DNA from: Anthoceros angustus | Taxonomy: Eukaryota > Plantae > Anthocerotophyta | Direction: 5' to 3' | Assembly (NCBI GenBank): GCA_010909165.1 | Contig: MU008159.1 | Location: forward strand, 2,232,001 to 2,296,000 | DNA: 64,000 bases | Shown: positions 1 to 64,000 of the stretch, in pieces | How positions within the stretch are numbered: the stretch's first letter is position 1 | How the letters are laid out: every line of letters starts with the position of its first letter | Notes under the pieces: model-generated | Databases searched by the model: none | What the model was told of the DNA's origin: nothing | The model's input: only the letters and a program-made list of their open reading frames with translations | Translations under genes and position numbers: made by a program

Positions 1-695
1 CGCCGGACGTCCGCGCAGTTTTAGGACTCGCCAATGTGCCGAACGTCCGCATTGTTCCAATTCCTTCTATGTTTTTCACTCTAACAATGGAGATCCGGGT
101 TGTGTACTCACATGCACCGACGCCACTACTTTTAGAGTCGTAGTTTGGTCCTCTCGAGATGGCCATGATCGCTTTGCTTAATGTTCTTCACAATTGCGCC
201 GGACGTCCGCTAGCTTGCTTTTCGCTTGAAATTGCTACTTTTAGTGTTGCGCCGGACGTCCGCGCTTTGGCTTGGTCGGACTAATTTTGTTTGGTTTTGC
301 CCACTGCTCACCCCGCTAGGAAGTACTATGAAAGAGGTGTTTAGGATTCCTAGCACCGTTAAAATCCTTGAAATCCCTTCCTTGTGAAGGTGAAATCGAA
401 CCTTCTTCGGCTTCAACCTCATAGCGTAAGTATTCACGAGAAAATAACATGGTCAATGTCTTTCAGTACATGTCTAAAGAGTGGTTTTGCTAAAGATGAT
501 GCATTTTGGCCCGTTTTCGGGGGTCATGTTTTGGTCTTTAGGGACCCAAACCCCTTTAATGGAGAATAACCCCTATGGTGAGAGACGCTGTTTGTTTCTT
601 TTGACTGATCAGGGCCTCAGTGGGAAACGTCGTGCCACGCAAAAGCCAACGAACACCGGAAAATTTTCGACTGATTGGCTAGTGTGAATCCACCC
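1..695. mobile_element. Terminal segment of a DNA transposon related to the Sola1-like element starting at 53668
   Basis: CGGACGTCCG palindromes at 4, 200 and 253 (variant at 40). It ends GTGAATCCACCC, whose reverse complement GGGTGGATTCAC resembles GGATAGATTCAC at 53668. The reverse complement of ~565-595 (AACAGCGTCTCTCACCATAGGGTT) matches ~53742-53766 (AACAGCGTCTCTCAGCATTGGGGTT). Confidence 0.7.
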
Positions 696-1265
696 TAAAT
701 TTGTGATATTGTTCAAAGTGTTACAAAATTTAGGCTTGTATGCCATATTTCTCTTCAATGCCAAAAGTTATTACACTATATGGGTAGCCTGTTTCTAAGT
801 GACCCAACAGATATAACATTGTCGTGCCTCAAAAGCATACCAGAATTGATATGCTTGTCTAGTGTGCATTTACGAAGACAAGTTACATCAGCATAGGAGC
901 CAAAGTAACCTTCATTGAACAAAAAATATGAACTTATTAGAGGTATACACAGGTATACAGAGGACCTAGTCATGTTGAAAACCTAAAGATGTTGAGATGT
1001 ATAAAATTCTTCTTCTTCTGCTACAATCTAAATTGTTCTCGAGAAGAGCTCCACATATATAGCCTTGAGTGCCGCCATCTCCCGCTGGTGTGTGCTTCTG
1101 AACTCGATAATAGTTTTCCACATGCGCTTGAATATAAAGCATGAAAAGTTCTTGGCCTTTGGGAATAATAATTATTTCCTTGGCCTTTGACCTAGCCTTT
1201 CCCTATCGTGCTTTTATAAACAGCCTACTTATCTACTCATGCCAGTAATTCTTACATGCAACATA

Positions 1266-1478
1266 AGTGCAGACCGCGTTGGTTAAGGTCGACTAGACCA
1301 AACCCAATGTGGATTAGTCAAACTAGACACAGCTAGTTGGTAGTTAGTTAACTAGCAGGCTAGTGAAAGGACACACCCCCTCGTAACCATCCTTTATAAG
1401 CCCACCTATGAACTAAACATATTCATTGTTAATAAAGCATCTACTTGATGCAAGACGCCCGCATATGCATCTCTAACT
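1266..1478 (+). repeat. Copia 5' LTR
   Basis: Direct repeat of 28348-28568. Ends TCTAACT, immediately followed by the PBS. Confidence 0.9.
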
Positions 1479-1490
1479 TGGTATCGAGCC
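1479..1490 (+). promoter_or_regulatory. Primer-binding site (tRNA-iMet type)
   Basis: TGGTATCGAGCC, one base short of canonical TGGTATCAGAGC, directly after the 5' LTR. Confidence 0.85.
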
Positions 1491-2566
1491 ATGTGATATT
1501 TCAATGGCTTTGTTGCTAATTTTCTTCCCTAATCAACTTAGGAAGATAAGCTAGCAACCTCATACCCAATTTTAGTTGATGAAAATGCATTTTGATATGC
1601 ATTTCCGATAGTAGACTATCATCTGCATCATAGGCAGGATCCGCTAGTTTTACAGTCATGTAGAAACTCATGTTGCCCATCATACCATTGCTAAGTGAAA
1701 ACAATTAGCTTAGAACGTTCTAAGTAAAATATTAATCATAGCTACTTTATTGATTGTTTTCATTAGTCCAATTTTTAACAAACCAAACCAATTTTTCTAA
1801 ATTGATTGGTTATGGGTTCTAGACACCCTTCTAGTTCTTGTGATACTATAAGGCCTAGTCCTTGGGACTCTTATAAGTTAATTTTGCTTAAGAATAGCAT
1901 CATTGTTGCTTACATTCTTCTAAGCAATCAGCCTACTTTTGTTTTTGCTTTTAGCCTCTTAATCTTCAAGCACAAGAACTATGGGTCGAAACAACAACAC
2001 AACCATGCTGAGGCAAGGAGGAAGCACGATCAGCAGCTCACGCTCCCAAATCGCAATCGCCGAGGTTTTGGATTATCATCCGCCAAGTGTCTACATCATC
2101 TTGGATCTTCCTTAGCGGATGTGCTTACGATTCTGCAAGAGCGTGATTGGAGACCTACATACTCTGATCACCTCGATCCGTAGCGATCCATGAACTCAAT
2201 TTCAAATTTAACATCAATCAATTTTCAGCAAGGAGGCCGTCAACCATGGTCCAATTCTAGCGATTTGCTCTCGATGTTGTGGAGACTTGTCAACCAGCGA
2301 CTACAACGGCGCCTCCTCGCCTCTCAATCTGCCACAAAATTGCAGCCATTCGTGGATTCTGAGACCCAGATTCTGACTTTCGCATTGCGGGATTTGAGGG
2401 GACAATCGTGGCGCGAGTTCGGCAGAGGGACGCCATCCTGTGGCGCCAGATCCCCACGCCCGAGATCCCGGGCGCTACGACAGCCGACCGACCGATCCGG
2501 CGCCCACGCGCTTCCTCCCACGGCGCGCCGCACCGGTTTGGCGGTTGCCCGGCACTGCCGCCCTGT

Positions 2567-2688
2567 GCCAACTTAAAATATTTTAAGTTGGCCCCGGTAT
2601 GAAACGCCGGGCCTGTATGAAACGGTGCCCCTAAAATAATTAATTTTAGGGCACCGTGAACGTGTGCCGTTAGACTCAACGGTGCACC
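2567..2688. repeat. Cluster of palindromes/hairpins in the Copia leader
   Basis: Perfect 26-bp palindrome GCCAACTTAAAATATTTTAAGTTGGC (2567-2592), near-perfect inverted repeat at 2622-2657, and GTATGAAACG twice between them. Confidence 0.85.
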
Positions 2689-3295
2689 TTTTCCTCACTA
2701 GTTCCTCACTCACCGGACGCACTGCTCGCTCGACAAAGGATCCCCACGGCCTCTCCAAGCTCAATTTCTCGGCCACGCTGCAGTTCAAGCACTTTGCTTT
2801 ATGAAGTAACACCTGCAAGCTAACCTCGTGTGCCGAGCCTCCGCCTTCCCACCACAATTGCTTTCCTGATCCGCCGACCCACTTGCTTTTGCTACTGCCA
2901 CCACCACACAGTCTTTGTGTCTTTTTGCGTGCTCTCCGTGGACATCCGAGATGCAGAGGTCTGAGAATCAAGAATGACTACAAGACAAAGTACAACGAGC
3001 AAAATTAAGAGACAGAGCAACGTATCAACAAAGATCAAGCTCTCGCATTCAATCACACAAATCAACACCAATTTGGTTTCTGTTGCTGAAACCAAACGCC
3101 GAATCGAATCCACTTTTGATTCTGTGAATCACATTAACACTGAACTTGATTTTGGGCCATCTGAGCCCGTGTTGTGAGTGTGGTGCGGTTATTGTGAGCA
3201 GTACATCTCTATTTACATTTATAAAGGGTTATTGATGCAATTCTTGGTTTTGCCATAACACAAAGTCACTTTCTCAATAATCACAAGTTTTCAAG

Positions 3296-4275
3296 ATGGC
3301 TACCTCCACCCACACCACTAACACCGCACCTTCTCCTCCGCCCAATCATTAATGTTATGAATGTGAGTACGGATTTTAAGGAGAAAGACCGCTTTGACGG
3401 CACCAAGTTTGAAGTTTGGTCTAAGCGGATGAAGACCGCTCTAAATACTGAGATCTTCTTGCCATCGTTGATGGCTCTCCCGAAACCACCGGACCTTCAC
3501 CCGCCTCGACTCATGGACAAGGCAAGAGACAAGGCTATGCACATGCTTATTTCTGGCCTGGACGAAGTCACTCTCCATCACACCGATGGTGCCCTCACCG
3601 CCAGGCTTGGAGGCGATCACGGATATTTACCAATCCACCAACGTAATGACATTGGTCACGGTTCGCAATGAATTTTATTCTTTAAGAATGCAGCCTGAGT
3701 TGTTGTTACTCATGTGAGCAAGTTTCGTATCTGCGTGCTCAACTTGTTAGGGGACTCCATTAACAGAGTTCAAAGTCAGCGCATTAGCCAGCCTCCCAAA
3801 TTTCAATCTTTGTCTCTTCACGAATGGCACAGACGTGAAGCTCATCAAGTGCGTGCTAATAAGACACCTTCAATTTCTATCTCCGAGATAGCTGGTGCTC
3901 TTTACAAGAAGAGGCTTCTAGGTTCAATGCCGCACCTCAAACATGGTGGTGATAGGGTGATGTTTGTCACCAAAGGTAGACAACAATTCAACAAGCGGAA
4001 CCCAAATGCCACGCCGCCTCCACTCGGTACCACCTCCGGGCCTTCTCCATCCAATTCTTCCTCAACTCCTGACGAAGGGGACATGTAATTGGTGCAAAGC
4101 CCAAGGACACCGGGAGCAGGAATGTCAGAAGAAGAAGGCTGGTGAGCCCAAGCGGGACACCAAAACCGCTAACACAGAGGTTGTTACTAAAGCAAGGCAT
4201 TGCTTTAACAGTTTGTTTGGTTGCATATGAGTATAAATCTTCTTGACTGCCGATCATAGCCTCTCACCACAACAC
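3296..4275 (+). pseudogene. Copia gag with zinc knuckle and start of protease (frameshifted)
   Basis: KDRFDGTKFEVWSKRMK gag N-terminus; CCHC knuckle CNWCKAQGHREQEC at ~4085-4125. Confidence 0.8.
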
Positions 4276-6545
4276 GATAATTTTTAAGGGGGAAGGGGGA
4301 ACCCCTTCTTCGCCACAAAGACCCCTTGTCACGAAGAACACCTTACCTAGAACATATGTGCCCTACTTTGATAATGCACACACCCTTTCTGAGGTCATAC
4401 CAGTGATAAAAGACGCACTTTCAAGTGAACACCCTAGAACTGGAGCACGAGGGTGCGGGCCCGTCTCGCTTTTGTAGAATGTTTAGAGGGCTGCCATTTT
4501 TATATGTTTATTACAACAAAAACTTTTACTTTGAAGTGGTGGAACACAATGAAAACAATCCTGCATTAGAGGGAGTCTCATTTTAATCGTCGAAGAACAT
4601 TGCAACAAACATCGCTAAAGGAGGGAGTGGTCATCGGCATCGATATAGTCATTGAAGAGTGCGGCTGGCGACTCATCCATGCCTTGCATCGAATCGAGTC
4701 AAGAACCACCGCCATATTCGGATGCGGTCCATATCGTCCGCCTCAAAGTTATCGCTCTCTCCATTGCTTGCTCGCCTTCAATAGTATCATTCCCCGGCCC
4801 ACCATCCGACGGTGTGGATCCACACAAAGATCTAGGGTTTGTTGACCCTCATCCAAAAGGTCGCCAGTCTTCAACCTTCCGCACTCAATGCAACCACTTG
4901 GGCTTTAAGGCAATGCCCCTTAAATGAACAAAGTTAGTTGCCCATGCGCCCATGCAAGCATCCTTAAAATCAACAAAGTTGAGTTATTAAAAGATATGGG
5001 TTTTGAACCCAAACCTATTCATTACTAAACCTTTTTCCCAAACACTAGACCAACAATCCCAAGTTACAAACCATTGAGCCACTACATATTATTTTAAAGA
5101 CTATGAGGAGGGCACGGCCACGCCCATGGGCAAGGCAGGCGTGTTGGGGGGCGCTGGCCGGCCGCGCCCCAAGGGGTAGGGCGTGGTTGGGGAGGGCGGG
5201 GCCGCGCCCAAGTGGGGTGTTAGGGGAGGCGCCGCCGGCGCCCATGGGCGGTGGTGTGTGTTAGGGGAGGCGGCCACGCCCATGGGCAAGGGGTGGCAGG
5301 TTAGGGCCGGCCGGGCGCCCATGGTGGTGTGTTAGAGGGCGCCGGCCGGGCGCCCATGAGCAGTGGCATGGGGGAGGCACGCCGGCGCCCTAGCTCCACC
5401 CGCCCGCACCGACGGTGGCAGGAGGCGCCGGCCGCCGCCCGACACCTGTAGGCCCACCGATGGTGAGGGAGGCGCGCCGCCGGCGCCCCACGCTGCCAAC
5501 CACCCGTGGGTAAACGGGTGGTGCGCAGCGAGGGCGCCGGCCGCGCGCCCTCCACGCCGCCACGCCGGTGGGCACGATGGTGGAGGAGGGCGCCGCCGGC
5601 CGGGCGCCTCACCGCCCACCCATCGCATACGGCCGGTGGGTGGGGAGGGCGGGCGCCGCCGCCGCGCCATCCCTCCGCGCACACCACCGTAAAACCCCGA
5701 CGGGTGGTGCGCGGATGAGGGCGCCGGCCGCCGCGCCCTCCACGCCACCAGAGCACGGCTGGTGGTGCGCAGGAGGCGCCGCCGGCCGCCTCCCCTCCCG
5801 CACCACCTTATGCCCGACGGGTGGAGCGCGAACAGGCGCCGCCGCCGCGCCTCCGCTGCCCATTGTGGCCTCCCTTCCACGCACTTCGTGACGTGGCACT
5901 TCCATCGAAAATGAGGGCTAACCTTAGAAGCAACCTTGGAATGAAGGCTAACCTTAGAAGCAAATGCCGTCAAATCGAGCCAAGATTTGGTCGGTCGAGT
6001 GTAGAGGGTACCTCCTAAACATCTCAGATGTGGACAAAAAGCGATAAGGATAAGCTCATGAGGCGGCTTAATACAACCTGCGAGTCAAAGTGCCGCTGAA
6101 GATAATGATGACAATGGAGGAGAAGCTGGACCAAGTGATGACGAAGGATTGAACTCTGGGGATGAGTGAAACTGAAATCTCGTTTTTTCCCGGGGTCCCA
6201 GAGTTAATGTTGTAAGTCTGGTTGCTGATGTTACTGTGTTAGGGAAATACCCTGTCCGTGGCTTTTGTGGTGTCATAACAAAACCACATTTTCCTCCCAA
6301 AACTGAGTTTACAGTCGTCCCTTCCCGGCAGGAACGGCCTTCCTCACCGTTCCTACTTTGCATTATTCCCCTAGGTTCGAGTTTGCGACCACCATTCGAC
6401 ACAAACATTGCTGGATGGAAAGTAGTAACTTTACGGTGACACCTTTTTTCGAGTTTTCAATGCCTTCAAAACTGCTTTTAGGGCCCATCAAAACCCCTTC
6501 GAGATTATTTGCGAAACCGAGATTATTCACCCCTTCAAAATTATC
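4276..6545. mobile_element. Non-autonomous TIR DNA element inserted in the Copia protease region
   Basis: Left end GATAATTTTTAAGGGG and right end CCCCTTCAAAATTATC are inverted copies. GC-rich GGCGCC-type core at 5100-5880. Copia coding resumes right after 6545. Confidence 0.7.
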
Positions 6546-9250
6546 TTGTTCACATATGCAACCACAAACACATGTTTACTTACATATTCGGATTGATGTT
6601 CTTCATCGCTTTGTTCTCCTTAGCGATGACTCGCCTCTCAATAGCGGCAATCGCTCGACTTCGAATTGGAAGATGGTTCTTCCTTCTACTCACGATGTGT
6701 CGCATGTCCCCGATGGCCAAGAATTTAATTTCCGTCACTTGGTTAAGGATGGCATCTATAGGTCGGGCTTGGCCGTGATTGTCTACTCACTCGGTCTATT
6801 CATCCGGGCCGCAGTTATTGCTCGAGGCCATCCTCGCCATGATTTATATGTCTTCAAGAAGCCCATGTTGGCGCTGGCTGGCTCCACCGGGCCGCCGCCT
6901 GCCGCCATCGATGGGGAGCTCACGCCATGGTGATGCTCTCTGCACTCTAGGCTTGGCCACATTAATCATTCCAAGCTCTTAGAGATGTCTAAGCAAGATT
7001 TGTTTAGGATAGGCGCCTACTTTTACAAAGACGCCACTGCTGTGAATCTTGTATTTATGCTAAGCAACGCAGCTTCGATCCCGATCTTCCGCACGTCGGC
7101 TACTCATTCCTTGGAGCTTGTCCACATTGATCTTTGTGGGCCACTGCTCCTTCACTTGGCGGGCTAATCATTTTATGATGTGGATGACTTCAAATATATA
7201 CTTTGCTTACCCGCTGCTTGAAGAGTGACTCTTCTGTATTTTCTCCTTTGTTACTATGGCCGAGCTGCAAACCGGTTGTAAGTCATGCATTAGATCCGAC
7301 AATGCCGGGAACTTAACAATCACCGCTCAAGGACTTTTGTCAAGAGAGGGGATCCTTCAATTTACTTGCCCTATACCTCCCAAAGAAATGGAGTTGGAAA
7401 AGCCAATGGTGATCTTTTACCATGGCGCGAGCTATGCTCAATCCCAATTGCCTAAGTCCTTCCGGGGTCAAGCCAACACACGCTTATATCGTAAATGTGG
7501 TGCTTCCAAGTCCGCGCCACCGGACTCCTTATGAGTGCCGCATGGGAGTAAACCCTTATCTCTCATCTTCAGATCTTTGGATGCCCCGCCTATGCCCATA
7601 TCCTTCTCGCCTCGAGACAAGCCTCACCGTGCTCGAAGTTGGTATTTGTGGGCTATGGCGAGGATCGCAAGGCATACAAGTGGACTTGAATACCCACTCC
7701 GACGTATGCACGACTGCCACCTTTGATGAGTCCGGCTAGCACATCTTGACCGCTTCTTGGCTCCCGGTCCCGCCGATGTGCTTCTACCTCCGGCCTCGTA
7801 GAGCCTCGATGGCGGTGACATTCACTTTGAGTTACATACTCAACCCTTCACTTTTCCCGACCTGTGTGTTCCTGCTTCGGTTCTGCTCCTCACCGCGCTT
7901 CACCTCGCGGTCCTATTCCCATAGTTCCCGAGAGGGGAAGATGAACAAGAGGTTGCCCATGGATGAACCATTGGAAATTGAGGATGACCTTTGGTGTTCT
8001 TGAGACTCAAGCATCGAGACACAGATCTCCACATTCCCCACCAAGCTCGACTGCCCCGAGCGTAGGTATCCCTTGCCCGACAACCACGCCACCTATGGAA
8101 TGAAATACCCTTTGACTTGAGTTCAATCAAGCGCCTATACTACCACTCAAGGTCACTTTGATGCTTTTAGTGTCGCTTTCGAGGGAGATCCTCTCACTGC
8201 AAGAGGCATACTCACGACCGATGCGCTAAGTGGAAGTTTGCCGTTGATGATGAATATAATTCACTTATTAAAACAACACATGGATTCTCAATCGCCCAAG
8301 GGCGACAATTAAATGCAAGTGGGTTCTCAAAACTAAGTTCCGGAGGTTGAGCCTCGATCCGCCACAAGGCGAGATTGGTGGCTAAGGGGTATAGTCGAAA
8401 AGAGGGAGTGGATTACCAAGGCGACAAAGTTTACTCACCGTCAAAGCCGCTCAGAAGAATGCTTCTAGCTTTATGTGCCGAGCTTAACTTGGAAATTTAT
8501 CACTTGACGTCAGACGGCCTTTCTTTATGGTCACCTTAAAGAGGAGATCTACATGGATCAACCAGAGGATTATGAAGATAAGAAATTCCTCACAAGGTGT
8601 GTAAACTCTCCAATATATGGACTTAAGCAAAGCCCACGCTTATGGTACGAGAGAATGGATTCTTATCTCAAGAAGTTGGGGTTCCCAAAGTGAAGCGACA
8701 TACTAACATCTATGTACTTCGTCAGATAGCTCACTTGTACTTGTTGCCCTATATGTCGATGACTTAGTTATTCCAGCAATAATGTTGAAGGTCAACAAGA
8801 TAAAACCGATTTGAGCAAAGAATTCGAGATGAAGGATCTCGCAAAGTTAAATATATTCTTGGAATGCATGTACATAGAGATAGCCGGAGCTATTTATCTT
8901 CATCAAGGACGATATGTGGGTATGCTAAAACGCTTCAACTTGGAGAACGTGACGAGCCACGCCACACCAAAGCCGCAAGCTTTCATCGCTTCCCCGCCTC
9001 GCGAAGAGGACAAGAAGGAGATGGAGATGTGCTCACCGCATGGGAGTTGGAACTCTCATGTTCTTGAGTAATCGACAAGACCGACATCTCAAACACCGTG
9101 AATGTTGTTGCTCGCCTCGAGAATCCAGGAGGGATCACTTGCTCTCAAACGCATCATGCAGACTCAAGGGTACTCAAAATTATGGCCTATGCTACAAACC
9201 TAGCGGAAAGAAGCGCCCGCTTACATGTTATGTGGATGCAGATTGGCCGA
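6546..9250 (+). pseudogene. Copia pol: protease remainder, GAG-pre-integrase, integrase, RT, RNase H start (degenerate)
   Basis: NLISV; HSRLGH; LELVHIDLCGP; IRSDNAG; CKWVLKTK; KARLVAKGY; LYVDDL (~8750); CYVDADW (~9225-9246). Confidence 0.9.
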
Positions 9251-9434
9251 CTGGCTTGAGCCAGCTATGTATGACTTTTCGGCCCGGCCAAGACAATCCC
9301 GTGTCGTTGTAGTAAGGAGTCCGCTCCCAAGAGAATGATAAGTCGCTTGCTGCTGCTTTGTTCGATTCTCACCTCACCTCACCTTGTGGCCGTCAAATTT
9401 TAACACACACATTCGCTATTTTGCGCCTAACTAC

Positions 9435-12400
9435 TGTAACGCCCACCGATCAAAGCGTGGCTAAACGCTTAAGGACCCGCTTAAGGCCAGACGACACCTC
9501 GCCACTCGCTTCCTCTAGTCCGCTCCTCCTCACCCCTCACTACACTATCAACCTTGGGAAAACGCGAATGGTTACACAGCCCCGACCTCCTCCGCCGTCG
9601 CTCTCCGCCCGGCTCAGACGCCTCCGGAGTTCCTCCGGCTCACACGCTCCGGCCCGCTCACGCCGCCGCTCGACGAACAAGGGTCCCCGCCTTCCTCGCA
9701 CACCACCACACGCTAGGGTCTACCAAGACCTTGATCGCCTCCGGCCGCCGTGGCTCGCGCTGACTCGTGACTCACGCTAGCAAGAAGACGCACAAGGGTC
9801 CGTAAGAAAACGCGATCAACACCAAGAGAAGATGATTTATTCAGAAAATTCACCTTTATACTATCAAGGTCGGCGCCTTTATTACACCTCTATTCATTGA
9901 AATGAGCTAGGCCTAACCGCCGCCTACTATCCTCCTATTCCTCCTATCGCCACCGCTTGGTGGGGCTGGATGGCCCCGGTTTCTTGGCACCGGCGGCCCA
10001 AAGCCGAGCCCCGACTGATCGCGGCGCACCCTAATCGGATGATCCGCGAGGCGGACCCTTCCTCTTCCCGAGGGTCTCCGTCAGCCGCCACGGCCATGGG
10101 GCCCGACAACGTGGGTCACCACTAAGTCCTCCTCGCCTCCTCTCTTATCTTCTCCGCGCAATGGGCCCTCCAGGCCGGATCACTGGGCCGATTGGTGGCT
10201 CTCCCCACTCCCTAGTCCGACCTCGGACCCCGTGACCCGAGTCCTGACCTCTAGGTCCGGCTCTTCCTCCGGGGTCCGGCCTCCGTGGTCCGCTCGAGTC
10301 CGACCCTGGGTCCCGGACTTGCCTCCGGGGTCCGGCCTCGACCCAACCCTTCCGGAGTCCGACCTGTGGTCCCGGACTGGCCACTAGAGTTTGATCTCTA
10401 AGTCCAGACTCTCTGTGGGGCCTGACTGGATCCGCTCCTCAGTCCGGACAAAGTCCACCTGCTGCCCCGGCTCCGCCTCCTCACGTCGATCACGGCTCAT
10501 CCACCGAGCCCTCCCTTGGTTCCCGAATGCCCGTTGCGCCTTTCCGCAGCCTCCCCAAGATCCTCCTCCTCCTTCCTTCCATGGGTGCCGAGTGCTTACC
10601 TCCGGTGTAGCGACTTCCTCCTCCCGGCCTCCTCCGCCTCCTCGCCTGCCGCCGCCAAACAAATGGGCTCCTAGGGCTCCTGTGGTGCGTCTCCCCGGTC
10701 CGTCCTCCTCGCCTCCTCCTTCCGACCTTCCTCGAAGTCCACCTCCCGCCTAGGGTGGCGCAGGACCTCCAGAGCCTTGAGGAGCTCGCGGTAGTAGCGT
10801 AAGTCGGAATCGACTTGTCAATCGCCTCTTCCACATGAGCCGAGCACCCGCACTCTCCTCCGGGTGCTCCAGGCTCACTGGGCATGTCGCCCCTCACCGC
10901 CGCCTGCGGCCAAGCCACCACCGTAGGCGGGCGGACTCCCTTGATGCCGCCAAGGCGGCCTCCGTCACTCCCTCGCAGCCTTCGCTGCTCGACGCTCTCC
11001 TCCTCCTGTTCCACCCAGCCCGCCATTATGGGCCATGGAGCCGAGCTCCCTCTGCTTTCAGAACCGGACGAGCAGCCGCTTCTCCTCCAAGGCTTTCCTC
11101 CTCCGCTTATCTTTCCCGGAGGTCTCACATTTCTCCAGCGGGCGGTATCCTGCTCCGACTCTCGACTTCCTCCACCTCCCCGCAGTTTCGCGACGAACTC
11201 CTTGCACTGCCGCCTATTCTCCTCCGTCTCAGCGGAGCTGGAGGCTTCTCTCTCGTCAAGTCTTGATTCTCTCGCTGAGAACCCCGCTGCCTCCGATGCG
11301 CTCTTGAGTTGCGCCCAAGGTATCCTTGCCCTCCAGCCTCCCGCCACGCCTTCTACTCCTCCCTGCATGCACTCGAGGTCCCCTGATCTCCCGGTGCTGA
11401 CCTCTAGTGCTCTCACTCCGACTGCTTGCTCCGCCGCCTGGCCTTCAGTTGGCCGCTGCTACCCTGCCGCCTCCTCCACCGGCCTGATCACGCCGATAGT
11501 GATCCTGACCTTGCCAGGGCTTCCGCCTGCGGCCGCTTCACCGAGCCTCGCCGGGTCTGGCCAAGGCTACCGCCGCCCAAAAGTCGCGAGCCCTCTCGCC
11601 TCCCCGCTGGCCTCCTCACAGATCCTCACCGTGCTTGGGCCTCTCAGGCTCGCCCACCGCCACCCACCGAAGAAACTTAGTCCGTCTGCTGAATGCATTT
11701 CGCCTCCCTGCGCTTCCCTCGATGCGGCCGAGCTTCCGCCTCCTCGCCTCCCGGGCCGCCTCCATCCGCCTCTCTTCGGAGGAGCACCATGCGCCTCCTG
11801 TGGCTTCCACCTCCGGGTCTTCCTCCGTCCCAGAGACTCCAGAGCATACCGTCCCATGACGGTAGCTGTGGACCGCCTGTCTTCCACGGCCGCCATTGGG
11901 CGAGGCCCCCAAAAGTCCGCTAGGGGCGGCATCTCTTCCGCCAAGGACCTCCATACCGCACCCGAGCGAGTCCGGCCGGGCTCTCCGACCTCAGTCCCTT
12001 AGGTCTCGAAAAGCCGAGGTCCGAGCCTCACCCTCTTGGCCCTCTTGGCCGCCAATTCCTTATTCGCCTCTTCGTCCCGGGGCCTTGAGGGGTGAGGGGT
12101 TGGGAGCCGACCTCTTGCCTCCTGCCGGAGACAGGACTGCTCGGGTGGGGGCTGCCTGGCCTCGCCTCCGGGCCCTTTCCGCCTTCTTCACCGCCTCTTC
12201 GCCACACTGGCGGTGGGCAAGGGCACGGGCGCCCGTCCGGAGGCGTTGGCGGGTGGCACCGCCTTCCGCTGCCCGACGAGTCCGCCTGGGGCTCATCGGC
12301 CGCTGGCCGGTGGTCACTGTTGCCGGGTCACGGGGCCCCCGCCTGGGACCGCCTCCCGCCGTGACCGGCCGCCTCCGGGGCACAGAGGAGGGAAGCGATG

Positions 12401-13600
12401 TCCTCCCACACTTCCCTTGGTGGCGAGGGAGTCCGCTCCAAACGATGGAATCTGGATTCTCCCGCTGCCTTCCTCCTGTTTCCTCTCTTGCTCCGGCGGC
12501 TCCTCCTCCCGGGCGCTTTGCCGCCTCCGCTCGGTAGGGCCACCCTTCCCGAGCGCCCGCTTCTTCCCCATCCGGGGAGGTCGAGTGTCCCCACACATGG
12601 ATCGAGCATGGGGATAATCCGACGGAGGTGGCTTCTGCACCCCGGCGAGCCTCGGTCAACCGGCGAAGATGATCCTCCCGCCGGCCCTCTTGCTCGTCAG
12701 AAGCGCATGTAGGAACACTAATAAATTGTCACCAAGGTGGTCTACCTTGGTGAGCGTGTTCCGTGATGGCGATCCGCCACCGCCTCACCCTTCCGTCCAA
12801 CAAATCACATCAGTTGGTGCGCTGCCCCTGGCCAAAGATTGCCGCCTTTGCCGCCATCTTCCCTCGCCTTGAGGGGCCCGGACTACTACGCCAATTTCTT
12901 CTCACTGGATTTGCGAAGCCTCGTGACCTCCAAGGTCCACCTCCTAGGCTGGTCACGCCCGTGCTTTACGGTTCACCTCCGGCCGCCGGTCCCGCCTGTG
13001 CGGGTCTAGCCCTCTGCTATCACCGTGCTCCCGCTATGTTTCTCCTACCAAAATTTATTCTTATGATCGCTGGGGCCTCAAGGCCGAGGGGCTTGGGAGC
13101 CGAGAGCGTGGCTTAGGAGCCGAGAGCATGGGAAGCTTGGGAGAGCGTGGGAACTTGGGAGCCGAGAGCTGGAAGCTTAAGGGAGCGCGAGTGTGGGAAG
13201 CTTGGGAGTCGAGCGTGGGAAGCCTAAGGGAGCTTGGGAGCTCAAGGGCGAGAGCGTGAAGCTTCAAGGTGGGAAGCCAAGGCCGAGAGCGTGGAAGCTT
13301 CAAGGGAGCTTGGGAGCTCAAGGGCGAGAGGAGGCTTCAAGGGAGCTTGGGAGCTCAAGGCCGAGAGCGTGGGAAACTTGGGAGCCTGTGGTGCTGGTGC
13401 TCCTACCCTTTGCGGCTGGCCGCTCCCGCCTGCTGTGCCGTCAGTGCCGCTGCCCGCCTGGCCGGTGTCACGCTTAGTGCCGGTTCGCCTCGCCGCCAGG
13501 CCGGTGCTCGCGGTTGCCGCCGCCCCGCCTTTGCAAGTTTTGGTGCCGCCGCTCCCGTGACTCGCTAGTGTTGGTGCAGGTGCGCTACTCCCGCCTTGCT
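9435..13600 (-). mobile_element. Probable Ty3/Gypsy-type LTR element fragment (LTR end plus GC-rich internal region)
   Basis: TGTAACGCCC at 9435 reads GGGCGTTACA on the minus strand, a typical LTR 3' end. No pol motifs were recognised and the right boundary is uncertain. Confidence 0.4.
13085..13385. repeat. Degenerate minisatellite (GGGAGCTTGGGAGC / GCCGAGAGCGTGG)
   Basis: Visible tandem units. Confidence 0.8.
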
Positions 13601-15769
13601 CCTCCCTCAACGATCCTGTTTTGCCCTCGCTGGTTTGTGCTTTTATTAACATGTTGCTAAAGCTTTTCAGATGTGCTAGCTTGAATCAGCAGTTCTACCC
13701 ATCTGCCGCCATCAAGGCCATTTGGGTCAACATTGAGGACAAGGTGCTAGGATGCGATCTATTTATAGTGACATGGTGGCGTCGATGAGGAGATTGTAGG
13801 AATGACACGGAATCGAAGCGTGCTCTAAAGAATCCGTGACTCGACAAGCTGGTGACGAAAGCCTTGGAGGACGCACCCAAGTGGAAGCGCTCCACTTGGT
13901 GTTGGCACACTGGAGACTTTGTCCCGCGAGAGGAAGGGGTGAACGCGGATGCGATGCTTCAACATGAAGGAGGCGGTGGGAGGCGACGTGTTTGACCTCC
14001 GGTTTGGTGTAACAGAACGCCGGTGAGGCTTACGGTGGAAAGGATCCAAAAAGTTTTCGATAAGGAGTGGCGGAACATTGATGACCGATCTTCCATATTT
14101 ATGGTAAGCTAGTAGTGGTGGCCAAAAATCCCGAGGTTGATGGCCTTGGGCATCCTAGTGGAGAAAAATGCACAAGGTCAGAACTGTTAGCCTTCAAACA
14201 AGAAAGATGGGAGGAAAGCCTTGAAGGAGGAGAAGAAGAAGGGTCAGGGAGAAGGAGAAGAAAGTGGATGTCCGTGAAGAGACCCCGATTCACAAGGTCC
14301 CGTAACAAGGTCACAGAGGTGGGGAAAGGTACTTGGGATTGAGCATGTGTCTCGATGAGCCATGAGGAGGTGAGACAGGGTGACGCCGGGGAGCAAGAGG
14401 AGGACATGCCCGCCAAGGAGCGTGAGGAAGAACTTATTTCGATAAGGAGGCGTAAGTCATAGGCTTGGTAGAGGAGGACAAAAATCATCGTGTTCTTTCA
14501 GCAGAGGATGGAGAAGAGGAGCGGGGCACAATCGTGGGTCATTTTCTGCTCCAAATAGTTGATTGTCTCAAGTTTTTTTTGGTGATATGCTTGAGCTTGA
14601 TCCTGTGAGCGGTGTGATTATGGATCGGTCCGGATATGCCGTCACAGCTCAATGTTTTTTGTGTGTGTGTGTTGGAGCTTGATCCAGCAGATTGTTTTGT
14701 GTTTGAAGTGTGCTTTCAACCTTGACAGATGCATCTAATGACATCGCATGCCTTGAGCCTTTAGCAAAGTGAGTGGTGGGTGTGATGCGATGATGCCTCT
14801 TTGTCCAGATGTCATGCTGCAGCTCAAAATCATGCGCTTCATTAGCTTATGGTTGTGCGCCATGAGCTTATGGCCGGTCGTTGTGTGATCAGTGCATGCG
14901 TGCAAGCTGTGAATGGGTAGGTGGTTTAGATGGTTGGCTGATAGGTCTGTGCTCAATATTTTTATGTGTGTGTGTTGGAGCTTGATCCAGCCCATTGTTT
15001 TGTGTGTGTGTGCTTTGAACCTTGACAGATATGCTTCTACTCACGTTTGAACACGTGAATACCGCCTCAGCAATCCTGCCAGCCTGGCCTCAGCAGCCTG
15101 CCTTCACAGCCTTCAGCCCTGCCAGCCTTGCCTTCAGAGCCCCGCCTTGATGCCTTCCACAGGCCTTGAGCCCTTGACACCGCCTTGTGATCCTTGACAT
15201 GATTAGCCTTGTGCCGGATCCTTGACACCCACATCCTTCGTGTTAGACCAACATGTGAATGCAGCCTTGAGCGATCCTAGAGGTGGTGGGTGTGATGCGT
15301 GTTAGATGCTTTGTCTACATGTCCGTCACATGCTCGTGGTGCCCCGCCTTGAGCCCTACCACACATTTCAAAGGGTTTCCATGGTTTTCGCATCCATCGC
15401 GACATGTGTTTGCCTTGCACAATTGTGTACACGATGGGATCTGTTTTTATTTGCGACCTTATGTTGACCGATTGTACATTAGTGTATCGCCTTGGCAAGC
15501 TCGTTTTGTAAGTTCATCACCGCATGGTGTGGGTGTTTCCAAGTTGGTAGCATGCTAATTCTTTGCTCGTGCATTTGTTTTCCCAACTCTGATTCAGTTC
15601 AAACCTCGCTTTAGGCTCTGTTGGGAGGGATACTTCATGGGGCACTTGGGCATTCCGACATCCGGTGCACATTGGCAAGGGTGCAACTGGGCATATTGAC
15701 ATCCGGTGTTGTTTGGTCATTCCGTCTCAGCCGCTGCAGTCGTCAGGTCAGTGGGCATCTTGGCATGGG

Positions 15770-16170
15770 GTGCCTATTCATCACCACGCCGGCAATTGGG
15801 CATTTTGTCATTCCTCGCTGCGGCAAGCATTTCATTCATTCCCTAATGTCCGATCATTCATTTGGGCACATTTCAGTCATTCCATCATGTCGTGTTGGGC
15901 ATTTCGTATTCGATCATGTTGGCTTGGGCATTTCGTCATTCCATCATGTCGCTTGGGCATTTCGTCATGATCATGTCATTTGCATTTCGTCATTCCATCA
16001 TGTCGGGCAATTGGGCATTTCATTCATTCCATTCGGGCTTGCATTTCGTTCCATGTCGTTGGGCATTTCATTCCCTAATGTTGGGCAGCATTCATTTCAT
16101 GGGGCATTGTCATTCCTCACGTCGCAAGTCATTCCTCACGGCACATTCCGTCATTCCTCACGGGTTGGCC
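15770..16170. repeat. Minisatellite (GGGCATTTCGTCATTCCATCATGTC-like)
   Basis: Many degenerate tandem units. Confidence 0.85.
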
Positions 16171-16559
16171 ATTTTGGAAGTTCATCTCTTGTTTTACAAT
16201 GTGCATCCCACCAGTGGGATACTCGAGCCGCACATAAAGACTCACCGGTTGAGGAGCTTATCTCCTTGTCGAAGGAAGAGAACCGCTTGTCACATTGCAA
16301 GCGAGGAGACAAGCAATCTAGTGGCAGCAAAATTGCTCTTGGTGAGCTCACCGACGCGCTCTTGGCGCAATAATCTATGACAAGAAGGTATGGATCTTTC
16401 CAGACTTCAACTTTATATTCTTTTCAAACCGAACAAATGCTGGAGTATTCTCTGCGAAGAGGATGCACATGTTGCCCATGTTCGAGGCAACATCGTTTGC
16501 TGAGGCGCAGACAATCTCACACCAACAACAAGGAGCGTGACACCTTCAACGAACGGTTA

Positions 16560-17080
16560 ATTTGGCGGAGGACTTACATGATGCCTTCGGCCGCATACAT
16601 AGTTTGATCAAGGGAAAAAGGACTCCTCGGATTCCAGCTCCTTACCAAAGCCAAAATGTGCCCTTCATATCACAAAGTCTGCGTGTGCACCAGTTGTCCT
16701 CCCCCGCTTGCATCCCTTGGCTCTTGTTTCAATTCTGTCCATGCCTCTAACGACTATTGGTTCCATGGTGATTTGCAGGGGGTTTGGATGCTATGAGTTT
16801 GTTTTCCTCCCTTGTGGGCACTATTTTCATGATGCATGCCTCTACCAACACATGTTGGTCACGGTGACTTGCCCCAATCCTGCTTGTTGTCTTCCAGTTC
16901 CGGCAAAGTGGCTCAAGGCTAAGGGTTGCCATTCACAAGTACCGTCCTGCCAGACGCATGGGAACGTAATCAGGAGAGAGAGTGGACTGAGCATTACCAT
17001 GGTTGCCTGCGAGACTTCCACATTATGGAGCACCGCTTTGGAAGAATTGGGGACCGTGCACAAGATAGTGCCTCTGCCTC
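16560..17080 (+). pseudogene. RING-finger protein remnant (TE cargo)
   Basis: IC...FLPCGHYFHDACL...CPNPAC fits a RING-H2-type pattern. Frame is broken upstream. Confidence 0.65.
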
Positions 17081-20000
17081 ACGTAAGAAGGGTTTGGGAG
17101 TCTCTGGTTAGTAATTGTGTTGGCTTCATGATTTGGGACAACTTTCACAAGACATTTGTGCTAACTTGGATTTTGTTTGGTCATAGGCACACAAGAACCG
17201 CCGCCATTGCCCGCTTGAGGTGCTGGCGCTCATCACACCACCTCGCAGCAGCCACCCATACCGCAGGCTAATCCAAGACGTCCTTGTTGGATGCACAACT
17301 ATGTCCGGGATACGGAGGTGCCTGACTCAAACCTGTGGTTTGAGTCCGAGTGAGGCACGCACCATGTGTAGTGTGATATTTTTCCCACTGGGCAGCCCAG
17401 GTGTCATGTTTGGGGTTGGCCCGATGAATGGGGTGCCTCAACGTGGCAACCTCTTTGTTTGTTGGCCCCGTGTTCCAGGGAGTGAGACGGGTCACCGCTT
17501 GTGCTAATAATGCCTCACCATCAAGACATGGTGGGCACACATGTGGTTGTTGATGTCCACGGCAAAGATGCATCTCGTGGAGTGGACAATCAGGAGGAGG
17601 ATACCCAAATTCTTTTACGGAGACTCGTTGTGCAAGAGGATGAAACTTTGGTCGACATCGAAACCCAGACAGTGTGCATACTCAGTCAGATTTTTGCCCG
17701 CCTTTGTCCACCTCAATGGAGACAGAAGGAAGAATGTGGAAGTGATGGATGAAGATGAAACCGAGGATGAAGTGCCCAAAGATGAAGTCAAGTGCCATGA
17801 GGATGAATTGCCCAAAGATGTGGAAATGCTCTTAGAGAGGGATCGGTAGTGAGAAGGAGGTGGCCACCACCAAGGACGATGAGGAAGTGGCCAACAGTGG
17901 TAAGGAAGTGACCACTTGTGCAAGTGATGCGTGGCCACTTGTGTTGGTGATGTAGTGGCCACTTGCGGGTGGTGTAGTGGCCACTATGGGTCGCCACCGC
18001 TGACGTGGCAACTCAGGTTGACGCGGCCACTTTTGACCACTATGAGCGAGGCCACCGACGAAATGGCTACGCCGGTAAGGAAGTGCCCAGAGGTTAAGGA
18101 ATTGAATCACCGAAAGCTATTCGGTAGACTAAAGCACCACAACTTGAAACATCCGCTCCGATGTGGTCAAGCTTCGGTGGACACGCCGCAAACCAAGAGG
18201 CAAGCGGATCGACTGTGCACATTGAAACGAAGAGTGCCCAAGACCAAGACCAGTCCCAAGAAAGCCTTGGTGGAAGCACCACCACTGAATTTGGTGCACA
18301 CACCGCATCCGTGAGACAATTTCATGGTGCGTGCAATGAAGGATAATAAGGAGAAGGTCAAGTGGTATGCAGAAATGCGAGGCACTCACGACATTAATGA
18401 GCAGGAAGACCCGCTTGGGTGGTGAGATTTTACGGGTGAAAAGTGGTGAAAGGTTATTACTATGAGCAAGTGCCGTCGACAAAAGTGCCTTTGAGCGCTA
18501 GATTCAGGCCACGTGGTGACCCAATAATGCTTGAAGATCGTCGACCACAAAGTTTCCAATGGTAGCTATTCAAGGCCAACGAAGAACAAGAAGACTCAAT
18601 GTCGTCACCGGATATAGAGCATGGATCAAGTCGATGAACTAGGAGAGGGACGCAGCAAAGCTATCCACGACTTGTCGAGAGTGTGGAGTCCCAACCGGTG
18701 TGGAAGTGTCTGGGCAATTTAGTGGATGCCTCCGATTTTCTGCGAGATATGGTTTTAGTTTGGTGGTGAACCATGTTAAACACATGCTCGGCTCGGATGT
18801 TGTGACATGGATTCAAACTATGTTGTGTGTGTGAGTTCAGTGTTCGACAAATTGGAATGTTGTGCGTTGTGACCCTTCACACTTGCCTTGCTTGTCTAGA
18901 TGTGCATTTGATTTGTCGATTAACACCCTACACGGTGTTAATCGTGGCACTTCGCATAGCTACCTACATTGCCTCAAAAGAATGGCTAGCTACACAAGGC
19001 CACGCAAAAAAGCACTGTCTCTAAGACTGTCTGGCATGAAAAGCACAAGGCCATTTGTGAAGAGTTTTGGAAATGGCAAGCTGCTTAGCCGAGAGAAGAA
19101 GACATCATTTTATTGACGGAATTGTGGTATAGTGCCATAGCATCGATTTCACAATGCCTGACACTCATGCCTCTCTGCGCTAGAAAGTATAATGTACAAA
19201 TCATTCCACAATTGAACGCAGGGAAGCAACAAGCAAAGATTCACAGGCAGCCTTGACCCAGCATGTACGAATACATCTGCCTCGCCAAGCATAGCACACC
19301 CATGAGCAGAGCAGGTGTGCCACATCCCTCTTGCCGACATGCCTCGCCATACATGCTATATGCAAGCACGATGACAAGGAAACCATGTTCCGAGGCGCCC
19401 TCGCCTACCACAACGCCGTGTCGTGCTCGCTTGAGTCATCCATGGAGAGCACCTTGTCCTCCGGTCCATCGACCACGTCTGCGGGTGCAGAAGGCGCATA
19501 GGGGCCAACCACCGAGCTCGCACCTTCTTCCGAGCGCCGTGCCTTGGCCCGCTCCATTCGATGCACCAAGTTGAAAAGCTGTGAATCGCCATAGCTAGAT
19601 GGTCGATACTCACCTCCGCGCAAAGAGGGCGCCCTTGGCCGCCTGTGCTCGCTTGGAGATTCCATGTCCCTCCATCACAACAATATCATCCATTCTGTCA
19701 AGGCGCCATAGCTTCCATTGAGTGCAAAGGCGGGACCCCGGAGTGCAGCGAGGGTGCTCGTGCTCAGAAAGTGGAACCAGGGGTAGACCGCGGGCTTTAA
19801 GTTGCCCGGGCAGAAGGCCACGCGTGTGCATAAGGCCACCATTGAAAGGGGTGAGATGATTACTTCTCATTGAATCATGCCCGGTCTGGAAAGCAAGCCT
19901 AGATGGCCAATCAGTGGGATGGATTTTGAATTTGTGAGTGAGGCCTTGGGCATTGTAAAGTTTGCCGAATGGGCATGATGTCGAAAGGTGAGAAAACTAC

Positions 20001-20292
20001 GGACATGTATCTAATAAGATTTCTATTGCAAGTCCTTTGATTGTGATGCTCAAGTCTGCTTTGTATGAGTGTTTGATGTGTCGTGATGCTCAAGTCTGCT
20101 TTGTATGAGTGTTTGATGTGTCGTGATGCTCAAGTCCGGTTTATGCAGCGAGGCTAGAACCGAACCTCAGCGGCTTCACATCCACGGGAAGCTTTCACAC
20201 ACACATGCCTTCACCTCACCACATATGCAAAACCTAGAAATACTTCATAGATGGAGCAACAAGTAAACAAGCTCCTGCTTGAAGAAAGTTTC

Positions 20293-20525
20293 ACAACCTA
20301 CAACCTACAACCTACAACCTACACCTACAACCTACAACCTACAACCTACAACCTACAACCCACAACCTACAACCCACAACCCAATACAACCTACAACCTA
20401 CACCTACAACCTACAACCTACAACCCACAACCCACAACCTACAACCTACAACCTACACCTACAACCTACAACCTACAACCTACAACCTACACCTACAACC
20501 TACAACTGACTTCAACCTACAACCT
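20293..20525. repeat. (ACAACCT)n heptamer array with variants
   Basis: About 230 bp of tandem ACAACCT/ACAACCC/ACACCT. Confidence 0.95.
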
Positions 20526-20684
20526 TGTGCATACAAAACCTACACAAGAGCGTTATGTCTGAAAATGTCGGAAGCCTAGAAACAGCATTCTAGCCGCCTA
20601 CATAGAATTGCTTCACATGCCAACCATCGAGCGTGGTGCGCTGATGCTCACATCTAGACATTAAGCCTACAGCTTGGCCACCTC

Positions 20685-21480
20685 TCAATCCAACTTCCCA
20701 GCCAGCAAAGAAGTTGTCTTCAACGAAATCACTTGCACCTGGAACCACATCTTGTGGTAAACTTTGCCACCAGCCTGGGCCTCCTGCTTCAATTTCTCAA
20801 ACTGATTAGTCACAGCCCACAATGCCCTTAGCATGTGGACAACCAATCTCTTACTCGTGAGGGACTCAGACCATGTCACCCAGGCCTCCCGGGTCATCGA
20901 CAACAATGTCTGATGCTCGGGTAAATGCAAAAGCTGCACCAATGGCCGAATTCTTGCCTCAAACTCCTTCTGTCCCTTGAACTCGTCCGACCTCAGTATG
21001 CATTGGATCTCGTGCTCGAACTGAAATTTCCTCATTGCAGCATGGAGCAGCTGACTTCTGGAGGCACCCACTTCCACCGGCATCCTTCCCAGAACCGGAT
21101 CCTGCATAACCACACCTCGCAAAGAAAGGATAACGCTTCTTCATTACAATTCCGACAGTCAACAAGAAAGCCCAACTCCCAATAGGCTGGACGGGGGTGT
21201 GTCAGGTCCAAAGGATATACTCGAGACATCCCAACAGGGAGTGGAATCACCACACCTACAGCCTCGCCTGTTGAAACCTTGACAGATCCCACAGCCATAT
21301 CCCCTTCCAATTCAAACAAAGATAGTGAAAAGCGGAAAGCATCATGCTCAGTCTCAATCCCTTCAGACGATGAAGGGATTGTGTGAGAAGTGGTCTCAGA
21401 GTTAACGGAGGTGAAGCACTCCCAAACCTCAAGAACCAGCAGGACCGCCCAGACGAGGAGGATGGGTTCCTGAGCGAACA
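20685..21480 (-). pseudogene. Unknown TE-borne coding remnant
   Basis: Non-repetitive protein-like frames (MRKFQFEHEIQCILRSDEF...) broken by shifts. No family recognised. Confidence 0.35.
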
Positions 21481-21729
21481 GCCGCCTGTCGAAGCCATGT
21501 GGAGGCGCCCCAATGTGGCTTCTAAGCTGCCTGTCGCGCCGTGACGGGATGAGCCGCCTGCACGCCGTGACGGGATGAGCCGCCTGTCGACCGTGACCGC
21601 CCCTACAAAACAAAAGGTATAGTTACGGACGCCAAAGCATGGACTTTAAGCAAAGCCCTAAACAAAAGCTACCACACACTGCAGGTGAAGTGCCCAACCG
21701 CACAAAACACATGATGCGAACAAGTGTTG

Positions 21730-22385
21730 AAGTAGCCATGTAACCATGCCATGTAGCCATGTAGCCACATGGCAAGACAAGTACAATACAAGTGCCCATG
21801 TAACCACGGGACCGTAACCACATGGCAAGACAAGTACAATATACAAGTGCCCATGTAACCACGGGACCGTAACCACATGGCAAGACAAGTACAATTAATA
21901 TACAAGTGCCCATGTAACCACGGACCAGAACCACATGACAAGTACACCAATGCACAAGTGCCCATGTAACCACGGGACCGTAACCACATGGCAAGACAAG
22001 TACACCATGCCACGACCACATAGCAAGAGAAGTACACCATGCCACACCATTGTATAAGTGCCCGTATAACCACGGGAGCATATCACGACCACATGGCAGG
22101 AAAAGTGAACCACTGTACAAGTGCCCATGTAACCATGGGAACATGCCAGGACCACAAGGAAACAAGAGTGAGCCATGCACAAGTGCCCATGTAACGCGAA
22201 CATGCCAGACCACAAGGCAAGAGTGAGCCATGCACAAGTGCCCATGTAACGCGGGAACATGCCACAAGGCAAGAAGAGTGAGCCATGCACAAGTGCCCAT
22301 GTAACCACGGAACATGCGAGGATCACATGGCAAGAAAAGTGAACAACATAAGTGCACATGTAACCAACTTGAAGGGAACATACCA
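21730..22385. repeat. Minisatellite, ~50-60 bp unit (CAAGTGCCCATGTAACCACGG...)
   Basis: About ten degenerate tandem copies. Confidence 0.92.
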
Positions 22386-22879
22386 GCTCTGCTATATAAA
22401 GCCACGTCCATACTTGTCTCCAGACTACTTCTTGTTCAACCCTTGCAGCCTGACATGCCTCCATCCCCACCACACGTGTATGGTCAAGGAAGTTGAATTC
22501 AAGATGAATTCACTCCCTCGTGTGCCAAATGGCGGCACCTCGGTGAAGAGCACAAAACCAGGCACATAACGCGATGCATTTCATTGTTGGAAATTATCTA
22601 CATGGTTCAAGGACACAACTTACCACCCGCTCTATAAAGTCATCAATATCTCTGCCTGAGCTGGAAAATGACCGTGTGCCCACGATCAACGGCATCTCCA
22701 ATTTGTACACTGCACCATGCATTATTGGATCATCATTGGATACAAACAAGCTATCTTCATGGATCAAGGAAACAACGATAAGCGGAATGACATGCCAACA
22801 ATCTCCGTCCGTCCAACAGAAAGATGCACACTCCACACCAAAACAACAGCTTTACTTACCACTCCACATCAAAACAACC

Positions 22880-25800
22880 TAAGGATCCCTAACGATCATC
22901 ACGATTACTCCTCCACAAGGGAGTCCACTACTTGCGAGCATCCGATGATAGGACGATAACAACTCGTCACCATCCTGCTCATGGTGGACCATGTCAAACT
23001 TGCATAGTTTGACTAACTCAGTTGAACACCTGCGTTCTCTAGAGGCAAGGTATGCACCGTGAATATTCTTACGCAACATGTATCGACCAACCACCACGCT
23101 TCACCTTGATGTGACCGGCTCCAAGGCGATCGGCTTGCTAAGCGTGTGCTTCACCTCGATTCTGCGAAGGTAGAATTCTTGGCCCTCATCTTCTTTATTG
23201 GCAAAACCATGAAGTTGTCACCGACTTCCAAGAGGTCCGCCAACCGAGAGATCCACAACATCATCGAGCGCCAGCAAGGAGAGCAAAGTAAAGGAATTGC
23301 TGTGGCTGCCGGGTAATCCGAGGAGCGGACCATCGATGTGGTCTAATCTTAACTAAATTCCAAAAGCGTGAGGAACTCTCTCAAGCATCATGGTTGCTTT
23401 CCATACACTGCACAAACAAGACAGTCCGGATTTTCGGATCGCCACACTAGCCCCATACAGGCTATGCATCTTCTTGGACCCGGGTATGGAGTCACAAGCA
23501 TATTTCACCCTCCGATTCACCTCATCCTTGCCAATAAGCCAGAAACTTCTATGCACTCCATGCTGCCCAGATGCATAAGAGCTTGCAGCAGCAGAAATGT
23601 GTTCTTGCAGGTACTGGACAACATCAGCTGCATTTTGCAACCTCCCTGCCGTGGGAGAGGACTCTGCAGACTCTAAGGGCTCTCTTCAAAATAGCACCGC
23701 ACCATCATGCTCTCCCTTGCCATGGCCACTCCCAAAGTATGACCACGATGTTGCCCCACTGTCAAGCTAGGGTACCGGAGATGAAGTATGAAGGTCGACA
23801 TGCCTTGAATTGACTTGCCGCTCCATCCGACCAGCACCAATGCTCCCGAGGTCTTGGGAACCCCGAATCCAACATCCACCACCGGTGCTTCATCAAAGGT
23901 TGAGCGAAGAGCGTGTCATGCACAAGGTCAGCGATGTAGAAGTGGTAGTATTTCGAATGTTTGCAGGGTTGTCGCATCTAGGGGCCATTGCGCTGAGAAA
24001 ACCGTAACGAGGATGGAAACCGGTCATTCTCGCCAATGCATGGTGGATTTCATCTTGGACTCCAAATGCGTAATTCTCGAGAAAATCCATAACCGAGACA
24101 ACCACATCGGATGGAAACCACTCTAGGCAATGCCGAACTCCAACCGCCATCGAACAAAGTCATGGAGAATGAAATCCTTCAACTTGCCCTTGAAGAACTC
24201 AACAAATTCGCTGGATGTGTCTCCATGAAGACAAGTTTGATCCGTTTCTTATCCCCGCCCATCCACATCCTTGCCCACAACTTGGTATTGGAAGCATCTC
24301 CATTTTAGAAGAGCATTAGGTGAACATTTATAGAAGTCTCCATGATGAACTTAAGCTTATTCACCCCACATAGGACACAAGTGCCTTGCGACATGCGAGC
24401 ATGCCAATGCATCATGCCTTCGCACAAAGAGCACTTTGACAAAGCTCACCGACGCCACACATGTGGAGGAGCATTACAAACAATGGGAGATGTACTGGCA
24501 AAGCATGACCTCACAAGAACAATGGCAAAGACCACGGGATGGACACGAGAGAGAGTCCCACGGAGGCCATTCAACGCATCCTTCAAAAGGCCATCTCCAC
24601 ATGATACCGCAACAACAAAGATTACGCTCCTGCAGCTCTTCACAAAAATGGCTTCAACTTCTCAAAGCTCCGCCCTACTTGAATGTTGGTGTTCCTCACA
24701 AAAGCGCAGTAGAACGATGCCCCACACATGCGATCCGCCACACCTCGATGAACTTGAACACCGGCCACAATTTGCCCACAAGGCCCCAAGGATGCCTAAT
24801 TGAAGTTCGGAGCAACATCTACACTAAGCATTTACACACAGTGAAATGAGTCAGAAAGCTTACAAATCCACAGCTTTGCCAGCGAGCCTCGACTTGGTAC
24901 ATGCAATCTGCTACACCTCAAATGAACCAGGACTGCAGCACCAAATTTTTCTGTCATGTCCCCCAAGCAGATGGCCAACTAAGGTTACAATCAACATGTA
25001 CACTAGGCATTCACACACACTCGACAAGGAGATGCCCAAACAAAGATGTAAAAGGCAACCAGAATAACATGGATTTGTGCATCACACAAAGGCACAAGAC
25101 CATGACCCAAACGTATTTGCGACATGTCAAGAAAGTGCGTGATGTGGGTGATGAAGGTTTTAGTCCCCGCAGCCGCTTGGTATCTTTGTGTTTTTGACGC
25201 CAAGCGATTCCCAAAGCGGGCGATGCTTGCTTTCACATAGGCCGGAAGGATGTCGACCTTGCTTTCCTTCCACACACCATGTTCTCGGCCGAAACATATC
25301 CTCCCCGCTGTGCTCAAAGCTTGATGGATCCGCCTCCGCTCACTCCTATGTGCCGAGAAAGGCTCGAAACTGCACCCTTTCCTTGGATATCCTCGATAAG
25401 ATAATGTTGAACAAGGTGTTCCTTGCCCGCAATTTGTCACCAACTTGAACATCCTTTAAACTTGTGCAAGCCTCACGCACATTCTTCAACAACAATGCTC
25501 CCAATTGGCTTTTTGGCATCCCGTCGAGCTCTTGGTCGAAACATCTTCAGAATGGCGGTTACTAAACTCCGAATGTCTTGACGACATTCTGCCGTGTATC
25601 CACTTGTAAGCTCTAGAAACTGATGACCTAATTTGCGAGCCACATCCTGCTTGCGACGTACCGAGCATTCCTTAACACCATAGCCGCTGCGCCTCTAAAC
25701 TTCAGACACTGACAAAGTTTGGGCACCCTGAGTTTCTTGCCTGGTAGCAGTGGCATCCTCTTCTGCTCCACCTTCCTCTCTTGCTGCATGGGTCCCCTCG

Positions 25801-25900
25801 TTTGACCTCTGCACCTGAGGAATACCAAGATTCCTTGTTATTCTCCTTCCTGGCAACTCTTGAACACCAGCTTCACTAGAAGATGCTTCACCAGGCCTCT
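22880..25900 (-). pseudogene. Sola2-like DDD transposase pseudogene
   Basis: VMDFLENYAFGVQDEI..HW; HDTLF; HWCWSDGAASQFK; CYFE; upstream Cys cluster GTCVLCG. The HGKG-x-x-D segment expected after YFE is missing. Confidence 0.75.
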
Positions 25901-27647
25901 GGCCCGGGCTCGCTCGCCGACGTTATCACATCGGCTCACGGCGTTGATGGTGACCGAGCCATGCCTGCTACACGCACAACCCTAAACAAAAGCACAGCTG
26001 CTAGCTGTTAGACTCCAACTTTGTACCTGCAGCCAAGAACAAGCGCACAACCCTAAAAGCACCGATCACCTCAAGAAGCAAGCTCGCGCCCACGGATCCG
26101 GCTAGGGTGTAGACCGCAGCGTGGTGATCCTACAAGGTGATCGATATCGACCACCACCGTGCACATCCGCAGCTTCCTCAAGAGTTCCATGAAAGCCCAT
26201 CAAGAACCAGCTTAGAAATACAATGAACCAAGGACTACCTAAACCCAACTGCATACCCTGCCACCTCTGCCTACCACTTCCCTGCCACGCCACCTCAATC
26301 CACCACTCCCTTGCCAACCCTTGCCACCACCCAACAGTCCTCAACCCACCACTCCCCGCCCCCGCCATATACCCACCACGTGAGCTAAGTCCAAAGCTCT
26401 CATCAAAGAAAACGTTTATCAAACATGCCGCAGATCTAGGCTAACTGCGCTCCACATATCGTTCCAGCTCATGCTACATAGTCCTGTCGGCCAGACCTCA
26501 AGATAAGCCTACTCGCCTGTGTGCCGAGATCCGCTCGCAGCATGGTGTGGCGGTGACCTCTTCTGAGACAGAACCCTAAATCGAAGTGCGGCGCGTGCGG
26601 CAACTCAAAATTTGTTCGATTACCGACGATCCGCTTTGCTCATCTCGTAAATATGCTACAAAATGATTTAGGTAAGGGCCAGAGTGCCCGCCTACCTGCC
26701 TGTTCTCGGGCCCACTTCGTAAATATAGTGTGACAAGTGCCTGCTGAGTGAGACAATGCCCGTCCTAAGTAGTCTCTAAATTTAGACTTTCATTTTGAAT
26801 ATTTTCATGAGTATTTTAATTTTAAATTTTAATCTCATGTAGAAGTGATATATTTGTATATCTTGTAAAAAAATCAGACAGTTTAGAGAAGAAATAAATT
26901 AGTTAAAATTATTAACGTTACATGAGGACAAAATAACAATGTTTCGTCCGTTTCTCACTAATGTGAGCACCAAACCATGCTTACACCCTGTAGACGATTG
27001 TTCGTGATCGCTGGCACGATGCGCCTCTTCACTGCGTTACCGCCCAACCCCAAAGGTGAGCTGCCAAGGTGCCCGAGCGTTCGGAGATAGCGAGGGCGGT
27101 GAGCGCAAGAGATCGCGAAATTGTCTCGAGGTCGCACAGAAATGACCTCCTCGCCGGGCCGCTGCTGGGAGTAACTGGGCGGAGGTGCCTCCGTCTGTGA
27201 ATCGCCGTGAGGTCCGCATGGCTTACTCTCACCTTACGCCCGCCTACTCGCCTACGCCGCGCAAAGACGCTGGGCGTGAATACCGCTATAACGGCCCCTC
27301 GGCAAGGCCACGGCCCCAGCCTCGCCAGCATGCCCGTCTTCCATTCGTGGCCGCCCACGTGGCGCCCGTCTCCCGACTCACGACCAACTTCTAAGTTACT
27401 TTCGCACGTATTTATCCTGCTTTTGACCCGTGAGTGGGGTCCGGACTTATCCCGATACCCGGCGGTCCGTGGCTCTTCGTAGTGGTACGGGGTCCGTTAC
27501 CTACTCGAGTCCCGAGTGCACTCCTATACGCCCGAGCGCCGTCCGTGCTTATTCCTCCTTTTTCCTACTTTATTTTACACTTCGGACCTACGAAAAAAAA
27601 CAAAACTCAACTTATTTCCCTACCCCCAAGGGAAGTCCAGAGCTCCA

Positions 27648-28075
27648 TGCACGCTGACACCCGGAAAAGTATCTCAGCATATTGCTTTCCTGCTGGCTCC
27701 ACTGTTGTTAATTGGTCTTGTAGAAAACAAGCAGCCATATCACTTTCACAATGTAATCGAGTACAAGGCTCTCACTGAAGCCACGAAAGAGGCTGAATGG
27801 AAAGGAAGCTATGTGAGGATCTGGGTATGACGCAGGAAGGGCCAACAATACTTAACTGTGATAATATGTCAATAATTGCTTTAGTTGCTAACCCCGTGTT
27901 CCATGCACGCACGAAACACATAGAGATTCAACATCACTATATTCGTGATGCTGCGTAAAGGGAATAGTAAAGGTACAAAGATGTACCAGATGTGCGACAA
28001 CACAAAGGATCTTGACTAAATCCTTGCCCAAGTTTAAACACTTCTTCCACAGAGAAGGGCTTGGATTAGTAGACT
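27648..28075 (+). pseudogene. Copia RNase H, C-terminal part
   Basis: DTRKSISAY; VNWSCRKQ; [14 protein letters not shown]; CDNMS; [19 protein letters not shown]. Confidence 0.92.
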
Positions 28076-28338
28076 GTAGTAGCTTTGTGACGCTAGACAA
28101 GTCACTCATATGGTGAGGCTTATCATCTTTGTTCCATCACTTGAAGTTGTGATTATTGCGATGCACATACGCCACAGCCTGTGGGGTGTATTACTCCATG
28201 AGCGGTGATGACCATCGGTAGCGAGGGAGTTCGGACCGCGAGTTGAGACAATGAGAGTGGAAGATCAGCACATTGCAAGACTCGACAACGAGTGGTCTCC
28301 TTTTGTTTTACGGAGATCTCGGATAACTCAACGTGTCC

Positions 28339-28347
28339 GAGAGGGAG
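28339..28347 (+). promoter_or_regulatory. Polypurine tract
   Basis: GAGAGGGAG directly before the 3' LTR. Confidence 0.75.
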
Positions 28348-28568
28348 AGTTAGAATAGTCTTGAGCGTTAGTTAAGGTCGACTAGACTCCACCCAATGTG
28401 GATTAGTCAAACTAGACTCGCCTAGTTGGTAGTTAGTTAACTAGCGTGCTAGTGAAAGGACACACCCCTCGTAACCATCCTTTATAAGCCCACCTATGAA
28501 CCGAACATATTCATTGTTAATAAAGCATCTACTTGATGCAAGACGCTTCCGCAAATGCATCTCTAACT
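28348..28568 (+). repeat. Copia 3' LTR
   Basis: AGTTAGA...TCTAACT with 7-bp inverted ends, followed by TSD ACATA. Confidence 0.92.
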
Positions 28569-29889
28569 ACATACACATGCACATGGATCATACATGGCAC
28601 ATGCAAACCACATATCAGCCATACCATCAAGACATGCATACATGCATAAATCCAAATGTCTCAGAAGGGCATAATATCCGGTCATGACATCTGGCTCATA
28701 TGGTACATATCGGCAATGGTCAACGACGGCGGGATGGCCCCATGGCCCCGTCCGGTCGCACTGGATGCACGGGCGAGCGACCATGCAACACCTCGAGCGT
28801 CGATTGAGGCGCCTCCTCTTCATGCTTAGTCCTCAATCACCAAGCGATGCACTTTGTAATTGCATGCCACCCAAAGTTGGCGATGTCGCCCTTGATGCCA
28901 CTTGGTCAAAGTCAGTCGTCAGCGTCCGCCCTGCCGTCCGAGCCGTGTCCGCCGCCTCACCCGTGTCTCGTTCCTCCGCATCGACGTCCGCTTCCGCGTC
29001 ATATGCCCCGTCATCCTCTTCAACACGCCAACTTTTTCTCGATAGTTGCGGATCATGTATGGCATCATTTGGGGTACAGGATCCCACACATACAGCAGGG
29101 CACACTGCAATAGGGTTCCGCTCTGGGATGCGGTGCTGCCGGGCGGGAAGATGAGGGGCTCATCTGTGAGGACGGCAGTCGGCGAAGTCCGGGCTTGCAC
29201 CTTCTGATTCCGCTCGATGAAGCAGCCCGGGCCCAGACTGCTGCGAGAAAGGCGGAAGAGGACTGCCACCTGGTCGACGAGTGCGGACGCCACCGTCCCA
29301 GGCTCAAACTATGAACCATCATATTTGGCTCCCACGGGCGTGGAAGCCGAGACGTGCAGCTCAACCACCATTGTGGAAGACCACATGAACACTAACTCTC
29401 TCCTTGACTATCGGTTTGAACGTTTTTTTTTGTTTTTCTTATGTTTTGTGTGATGGAGCTGAGAGGGAAGCCATTGCCTTCAGCATGGAACGAAGGCGGT
29501 GGACAACTGGTTCACAAGGTGGAGAGTATGGCGAGCTGAGGCTTGCCGGGCGAGTCGCGTATGAAGGCGCTGCGAACACCACAGCCGACGTGCTGGCCGA
29601 CAACGATGGACCGTGATCAAGTGGGGAGGATGGGGGCAACCGGCCTCGGCGTCTCGCTCATCCACCGCACGGGTTCCATTCGTACATCACTGACCAAGAA
29701 GCGGCCTCATCAAGACGGTTAGCGAAGGTAAGAGGCGAGGGGCTAGATGGTCAGAACCGGAGTTGATTTGACGGTGAGATCCGAACCTCCCCTCGGATGC
29801 GTAGTTGGAGCATTGCGTGTGAATTGAACGACATAGAGGAGGAGCTATTTACGCCGAATGAGGTTGGTTGTCGCGGACTCGATTTAATG

Positions 29890-30350
29890 GCAAGTGATGC
29901 TGGCAAAGTGTATTATGCACACTTTGCCGGCAAGTGATGCCGCAAAGTGTACACGCTCAAGTTTGGTGCGGATGAGTGGGCATGGTGGACAAACCTAGCA
30001 TACGAGCACCGCGGTGTAAGGTGTGTTTAAGCATGGGGACAAGGGAGGCAACCTTCGAGGGCGGGCGGTGGCAGCGATTGCAAGAAGGGAAAGTGGGAAT
30101 CGTGGAAGGGGCGGACAAGTGAGAAATGGACAGCGCCGACAAGTGCACACTTTGGCAAGTGACGCCGCAAAGTGTGCACACGCTCAAGTTTGCAGCCGGA
30201 TGAGTGGGCATGGTGGACAAGCGGGTAACACAGAGCACCTCGGCATGTCAAGTGTGTTTAAGCATGGGGACAAGGGAGGCAACCTTCGAGGGCGGGCGGT
30301 GCAGATTGCAAGAAGGGAAAGTGGGAATCGTGGAAGGGGCGGACAAGCCT
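29890..30350. repeat. Tandem duplication, ~230-bp unit
   Basis: GTGTGTTTAAGCATGGGGACAAGGGAGG...GGGCGGACAAG at ~30021 and ~30252. Confidence 0.85.
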
Positions 30351-30609
30351 AAGCAGAGGTGACAGCCGACCGAAGTGCACTTGATCTCGAATGGCGAATC
30401 AATTTTGCAAGGGGTGGTGTTCTAACCCGGTGATGTGTGTAGGCTGGATGCGCTGTGAGTGCGGTGGACAACGATGTAATCGTTAAAGCCTTGATAAACA
30501 AGCATGGGGTGAAATGGTCAAGGAGGCCATGCAAAACCACATGAAGTGTGGGGACTCCGATGTTGTTCGGGGCCGAGCGGCAAGGCACGCAGAATCATGG
30601 TACCGTGAG

Positions 30610-32625
30610 GACGAAGGTTGTGAATGAACTGCACTGCAAGATGGCGGGACGTTAGAAAGAAGAGAAAGCAGTTAGTGAAATCCGTACGAAGCATTCCTGC
30701 ACTGTGGTCAAGTCCAGCATAAGCCGACACTTCGCAGATGACGCGGACACGCAATTCTCGGTGTGTCAGCAATGAAGAGGAAATGGTAGAGGGGAGGACA
30801 TGGGGAAGAAACCGAAGGCATGGTGAATGACGAAGAGTGGGAAGATGCACTTGCATGGGCTCGGATGGAGTCAAGAGGAACGGAAGTTTGAGCCATGAGT
30901 ACGAAATTGCAAAAGAGAGGCTAGCCAAAACGGGGATGGGTCCAAACCCATGGGGAAAGGGAGGGCGTTAGCCGGGTGGTGAGGTTTGAGAATCAAGATG
31001 GGCGGTTTCCAACGGAAGAAGAGGCAGGTATGGGAGGTTGAAGAGGACGATTTCCATGCAGCCGGGCGGTCCGCGATAGTGGGGTTCTGGCCCGAGTTCC
31101 TTGGCAAGGAGTGTATATCAAGACACCAGAGATTCAGGCCATTGCAAGGAGAACAAGGGAAATGACCATTTTGCTTAATGACATTGAATTGGAGATGGAT
31201 CCTGATATAGTGGCCTTTCCGAGGCGACGGAAGGAAGGGGTGGGAGGCAGCAGTGGTGCACGTGGTGGCGATGTGGACGTGGAGAGGAATTGTCCGAGGC
31301 AAGGCCCTTTATACCAAAAGTGATCCTTGGCCCATGGCAATAATACTTTTACAAATAATTAGTCCTTGGACCTCGAATCTATGTAGGACAGACCGGAGAG
31401 TCCTCGGACCTTGGGATTTTTAGAAATAAAAAGTGTCTATATATGGTAGGGGTACCCTTCATTTGGCAACAGTGGTGTAGGGGAGTGGGGATTTGGCTAG
31501 TTCCACAACGGTGGCCAGGGGGAGTTAACAACCCTAGTGGTGGAGCCAGGGCTGACAGTAAGCTGAGCAAGTCGGAGCGCAACTAGGAGAAGACCGCACT
31601 GCATCGGAGGTCTCGCGAGATTTCTGGCGAGCGAAGGTTGTGAATGAACTCGGGTACACAGCAAGATGGCGGGACGTTAGAAAGAGAAAGCCGCAGTTAG
31701 TGAAATCCGTGTCGAAGCATTCCAGACACAGTGGTCAAGTCCAGCATAAGCCGACACTTCGCGGATGGCCGGACACGCAATTCTCGATGTGTGAAGGCTG
31801 AAGCGGCGAAATGGTAGGGGAGGACATGGGGAAGAAAGCAAGGCATGGTGGATGACGAAGAGTGGGAAGATGCACTTGCATGGGCTCGGATGGAGTTGAA
31901 GAGCAGGAAGTTTGAGCCATCGGTCACGAAAGAGAGGCTAGCCAAAAGCAGGGATGGGTCCAAACCCATGGGGAAAGGGAGGCGTCTTTGGGTGGTGAGG
32001 TTTGAGAATCGGCATGGGCGGTTCCCAGGAAGAAGGCGAGTATGGGAGGTTGAAGAGGACGATTTCCATGACCTCAGGGCGGTCCGCGATAGTGGGGTTA
32101 CGTACCGAGTTCCTACAGTAAGGCGAGTGTATATCAAGACACGAGAGATTCATTGCAAGGAGAACAAGGGAAATGACCATTTTGTAATGACATTGAATTG
32201 GAGATGGATCACGATAGTGGCCTTTCCGAGGCGGCGGAAGGAAGGGGTGGGAGGCGTGTGGTGCACGTGGTGGCGATGTGGACGTGGAGAGGAATTGTCC
32301 GAGGCAAGGCCCTTTATACCAAAAGTGATCCTTGGCCCATGGCAATAATACTTTTACAAATAATTAGTCCTTGGACCTCGAATCTATGTAGGACTGACCA
32401 GAGAGTCCTCGGACCTTGGGATTTTTAGAAATAAAAAGTGTCTATATATGGTAGGGGTACCCTTCTTTATTGCAACAAATGGTGTGGGAGTAGAGTTTGG
32501 CTAGTTCCACAGCGGTGGCTGGGAGTTAACAACCCTAGTGGGTGGGCCGGTCGGCAGTCAGGGAGGCAAGTGGGAGCGCAACTAGGAGAAGACCGCACAC
32601 AGGTATCGGAGGTCTGCGAGATTTC
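30610..32625 (+). repeat. ~1-kb tandem duplication: unknown TE gene fragment joined to an LTR start
   Basis: 30610-31625 matches 31630-32625. Each copy encodes VDDEEWEDALAWARME...KTPEIQAIARR.REMT.LLNDIELEMDPD, cut off by TGTCCGAGG at 31291 and 32296. Confidence 0.85.
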
Positions 32626-33570
32626 AAGGGGGCGAGCGAGTTGGGGTCGGCGATTGGGCAGGACCTTATTAGGGTCGAGAAGGCGCCATGGCATGCACGC
32701 CACAGGATCGAGGGTTTCCTTTACGCAAGTGAGCAATCGCGGGAGCATCGGTGGAGCGCGGGCTGTGGCGGCCACAGCCGGGCAGAGAGAACCCGACGCT
32801 GGCCGAGGAACTAGCTGGAGTAGGCTCGAGGAAGTCCGGATCGACGGAGTGGTGATCGCGGAGCTCGAAAGAGAATTTCCTCCTGGACTGTGGGTTGGAA
32901 GTGGAGCCTGTAGGAGTTTGAACCAGGCGAAAGTGAAGAGATGGCACCTCGGCTACAAGTGAGATTCCACTCACGTAGCAAAGGGCCCAACATGGACCAC
33001 TGGAAGGTTAGAGGTGGTGGCCTTGTGCAGGAGTTGGGATTGAGCTTCATGGAGAAGAAATGGTGTTATGTCAGTCCGACATTGGTGCAGGAGTGTGCCC
33101 GTCAATTGAAGGCCAAGTCGCAGGAGCCAAGGTTGTGAAGGGTAAGCCACTGTGGCTGCAAGGTGGAAGGAAGAAACCACAGGGGCCCCAAGTTGGAGAT
33201 TCTGAGGCGAGCTATCAGCAATTCGAGGCGCCGTGGGCAGTGAAGTTTTTGCAGGAGCATGGCGCCCAAGGCCGCAGCGGAAATTTCGACCGCCCAATGG
33301 TCCAAATACGGACCATTGGAGGGTCAGAGCTAGAGAATTGGTGAGGGAGCTGGGACTTGGGTTCATAGAAAAACGGTGGAGAGTTGATGGGAGGATTTAC
33401 CAGACCAGCAACGAGGAAGGAGGGCCCATGGATTCAGCAGTAGAGGACGAAGGGCCAGGCGACCAAATCGGAGGAGGGTGCGGAGATAACATAAGCAGGG
33501 AGTAGTGGCATCCTAGGAATAGAACTTTGGATAGGATGAGGTAAGATGCCATCCGGACCTAAGGTCAAAT
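32296..33570 (+). mobile_element. Probable LTR retroelement 5' part (LTR with TATA box plus internal fragment)
   Basis: Starts with TG where it interrupts a coding region. CTATATAT at ~32442. Degenerate PBS-like AGGCGCC at ~32681. Confidence 0.4.
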
Positions 33571-34628
33571 TGTAGGGGCGCCTGCTCACCATTTTAGGAC
33601 TCCGAAAGTCCGGTGGCTATGACGCCCAAAGAATTGTATAAAGGCTTGGCTGTGCCTCACATCGAGCAATTCTGGTTGAGATCCCCACGCTGCTTGTGGC
33701 TGGTTGGAGATGTCCGATCGACGGAGGCGGTGTGTGCGAGACGCTCCTAGGGGTGGTCGAGAGCTTGCCGCGCAACCAGTGGGGAGGGGGGTGATAGAGT
33801 GTTCCTCGCTGACAAAGGAGGAGGAAATCGAGGGATTGGCGCGGGGCGGGTCTGGAGCTTGCTCGTAACGCCTGCTGTGACGCCCGAGAGTTCTTCTTTC
33901 CCTTACCCTTTTTCCTGTTGGTTGTGTTCCGAAATTGAGAGAGAGTGTGTGTGTGTGTGGGTGGAAGCCTGAGGGGCGAATCGAGAGAGAGAGAGAGAAG
34001 ATTGGGTGAAAGAGTGACTGAACACTATACGCGATGCGAGGTGTAAGAGGAGTTGAGAAGGAGAACTAATTGAGAAACTAACAGTGGAGATTTGTGTGGA
34101 TCCAAGAGAATCCACACCGGTGCTGTTGGTGGAAGTGTGCACAAGAGGAAACAGCATTCCTTGTGGAATTGTGTGAGGGTGGCGCCCTTTTTGTGTGTGA
34201 GAGAGCGGTTGAGAGGGATCTGTGGAACTTTGGTCTCTAGGAATTGGTGTATGCATGAAGTGTGGAGTGCAAAATAAAGACTCGTCTATGAACAGTGATA
34301 GCCGCCCGTGGCAGGGATCCGCGGCGCCGTGCGCCGGAAATAAGTTGCTAGGGTTTGGTGTGGGACCCACCTCGGTAGTCGTAGCAACTACTCGGTAGTG
34401 GTGAGAGCCACCGTGGTAGTAGCTCAGGAACGGGGGTTGTGGAATAAGATCTGTGGTCGGGGAATAAGATCTGTGGTAGCCGGACAAGTCGGGAGGTAGT
34501 AGTAGTTGAGTAGATAGGTAAGAGGAGTAATAGTAGGTAAGTCCTGACTTAGGCGAAGGTCAGTAGCGATAGAAGTTAGCGTCCCTTGGCATAAACCATT
34601 CCCTTGGGAGCGAATCCTAGGCCTACAA
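33571..34628. mobile_element. LTR-like segment(s)
   Basis: TGTAGG at 33571 and CCTACA at ~34628 are inverted. Internal TGTGACGCCC at 33877, plus GA/GT microsatellites. No TSD seen. Confidence 0.4.
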
Positions 34629-35998
34629 CGACATTGAGGGTGAATGTGGACCTCATGGTGTCTCTAGACACAAGTTCACACTCACATTACCCCCGACACC
34701 TCAGTCGCTCACGCCGCTTTTTGCCCCCGCCCACCATGGGTTCTGCCAGGCCCCACTCTTCTTCCTTCCTCGCCACCGCCTCCCACTCCCACTTGTTCGC
34801 AACCCATGCTGGACACATGCCTGTTACTTGCTGGTGACGATACACTGGCCTCCCGCTGTGCTACAGATATCGCTTCCGCCCCTCCAAATACATCCCTCAT
34901 GGCGTTCACCGCCCTCGTCACTGCCTCTGACCCCAACTCCCTTCACAATGTAGCTCATTACTAGCCGGTGACGGGCACCCCCCAAACACACGCCCATTAC
35001 TTGCCTCCCTCTCTCGACACAACCTCCTTCGCACCAAATTAGTCATCGCACCAACCCAAGTCACTCCCCTTTCTACGCACATGGCCACAACTCGATGGTG
35101 ACGGGCACCCCAAATCCCTCGTCTGCTATGTGGTCACGCCTCTTGCCACAGCCTCCTCACCCTCTCTTGATTCACACCATCACTGTGCATGCACGCTCCA
35201 TCAACTTGGTGATCGTGGTGCCGACACCATGATATCATTGCTCGTGATAGCCTCCCTGCTTGCACTTGGTTCCCCCATGCGCACCATCCTACCTTCATGG
35301 TTCACCAATCCCGCCCCTCCCCTCCGATTCACTATCAGGTTGTGACTCACCTCATCTCGTCCACTGCATTCCACTCCCTCTATCCTCCTAATTATCCCCT
35401 CCACATCCACATCACCACCACGCACCGGGCAAGGCCTCCGCCTCTTGCATTCTTCGCCCCTAAATGCCACCGATCGTGATCCATTTCCAATTCTATGTCG
35501 TTTAGCAAAAAAGTCATTTCCCTTGGTCTCCTAGCAATAGCCTGAACCTCTGGGGTCTTGTTATTCATTCCAAGCCTTATCCGCTATAGGAACTCCGGCA
35601 CAGAACCGCCCCTATCGCAAACTGCCCACAGAGGTTACATCGAGATCGTCCTCTTCAACCTCCCATATTCTGCTTCCTCTTCAGTTGAGTACCTCCCATG
35701 CTTATTCTCAAACCGAACCACCCATGCAATCACACGTACAAAATAAATATCAAATAAGTATATAAAAAATTATAGTACTATATAGAATAACTTAATATTA
35801 TAATTTAACAACTTTAGTATAACCACTATTATCAAGAAAATATTGAAAAACATGCAAAACTAAAAAGGTTAAGAAGTCAAGTCAGGACAATGCATACTAA
35901 TTGTTTTGTTGCAGATAGTGAATATACACAAGGTACATGACCCTCAACATCAACTCTTCTACATCCTTGGTTTCATGGTACCAACACAACAACAAAAA

Positions 35999-36400
35999 CT
36001 ATTCCACATCCTCGTGCATCAACTTTGCCTTCAATTTCTTCCACTCCATCTGTGCGTAATTTAATGTCTCTATGTACTCTTCTTGCACGGCATTCCTTTT
36101 GGCCTCAAATGGTTCAGGGTTATACCAATTGTAATCAATAAACAACTCTTCCCCATCATTCATGGTCCTTACTGCCCAAGTACAAATCCAATCAAGATGG
36201 TCACTTAGTAGCTCATGCCCATCCGACCTTTCTTCCCAAATGCAATTTTGCTTGATTGCTACATTTCCACTACTACTATTCATATATCCTCCCACATTCC
36301 CATATGCAACATGCCCATCGAGGTACTCAATTGGGCCATCAGTAACATCTTTATGCTGGAGTCTATTGAAAGTCAATGCATACTTGCGGAAACTGCAACC
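35999..36400 (-). pseudogene. SET-domain C-terminal exon, copy 1 (TE-borne)
   Basis: KYAL...YLDGHVAYGNVGGYMNSS...N...AVRTMNDGEELFIDY, preceded by an ACTACAG splice acceptor. Confidence 0.75.
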
Positions 36401-36407
36401 TGTAGTC

Positions 36408-36740
36408 TACTCGCCTCGCCAGATGCCTCGCCCTCCTCGCCCCGCTTGCGCCTCGCCCGCCGAGCTTCCGTGCCTCGGCTTGGCTCACCCCGCCCGCCCG
36501 CCCACGGCCGCGCCCCTACCGCCCGCCGTGCCTCGCCTCCGCCTGCCCACCTTCCGTGCTCGGCTTGGCCGCCCGCCTCGCCTGGTGCCTCGCCTCCGCC
36601 TGCCCCGCCCGCCCGCCTCGCCTCGCCAGATGCCTCGCCTCACCCTCGCCGCCCGCCCGCCCACGCATTTCCTCGCCTCCTCGCCGCCCGCCCGCCTCGC
36701 CTCGCCAGATGCCTCGCCTCGCCTCCTCGCCCCTCCTCGC
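36408..36740. repeat. GC-rich (TCGCC/CCGC)n array upstream of the SET exon; second copy at 38285-38610
   Basis: CTCGCCTCGCCAGATGCCTCGCC units. Confidence 0.85.
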
Positions 36741-37869
36741 CTCCAAATACATCCCTCATGGCGTTCACCGCCCTCGTCACTGCCTCTGACCCCAACTCCC
36801 TTCACAATGTGCAGTTCTGCCCGTCACTAGCCGGTGACGGGCACCCCCCAAACACACGCCCATTACTTGCCTGCTGCCCTCTTGACACAACCCTCCTTTC
36901 GTGCACCAGCCTAGTCACTGCAGCTGAACCCAAGTCACTCCCCTTTCTACGCACATGGCCACAACTCGATGGTGACGGGCACCCCCCAAATCCCTGTCCG
37001 TTATGTGGCCGCTGCCCTCTTGCCACAGGCCTCCTCACCCTCTCTTGATTCACACCATCACCAGGCATGCACGTTCCATCAACTTGGGGTGATCGTGGTG
37101 TCGTCGACACCATGATATCATTGCTCGTGATAGCCTCCCTGCTTGCACTTGGTTCCCCCATGCGCACCATCCTACCTTCATGGTTCACCAATCCCGCCCC
37201 TCCCCTCCGATTCACTATCAGGTTGTGACTCACCTCATCTCGTCCACTGCATTCCACTCCCTCTATCCTCCTAATTATCCCCTCCACATCCACATCACCA
37301 CCACGTGCACCGGCAGTGCCTCCGCTCTCTTGCATTCTTCGTCTCGGAAATGCCACCAGATCAGGATCCATTTCCAATTCTATGTCGTTTAGCAAAAAAG
37401 TCATTTCCCTTGGTCTCCTAGCAATAGCCTGAACCTCTGGGGTCTTGTTATTCATTCCAAGCCTTATCCGCTATAGGAACTCCGCATCACCCCTCATCGC
37501 AAATCGCCCACAGAGGTTACATCGAGATCGCCCCTCTTCAACCTCCCATATTCGCCTCTTCGCTTGAGTACCTCCCATGCTTATTCTCAAACCAACCACC
37601 CATGCAATCACACGCATAAAATAAATATCAAATAAGTATATAAAAATTATAGTACTATATAGAATAACTTAATATTATAATTTAACAACTTTAGTATAAC
37701 CACTATTATCAAGAAAATATTGAAAACATGCAAACTAAAAAGGTTAAGAAGTCAAGTCGACAATGCATACTAATTGTTTTGTTGCGAGATAGTGAATATA
37801 CACAAGGTACATGACCCTCAACATCAACTCTTCTACATCCTTGGTTTCATGGTACCAACACAACAACAA

Positions 37870-38272
37870 AACTATTCCACATCCCTGCATCAACTTTGCC
37901 TTCAATTTCTTCCACTCCATCTGTGCGTAATTTAATGTCTCTATGTACTCTTCTTGCACGGCATTCCTTTTGGCCTCAAATGGTTCAGGGTTATACCAAT
38001 TGTAATCAATAAACAACTCTTCCCCATCATTCATGGTCCTTACTGCCCAAGTACAAATCCAATCAAGATGGTCGTTACTTAGTAGCTCATGCCCATCCGA
38101 CCTTTCTTCCCAAATGCAATTTTGCTTGATTGCTACATTTCCACTACTACTATTCATATATCCTCCCACATTCCCATATGCAACATGCCCATCGAGGTAC
38201 TCAATTGGGCCATCTGAACATCTTTATCCGGAGTCTATTGAAAGTCAATGCATACTTGCGGAAACTGCAACC
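37870..38272 (-). pseudogene. SET-domain C-terminal exon, copy 2
   Basis: Same GNVGGYMNSS...GEELFIDY motifs, with small indels relative to copy 1. Confidence 0.72.
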
Positions 38273-38609
38273 TGTAGTCTACTACTCGCCTCGCCAGATG
38301 CCTCGCCCTCCTCGCCCCGCTTGCGCCTCGCCCGCCGAGCTTCCGTGCCTCGGCTTGGCTCACCCCGCCCGCCCGCCCACGGCCGCGCCCGCCTCGCCCG
38401 CCTTGGTGCCTCGCCTCCTCGCCTGCCCACCTTCCGTGCTCGGCTTGGCCGCCCGCCTCGCCTCGCCAGATGCCTCGCCTCCGCCTGCCCCGCCCGCCCG
38501 CCTCGCCTCGCCAGATGCCTCGCCTCACCCTCGCCGCCCGCCCGCCCACGCATTTCCTCGCCTCCTCGCCTGCCCCGCCTCGCCTGGTTGTCCCTGCCCC
38601 GCCCGCCCA

Positions 38610-39065
38610 CTGCGTTCCTACCCTAAACCCTGCTCCCACCCTGCTATAAGATGAACCTTAAAAATGGCCGCGGTGGCTTGCCTAAGCCACTTGGCGCACT
38701 CCTAAAGTGGAACACAACGTCTGCAAAAAAATTTCCTTGTTGCGCATGCACGAAGAAACCACACTGCGGAAAAAAAAAAAGAAAGTTCCATTTGTGTGTA
38801 CCAGTGCTCGCAAAGTGGCCACTTTGGTGCGTCAGCTTTGGGCTGCTCATTTGGGTCGGTTTACCGAAGCGGACAAAAGAAAGCCGTGTGTGGTACGAAG
38901 AAAAGTTTAGCTAGAGAAAAAAAAGTGCCCCATCCCTCTATCCTCTTTGGTATGCCATAGTTAAACTCGGACCCAGAGGTTGGCCGGATGCGAAACTCGA
39001 CCCCGACTACGAAATCCCCGAGTTCCCGGAACAAACCGTATACGGCCGCGAAGTCACGCAACCTC
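38610..39065. mobile_element. Probable terminal region of the SET-bearing DNA element
   Basis: Non-coding and ends CACGCAACCTC, resembling the CACGATGCGCCTC end at 27026. Host-like sequence follows. Confidence 0.35.
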
Positions 39066-39340
39066 GGAGTAAGTTTCAGCTCCGCTATTAGACACTTTGG
39101 TAGAGTGAAGATGTGAAGGTTTCACGAATTGAACGAACAAACTTTGGAGTTCCACGTGGTTGGAAGTCTGCCTCAAGCTCCTCCCGCCTTGTTGCGTCAA
39201 GATGAGCCTTGAAATTTCGTCCACGTTCCTCTCCTGCTGCGACAATGTGTGGCTGCGTGTTCCAGGACACCGGGTGGAATTCTCTTTTGTGACGCATTCG
39301 TGGCAGGGCTATCTCCAAAGGGATCGGCGAGAGTGTGGCG

Positions 39341-40211
39341 ATGGCGGGCGGCGCCTGCGTCGCTCAAGGGATGACCTGCAGGACCAGCAGCTGCTGTCAA
39401 GCCCCCATGAGACCAATGTCGGGTCGGAATGCGTCTGTCGCAGCTACGTTGTTAGGTCGCGCTAGGTCAAGGCGGAACAGCAGGATCAGGGCTGTGACTG
39501 CTCCGGAAGACTGCAACGAGGAAGAATGTGCCCCAACCAAAGAAGTGAGTGCTCGCTGCTTGGTGGGAACGAATGTGCTGCGGTTGTAGCGAGGCGTTTT
39601 AACACTGGTGGCCTATCACTCGCAGGTTGGGAAAATCAGTTTGGAGTGGGTCGCGGAAGACAGGACCAAAGTGACAGGAACGTATCCTCCTCTGGCAAGG
39701 ACAACCAGGGCCTACACCGGTTACGTGGAGAAAGATACAGCGGGGCAAACGAACGTGTACGCTGTTGAGGTGTGTCGGATTTTCCAGGGACTTGTGAGCC
39801 CGTATTCGGGCAGTTGGGAATGGAACTGGTGGTATCAGAACTCATTGGCTTGGTGGCGTTCGCTTCTCTGTGGTGCAGCCTGCAGTGTATGTTGCCGACA
39901 GTGCTGTGAGCTCAGGAAGCGCAGGATTTTCTTCGAAGGGCAGCGAGAATACCCTGGCTATCTCCTTCGGTTTAGGGCTGATTGCAGTTGCAGGTGCAGC
40001 GAGTGTACTAATCAATGTGGGGAAGGGTGGACTTATCGGAGGAACGGAATACTCAGGTCCACCCCTGAGTTACTACATTCAAAAGTTCAGCCCCCCAAGT
40101 GCAGTTGAAGCTGCTGCTCTTGTTCTGGAAGCTCCTGAAGTGGCTGTGCACGCGGATGGTGTCACGGATCAAAATTTTGCCTATGCGGCTACTTTGCCCG
40201 AGTTGAGCTAG
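39341..40211 (+). CDS. MPH1: Maintenance of PSII under High light 1 (thylakoid protein); exons 39341-39544, 39626-39769, 39879-40211; 226 aa
   Basis: Transit peptide, then EDCNEEECAPTKE|VGKISLEW...TGYVEKDTAGQTNVYAVE|PAVYVA, a TM helix and YSGPPLSYYIQKF. Two phase-0 GT-AG introns. Confidence 0.93.
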
Positions 40212-40934
40212 GAGTCTCCCTCATGTAAGAAATGGTTCTTCTGCGAGCAGCTGTATCTCCAAAAGCCGGTCCGAGGACACCTACGTCAGTGGAAAGGTTC
40301 GGCTGAGGTGCTATACAGAGTGATATCGCAGATCTGAAGTGCAGCTCTGAAGTCATCCTGGTGTGGACGATTTTGATGAGGAGGGAGGTATTGGCGTCAA
40401 CTCATCGATAGAGACGTTTTGATTGTCTGTTTCATTCCCCTCAAGTCCTTGGTGGTTGTTCCCAACCAAGGCTCAATGGGGTAAGGTAGGCCCGAAATCT
40501 GGTTAAACCTAAATCGTACTGGAAAATATGCTGGCTGAATGCCACCTAGTGTACACACTAGGTGATGTCAGTTCTGGCATGATGAGCCAACCTAGTCTAC
40601 ATGGTTAGGAGCTTGTGGAAAGATGGTGAACATCTGGTTAATTGCCGTGTAGTCTACAACTCTACCGTGGCATATCAGTTTAAAGGATGACAATTGTCAC
40701 GCGAGGGGATGGCTTCGGCAATCCACGGGCAGCAGCGCTCAAAAGCGTGTGAACTAATGCTGTCATTCCTGGTCACGCCACGCGCTTCACTCGATTGGAG
40801 ACTGCCAAAGTAGACCTTGGTCATAAGAAATGTGCACACACACCGTATATACCATGCTAAAGAAAATAAAGCTGTTACACACACACATACTTATGTACAC
40901 ATTGTGGCAGAACAACCAGTAGTTACCATGAGTT

Positions 40935-41082
40935 TGCTCACGAGACGCGAGTGGCGCACGCACACATCTCCACCTGCTCACGAGACGGGAATGGCGCACA
41001 CATCCTCACCTGCTCACGAGACGCGAGTGGCGCACACGTCTTCGCCTGCTCACGAGACGCGAGTGGCGCACACATCTCCGCT
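40935..41082. repeat. Four tandem ~39-bp repeats (GCTCACGAGACGCGAGTGGCGCACAC...)
   Basis: Directly visible. Confidence 0.9.
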
Positions 41083-41466
41083 TTGCAGTTGCCATCGATA
41101 CCCGATGGCCATTACAGGCTGCGGGTACGCCTATAGAAGGCCACGTCCTCCACAGGATGTCGCACGGTACATCCATCCCTCGTCAACCGTGTCCGACTAG
41201 TCGCGCGGCGTTCCTAACCGCGCAATCCCCGTTCCCTACATGCTCGCCCCGGGAGCGCGGCCCCTGTCCCTGACCCGCCGCTGTCTCCCGTCCTCGCCGT
41301 CGGGGCCAATGCCCCTGCCCCCTGCTTTCTGGACCACTATTCGTAAGGGTAAACCTTGACCAGAAACATTTCTCATCAGCACTTCAAATGCTTTACGTTT
41401 CCGTGCCGCTTAATGAAGACCACGTACCCGGTCCAAACCTCCGTCATCCCTCGCCATACTGGCATT

Positions 41467-44400
41467 TCATTTCTGGTCCTTAAGCTCATGCTGCAACCAA
41501 CGGCGGAGTCAGCATCCGCAATCGTCGCCTCAATCCGCATCACTGCACAAGTGTTCAGCTGGGAGTACCTCTGAAACGAAATGAGCATGGAAGCCATAAG
41601 GAACCCTCCTCGGCAATGGCACGATGGCAACTGGCTGTGGATTCATCGTCTTTGCGTCAATCACCACTATCTCAGATTTCCTGCATCACCATCACTGCAG
41701 TCAGCTCCGAACATAATCGGGGATACACACCAAGTATTGTGAGATTATGCAGAGGATGCTATACATACTCCAGCTTCTCGTCGTATACAAAAGTGATCAG
41801 GTATCCGTCATCTTCTTCCACTGCCTCAGTCTTCGGCACAAAAATAGCCTCTGAGCCGTAGCGCTCGTCCCCATATCGGAAGACCCCTTTGATATTGTTG
41901 CCAACTTCCAGACCCTTGCCCAGTTGAGGCTCAGCAAATAGGTCAACTTTCACAACGGCTATCGCCTTCACATTTTCAAAGGCACTGATATAGGCAAACC
42001 GCTGCTTCCTGTCGCGAATTTCCCAAACCAGAAACTTGGTAGGTATTGAGGCCGTTTGTCATCAAGACAAGAGTCCCAAGAAAGCAATGGACCCGAAAGA
42101 AATCACACAGCGATTCAAGACCTTACCTTCCAACGAAATTCTCATTGATACGGGGAAAGTCCGCCGAAAAGTCTCCTATTCTTCTCTGTGAGGAGCCTCC
42201 ACTCTTCAAATTGAACCGGAACTCATACCTGCACATTGGCCCTACTCTTATCGTCAGGACGCTCTAGAATGTCTGTAGCAGGACAAAGGAAACTGACACA
42301 TGAAGCCAAGTTTTAGAGCAGGGAAGTACAGTTCATTGCCCATGTCCTCCATTGTCTTTCCATCGGGAGCAGAGACGGCATTCATGTTCAATTTTTTCAA
42401 GCGACATGAGTACAGCACAACTTCATCACCTTCTTCCCACGCATTCACTGTCATGGCCACAACAAACTATTGATCATTCCTGCGTGTACCATTGATGGCC
42501 AGAAAGTCTTGTGTATAAGGTTTAGAAAATTTACCATTGTGGAATACGTAAAATGGTGGAAGGTCAAACCACCGAATCTGACTTTCGTTCTTGGCATACC
42601 GTGGCAAGATCCCAAATCTGGACTTCCTAGATGCATCAAACTGCAAAACATGCCCTGTTTCCACCATTGCCTGCAGTAGAAGTGAAACGAAAGAGAAATT
42701 ACTTGGCCTGCCTATCCATTACCACATTGGGAGACATAACACAGGACCAGAAACCAGTAACCTGGTCAGTGAGGCAAAGTACCTTAGGCCGGAAAACCAC
42801 AGGCAAATCCATGAATATGGCAAAGTTTTGGGTTATAGCAAAATCGTGCATCATCACTGGTTCAGGAATAGTTATGGTAACAGGCTCTCCCAGCAAGCCA
42901 TCTTTAGAGATGACATGATAAGTGACAAACGGAGCCTTTTCAAAGCTGTAGCCATACGTGAACAGCTCCCCTGTCCGTCAATCACCAATTCAGTATATCG
43001 TCCACTTCCTGCTGTTTGTGAAATACGGGCTCAAGCAACAACCAAGGGTTCAGCAATCACACCTGTCAGGACATCAAGTTTTGGATGCGCAGTCAAGGGA
43101 TGATTCAGCTTAGATCCATAATCATAAAGTCCCACTGTTTGAAGATCTCCATCTTCGAGCACCCTCAGAGCATCTACAACCCATCTCCAGCATACAATGT
43201 GTAAGCAAGTGGACCATCACATGGCCCTTTTATCTAAGCTGAAAGGGCAATGAAATCTCTCACAGACCTGCAAAATATGAATGAAAACATGTACGTACAG
43301 GGTTTGTCGCCTTCATGTAAAGCAAAAACCTTGCCGCTGTGGAATGTGAGGGCCGTGTTACCTGCAATGCACAAAGGAATAACACTATGTCTATCAATGC
43401 CCGCCCACTCAGTCTGATCTATACAGCAACTTGGACTCTTACCTGTTCCAGTCCCTTTTGAATGGTCGAGAACACCAAACTTCTCACGAAGCGTATTCAA
43501 CAGGACAAAGGCCAGCCCAACTTTTCCCTTGATATCTCCCAACTGTCACAACCGAAGGAGAACAGATGAATTCCTCAACCGCTCACAGACTGTGAAGTAT
43601 AAACACACACAGGCAATGAAATACAGTTATTCACAAACCAACCTTCATGAACTTGGCAGCACCGTAGTACTCTTCTTGTTTGATCCGTGAAGTCCTCACA
43701 TACCTCGAAGCATAAGAAGCTTTTCCATTCTTGATCCGCACAGCATGAATCATTCTGCGCACTAGCCACATGTCATACGTTTTGAAGTTCTGGAGCAAAG
43801 TGGAATAACAAAACTTAACCAAAGCTAAACAAGCTTGTCCACCCTGCTGAATGGGCTGAAAGCGCCTTGCTGCCTCCATACCAATCAGTAACCTAATTCT
43901 TGAATGCAGCTTGGCGAATCATATTGACAATTTTTACATGAAAACGAGATCAGAATCATACCCATCCCCATCGAACCTGCATCAACAGAAAACGCAGCTT
44001 AGTGCTCCGCAATGTCTGTCCCGGTGCACCTCAGAATAAAGGTCACCTGCAGTACCTCCGCCCAAAAACATATCACAGATATGTGTGACGACAAAAACCA
44101 CAAGGAAGAAACACCAGCACATTGTACATGAAGTAGACCGGTAAAACACACCAGTGATAATTGCCGAAAGGTTCAAACTTGGGATTAGGTCCTACTCGTA
44201 AAAATTCTCCGTTCAGGCAGTCCTGCAAAAAACCACGGAACAGCAATTTCAGTCCCATCAGTAGAGCATCGGAAGAAATCTCCTGCATCCCAGGGCCCAC
44301 TTGTCCCGTGGATTGACGAAGTTCTAGCAGAAAGAAACAGGTGTGCATTACCGGCAGAATTCCGATGACTGCGAGATCCGTCTTCAGCGGAAACTCCTCT

Positions 44401-44606
44401 ACTGGTGCATAATTTCCCGACAGGTAGTAATTGGGCTTGACCACATCGGACGCCCACACCAGGGCCTTCTCCAAGACGTCCAAGAGGGGAGCAGCAACGC
44501 GGCCTGTGACAGTTGGCCGAAATTCGTTGTCCTCCTTCTCCCCCTCACGTCTCGGGGCTGCATCAGCCACACCTGCGTTTTTGTGGGAAATAGTGTAATC
44601 CGCCAT
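41467..44606 (-). CDS. CCD1: Carotenoid cleavage dioxygenase 1-like, 14 exons, apparently intact
   Basis: LSGNYAPV; [10 protein letters not shown]; 15-bp FDGDG microexon at 43961-43975; the four Fe-binding His motifs TAHPK, MMHDF, VFHN and RVPYGFH; DFPRIN; SEAIFVP; EDDGY. All introns are GT-AG. Last exon HELKDQK* is inferred. Confidence 0.93.
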
Positions 44607-46660
44607 CTCGAGACTGGCCCAGGTCGGCTGCAGAGAGAAGCCGACGCTGGAGTGCGTCAGGAAGTGCAACCCCCTTAAGCTGGGAGACCCGCTGTGAAGT
44701 GGCCAGTTACGAACCGCACATTGGCGTCCTCGCCTCACCGATACTTGGCCATAATCTCCACGGATTGCTATGCCAACTTATCGATTGGACTCAGCTCACG
44801 CGCGTGGCGTGTCCCGCTCACCTTTTTCCCATCTTGCCATCCCCATAAACAATAAACTAATAATGCCATGGCATGTCTGAGATTTCCGTCCAGGGTGAAT
44901 CGGTGAGAAGTCTAGAATAATCGCTTCCGCTTTTGGTTATTCTAAGTTGCGCTCACTGGGAGTCGACCATGTCTCCGTCTCTTCCAACCTTATCTAGTGC
45001 TGCCATGATCTCACTTTATGTGTTCAAACATTTCCGGAGAGTTCAGGCAAGTGAGCTTGCAAACAAGCTTTTGCCCTGGGGATCCACAGCCATGTTCAAT
45101 TTTTTTGATCTTGACAAGGTAGTGCTAGAGATCGAAAGGCAGAAGAGGAAGCCTGGGGATCATCAGGACCACCATCAGGACCGCGTTTCCCTTTCTTCCA
45201 ACCTTATATAGTGCTGCCATGATCCCTCTCTACGTGTTCAAACATTTCCGGAGAGTTCAAGCAAGTGGGCTTGCAACAAGCTATTGCCCAGGGGATTCAC
45301 AGCTATGCGCACATTTTTTGATCTTGACAAGGTAGTGCTAGAGATCGAAAGGCAGAGGAGGAAGCCTGAGGATCATCAGGACCACCATGATAATGCCTCG
45401 TCACATCTGTTCCAAAGCTCGGATTCCGACGTGGAAGGCGACGATGAAATTGCAAGAGGAGAAGGATATGGAGAAAATGAGGAAGGAGGACCGGTACCTT
45501 GTACAGCTGCAGATCAACAACTGATGCGCATACAACCTCCGGCCCTGTATGTTGGTTGCAATTGCAAGCACACGCTTGCCAAGATGATGATATTGAACAT
45601 CTAAGCCCATGGACATGGCTGACTGACTCAGAGTTTTGTTGTGGGCAGGGTTCCAGAGGCTCAAGAAGACGTAGAGTTGCGACAAGTGATGGCTCAGATG
45701 GTGAATGCCGTCTATGATTTTGAGGCATCCCGACGACTGCAGCAGCTCAAAAACGGCACAAGGAAGAGGCACGAGATGAAAAGGGTGATTCACAACCTCG
45801 CGGACTTTCTGGGATCTGAAACCTGTGATGAAGAGCCGACCATATCCCAGGAGGAGGTGGTGGCAAAGTTGCAGAGAGCCGGGTTCCAGTTGAAAGGATC
45901 TGAGCACTGTCAGCCAGGCCAGGGGCCCTACAAGATATGGTTCCTCGTCTTCGTCAAAGACTCTGCAAAGTGCACATGTCGAAGCGCGCCCGAAGTTGTG
46001 GTTGCTGTTCGCGGGACCATGAAATCCGTGACAGAGCTGCGGTCGGATTTTAAAGTGCTGCGACAGGAGCTACATGACGACGGAAGGTACGAGAACCTGT
46101 TCCAGGCGGTGGAAAACGAAGTGCTCCTGAATGGGCCCGAAAATGTGTGCACCTCTACCTCAACAAAAGTACCGTCTCGCCGCCCCCCTCGTCGCACTAG
46201 GTTCAGTAGAAGAGGTGGTTGAGGTCGCACACCGTCACGCAGTGGCTCAATTTTCCGTATCCTCTTGAACGGGAGGTTATCCAATTGCATCGGCCTGAGT
46301 GAGCAATGCATGCCCACACCCCAATCTTCTAGTTGCTTGCATCTGTGATGGATTTTCTCTGCACCGGGCGCAACCAAGGTGTGCTCAGTGCGTTTGTGAT
46401 CAAACCTCCATGCACTGACCTGCTTTGTCCTGCTTCTGCTAAATTTGGATGCTTTCTTGCATTCTGTATGTTAATTATGCCTCTCCTGTGAATACTAGTG
46501 TGGCCATCTCCACCTTGCAATTGTTGCGAGGTGACGGATACTTTAACTACCATGCGGATTTTTTAAAGGTGATGAATGCATTCTGGTCTCACAAGCTCCC
46601 ATCATTAGCAGCTCCGTCTCTCAAATGGCGACTTTTAGCCATGCCTTCTGCTGTTACAGT
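43570..46660. repeat. Segmental duplication copy A (CCD1 5' part plus lipase)
   Basis: Colinear with 48075-50835, including introns and 3' flank. Confidence 0.9.
45305..46300 (+). pseudogene. Class-3 lipase pseudogene (two internal deletions, no GHSLG)
   Basis: Matches 49043-50496 up to ENVC, jumps to CACCTCTACCTCAACAAAA, then jumps again to ACCGTCTCGCCG. Its first ~210 bp are also duplicated at 44965-45180. Confidence 0.9.
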
Positions 46661-48074
46661 CGCACAGCAAGTTCGTCCTGGGCAAATTTTTTTTTAATGG
46701 AGCAGTCTCGTCCTGCACCAAGAACTCGCTCACTGCACCACTCACTTTAGTCCTCATCAGGAGCTGTGTCAAACTTCCTGATTTCAAGGTCTGTTAGTGG
46801 GGCTTCTTTTTCTTTTTATCAGGGGCACTGCTACGGACGTTTGTAGTGGACATTATTTCATATCTCAACAAGCTGGTTCCCTCCCCCTTTTTAGCTTCTA
46901 AGTGGCCCAGCGGGTCTGAGGCAAAGGTTCCCTGACGGTCATGTGCCAGCCTTCCGAGTTGTCCCTGGCGCAGAAGAACGTTTTCTGATCATTGAAAACA
47001 AAAACAATAGTCTCTAAGTTTCAGATTGATTCCGAAGGGTGGATCCACTGCCACACTGAAGATTTGAAATTGTTGACTATCGTGCAGGCAGGCACAACCG
47101 GGGAAGGTGGATGAAAGATCCCTTGGTGGCGTGGATTAATTGCTTGGCACCAAGTTGAACATGGCACTTCATGCACCTTTCCATCCACAGTGCACCAAAG
47201 ATGGTTCTCCCTCTTTCAGATCGGTATGGAATGTACTCCAATGAGCCAGACACTCACACTTTCACCTGGAGCCGAAGAAAGGAACATTTCAGTGCAGCTT
47301 ACAACAACAGTACATGGTTACCTCTGGAATCCACATTGCTGTAGGATGACAAGAGTGAAGCTAGCTCACCTGCTCCAACCATCTGAACCTAGGATTGACC
47401 AAGGCTCGGAGATGGTCACCGCTAGGCGTACGACACTTGAGCCATCCTCGAGCAGACGAAGTTTGTGAGGATGCCAGTGCTCCCAAAATATTACACCCCC
47501 TGACCTTGTCCTTTTCTTGTTATATGTACGACAATTTAATTACGGACCACATATAAAGCGTGGATGTCACGCAATGAGGGACAACATGTGCGCGAACGTG
47601 GTGTGGAGGGCGTTTACAGACGTAGCCACTAGCTCAAGCTCAGTCGCTCAGGCTCAAATATTAAAAACTAGTACTCCAGCCCAGAGCCGGTGCTCCTCCC
47701 CAGTGTGAACGTGTGACGTGAGCCACTGACCGAATTATAGGAGAACAGGGATAGAGAGAGGAGAGCAAAGGGGATGTATCTGCTCCTGATGGAAAGCACA
47801 CCATCTTTCTCATTTTCGCTCACGATATGCGTTGCAAAGTGGCGTGCAACATCGGGAATCGACAGAACGGCCGGCAAAGCCATGATACATACGTCATATT
47901 ATTCCTCTTTGAATATGAACTTCCTCCCATCGAGATACCTCCCCGCCAACAGTATGGGGTAAGCAGTGCACGCTGTTCCATATAATCAAGGCCACGTGTG
48001 GTTGATTGCTACAATGCTAAGGATTGACTTTGTTCCTAGCATCCAACCCACGCCTGTGATGTCACGCAATGTTA

Positions 48075-48770
48075 GATTTCTCAACCGCTCTCACTCTACG
48101 AAGTACGAACACACAAACAAATGCCCGCGACCAACCTTCATCAACTTGGCAGCACCGTACTACTCTCCTTGTTTGATCCGTGAAGTCCTCACATATGTAC
48201 TTGGAAGCATAAGAGGCTTTTCCACTCTTTATCCGCACTGAATGAATCATTGCACTAGCCACTTATCATACGATTTGAAGTTCTGGAGCCAAGTGGAATG
48301 AAAAAACTTAACGAAAGCTAAGCAAGCTTGTCCACCCTGCTGAGTTTGCTGAAAGCGCCTTGCTGCCTCCATACCAATCAGTAACCTGATTCTTCAATGC
48401 AGCTTGACAATTGTTACATGAAGACGAGATCAGAATCATACCCATCCCCACCGAACCTGCATCAACAGAAAACGCAGCTTAGCGATCCGCAATGCCTGTC
48501 TGGGTGCACCTCACAATAAAGGTCACCTGCAGTACCTCCGCCCACAAACATATCACAGATATGTGTGACGACAGAAACCACAAGCAAGAAGCACCAGCAC
48601 ATTGTAAATGAAGTGGACCGGTAAACCACACCAGAGATAGTTGCCGAAAGGTTCAAACTTGGGATCTCGTCGAAATTCTCCGTTCAGGCAGTCCTGCAAG
48701 AAACCACGCAACAGCAATGTCAGTCCCATCAGTAAAGCATCGGAAGAAATCTCCTGCATCCCAGGGCCCA
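48075..48770 (-). pseudogene. CCD1 pseudogene fragment (exons 2-4 only)
   Basis: [21 protein letters not shown] (deletion in the RVGPNP motif); FDGDG altered to FGGDG; exon 1 and exons 5-14 absent. Confidence 0.9.
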
Positions 48771-49042
48771 ATTCTACCGTCGACAGACTGCTTCAGAAAC
48801 ATTCGATCATGTCAGAGAGTTCCGTCCAGGGGCAAATCGGTGAGAAGTCTACCATAGTTGCTTCCACTTTGGTTATTCTGAGGATTTGTTGACTCAAGTT
48901 GCGGTCACTGGGGGTCGACCGCGTTTCCCTTTCTTCCAACCTTATATAGTGCTGCCTTGATCCCTCTCTATGTGTTCAAACATTTCCGGAGAGTTCAAGC
49001 AAGTGAGCTTGCAACAAGCTCTTGCCCAGGGGATCCACAGCT

Positions 49043-50496
49043 ATGCTCAAATTTTTTGATCTTGACGAGGTAGTGCTAGAGATCGAAAGGCAGAGGAGGA
49101 AGCCTGGGGATCATCAGGACCACCATGATAATGCCTCGTCACATCTGTCCCAAAACTCGGATTCCGACACGGAAGGCGACGATGAATTGGCAAGAGGAGA
49201 AGGATCTGGAGAAAATGAGGAAGGAGGACCGGTACCTTGTACAGCTGCAGATCAACAACTGATGCGCATACAACCTCTGGCCCTGTACGTTGGTTGCAAT
49301 TTCAAGCGCAAGCTTGCCAAGATGATGATATTGAACATCTAAGCCCATGGAATGGCTGACTGACTCAGAGTATTGTTGTGGGCAGGGTTCCAGAGGCTCA
49401 AGAAGTCGTAGAGGTGCGACATTTAATGGCTCAGATGGTGCATGCCGTCTATGATTATGAGGCATACCGACGACTGCAGCAGCGCGAAAACGGCACAAGG
49501 AAGAGGGACAAGTTGGAAAGGGCGATCCACAAGTTCGCGGACTTTCTGGGATCTGAAACCGTTGAAGAAGACCCGACCATATCCCAAGAGGAGGTGGTGG
49601 CAAAGATGCAGAGAGCGGGGTTCCAGTTGAAAACAGCTGAGCACTGTCAGCCAGGCCAGGGGCCCTACAAGATATGGTTCCTCGTCTTCGTCAAAGACTC
49701 TGCAAAGTGCACATGTCGAGGCGCGCCCAAAGTTGTGGTTGCTGTTCGCGGGACCATGAAATCCGTGAAAGACCTGCTGTCGGATTGGAACGTGCTGCGA
49801 CAGAAGCTACATATGGACGAAAGGTACGAGGAGCTGTTGCAGGTGGTGGAAAACGAAGTGCAACAGAATGGGCACGAAAATGTGTGCATCACGGGTCACT
49901 CTCTGGGTGCGGCTTTGGGACTCCTGGTGGGCAAGGCTATGGCGACCAAGCAAACGCCTGTGGACGGCCATTTCTTCAACCCGCCTTTTGCCTCCTTCAC
50001 CTGGTTCGACAGCAACCTGCTGCGGCGGCTGGAAAGGGACTGCAAGCTTCTTCTGCTGGCATCTCATATGGTGATGAACTCTTTTCATGACGACGACAAG
50101 GGCACGAGTCAGTGGTTGCTTGACAGTCACACTAAATTCTGGAGCGTGACGACTTGGACGCCGCACCTCTACCTCAACAAAACCGACCCCATCAGCAGTG
50201 GCTACATCAACTTCTTCCAGGACATCCAGGGCATCAATCCTCACTTCAATTCTGCGTTTCTCAATTGGCAGGCAGAACTGTCTCGGCCGGTGATGCACCT
50301 TACCCTCTCGTCGCTGATGAACACCAAGAAGCTTCCCGACCACCTGCTTCCTTCCGCTATAATCACCGTCTCGCCGCCTCCTCGTCGGAGTAAGTCCAAG
50401 ATAAAGACGTGGGTGAGGTCCCACACAGTCTCGCAGTGGCTCAATTTTCCTTGTCCTCTTGAACGGGCGGTTGTCCAAGTGCGTCGGCCTGATTGA
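49043..50496 (+). CDS. Class-3 lipase (alpha/beta hydrolase, At4g10955-like); exons 49043-49284 and 49386-50496; 450 aa
   Basis: VVAVRGT, nucleophile GHSLG, FNPPF, LYLNKTDPI (Asp), HTVSQW (His). A 101-bp GT-AG intron joins the frames. Confidence 0.88.
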
Positions 50497-50945
50497 GCAA
50501 TGCATGCTCACACCCCAATCTTCTAGTTGCTTGCAGCTGTGATGGATTCTATCTCTGCACCGGAAGCGTTTGTGATTTGACCTGCTTTGTCCTGCTTCTG
50601 CCAGATTTGGATGCTTTCTTGCATTCTATATATTGATTCCTCTCCTGTGGAATAGTAGCCTAGCAGTCTCCACCCTGCAAATCTTTTGCAAATCTTCGGA
50701 GGAGACGGATACTGTGCCTACCATGCTGATTTTTTAAAAGGTGATGAATGCATTCTGCTCTTACAAGCTTCCTTGGTTGGCAACTCCTTTTTCTCTCAAA
50801 TGGCGACTTTTAGCCATGCCTTCTGCTGCTACAGTTGTTGAAGACCCAGCTGACCAGCTTGAACAGTTCACACCACTCACCGAACAGACACGCCCGACCA
50901 TCATCCCTGCTCAACCGTTGCACCTCCTCACTCACCTGCACCTAC

Positions 50946-52230
50946 CACTACAAGGAGGGGCTACCTTTTACAAATGGGTCTAAGTTTAGTTAGAGGAAAC
51001 TACAACACTCTTACTACAGCTCAAAGCCCTGTTGTAAGTTTTTCGAACATTTACAACAAGGGTTCCTAACTAATATGATGTGGCATGGATTTTACAACAG
51101 GGGTTTGTTGACATGGCATGTTGACACGAATTTTACAACGGGGATTTGTTGACATGGCATGTTGACACGAATTTTACAACGGGGTTTGTTGACATGGCAT
51201 GTTGACACAATTTTACAACGGGGTTTGTTGACATGGCTTGCTCGTTGTACATGACGTTGTTAATTGTGCATAAACTCTTTTGATTTAGAAAACTATGGGG
51301 GTTATTTGTTAATAAAACTACATTTTGTTGAATTTATAATGACGTGGCATAAAGGATGTTGTAAACTTACTTGTAAAAGACGTTGTAAACCATGTTTGTT
51401 GTAGATGTGGTTGTAAATTGTGCAAGACTTGATTTTGGAATAATACCATTTATTGGAATATCTATGAATAGATTTATTATTTGCTGATGTGGCAAGTTCG
51501 TTGCAAATGATGTTGTAAATATGTTTCTCTGGATTTATGTTAGTTATGGGATTATCTTTTTTTTTGTATTCTTGACGTGTCACATGCATTGTAGCTATGG
51601 TTGTAAAACGCATGAAAACCATTTTATATAAATATCTATAAAAAATGTATTATTTGCTGACATGGCAAGCTCATTGCAAATATCATTGTAAAATGGTTTC
51701 TCCAATTTATGTTATATTATTGGATTATTCATTTATTGTATATTTTCGACGTGGCACATGCGTCGTAACTATGGTTGTAAAATGCACAAGCCAGCCAATA
51801 TCCATGAATAAATATATTATTTGCTGATGTGGCATGTTGTAAATGTCGGTGTAAAATTTTGGAAGAGACCTTTTCCTTATTTATGTAATTTATGAGGTTA
51901 TATATTAGTAAGATTGCGATGTGGCATGCCTTTTCCTTATTTATGTAATTTATGAGGTTATATATTAGTAAGATTGATGTGGCATGCCTTTTCCTTATTT
52001 ATGTAATTTATGAGGTTATATATTAGTAAGATTGATGTGGCATGCTTGTCAAAATGCCGCTTGTAAATATGTGGAAGAGACCTTTTCCTGATTTATGTCA
52101 TTTATGAGGTTATATATTAGTGAAATTGCTGATGTGGCATGTTCATTGCAAATACATTGTAAAATGTTATACAAATTTATCGATTTATAAATAGTGCCAG
52201 CGCATTGTAAATGTCGGTGTAAGAATTTTC
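50946..52230 (+). mobile_element. CACTA (En/Spm) element left end with subterminal repeats
   Basis: Starts CACTACAAG. Tandem TTTACAACGGGG...GTTGACATGGCATG repeats at 51080-51240 and ~59-bp repeats at 51870-52130. Right end not seen. Confidence 0.75.
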
Positions 52231-53030
52231 CTAGCCAAGCTGTCAAAAACGAGGCGTGCATCTTGGCATACAGGTCCACCAGGGAAGCGCCCACAAGTAC
52301 GTTATCCAAATGTCCTCTTTGCACAAGTGAGTGCGCCACCGCCTTCCAAAGGCACCAATGCTTGCACATGCCTTCAAAAGGCAAGCAAAAGTAACCTCAT
52401 CGCCACAAGCGGCCCTCCTGTTGCATTCGTCCATACAAAAATAGCGCCTCTTGACCAAGCCCTTCTGTCCATACCCAAAGAATCGGCATTCCAAGTCACC
52501 ACATCCTTTGGGCTCAAGCATTGAAAAACTTGATGCGCATCTTCTACTTCGCCACACTTTGCCTACATGTCCACTGTGCAAGTGCCCACAAGTGTGTTAT
52601 CTAGTCCTCTCTCCACAACTGTGAGTGCACGCGCCTTCCGTAAGGCACTTGCGTTTGCACAGCCTTGGAAGGCAAGCAAAAAGGTAACATGGTTGCCCAC
52701 AATCGTGCCCTCCTTCTCCATTTGTCCATACGAACAAGCGCCTCTTGGCCAAGCCCATGATTTGCATACCCAACTATCGGGCCGTCCATGTCACGACATC
52801 CTTTACGCTAACCTATCGAAAACCGTGTTTGCCTCTTCCAGCCACCATTTGCTATGTACATGTCCACGATTGGCAATAAACAAGTTCGGTGGAATGTCAT
52901 CATGCAACATATCATCGCACTTTTACGCTAGATTCGAGTCCACAAAGAAATGCACAAGCTTGAAGGGCTGCTACAAAGATGTGGGCATCCGCCTTCACAC
53001 CACATGCTCACAAGACTTAGCATACATGAG
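52231..53030 (-). pseudogene. PLS-class PPR gene remnant
   Basis: VGASLVDLYAK; DEVTFACLLKACASIGA; IVGYANHGLGQEAL. Many frameshifts. Confidence 0.8.
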
Positions 53031-54164
53031 AACAAGAGTAACTGACGAAACTGATCAGAATAAAGAAAACTACTGTCGTACCTTTGTGTATTTCCTTATG
53101 GTATCGAGCACGTGGATCGACATGCCACCGAAGGGTCACCTCATGGCTCGTGGCGGGGAGCTCGTCTTCGGCAAGACCGCGATGAGGAACACGCCTCCCT
53201 AACCACCTTATTCCCCTCACGGTTTCTACGCGAATGTAGACCCGTGAAGAGAATCGAACAAGTAGCCACAAATCAAAGACAGAGCAAACCCCCTACCTTC
53301 GACAACCGCGTGCTGAGGAAGCTCTACTAGATTGAAAATAAGGTCCATGTTGAGACCCGCCTGCTGCACAGCTTCCTTGGCATCATTTTGAGAGACGTGA
53401 AGGACCTCCTCCAGGCGTGTGAGGTCCCAGCCAATCCCCCAATCCATCGCTGTCATCAGCGCTGTCCGTGAGTAAACCCAAACCATGTCCACTTCCAGGA
53501 GGCAGTGGAGGCGCTACCGGTAGTGCGGCCGGTGGCGGAGGTGCCGCTTGAGGTGCAAAGGCCCCGGTGGTGCAGTGCCACGTGGTGGCGCTCACGGCCG
53601 CAAATCCTATCGCCGCAAACCCTATCGCCCCACACTATGCTAATTTCCGCATAGAAATAAAGGAAAAGGATAGATTCACGGGTGTAGACTACGATGTCTG
53701 GGCTACCCGGATGCACGGACACCTTGAAGACGCAGACCTATAACAGCGTCTCTCAGCATTGGGGTTTGTCTCCGAACCCCATTTTGGCCCAACCAATGTA
53801 GAAATGCACATGTCTCAATTCACTGTTTTCAGCGATTTGTAAACCGACAGCCCATGCATCCGAGCCCAAAAGAACACGGAATGTGCCCAACGGCGTGCAT
53901 AAATGTTGGACACACCGTTGTACAACATGAACTTTTATGGCTTTCTAGAGCGATCGAGCGCACACCTTCCAAAACCGTCATGAAACATATATCTTTAAAC
54001 ACGAAAACACACAATAAAAAACTTGACTCGTAACCCAGCGTGAATAGTCCTGTAGAGCCTGAGAAGTCTATAAAAGCGCCGGACACCTACTTCCCATGTC
54101 ATCATCCTTCTTCGAAAAAAGTTTCACACCTACAACAACAACTGCCAACACTGTACTATCAGGC

Positions 54165-57100
54165 CTAATCCTCCGGGTCTGCCCTCTGAACATTTGCCAA
54201 GATGTACTCCGGAGTCACTATATCCATTGAACCAAGAGCCTGTTCGGAGAACTGACTCTCCGTGTTCGGGACAACCACGTCGTCGGCACCAAAGTCCTCC
54301 AGGTCCGCCTCCAAGTCGATAGGAGCTACATCAATCATGGCATCAGTGAGCTTCTCGGGATCCTCGTCTCTTCCTCTTGGGGTCACCCACATTTTCCTCA
54401 AAGTTAGCGCCCGCTGAGAACAACCATTGTACTTTCGACCGCTTGAAACCATTGATTGAGAAACCGCATATGGGTAATCTTGTTGCGGACTTATCTCCTT
54501 GGGCCAAAATGTGCCCGGCCCGCTTGAAAGGCAGCATATTTCCTCTTCTCGCCTGGGATAAGCATGGAACCCCACAATCCTGCTTGATGAACATTGAAGA
54601 CCTTGTATCGAGTCCACCGAGATCACATTTCTTCCACTCGGCAGCAAGTGCCGTGGACCCACTCCCCGCAAATCCATCGATGACCCAATCTCCTTCTATA
54701 GAGAAGCACTGCAGCAAAATGGACATTAGCTCCAAAGGTTTCGATATGGGCTTACTACCTTGTTGTCGAATGCTGTGTATACCAACTTCTTTACCACAGC
54801 ATCGCACTTAATCACCGAGCCCATGCCTTGTTGGCCCAAAGTCAACGAAATCGGTAACAATGGCACCGATTTAACTCTTGCGTTGGGTGACTTTCCGCAC
54901 CACCGATATAATGTCCATGTTGTCGTATACCTTGTTTTCCTCCGGACATTGGTTTTCTCCCAAACAAGGGACCGCAGAGCCATCCGTGCATACCCCCTCA
55001 AAGCGCTCTTACATCGGTGGTCCGTCCATTGCAAAACCACAATCCTGTATGAGTCGGTGTCGTTACCTCCACAAAGTGGTTAAGAATACCACTCAAGCTG
55101 GGCCTTCAATACATTTGTGTCTTCCGCTCCAAGTTTCAGCCCTCTTGGTAGATCCATCACCAGGAGCGTATAAGGTCGCTTACGAGCAAATCCCAACAAT
55201 TCCTGCATGGATCGGTTGAAAACCTGATAGCAAACCTTTTCCCGAGCTCGAACTATGAAATCACGAAGGTCGATGTCATGGACGCCTCTGCGAGCCACTC
55301 CTCTTCCATCTTTTTCCACGATTTAGCCGCCACGACCCAACTTTGAAATTGTTCTGGCAAATTTCAAGGTTGGCAACATCATGGAGCCGCCAACAAGCCA
55401 ACCAATCCAGGTTAGAATTCAGAATCGAGAGACAAAACCCATGAGGTTCATTCAAAGGAGAAGGCGAGTGCGGACGTCGGCGCCTGCCGCTGCTCTTCCT
55501 CGCTTCCTCAGCGGAAGACGGCGGACGTCCGGCGACTGTATTGCCCCACTCCTTGAAGGGGTTCGACCCCCGCACTGTGTGCCGGACGTCGCCCGCCTCC
55601 TTGAAGGGGAGGGAAGAGCGCCGGCCGGACGCCCGCGACGGTGCCGCCCGCCTCAGGGAGGAATGCAGTGCGCCGACGTCCGGCGACCGGTGCCGCCCGC
55701 CTGGCGGGGCCGGGGAATGGTGTGCGCCGGACGTCCGGCGACTGTGCCGCGGAGGGTGAATGCGAGTGCGGACGTCCGCGCACTGCTGCATTCCCTTCCG
55801 CCTTCATCAAGAGGCGCGCCGACGTCCGCGCACTGCTGCCCTCTGCATCCTTCAGGGAGAGCGCAGCAGCGTGCGCCGGACGTCCGCGCACTTGCTCTTC
55901 CCGCCTCCGCCCCGGAGACAGCAAGTGCCGGACGTCCGCGCACTGCTATTGCCCTCGGCCCTTCGGGGAGAGCGCAAGCGGCGCCGGACGTCCGGCGCAC
56001 TGCTGCCCTCTGTTCCTTCGGGGAGAGCGCAGCGGCGCCGGACGTCCGCGCACTGCGCTGCACTTCCTCCACACCCATCCCGCGGGTTAACAAAAGGCGC
56101 CGGACGTCCGGCGCACTTTCTCCAGAAAAACAACAACAGAGGAAAGGAAGACAGGAGGTTCAATCAAAGCAAGCTTACCACTGAATCGAAGCAGGCCTGA
56201 AACTGCGCAACGTCTTCTTCCTTCGTGTGCTTCGGGAATCTTTCTTGAGCCTCTGCATAGGAGCTGCAACCCAAGGACTTGCTGAGAGCCTTTTGAATCA
56301 AGTGGAGGTTCTTCTTTTTTGTGACCTCGTCATGCATGCCTCTCATATCGAGGTGGCCCTGGATAACCTTCTCCGTTGCGCTCAAGAGTATCTGCTCCCC
56401 AATTTGTCCTGGTGGAAGCCCTTGAAAGCACCGAAACATCTTCACAGGTATTTCCTTCATCTGACCTTGCGAGGGATCTGGCCGAGATGGCCCATCTTCT
56501 GTCACCTTCCTAAGCGCTTTCGCCCTTTTGGAAATTCCAGCCACAGCTTGGTGAGACTGTTCCGGAAGCTCAAGCCTCTCCCATTTGTTGAAGATGGTAT
56601 CCACATTCTGCCACAGCTGTCCTTCGCATTTGGCTACGCATAAGGTCAATGTCTTCTGATCAACCTTCTTTTGCTTTGCAGCCCGGCTTGCATTACCTGG
56701 AAGATCATCAATTAGCCCGATGGCATGATTCCATTTCCGGTCTAGAGAAGGCATCGCTTGAATTTGCAGCTCATCCTTCACATATCTCACTTGCTCGATG
56801 AAACTCATTTTCTTGCGCCGGTCCGCATTCACATTGTGATCCGTTGCCAATACTCGCATCTCTTGAGGTGTAAGTCCTGCATACACATGCCCCTCCATAT
56901 ACTTGTAGTATGGCTTCTCTGGAAATTGGACGGCAAGGCTCTTCACCGCTGGAAACAATGATTCCCGCCAAGAACACCGAACCTGTACTCCCCCCTGTCG
57001 AACTTCTTCGTGCTCCAATCTTTCTTGCTCGAACACTGTTGTGGATCTACCATCACCAATATGGGAAGAACTCCCTCTTCTACTGGCCCTTTCCGCATCT

Positions 57101-58165
57101 ACCGCTCTAAGTAGCTTGCCCATGAGACATCCACCCTACGGATCTGCGCATCGTGGGTTAGGAAATCTGGACTGTGAAGGTACTGCAAGCCAATGATTAA
57201 CGTGTTTTGTCAACCTTCTTGTGGGCACTCTCACGAATCTGGGGGGATCGTTGGACACAATATCATGCTCCAACTGTCTTCGTCACGACATGGGCCGAGT
57301 GAGGATAGGCGTGAAGTGGCCCTCTTCCTTTGCTTCCCGCCTTCTCTTTTCCCGATTGACTCTTTTGCGTTTCTCGCTCCTGTAATTTTCTTTCTCCTTG
57401 TTGCTCCACTTCTTTCTCCGGATTCTTGGGCACTTTGGGCTCATGCGTGATATTCCGTAAGCACCCGCAAACGATGCTCGGCTCAGATCTCCACCCTCTC
57501 GTGGTGACTCGTCACGAATACCTCATCGCATCCTCCGATGCTCCGTTTGTTTGTTTTATGGAGATTCAGCTCCTTGAGTCCTTCTCTTCCATCTCCACTG
57601 TCGTGTCCATTGGAGGCATCATCTTGAGTCATTCACTTCATCCTCGAAAGCCACCTTCCGCTTGCTTGAACTAGGCCGCTTGGAGGACAAAGCTCGGAAG
57701 TCTCGCAAATAGAAGCCTTTGTGGGCTTTGTCTTGCTCACACGGCCGAGAAGAGGGTCACTGTGATTCCTCGGATCATGTGCCGTTGGAGCTCGCAATAA
57801 AATGCCTCCCCATCCTGCACATATAAAGTCTGTTAGGGGAAGTCGTCACAACCCGGAACAGGCCCACAATGAAAGGCCTTTCAGGCCCCACCACCGACGG
57901 CGGCGTTAGGAGGAATAGGGAGGATAGTAGGCGGCCGGTTAGGGCACACTGAGCTGCAGTTTTGGACGGGATCGGGGACTTGTTCCACTGTTACTGACTC
58001 AAACGCCTTCAGCGCATCCTGCACAGCTACCAAGGAGGCCAGTACCTGTTCTTGAGCAAGCGCCTCCATGGCTCTGACATTCCTACTACTTTCATTTGAT
58101 GGCAAAGAAGACGCCATGGAGGCCACCCTCTTCTTCTTCCCACTCGCAAATCTTGGGGTCGACAT
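54165..58165 (-). pseudogene. ParB/Srx-like domain fused to a beta-class N6-adenine/N4-cytosine DNA methyltransferase; intron-containing, several frame disruptions
   Basis: QIRRVD...PILVMVD...VLGGNH (56957-56972)...VYAGL...LATDHN; motif IV-like LLVMDLPRG (55143-55154); LVWEKTN (~54950); KPLELMSILLQCFSIEGDWVIDGFAGSGSTALAA (motifs X/I, ~54640-54740); acidic tail. Confidence 0.82.
55465..56115. repeat. Array of CGGACGTCCG palindromes in the ParB-MTase intron
   Basis: About 13 exact or one-mismatch copies at ~50-bp spacing. GTAAGC donor at 56178 on the minus strand. Confidence 0.92.
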
Positions 58166-58569
58166 AAGTTGTGGAGCTAAATGAAGCCTACACACAACCC
58201 TAGCTGGTGCACTACAGCAGAATGCGATGAGAAATGAGGCGAATAGGAATGTAAGAAAACCATCGTAAGCAGTACGACTAACCGTTTCGAAATGCACTTG
58301 GCACAATTACGTCAAATTAATCGTGCGAAAACATAATTCTAGTCCTGGATCAGCTCGAATCCGATAGGGTGAAATCCTAGGTTGCCATCATTCTGCATCT
58401 AATTTGACGTTTGGGCCATGGAAATTTGATGGATGAAACCTTTCACTTAAAAGCGGACTGCCCTAGCTCACTAGCCCCAAACTTCGAAGATCCCCATGTG
58501 CTGTAATATTGTAGCTCATTTATATCAACTTTAGTATGCTGCATATATAGCCATACTACGAATCAGGCA

Positions 58570-58915
58570 AGTGACCCAATGCCGAAGGCCGAGGAACATA
58601 CAATGATGAGGTCCTTGGAACCCTATCGTCGACCTAAAACTCTAACTCCTAAACCCAAAGACCAAGGAACTATCTTAATGTTGGGTAGGCAGCTTTCCGC
58701 AGGATAAGATAGATCCAAAGTGCCGAAGGCCAAGGAAATGCAAAAGGTTACCCACTGCCGAAGGCCGAGGAACATACAATGAGGAGGTCCTTGGAACCCT
58801 ATCGTCGGCCTAAAACCCTAATTCTTGAAACCAAAGACCAAGGAACTATGGGCTCTCCGCAGGGTAAGATTTATCCAAAGTTCCGAAGGCCAAGGAACTG
58901 CAAAAGGTTGTGGGC
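58570..58915. repeat. Tandem duplication, ~175-bp unit
   Basis: GCCGAAGGCCGAGGAACATACAATG at 58581 and 58757. Confidence 0.85.
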
Positions 58916-58999
58916 GATGAGGACCTCAAAAAGCAGGATCCCAAATAGACCCAGAACATCGAAGGCCAAGGCCTTCATCGGAAATAAAAGACCTAATCC

Positions 59000-60620
59000 T
59001 GAGGTAAATTAGTCGCACCCGCAGTCGTCGGTCTGTCGGTCGTGAGATTCCATGTGACCGACTCTTCCTCGCGGACTCCCATTCTTCGAAGCTGATGTCG
59101 GAGCACACTCATATCCTCGCCCCGCCCTGGACAGATCGTAACCGCATAAGTCCCAATTGCTCAACGACAAAGATAAGACACACCAAACTTCACATGCCTC
59201 ACCTTCCCCTGCTGGCGGCTGGTCCCACTCAGGCTCTCCAATGCCAAAGCTTTCCAGTTTCTGCTCAAACTTGTCATTCACCACATTCAAAGCATTCACC
59301 TCTTCCGACGTCCAACCTCCAAGGTTGGTTCTCGTGACATAACAGAATCCAATGACGAATATGATGCAGGATTCGTCAAAATACTTCGCGGCCACCAACT
59401 GTTGCAATTCAAGTTGACCAGGGCACCTTCCCCAAGGCTTCAGTCTTCTCCACTTAGCCGCGTGCCCTACCAGTCGAGCTCTCATCAGCGGATGATCCAT
59501 GGCTACAGAGTAGAACTGAGAAAATTGCAACAAACCCTAAGGTTCTAATTGATTTGCAAAACCCTAACCCTATGAACTGCACTACAAGTCGTGCAAGACT
59601 GCATGCACCCAACAGCCTCTAGGTATGCAACTTACCTCACATGCCCCGCATGTCGAGCGACGTTGAATTCTCGTCATAAGTTCCGGAGGCTTAAATGCAA
59701 GCCGTTTCCTCCTCACTTAATGACCAGCCATACATGTTCAAAAACCCCCGCATGGAGCATCCAGGAGGAATAACAATCTTGATATGCGATATTGGCAATT
59801 GAAATTAGGGTCCATCCATCACGCATCTATTCGTGTCGTACAAGGGGCATCTATTTACTTCTCCACATTTGAGACTCTAGCCAACAACAAACATTTCCCC
59901 CATGTTCAGGGGAATATGGATGCTCATCTACAGCCTGTTACGTCTGAACTTCTAAGCGTGTCTATGCTGACGAACCTCTGCCTGCCAGAACGTATCTGCT
60001 GGCAAGAATACAAATAAGACTTGTTCCAGTGAAGTTGATAGAGAAACCACCACCGGCCGCCGGGATACTCTGCCCGTCGGCTCGATGAAGTCTCGACAGT
60101 GTGGACCGCCGCCCATTCAGGTGCCGATCCGAGCCTCAACATCCTCGGTTAATAGCAAACCACAACCGGGGGCCCTAAAGTGATCCCACTTGCGCACCCT
60201 GATCTTGTTCTCAAGCCAGTGCTCACTTCGTGAATAATTGCATCTTCGCAAACCGTCGGGATACCGCCTGGATACCTCTAGGTACCAAGAAAAGTGTCAA
60301 CCCGCCTAGGCATCCAACCGGCGAGTGTGACGTTGATGGAAACGCACCTCCTCTCCACCAACTAACCCCAAGAGCCCTCCCTCACGGGAGTATCATTGAA
60401 GAAGAATAGGGTCCTCCACCGGATAGTTTGCACATGCATCCAAGGCGGAGGACCTATATCGCCTCGATCCTCCGGGCCCCGCCTCCTAACGAGGAAGTTC
60501 CCGATCCGACTCCACTCCACCCATACAACGGATACTTGTATCACTCGCCCCAGAGGCCGGATTTGTGGGTGTGATGTCCATCTTCGCACGCAAGGGAGAC
60601 CGGGAGGCACCTTACCCTAA
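59000..60620 (-). pseudogene. Unknown multi-exon cargo gene divergent from the transposase
   Basis: Protein-like non-repetitive frames and splice-like signals (TTGCAAT/CTCAG acceptor near 59516, GAGGTAAG donor near 59635). No family recognised. Confidence 0.45.
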
Positions 60621-60799
60621 GCTGCAGCACGGACTATTTTGCCTCAATCGAGTTGAAGGAACAAATACCCTTGCCAAAGACCAAGGGTCGAACTCGCCAG
60701 CCCACCGGTCGATGAGCCCTTGAGAGTTAGGGCACCAAAACCTAATCAACTTACTAAAAGTAGCATATGAATGTGTCCTGCCATCACCAGCAACTTCCG

Positions 60800-63700
60800 A
60801 TGGCCTTCAGTTTGGGAAACACTCCGTGGGGGAAGCGGAGTCGTGGAAACGTTACAGACGAACATCCTAGTGGTAAGCTTTGCTAGAAGCGATGTATTCT
60901 ATTCTTGTCTTTTGCCCTAACACATAACGTCTTTTTGCAGAAGCAACGTCTTTTTGCATTACCCGTGTGTCTATTCTCCGGAAAGCATAGCAACTCGTCT
61001 AAGGCCAGAGTATTTGTACCTCGTATCAAACAATTAGCTCGACTTGAGTCCGACTCAGAGTCTGACAGCCCCCCAACACATGATCACGAACGGCTACAGC
61101 AGCGAAAGTGGCATAATAGGCGGACTACTGGACGAGAAGGCCGAACTCGGGAAGATTATTCTTAGGAGATAAGCTCGCCCCTCCGAGGACCATGAGCCTA
61201 GTTGGGAGCTTCACACCGAGGTTGACGAAGAAAGGGAGAGCACATACCCGAGTGATTCAGAGGACCAAGGGAAGACAGAACTCAAACAATGAGTCTCAAG
61301 ATGTAGTGCCGAGGCGCTGTGATAGCGAGTGTGAAGTCCAGAGCTCCGGCAAGGACTCTGACAACATCACTGCGGAACAGAGGCCAACAAGACACCCAAA
61401 GCCACTAGCTGAAACGTTGCAACAGAATCCTCCACAAAGAAAAGCTCGAAGAATACCGGGACGGGGCAGCAGCAAAGAGTGCAAAACCCAAAGTGAAAAG
61501 GGACTGGCTGAAACCATGCTGCTCACACATGTGTTTACGTGTTTGAAAGAAAGATGCAGGATCGATACCGATTTCTAAACATGGATAGATCCCAGCAGGA
61601 GACATATCTGCAATCGCTAATTGTATGGGACAAGGACGATTCCACGGGCCAGAGGGTAAGCAACTATATATTAGGCGAGGTACGTATTCGCTGCTGTGTC
61701 AGAGCATTTCGTGAGTGTATTGTATCGGGCATACCAGGTATGAGGACTTGAAACAGGGTTAGAGGCAATATACCTTGGTCGCCGGCCATGAGATTCCGTA
61801 GAGGTCCTACTACAACAGGTCTAGCCGCACTGGCTTGGATGGACAGGTTGTTCCGGAATCTTGCAGAACGCCTTCCAAACGTGGAGGTGTTCAACCTTCC
61901 TGACAGTTACACAAAAGGGGAAATCTTTTTGGACTATAAGCGACATATGGAGCGAGCAAATCTGGCGAATATTTGCCACTCATACTTTTGCAAACTCTGG
62001 AACAAACACTTTCCGAGGGTGAAGATTCCAAAGTCCAATCGATTTAGCGTTTGCCACATGTGAAGACCTAAAGAGAGGGATCAAGAATACACGGTACAGG
62101 CAAACGCAAGGTACACCTCGATCCACTATTGGACTAACACCATGTGGCATGGTAATGATTGTAAGTCGAAACGTATTTTGTCCGCATGTCTCAATCCATC
62201 TTTTCCGTCTCCGAGGCGTGCCTCTGTGGATCACAACTTGGGGCAAAAGCGCCGGACGTCCGCCAGAAGCCGGACTCCCCGCCTCGCTGGGTGCAAATGC
62301 TCCCAATGCGGACGTCCGCGAAGCTAGAGCTATGCTCCCAGTGGGGCGCAGATGCGGGACATCCACCGAGCTGATCACTGCGGAGCAATGCTCCCAATGC
62401 GGACGTCCGCCTGACAGTCACCGAGCAACCCAGGCTGACGTCCGGCAAGCGGTGCCCGGGAGCGTACACGGACCGCCCAGCCGGAGCATTTGCTCTCGCC
62501 GGACGTCCGTACGGCTGGGCTACCATTGGGAGCATTTGCTCCCGGCCGACGTCCGACGCAAACGGTCCCGCCTGGCTAAAGCAAGGCCGCCGGACTGGGC
62601 CTGATGGGAGAATTCTCCCAATCGCCGGACGTCCTCACGGCCAAGGCTCGCGCCTAGATGGGAGCATTTGCTTGCTATGCGCCGGACGTCCGCCCACTGC
62701 GCCTGCCGGGGTCCGTGGCTGACGTCCGCCGCTAGACTCCGAGTCCGGGCGGGGCCATTGTTCCCCGTGCATCACTTGTGTGCATCACTTTCTGAGAGGC
62801 ATACCTTTCGAACTATCCTTCGTTGTCGAGGAGAATTTAGATTGTCTGTTTTGGTGCTCTTGTTCCTAATCTTTGTTTTCTGCCTCGGACGTCTGGCACT
62901 TGGTCTCCGTTGGCGAGGACGAGACTGAACGTGTGCATGCCTATTCTGGCGCAGAGAAACTAGAGGAAGACTTGGAGGACCACAGAATTCAGGTGATAGC
63001 AGAACGAGCCAAGATGATCAAACATAGAGGAAAATGCTACGCTGAGCCACACCACTACATAGGACTCTCTATTGACGGTATGGATCAACAGAAGACCGGA
63101 CTTCCGCATTTCCTCCGGCCGCCAAAGTGCTGGACGCTCAGGTGAATATTCATGTGGTTGGGTGCATGGTGCACAATTATAATTGGACCACCAAGGTATA
63201 TCTTACCTTTCCTAACCTTCGTAATGATTCCAATCGACCATCGGATCATCCAGGATATCATCCTTGGGTACGAGAGTGTTGAGTGTTGTAAGCTAGACAA
63301 CACAATGAGAGAGAACAAGAACCAGCTACTATTTGCTTATTTGAATATGCTTATCGAGTTGGGCGTTTTGAGAAGATCAAGGTTGGTTTCTTGATGGTTG
63401 GACACACGCATGACCGTGATCGATCAAATGTTTAGCCGATTTTCACCGCCCCGGCACAAGGAGGCTTTTACTTTGCCTCAAATGTGCTAATTTTAGAGAA
63501 GGCATATTTTCCGAGACCTCAAGTGAAGTGTCTTATCGAGGTGCGACTTTAGAAGTTTTGTATGGCCAATCAAGAAAGGGTCCAGAGGATTTGACCGGTT
63601 TGTCGTTGAGCAACCGAACAAAAACTCTTTCCAGCATCAATTCAAGATTACAAAAGAAGATCAATATGGTCATGGGGCCGCTTATCCGAAGCAAAGAGTT

Positions 63701-64000
63701 CTCCACATCTATACAGTGGGAACCGGAGGACGGCCTTCGCCCCGAGAAGGATTCCAACCACGTACATTCTCGGCTCCTCTAGTTGGTTTACAGCCAAAGA
63801 GGACACACCGAGCAGCAAAAGCGCCTGAATTGTTTTTCAAATTTGAGACGGTCTCGAAAGCTCATTCGCTTATATCCTGCGAGGACCGGGTTTGGTGGAG
63901 CTTGTTCGAAAGACCAGAGGCTCGTCCGTGCCTTGATGGAGGGAAGGATCTTCCGTCCTCCACGCCTTGGAGATGGTATGACAGAAAAGTGCGGAGGCCA
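60800..64000 (+). pseudogene. Sola1-like (DUF7869-type) DDD transposase; introns at ~60873-60940 and 62111-62954; frameshifted
   Basis: SYFCKLWNKHFPRVKIPKSNRFSVC..C; LSIDGMDQQKT.LP; LDNTMRENKNQ; GFLMVGHTH..IDQMFSRF. Confidence 0.82.
62245..62900. repeat. Array of CGGACGTCCG palindromes in the transposase intron
   Basis: About 10 exact or near copies, interleaved with AATGCTCCCAAT / TGGGAGCATTT in both orientations. Confidence 0.9.

What the first reader, a model, noticed from the sequence alone, without database searches (positions are those of the whole stretch)
53668..64000. Plant DNA transposon carrying a ParB-fused, phage-like amino-DNA methyltransferase
Seen: one element holds a Sola1-like transposase (+) and a spliced minus-strand gene. 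That gene has a ParB/Srx-like GGNH domain followed by MTase motifs in beta-class order (DLPR, then WxK, then KP...D-x-FAGSGST). Known: this order is typical of the prokaryotic N6_N4_Mtase family, ParB-MTase fusions are common in phages, and canonical plant DNA methylation is 5mC made by unrelated enzymes. Eukaryotic amino-MTases of prokaryotic origin are known (bdelloid rotifers, Marchantia), so the novelty must be checked. Inference: this may be a mobile 6mA/4mC-writing system that marks its own DNA, for example against silencing or to regulate transposition, and may be a vehicle by which such enzymes enter plant genomes.
Basis: partly seen in the sequence, partly recalled or inferred. Interest (0 to 1): 0.93.

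Follow-up and report, generated by a model that had tools for sequence, protein, structure and literature searches.

The report
Plant transposon carrying ParB-methyltransferase gene
This is a broken copy of a plant cut-and-paste jumping gene whose family carries a second gene, a bacterial-type DNA-binding (ParB) part joined to a bacterial-type DNA-tagging enzyme, plus its own short palindromes, which suggests a self-recognition system that I did not find described in the papers searched.

Summary
Confirmed in substance. A DUF7869 (Sola-like) DDD transposase (+) faces away from a spliced minus-strand gene with a ParB/Srx fold and a beta-class amino-methyltransferase domain. The pairing is a family trait: a Riccia sorocarpa element holds both genes between AAC-ended TIRs with a 4-bp TSD, and relatives occur in Chara and Adiantum.

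Corrections: (1) As assembled this copy is dead, with about 16 frameshifts and 2 stops. (2) Its catalytic motif is DLPR. A 39%-identical relative shares it, while other relatives have D-x-P-Y as phage enzymes do, so methylation by this lineage is doubtful. (3) The left end is probably 53742, not 53668; the right end lies outside the window.

Added: almost every relative with enough DNA carries its own repeated palindrome, here CGGACGTCCG in one intron of each gene. Best reading: ParB binds these sites, a self-recognition system like VANC/VANDAL, with methylation likely only in D-x-P-Y members. No activity was tested. I found no description in the papers searched; this scan has noted the family many times elsewhere in this genome.

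The parts
53742..53773 (+). Probable left terminus (begins AAC); 4 bases to its left read CTAT, the candidate TSD
   Evidence: 32-bp, 87.5% match to a sister end at 592-561 that also carries the palindrome; the Riccia TIR also begins AAC. Partner end is outside the window, so inferred.
54537..55389 (-). Methyltransferase exon region, beta-class order, about 8 frameshifts; 3' splice site near 55390 has no clean AG
   Evidence: PF01555 E 1.9e-9; profile hits E 1.8e-9 and 1e-12; frameshift-aware alignment
55143..55154 (-). Motif IV, reads DLPR (family norm D-x-P-Y)
54652..54678 (-). Motif I (SAM binding) DGFAGSGST, preceded by KP at 54741-54736
55390..56178 (-). Intron of the ParB-methyltransferase gene, position shared with relatives
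   Evidence: GT donor at 56178; same junction spliced in L006 and unspliced in L001; donors within one codon in Riccia L002, L003
55471..56110 (.). Palindrome array 1: 12 copies of CGGACGTCCG (8 perfect)
   Evidence: 27 hits in the window against 1.14 expected
56179..56955 (-). Open helical region after the ParB core (about 260 codons), candidate DNA-binding part
   Evidence: phmmer hits in Riccia, Chara, Adiantum, metagenomes; 39% to L006
56956..57221 (-). ParB/Srx-like core with VLGGNH; one stop at about 57101 and a frameshift at about 56950
   Evidence: fold of a relative matches only ParB/Srx proteins at the top
61540..62110 (+). Transposase exon before the catalytic domain, frameshifted
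   Evidence: tblastn E 7e-15 and 1e-11 with Riccia transposases for 61800-62060; weaker match to 61738
62111..62954 (+). Transposase intron (GT-AG)
   Evidence: Riccia transposase has a donor at the matching place
62253..62895 (.). Palindrome array 2: 10 copies of CGGACGTCCG (5 perfect)
62955..64000 (+). DUF7869 DDD transposase catalytic exon, 7 frameshifts and 1 stop; runs off the window

Best explanation
Shown: this is a decayed copy of a two-gene TIR transposon family of stoneworts, liverworts, ferns and this plant. One gene is a DUF7869 DDD transposase. The other joins a ParB/Srx-fold domain and a helical region to a beta-class amino-methyltransferase domain like those of phages. Each element carries many copies of its own palindrome in introns, spacers and near its ends. 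Inferred: the ParB-plus-helical part binds these palindromes as a dimer, as ParB binds parS, and so recognises copies of its own family. In members with D-x-P-Y the enzyme then probably adds N6-methyladenine (or N4-methylcytosine) nearby, keeping the element readable or controlling its transposition against host 5mC silencing, the role VANC proteins play for VANDAL transposons. In this copy's lineage motif IV became DLPR long ago, so the protein most likely kept binding (DNA and SAM) while methyl transfer was lost or altered. This copy makes neither protein.
For: Both genes lie divergently between TIRs (2883-13813) with TSD TAGA in Riccia L002; a DUF7869-type gene is also next to the fusion in Riccia L003 and Chara L010. 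A Chara model matches M.BceJIV Z 17.2, MboIIA 16.8, CcrM 16.5; the N-terminal domain's top eight matches are all ParB/Srx proteins, Z 6.5-8.7, next 4.5. All 18 copies of the Riccia palindrome lie inside the TIRs. Different repeated palindromes mark L002, L003, L004, L005, L008, L010, L011, L013 and the window (13 copies in the element, at most 3 of any palindrome per 10 kb elsewhere in the window). The arrays sit in the same two introns in Riccia and here. VANC motifs lie in introns, spacers and terminal non-coding DNA and differ by family (PMC5735166). DLPR is shared with L006 in a 100/100 clade at 39% identity; the nearest phage enzyme inspected has DLPY.
Against: No binding or methylation data. 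The transposase could be the binder. The ParB GxxR arginine is replaced in most members (GGNHS), so CTP-clamp behaviour is uncertain. No transposase was found within 10 kb in Chara L004, L005, L011, L013 (gappy loci). I saw no intact DLPR gene: L006 is also broken. CpG is only mildly depleted across the element and not in the arrays, which does not discriminate.
Confidence: 0.5

Rival explanations
1. The palindromes are transposase-binding sites and the ParB-methyltransferase protein is an accessory factor for pairing the ends or for transposition, like CACTA TnpA or the Harbinger Myb protein (from established knowledge); methylation is incidental.
For: Palindromes also occur 270-630 bp inside the TIRs in L002 and near the sister end at window 4-262. 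A second Riccia transposase with its own palindrome has no ParB gene within the fetched DNA, although the locus ends before its far side.
Against: Most copies lie in introns kilobases from the ends, and the visible left end of this copy has none. The long-kept SAM motif and D-x-P-Y argue for a catalytic role in most members.
Confidence: 0.22
2. One reading: the lineage in this window is an active 6mA/4mC writer that marks its own DNA, with DLPR a working variant.
For: Motif I, KP and W-x-K are kept in both DLPR genes despite 60% divergence, which implies selection on the domain.
Against: The aromatic residue that stacks the flipped base is missing (established knowledge of motif IV); both DLPR genes seen here are broken.
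Confidence: 0.15
3. The ParB and palindrome pair works as a partition or drive device, tethering excised element circles or biasing their inheritance, closer to plasmid ParB-parS than to anti-silencing.
For: Match of 182 residues to KorB, spanning its CTP and DNA-binding parts (Z 8.1, rmsd 9.1); palindromes of 14-20 bp resemble ParB-family sites in size (own knowledge).
Against: No ParA-like gene seen; the CTPase arginine is mostly lost; the elements are cut-and-paste type with TSDs.
Confidence: 0.06
4. The copy is not dead: the frameshifts are long-read assembly errors in repeats.
For: Repeat duplicates in the window differ by as many small indels as substitutions (47 vs 41; 29 vs 41), unlike host gene duplicates (1 vs 71; 3 vs 42).
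Against: Two in-frame stops, a damaged 3' splice site and several multi-codon deletions; 260 codons are clean next to dense breaks; the short-read relative L006 shows the same kind of decay.
Confidence: 0.15
5. Chance neighbourhood, chimera or bacterial contamination.
For: The right end is not visible and no reads could be laid on the locus.
Against: Spliceosomal introns shared with relatives, one palindrome in both genes, plant genes upstream, and the same layout in Riccia.
Confidence: 0.02

Closest known systems
Phage and bacterial beta-class amino-methyltransferases (PF01555; M.MboIIA, CcrM, M.BceJIV) and phage ParB-methyltransferase fusions
   Same: Fold, motif order IV before I, D-x-P-Y as in Salmonella phage S102 (DLPY), N-terminal ParB-like domain; full-length structural matches include viral ParB/Sulfiredoxin-labelled proteins.
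   Different: Eukaryotic, intron-bearing, on a cut-and-paste transposon; long helical region between the domains; no sequence-level phage match for the ParB part; DLPR in this lineage.
Sola superfamily DNA transposons
   Same: DDD transposase, 4-bp TSD, short TIRs, presence in non-flowering plants (PMC10741241).
   Different: Second gene and intronic palindrome arrays are not mentioned in the description read; subgroup Sola1 could not be tested.
VANDAL (MULE) transposons with VANC anti-silencing proteins
   Same: A second gene plus family-specific short motifs piled up in introns, spacers and terminal non-coding DNA (PMC5735166).
   Different: Unrelated transposase and protein; VANC motifs are not palindromes; VANC has no methyltransferase domain; function here untested.
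Methyltransferase-carrying retrotransposons (C5 DNMTs in Symbiodinium and charophytes; Dam-like domain of DIRS1)
   Same: A mobile element brings its own DNA methyltransferase (PMC5890265, PMC4738411).
   Different: Those are retroelements with C5 or PCIF1-like enzymes; DIRS1 domains are thought inactive; no ParB domain.
Marchantia DN4MT1 and bdelloid N4CMT
   Same: Eukaryotic amino-methyltransferases of prokaryotic origin; N4CMT is a structural match (Z 15.1).
   Different: Host genes with SPPY-type motifs, not transposon cargo, no ParB domain (PMC8885841; bioRxiv 2021.02.12.428880).

Membership tests
Beta-class amino-methyltransferase (N6_N4_Mtase) | Motif IV before motif I (permuted order) | tested here: met
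   DLPR 55154, then KP 54741 and DGFAGSGST 54678 on the minus strand
Beta-class amino-methyltransferase (N6_N4_Mtase) | Profile or fold match | tested here: met
   PF01555 E 1.9e-9 for the window piece; Z 14.5-17.2 to beta-class enzymes for a Chara relative
Beta-class amino-methyltransferase (N6_N4_Mtase) | Catalytic motif IV (D/N/S)-P-P-(Y/F/W) | tested here: not met
   Window and L006 read DLPR; other relatives read DFPY, DLPY, DIPY, DVPY, DAPY, keeping D and Y
Beta-class amino-methyltransferase (N6_N4_Mtase) | Methyl transfer to N6-A or N4-C | not testable with these tools
   No reads listed; needs assay
ParB/Srx superfamily | ParB/Srx fold | tested here: met
   Relative L008 (pLDDT 84): top eight matches all ParB/Srx; window core aligns to it; atlas neighbours PF02195
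ParB CTPase (chromosome-partition type) | GxxR motif with catalytic arginine | tested here: not met
   GGNH followed by C, S or T; only the Clastostelium protein has GGRHR
ParB CTPase (chromosome-partition type) | Binds a palindromic parS-like site | tested here: inconclusive
   Element-specific palindromes exist; binding untested
Sola superfamily | DDD transposase | tested here: met
   IDGMD, LDN, GHTHD-x-DQ; DUF7869 E 7e-55 for the Riccia relative
Sola superfamily | TIRs and 4-bp TSD | tested here: inconclusive
   Met in Riccia L002 (TAGA); only one end of this copy is in the window
Sola1 subgroup | Clusters with reference Sola1 transposases | not testable with these tools
   No reference set held; the original paper could not be read
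VANC-type anti-silencing system | Protein binds family motif and removes silencing in trans | not testable with these tools
   Only the layout of motifs is alike
Eukaryotic N6A-methyltransferase clades of Iyer et al. 2016 | Permuted (group 1) clades 1-3, or ParB-HTH-fused chlorophyte Dam | tested here: not met
   Text lists MT-A70, an S-motif PPR-fused clade and a Naegleria clade as permuted; the ParB-HTH fusion is a group-2 enzyme. Supplement not read.

The most novel reading that the evidence does not exclude
A eukaryotic cut-and-paste transposon lineage has carried a complete prokaryote-style read-and-write module since before stoneworts and land plants split: a ParB clamp that loads at family-specific parS-like palindromes and an amino-methyltransferase that writes 6mA or 4mC over its own element to counter host 5mC silencing, with palindrome and protein evolving together.
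Probability: 0.3. Interest if true: 0.92.

Novelty: new variant of a known kind. Interest (0 to 1): 0.72.

Why it matters
Land-plant DNA marks other than 5mC are rare and contested. A transposon family that carries its own bacterial-type amino-methyltransferase gives a concrete place to look for 6mA or 4mC (its own palindrome arrays in Riccia and Chara) and a route by which such enzymes reach plant genomes. ParB-parS recognition is a prokaryotic device; a working version inside eukaryotic transposons would be a new form of the transposon-host arms race, and a natural set of protein-palindrome pairs could serve targeted DNA marking. The DLPR lineage asks whether the writer was turned into a pure binder.

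Tried and rejected
Word-index protein searches with the 319-aa ORF and the methyltransferase piece found nothing; the full HMMER scan did. Hits P0015, P0022 and P0024 are peptidoglycan-binding repeat proteins, and P0011 and P0026 match a similarly short repeated stretch; all were dropped. Pfam, PHROG and PDB-sequence searches do not see the ParB part. No sequencing run was listed; the host species is unidentified. ORFs at 59012-59533 and 57884-58306 could not be tied to the gene: no Pfam hit for either, no atlas hit for the first, and no relative's N-terminal part matches that region. The start at 53668 was rejected as a terminus. No paper holds the term DUF7869; the Arkhipova 2023 review and the Sola paper were not held.

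Full report
Observation. They lie in different frames. The last piece matches PF01555 at E 1.9e-9 and phage methyltransferase families. On the + strand three short pieces match DUF7869, and Riccia transposases align over 61800-62060 and 62981-63540 at E down to 8.6e-25.

State of this copy. A frameshift-aware alignment to relatives gives 7 frameshifts and a stop in the transposase catalytic exon, about 8 frameshifts in the methyltransferase region, and a stop and a frameshift in the ParB core. The 3' splice site of the long intron has no clean AG. As assembled, neither gene works. Repeat duplicates elsewhere in the window show an excess of 1-3 base indels that host gene duplicates lack, so assembly error may add to the damage; no reads were available to check.

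Ends. A 32-bp stretch starting AAC at 53742 matches, inverted, a stretch ending at 592, next to four more copies of the element's palindrome. That match is far above shuffles; the 12-base likeness at 53668 is not (p 0.39). The Riccia relative's TIRs also start with AAC. I therefore place the left end at 53742. The two ends in the window point away from each other and belong to two insertions. The right end is beyond 64000.

Relatives. A full scan with the open 319-aa frame found 27 proteins, among them genes of Riccia sorocarpa, Chara braunii, Adiantum nelumboides, the amoeba Clastostelium, metagenomes and two sequencing runs; a profile added 17 Chara proteins. In Riccia L002 a DUF7869 gene (4215-8109, minus) and the fusion gene (10001-13195, plus) are divergent, as here, between TIRs at 2883 and 13813 with the duplication TAGA. 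In Riccia L003 and Chara L010 a transposase remnant lies downstream on the same strand. Four gappy Chara loci showed none within 10 kb. The closest relative (L001, L006; 39% identity) appears once with and once without a GT-AG intron at the junction where the window has its donor, which supports splicing and a eukaryotic home.

Folds. A Chara member (pLDDT 71) matches beta-class enzymes best: M.BceJIV Z 17.2, MboIIA 16.8, CcrM 16.5, rotifer N4CMT 15.1. The N-terminal domain of a metagenome member (pLDDT 84) returns only ParB/Srx proteins in its top eight, Z 6.5-8.7 against 4.5 for the next. These Z values are moderate, but the set is uniform and the atlas agrees. The GxxR arginine of ParB CTPases is mostly replaced.

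Catalytic motif. Riccia, Chara, Adiantum and metagenome members read D-x-P-Y, as does a near phage enzyme (DLPY). The window and L006 both read DLPRG and form a long-branched 100/100 clade on a single-exon tree (bootstrap not fully settled, deeper branches open). DLPR is thus an old lineage trait, not decay. By established knowledge the fourth residue stacks the flipped base, so ordinary methyl transfer is doubtful in this lineage, while the SAM motif is kept.

Palindromes. CGGACGTCCG occurs 27 times with at most one mismatch against 1.14 expected: 12 in the intron of the fusion gene, 10 in the transposase intron, 4 by the sister end, 1 in an exon. In Riccia L002 a different palindrome occurs 18 times, all inside the TIRs, including the same two introns. 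L003, L004, L008 and L011 each have their own, and Chara L005, L010 and L013 share one; the rest of the window has at most 3 copies of any palindrome per 10 kb. The short contigs L001, L006 and L007 show none, and L009 one imperfect copy of the L008 motif. This is what a family-specific binding site looks like. A ParB-fold protein is the natural reader, but the transposase is not excluded.

Mechanism. Shown: two-gene element, domain folds, family-specific palindromes, dead state here. Inferred: the ParB and helical regions bind the palindromes and recognise the element's own family; D-x-P-Y members add an amino-methyl mark, more likely 6mA given Asp in motif IV; the result is protection from silencing or control of transposition. 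The layout parallels VANC/VANDAL, where each family's protein binds its own motif in introns, spacers and terminal DNA (PMC5735166). I give this 0.5; a transposase-site reading 0.22; an active DLPR writer 0.15.

Novelty. Mobile elements with methyltransferases are known: C5 enzymes in retrotransposons (PMC5890265), inactive Dam-like domains in DIRS1 and Dam genes near Trichomonas transposons (PMC4738411). Marchantia DN4MT1 and rotifer N4CMT are host genes with other motifs. I found no paper on a ParB-fused beta-class enzyme in a DDD transposon, but the library lacks most subscription journals and Repbase. I class it as a new variant of a known kind. The scan has reported this family many times on other pieces of this genome; those notes gave leads and are not counted as evidence.

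Limits. Host species, right end, upstream exons and all activities remain open.

Noticed in passing
window 1-592: Right end of a sister element of the same family: terminus at 592, four CGGACGTCCG copies at 4-262.
   Followed up: partly
L011 5442-6092, 15522-16172, 17083-21558: In Chara the fusion gene lies among Ulp1-type protease genes (PF02902 E 1.3e-24) and a second, very distant ParB-like gene (E 1e-4 to the family profile) with its own palindrome TCGGAT-NN-ATCCGA (19 copies); possibly another element type using the same module.
   Followed up: partly
L002 18069-22093: A second Riccia DUF7869 transposase with a different palindrome (10 copies); its far side is outside the locus, so a ParB gene could not be checked.
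   Followed up: partly
L006 (SRR33208242) and L001 (SRR33208241): Closest relative is spliced, so probably transcribed, yet carries about three frameshifts and a stop; organism not identified.
   Followed up: partly
P0013, P0019, P0021: A transcript of the amoeba Clastostelium and two environmental proteins form a distant branch; P0013 has GGRHR and DTPT in place of the usual motifs, so the family is not limited to plants.
   Followed up: no
window 34870-38640 and 30900-32800: Tandem repeat duplicates differ by as many 1-3 base indels as substitutions, often at CG or CWG; assembly error in methylated repeats or a strong small-deletion bias.
   Followed up: partly
window 43700-50560: Tandem duplication holding a lipase-like gene (GHSLG motif; 49378-50496 open, the copy at 45641 broken) and a carotenoid-cleavage-dioxygenase-like fragment; names from motif reading only.
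   Followed up: no
window 20292-20546: Array of a 7-base unit (AACCTAC), telomere-like but not the usual plant repeat.
   Followed up: no
window 58568-58971: Short direct repeats (about 100-175 bp, core CCGAAGGCC) in the spacer between the two genes; probable promoter region or small insertion.
   Followed up: no
window 59012-59533 and 57884-58306 (minus): Two open frames upstream of the ParB core with no database match; possible first exons.
   Followed up: yes
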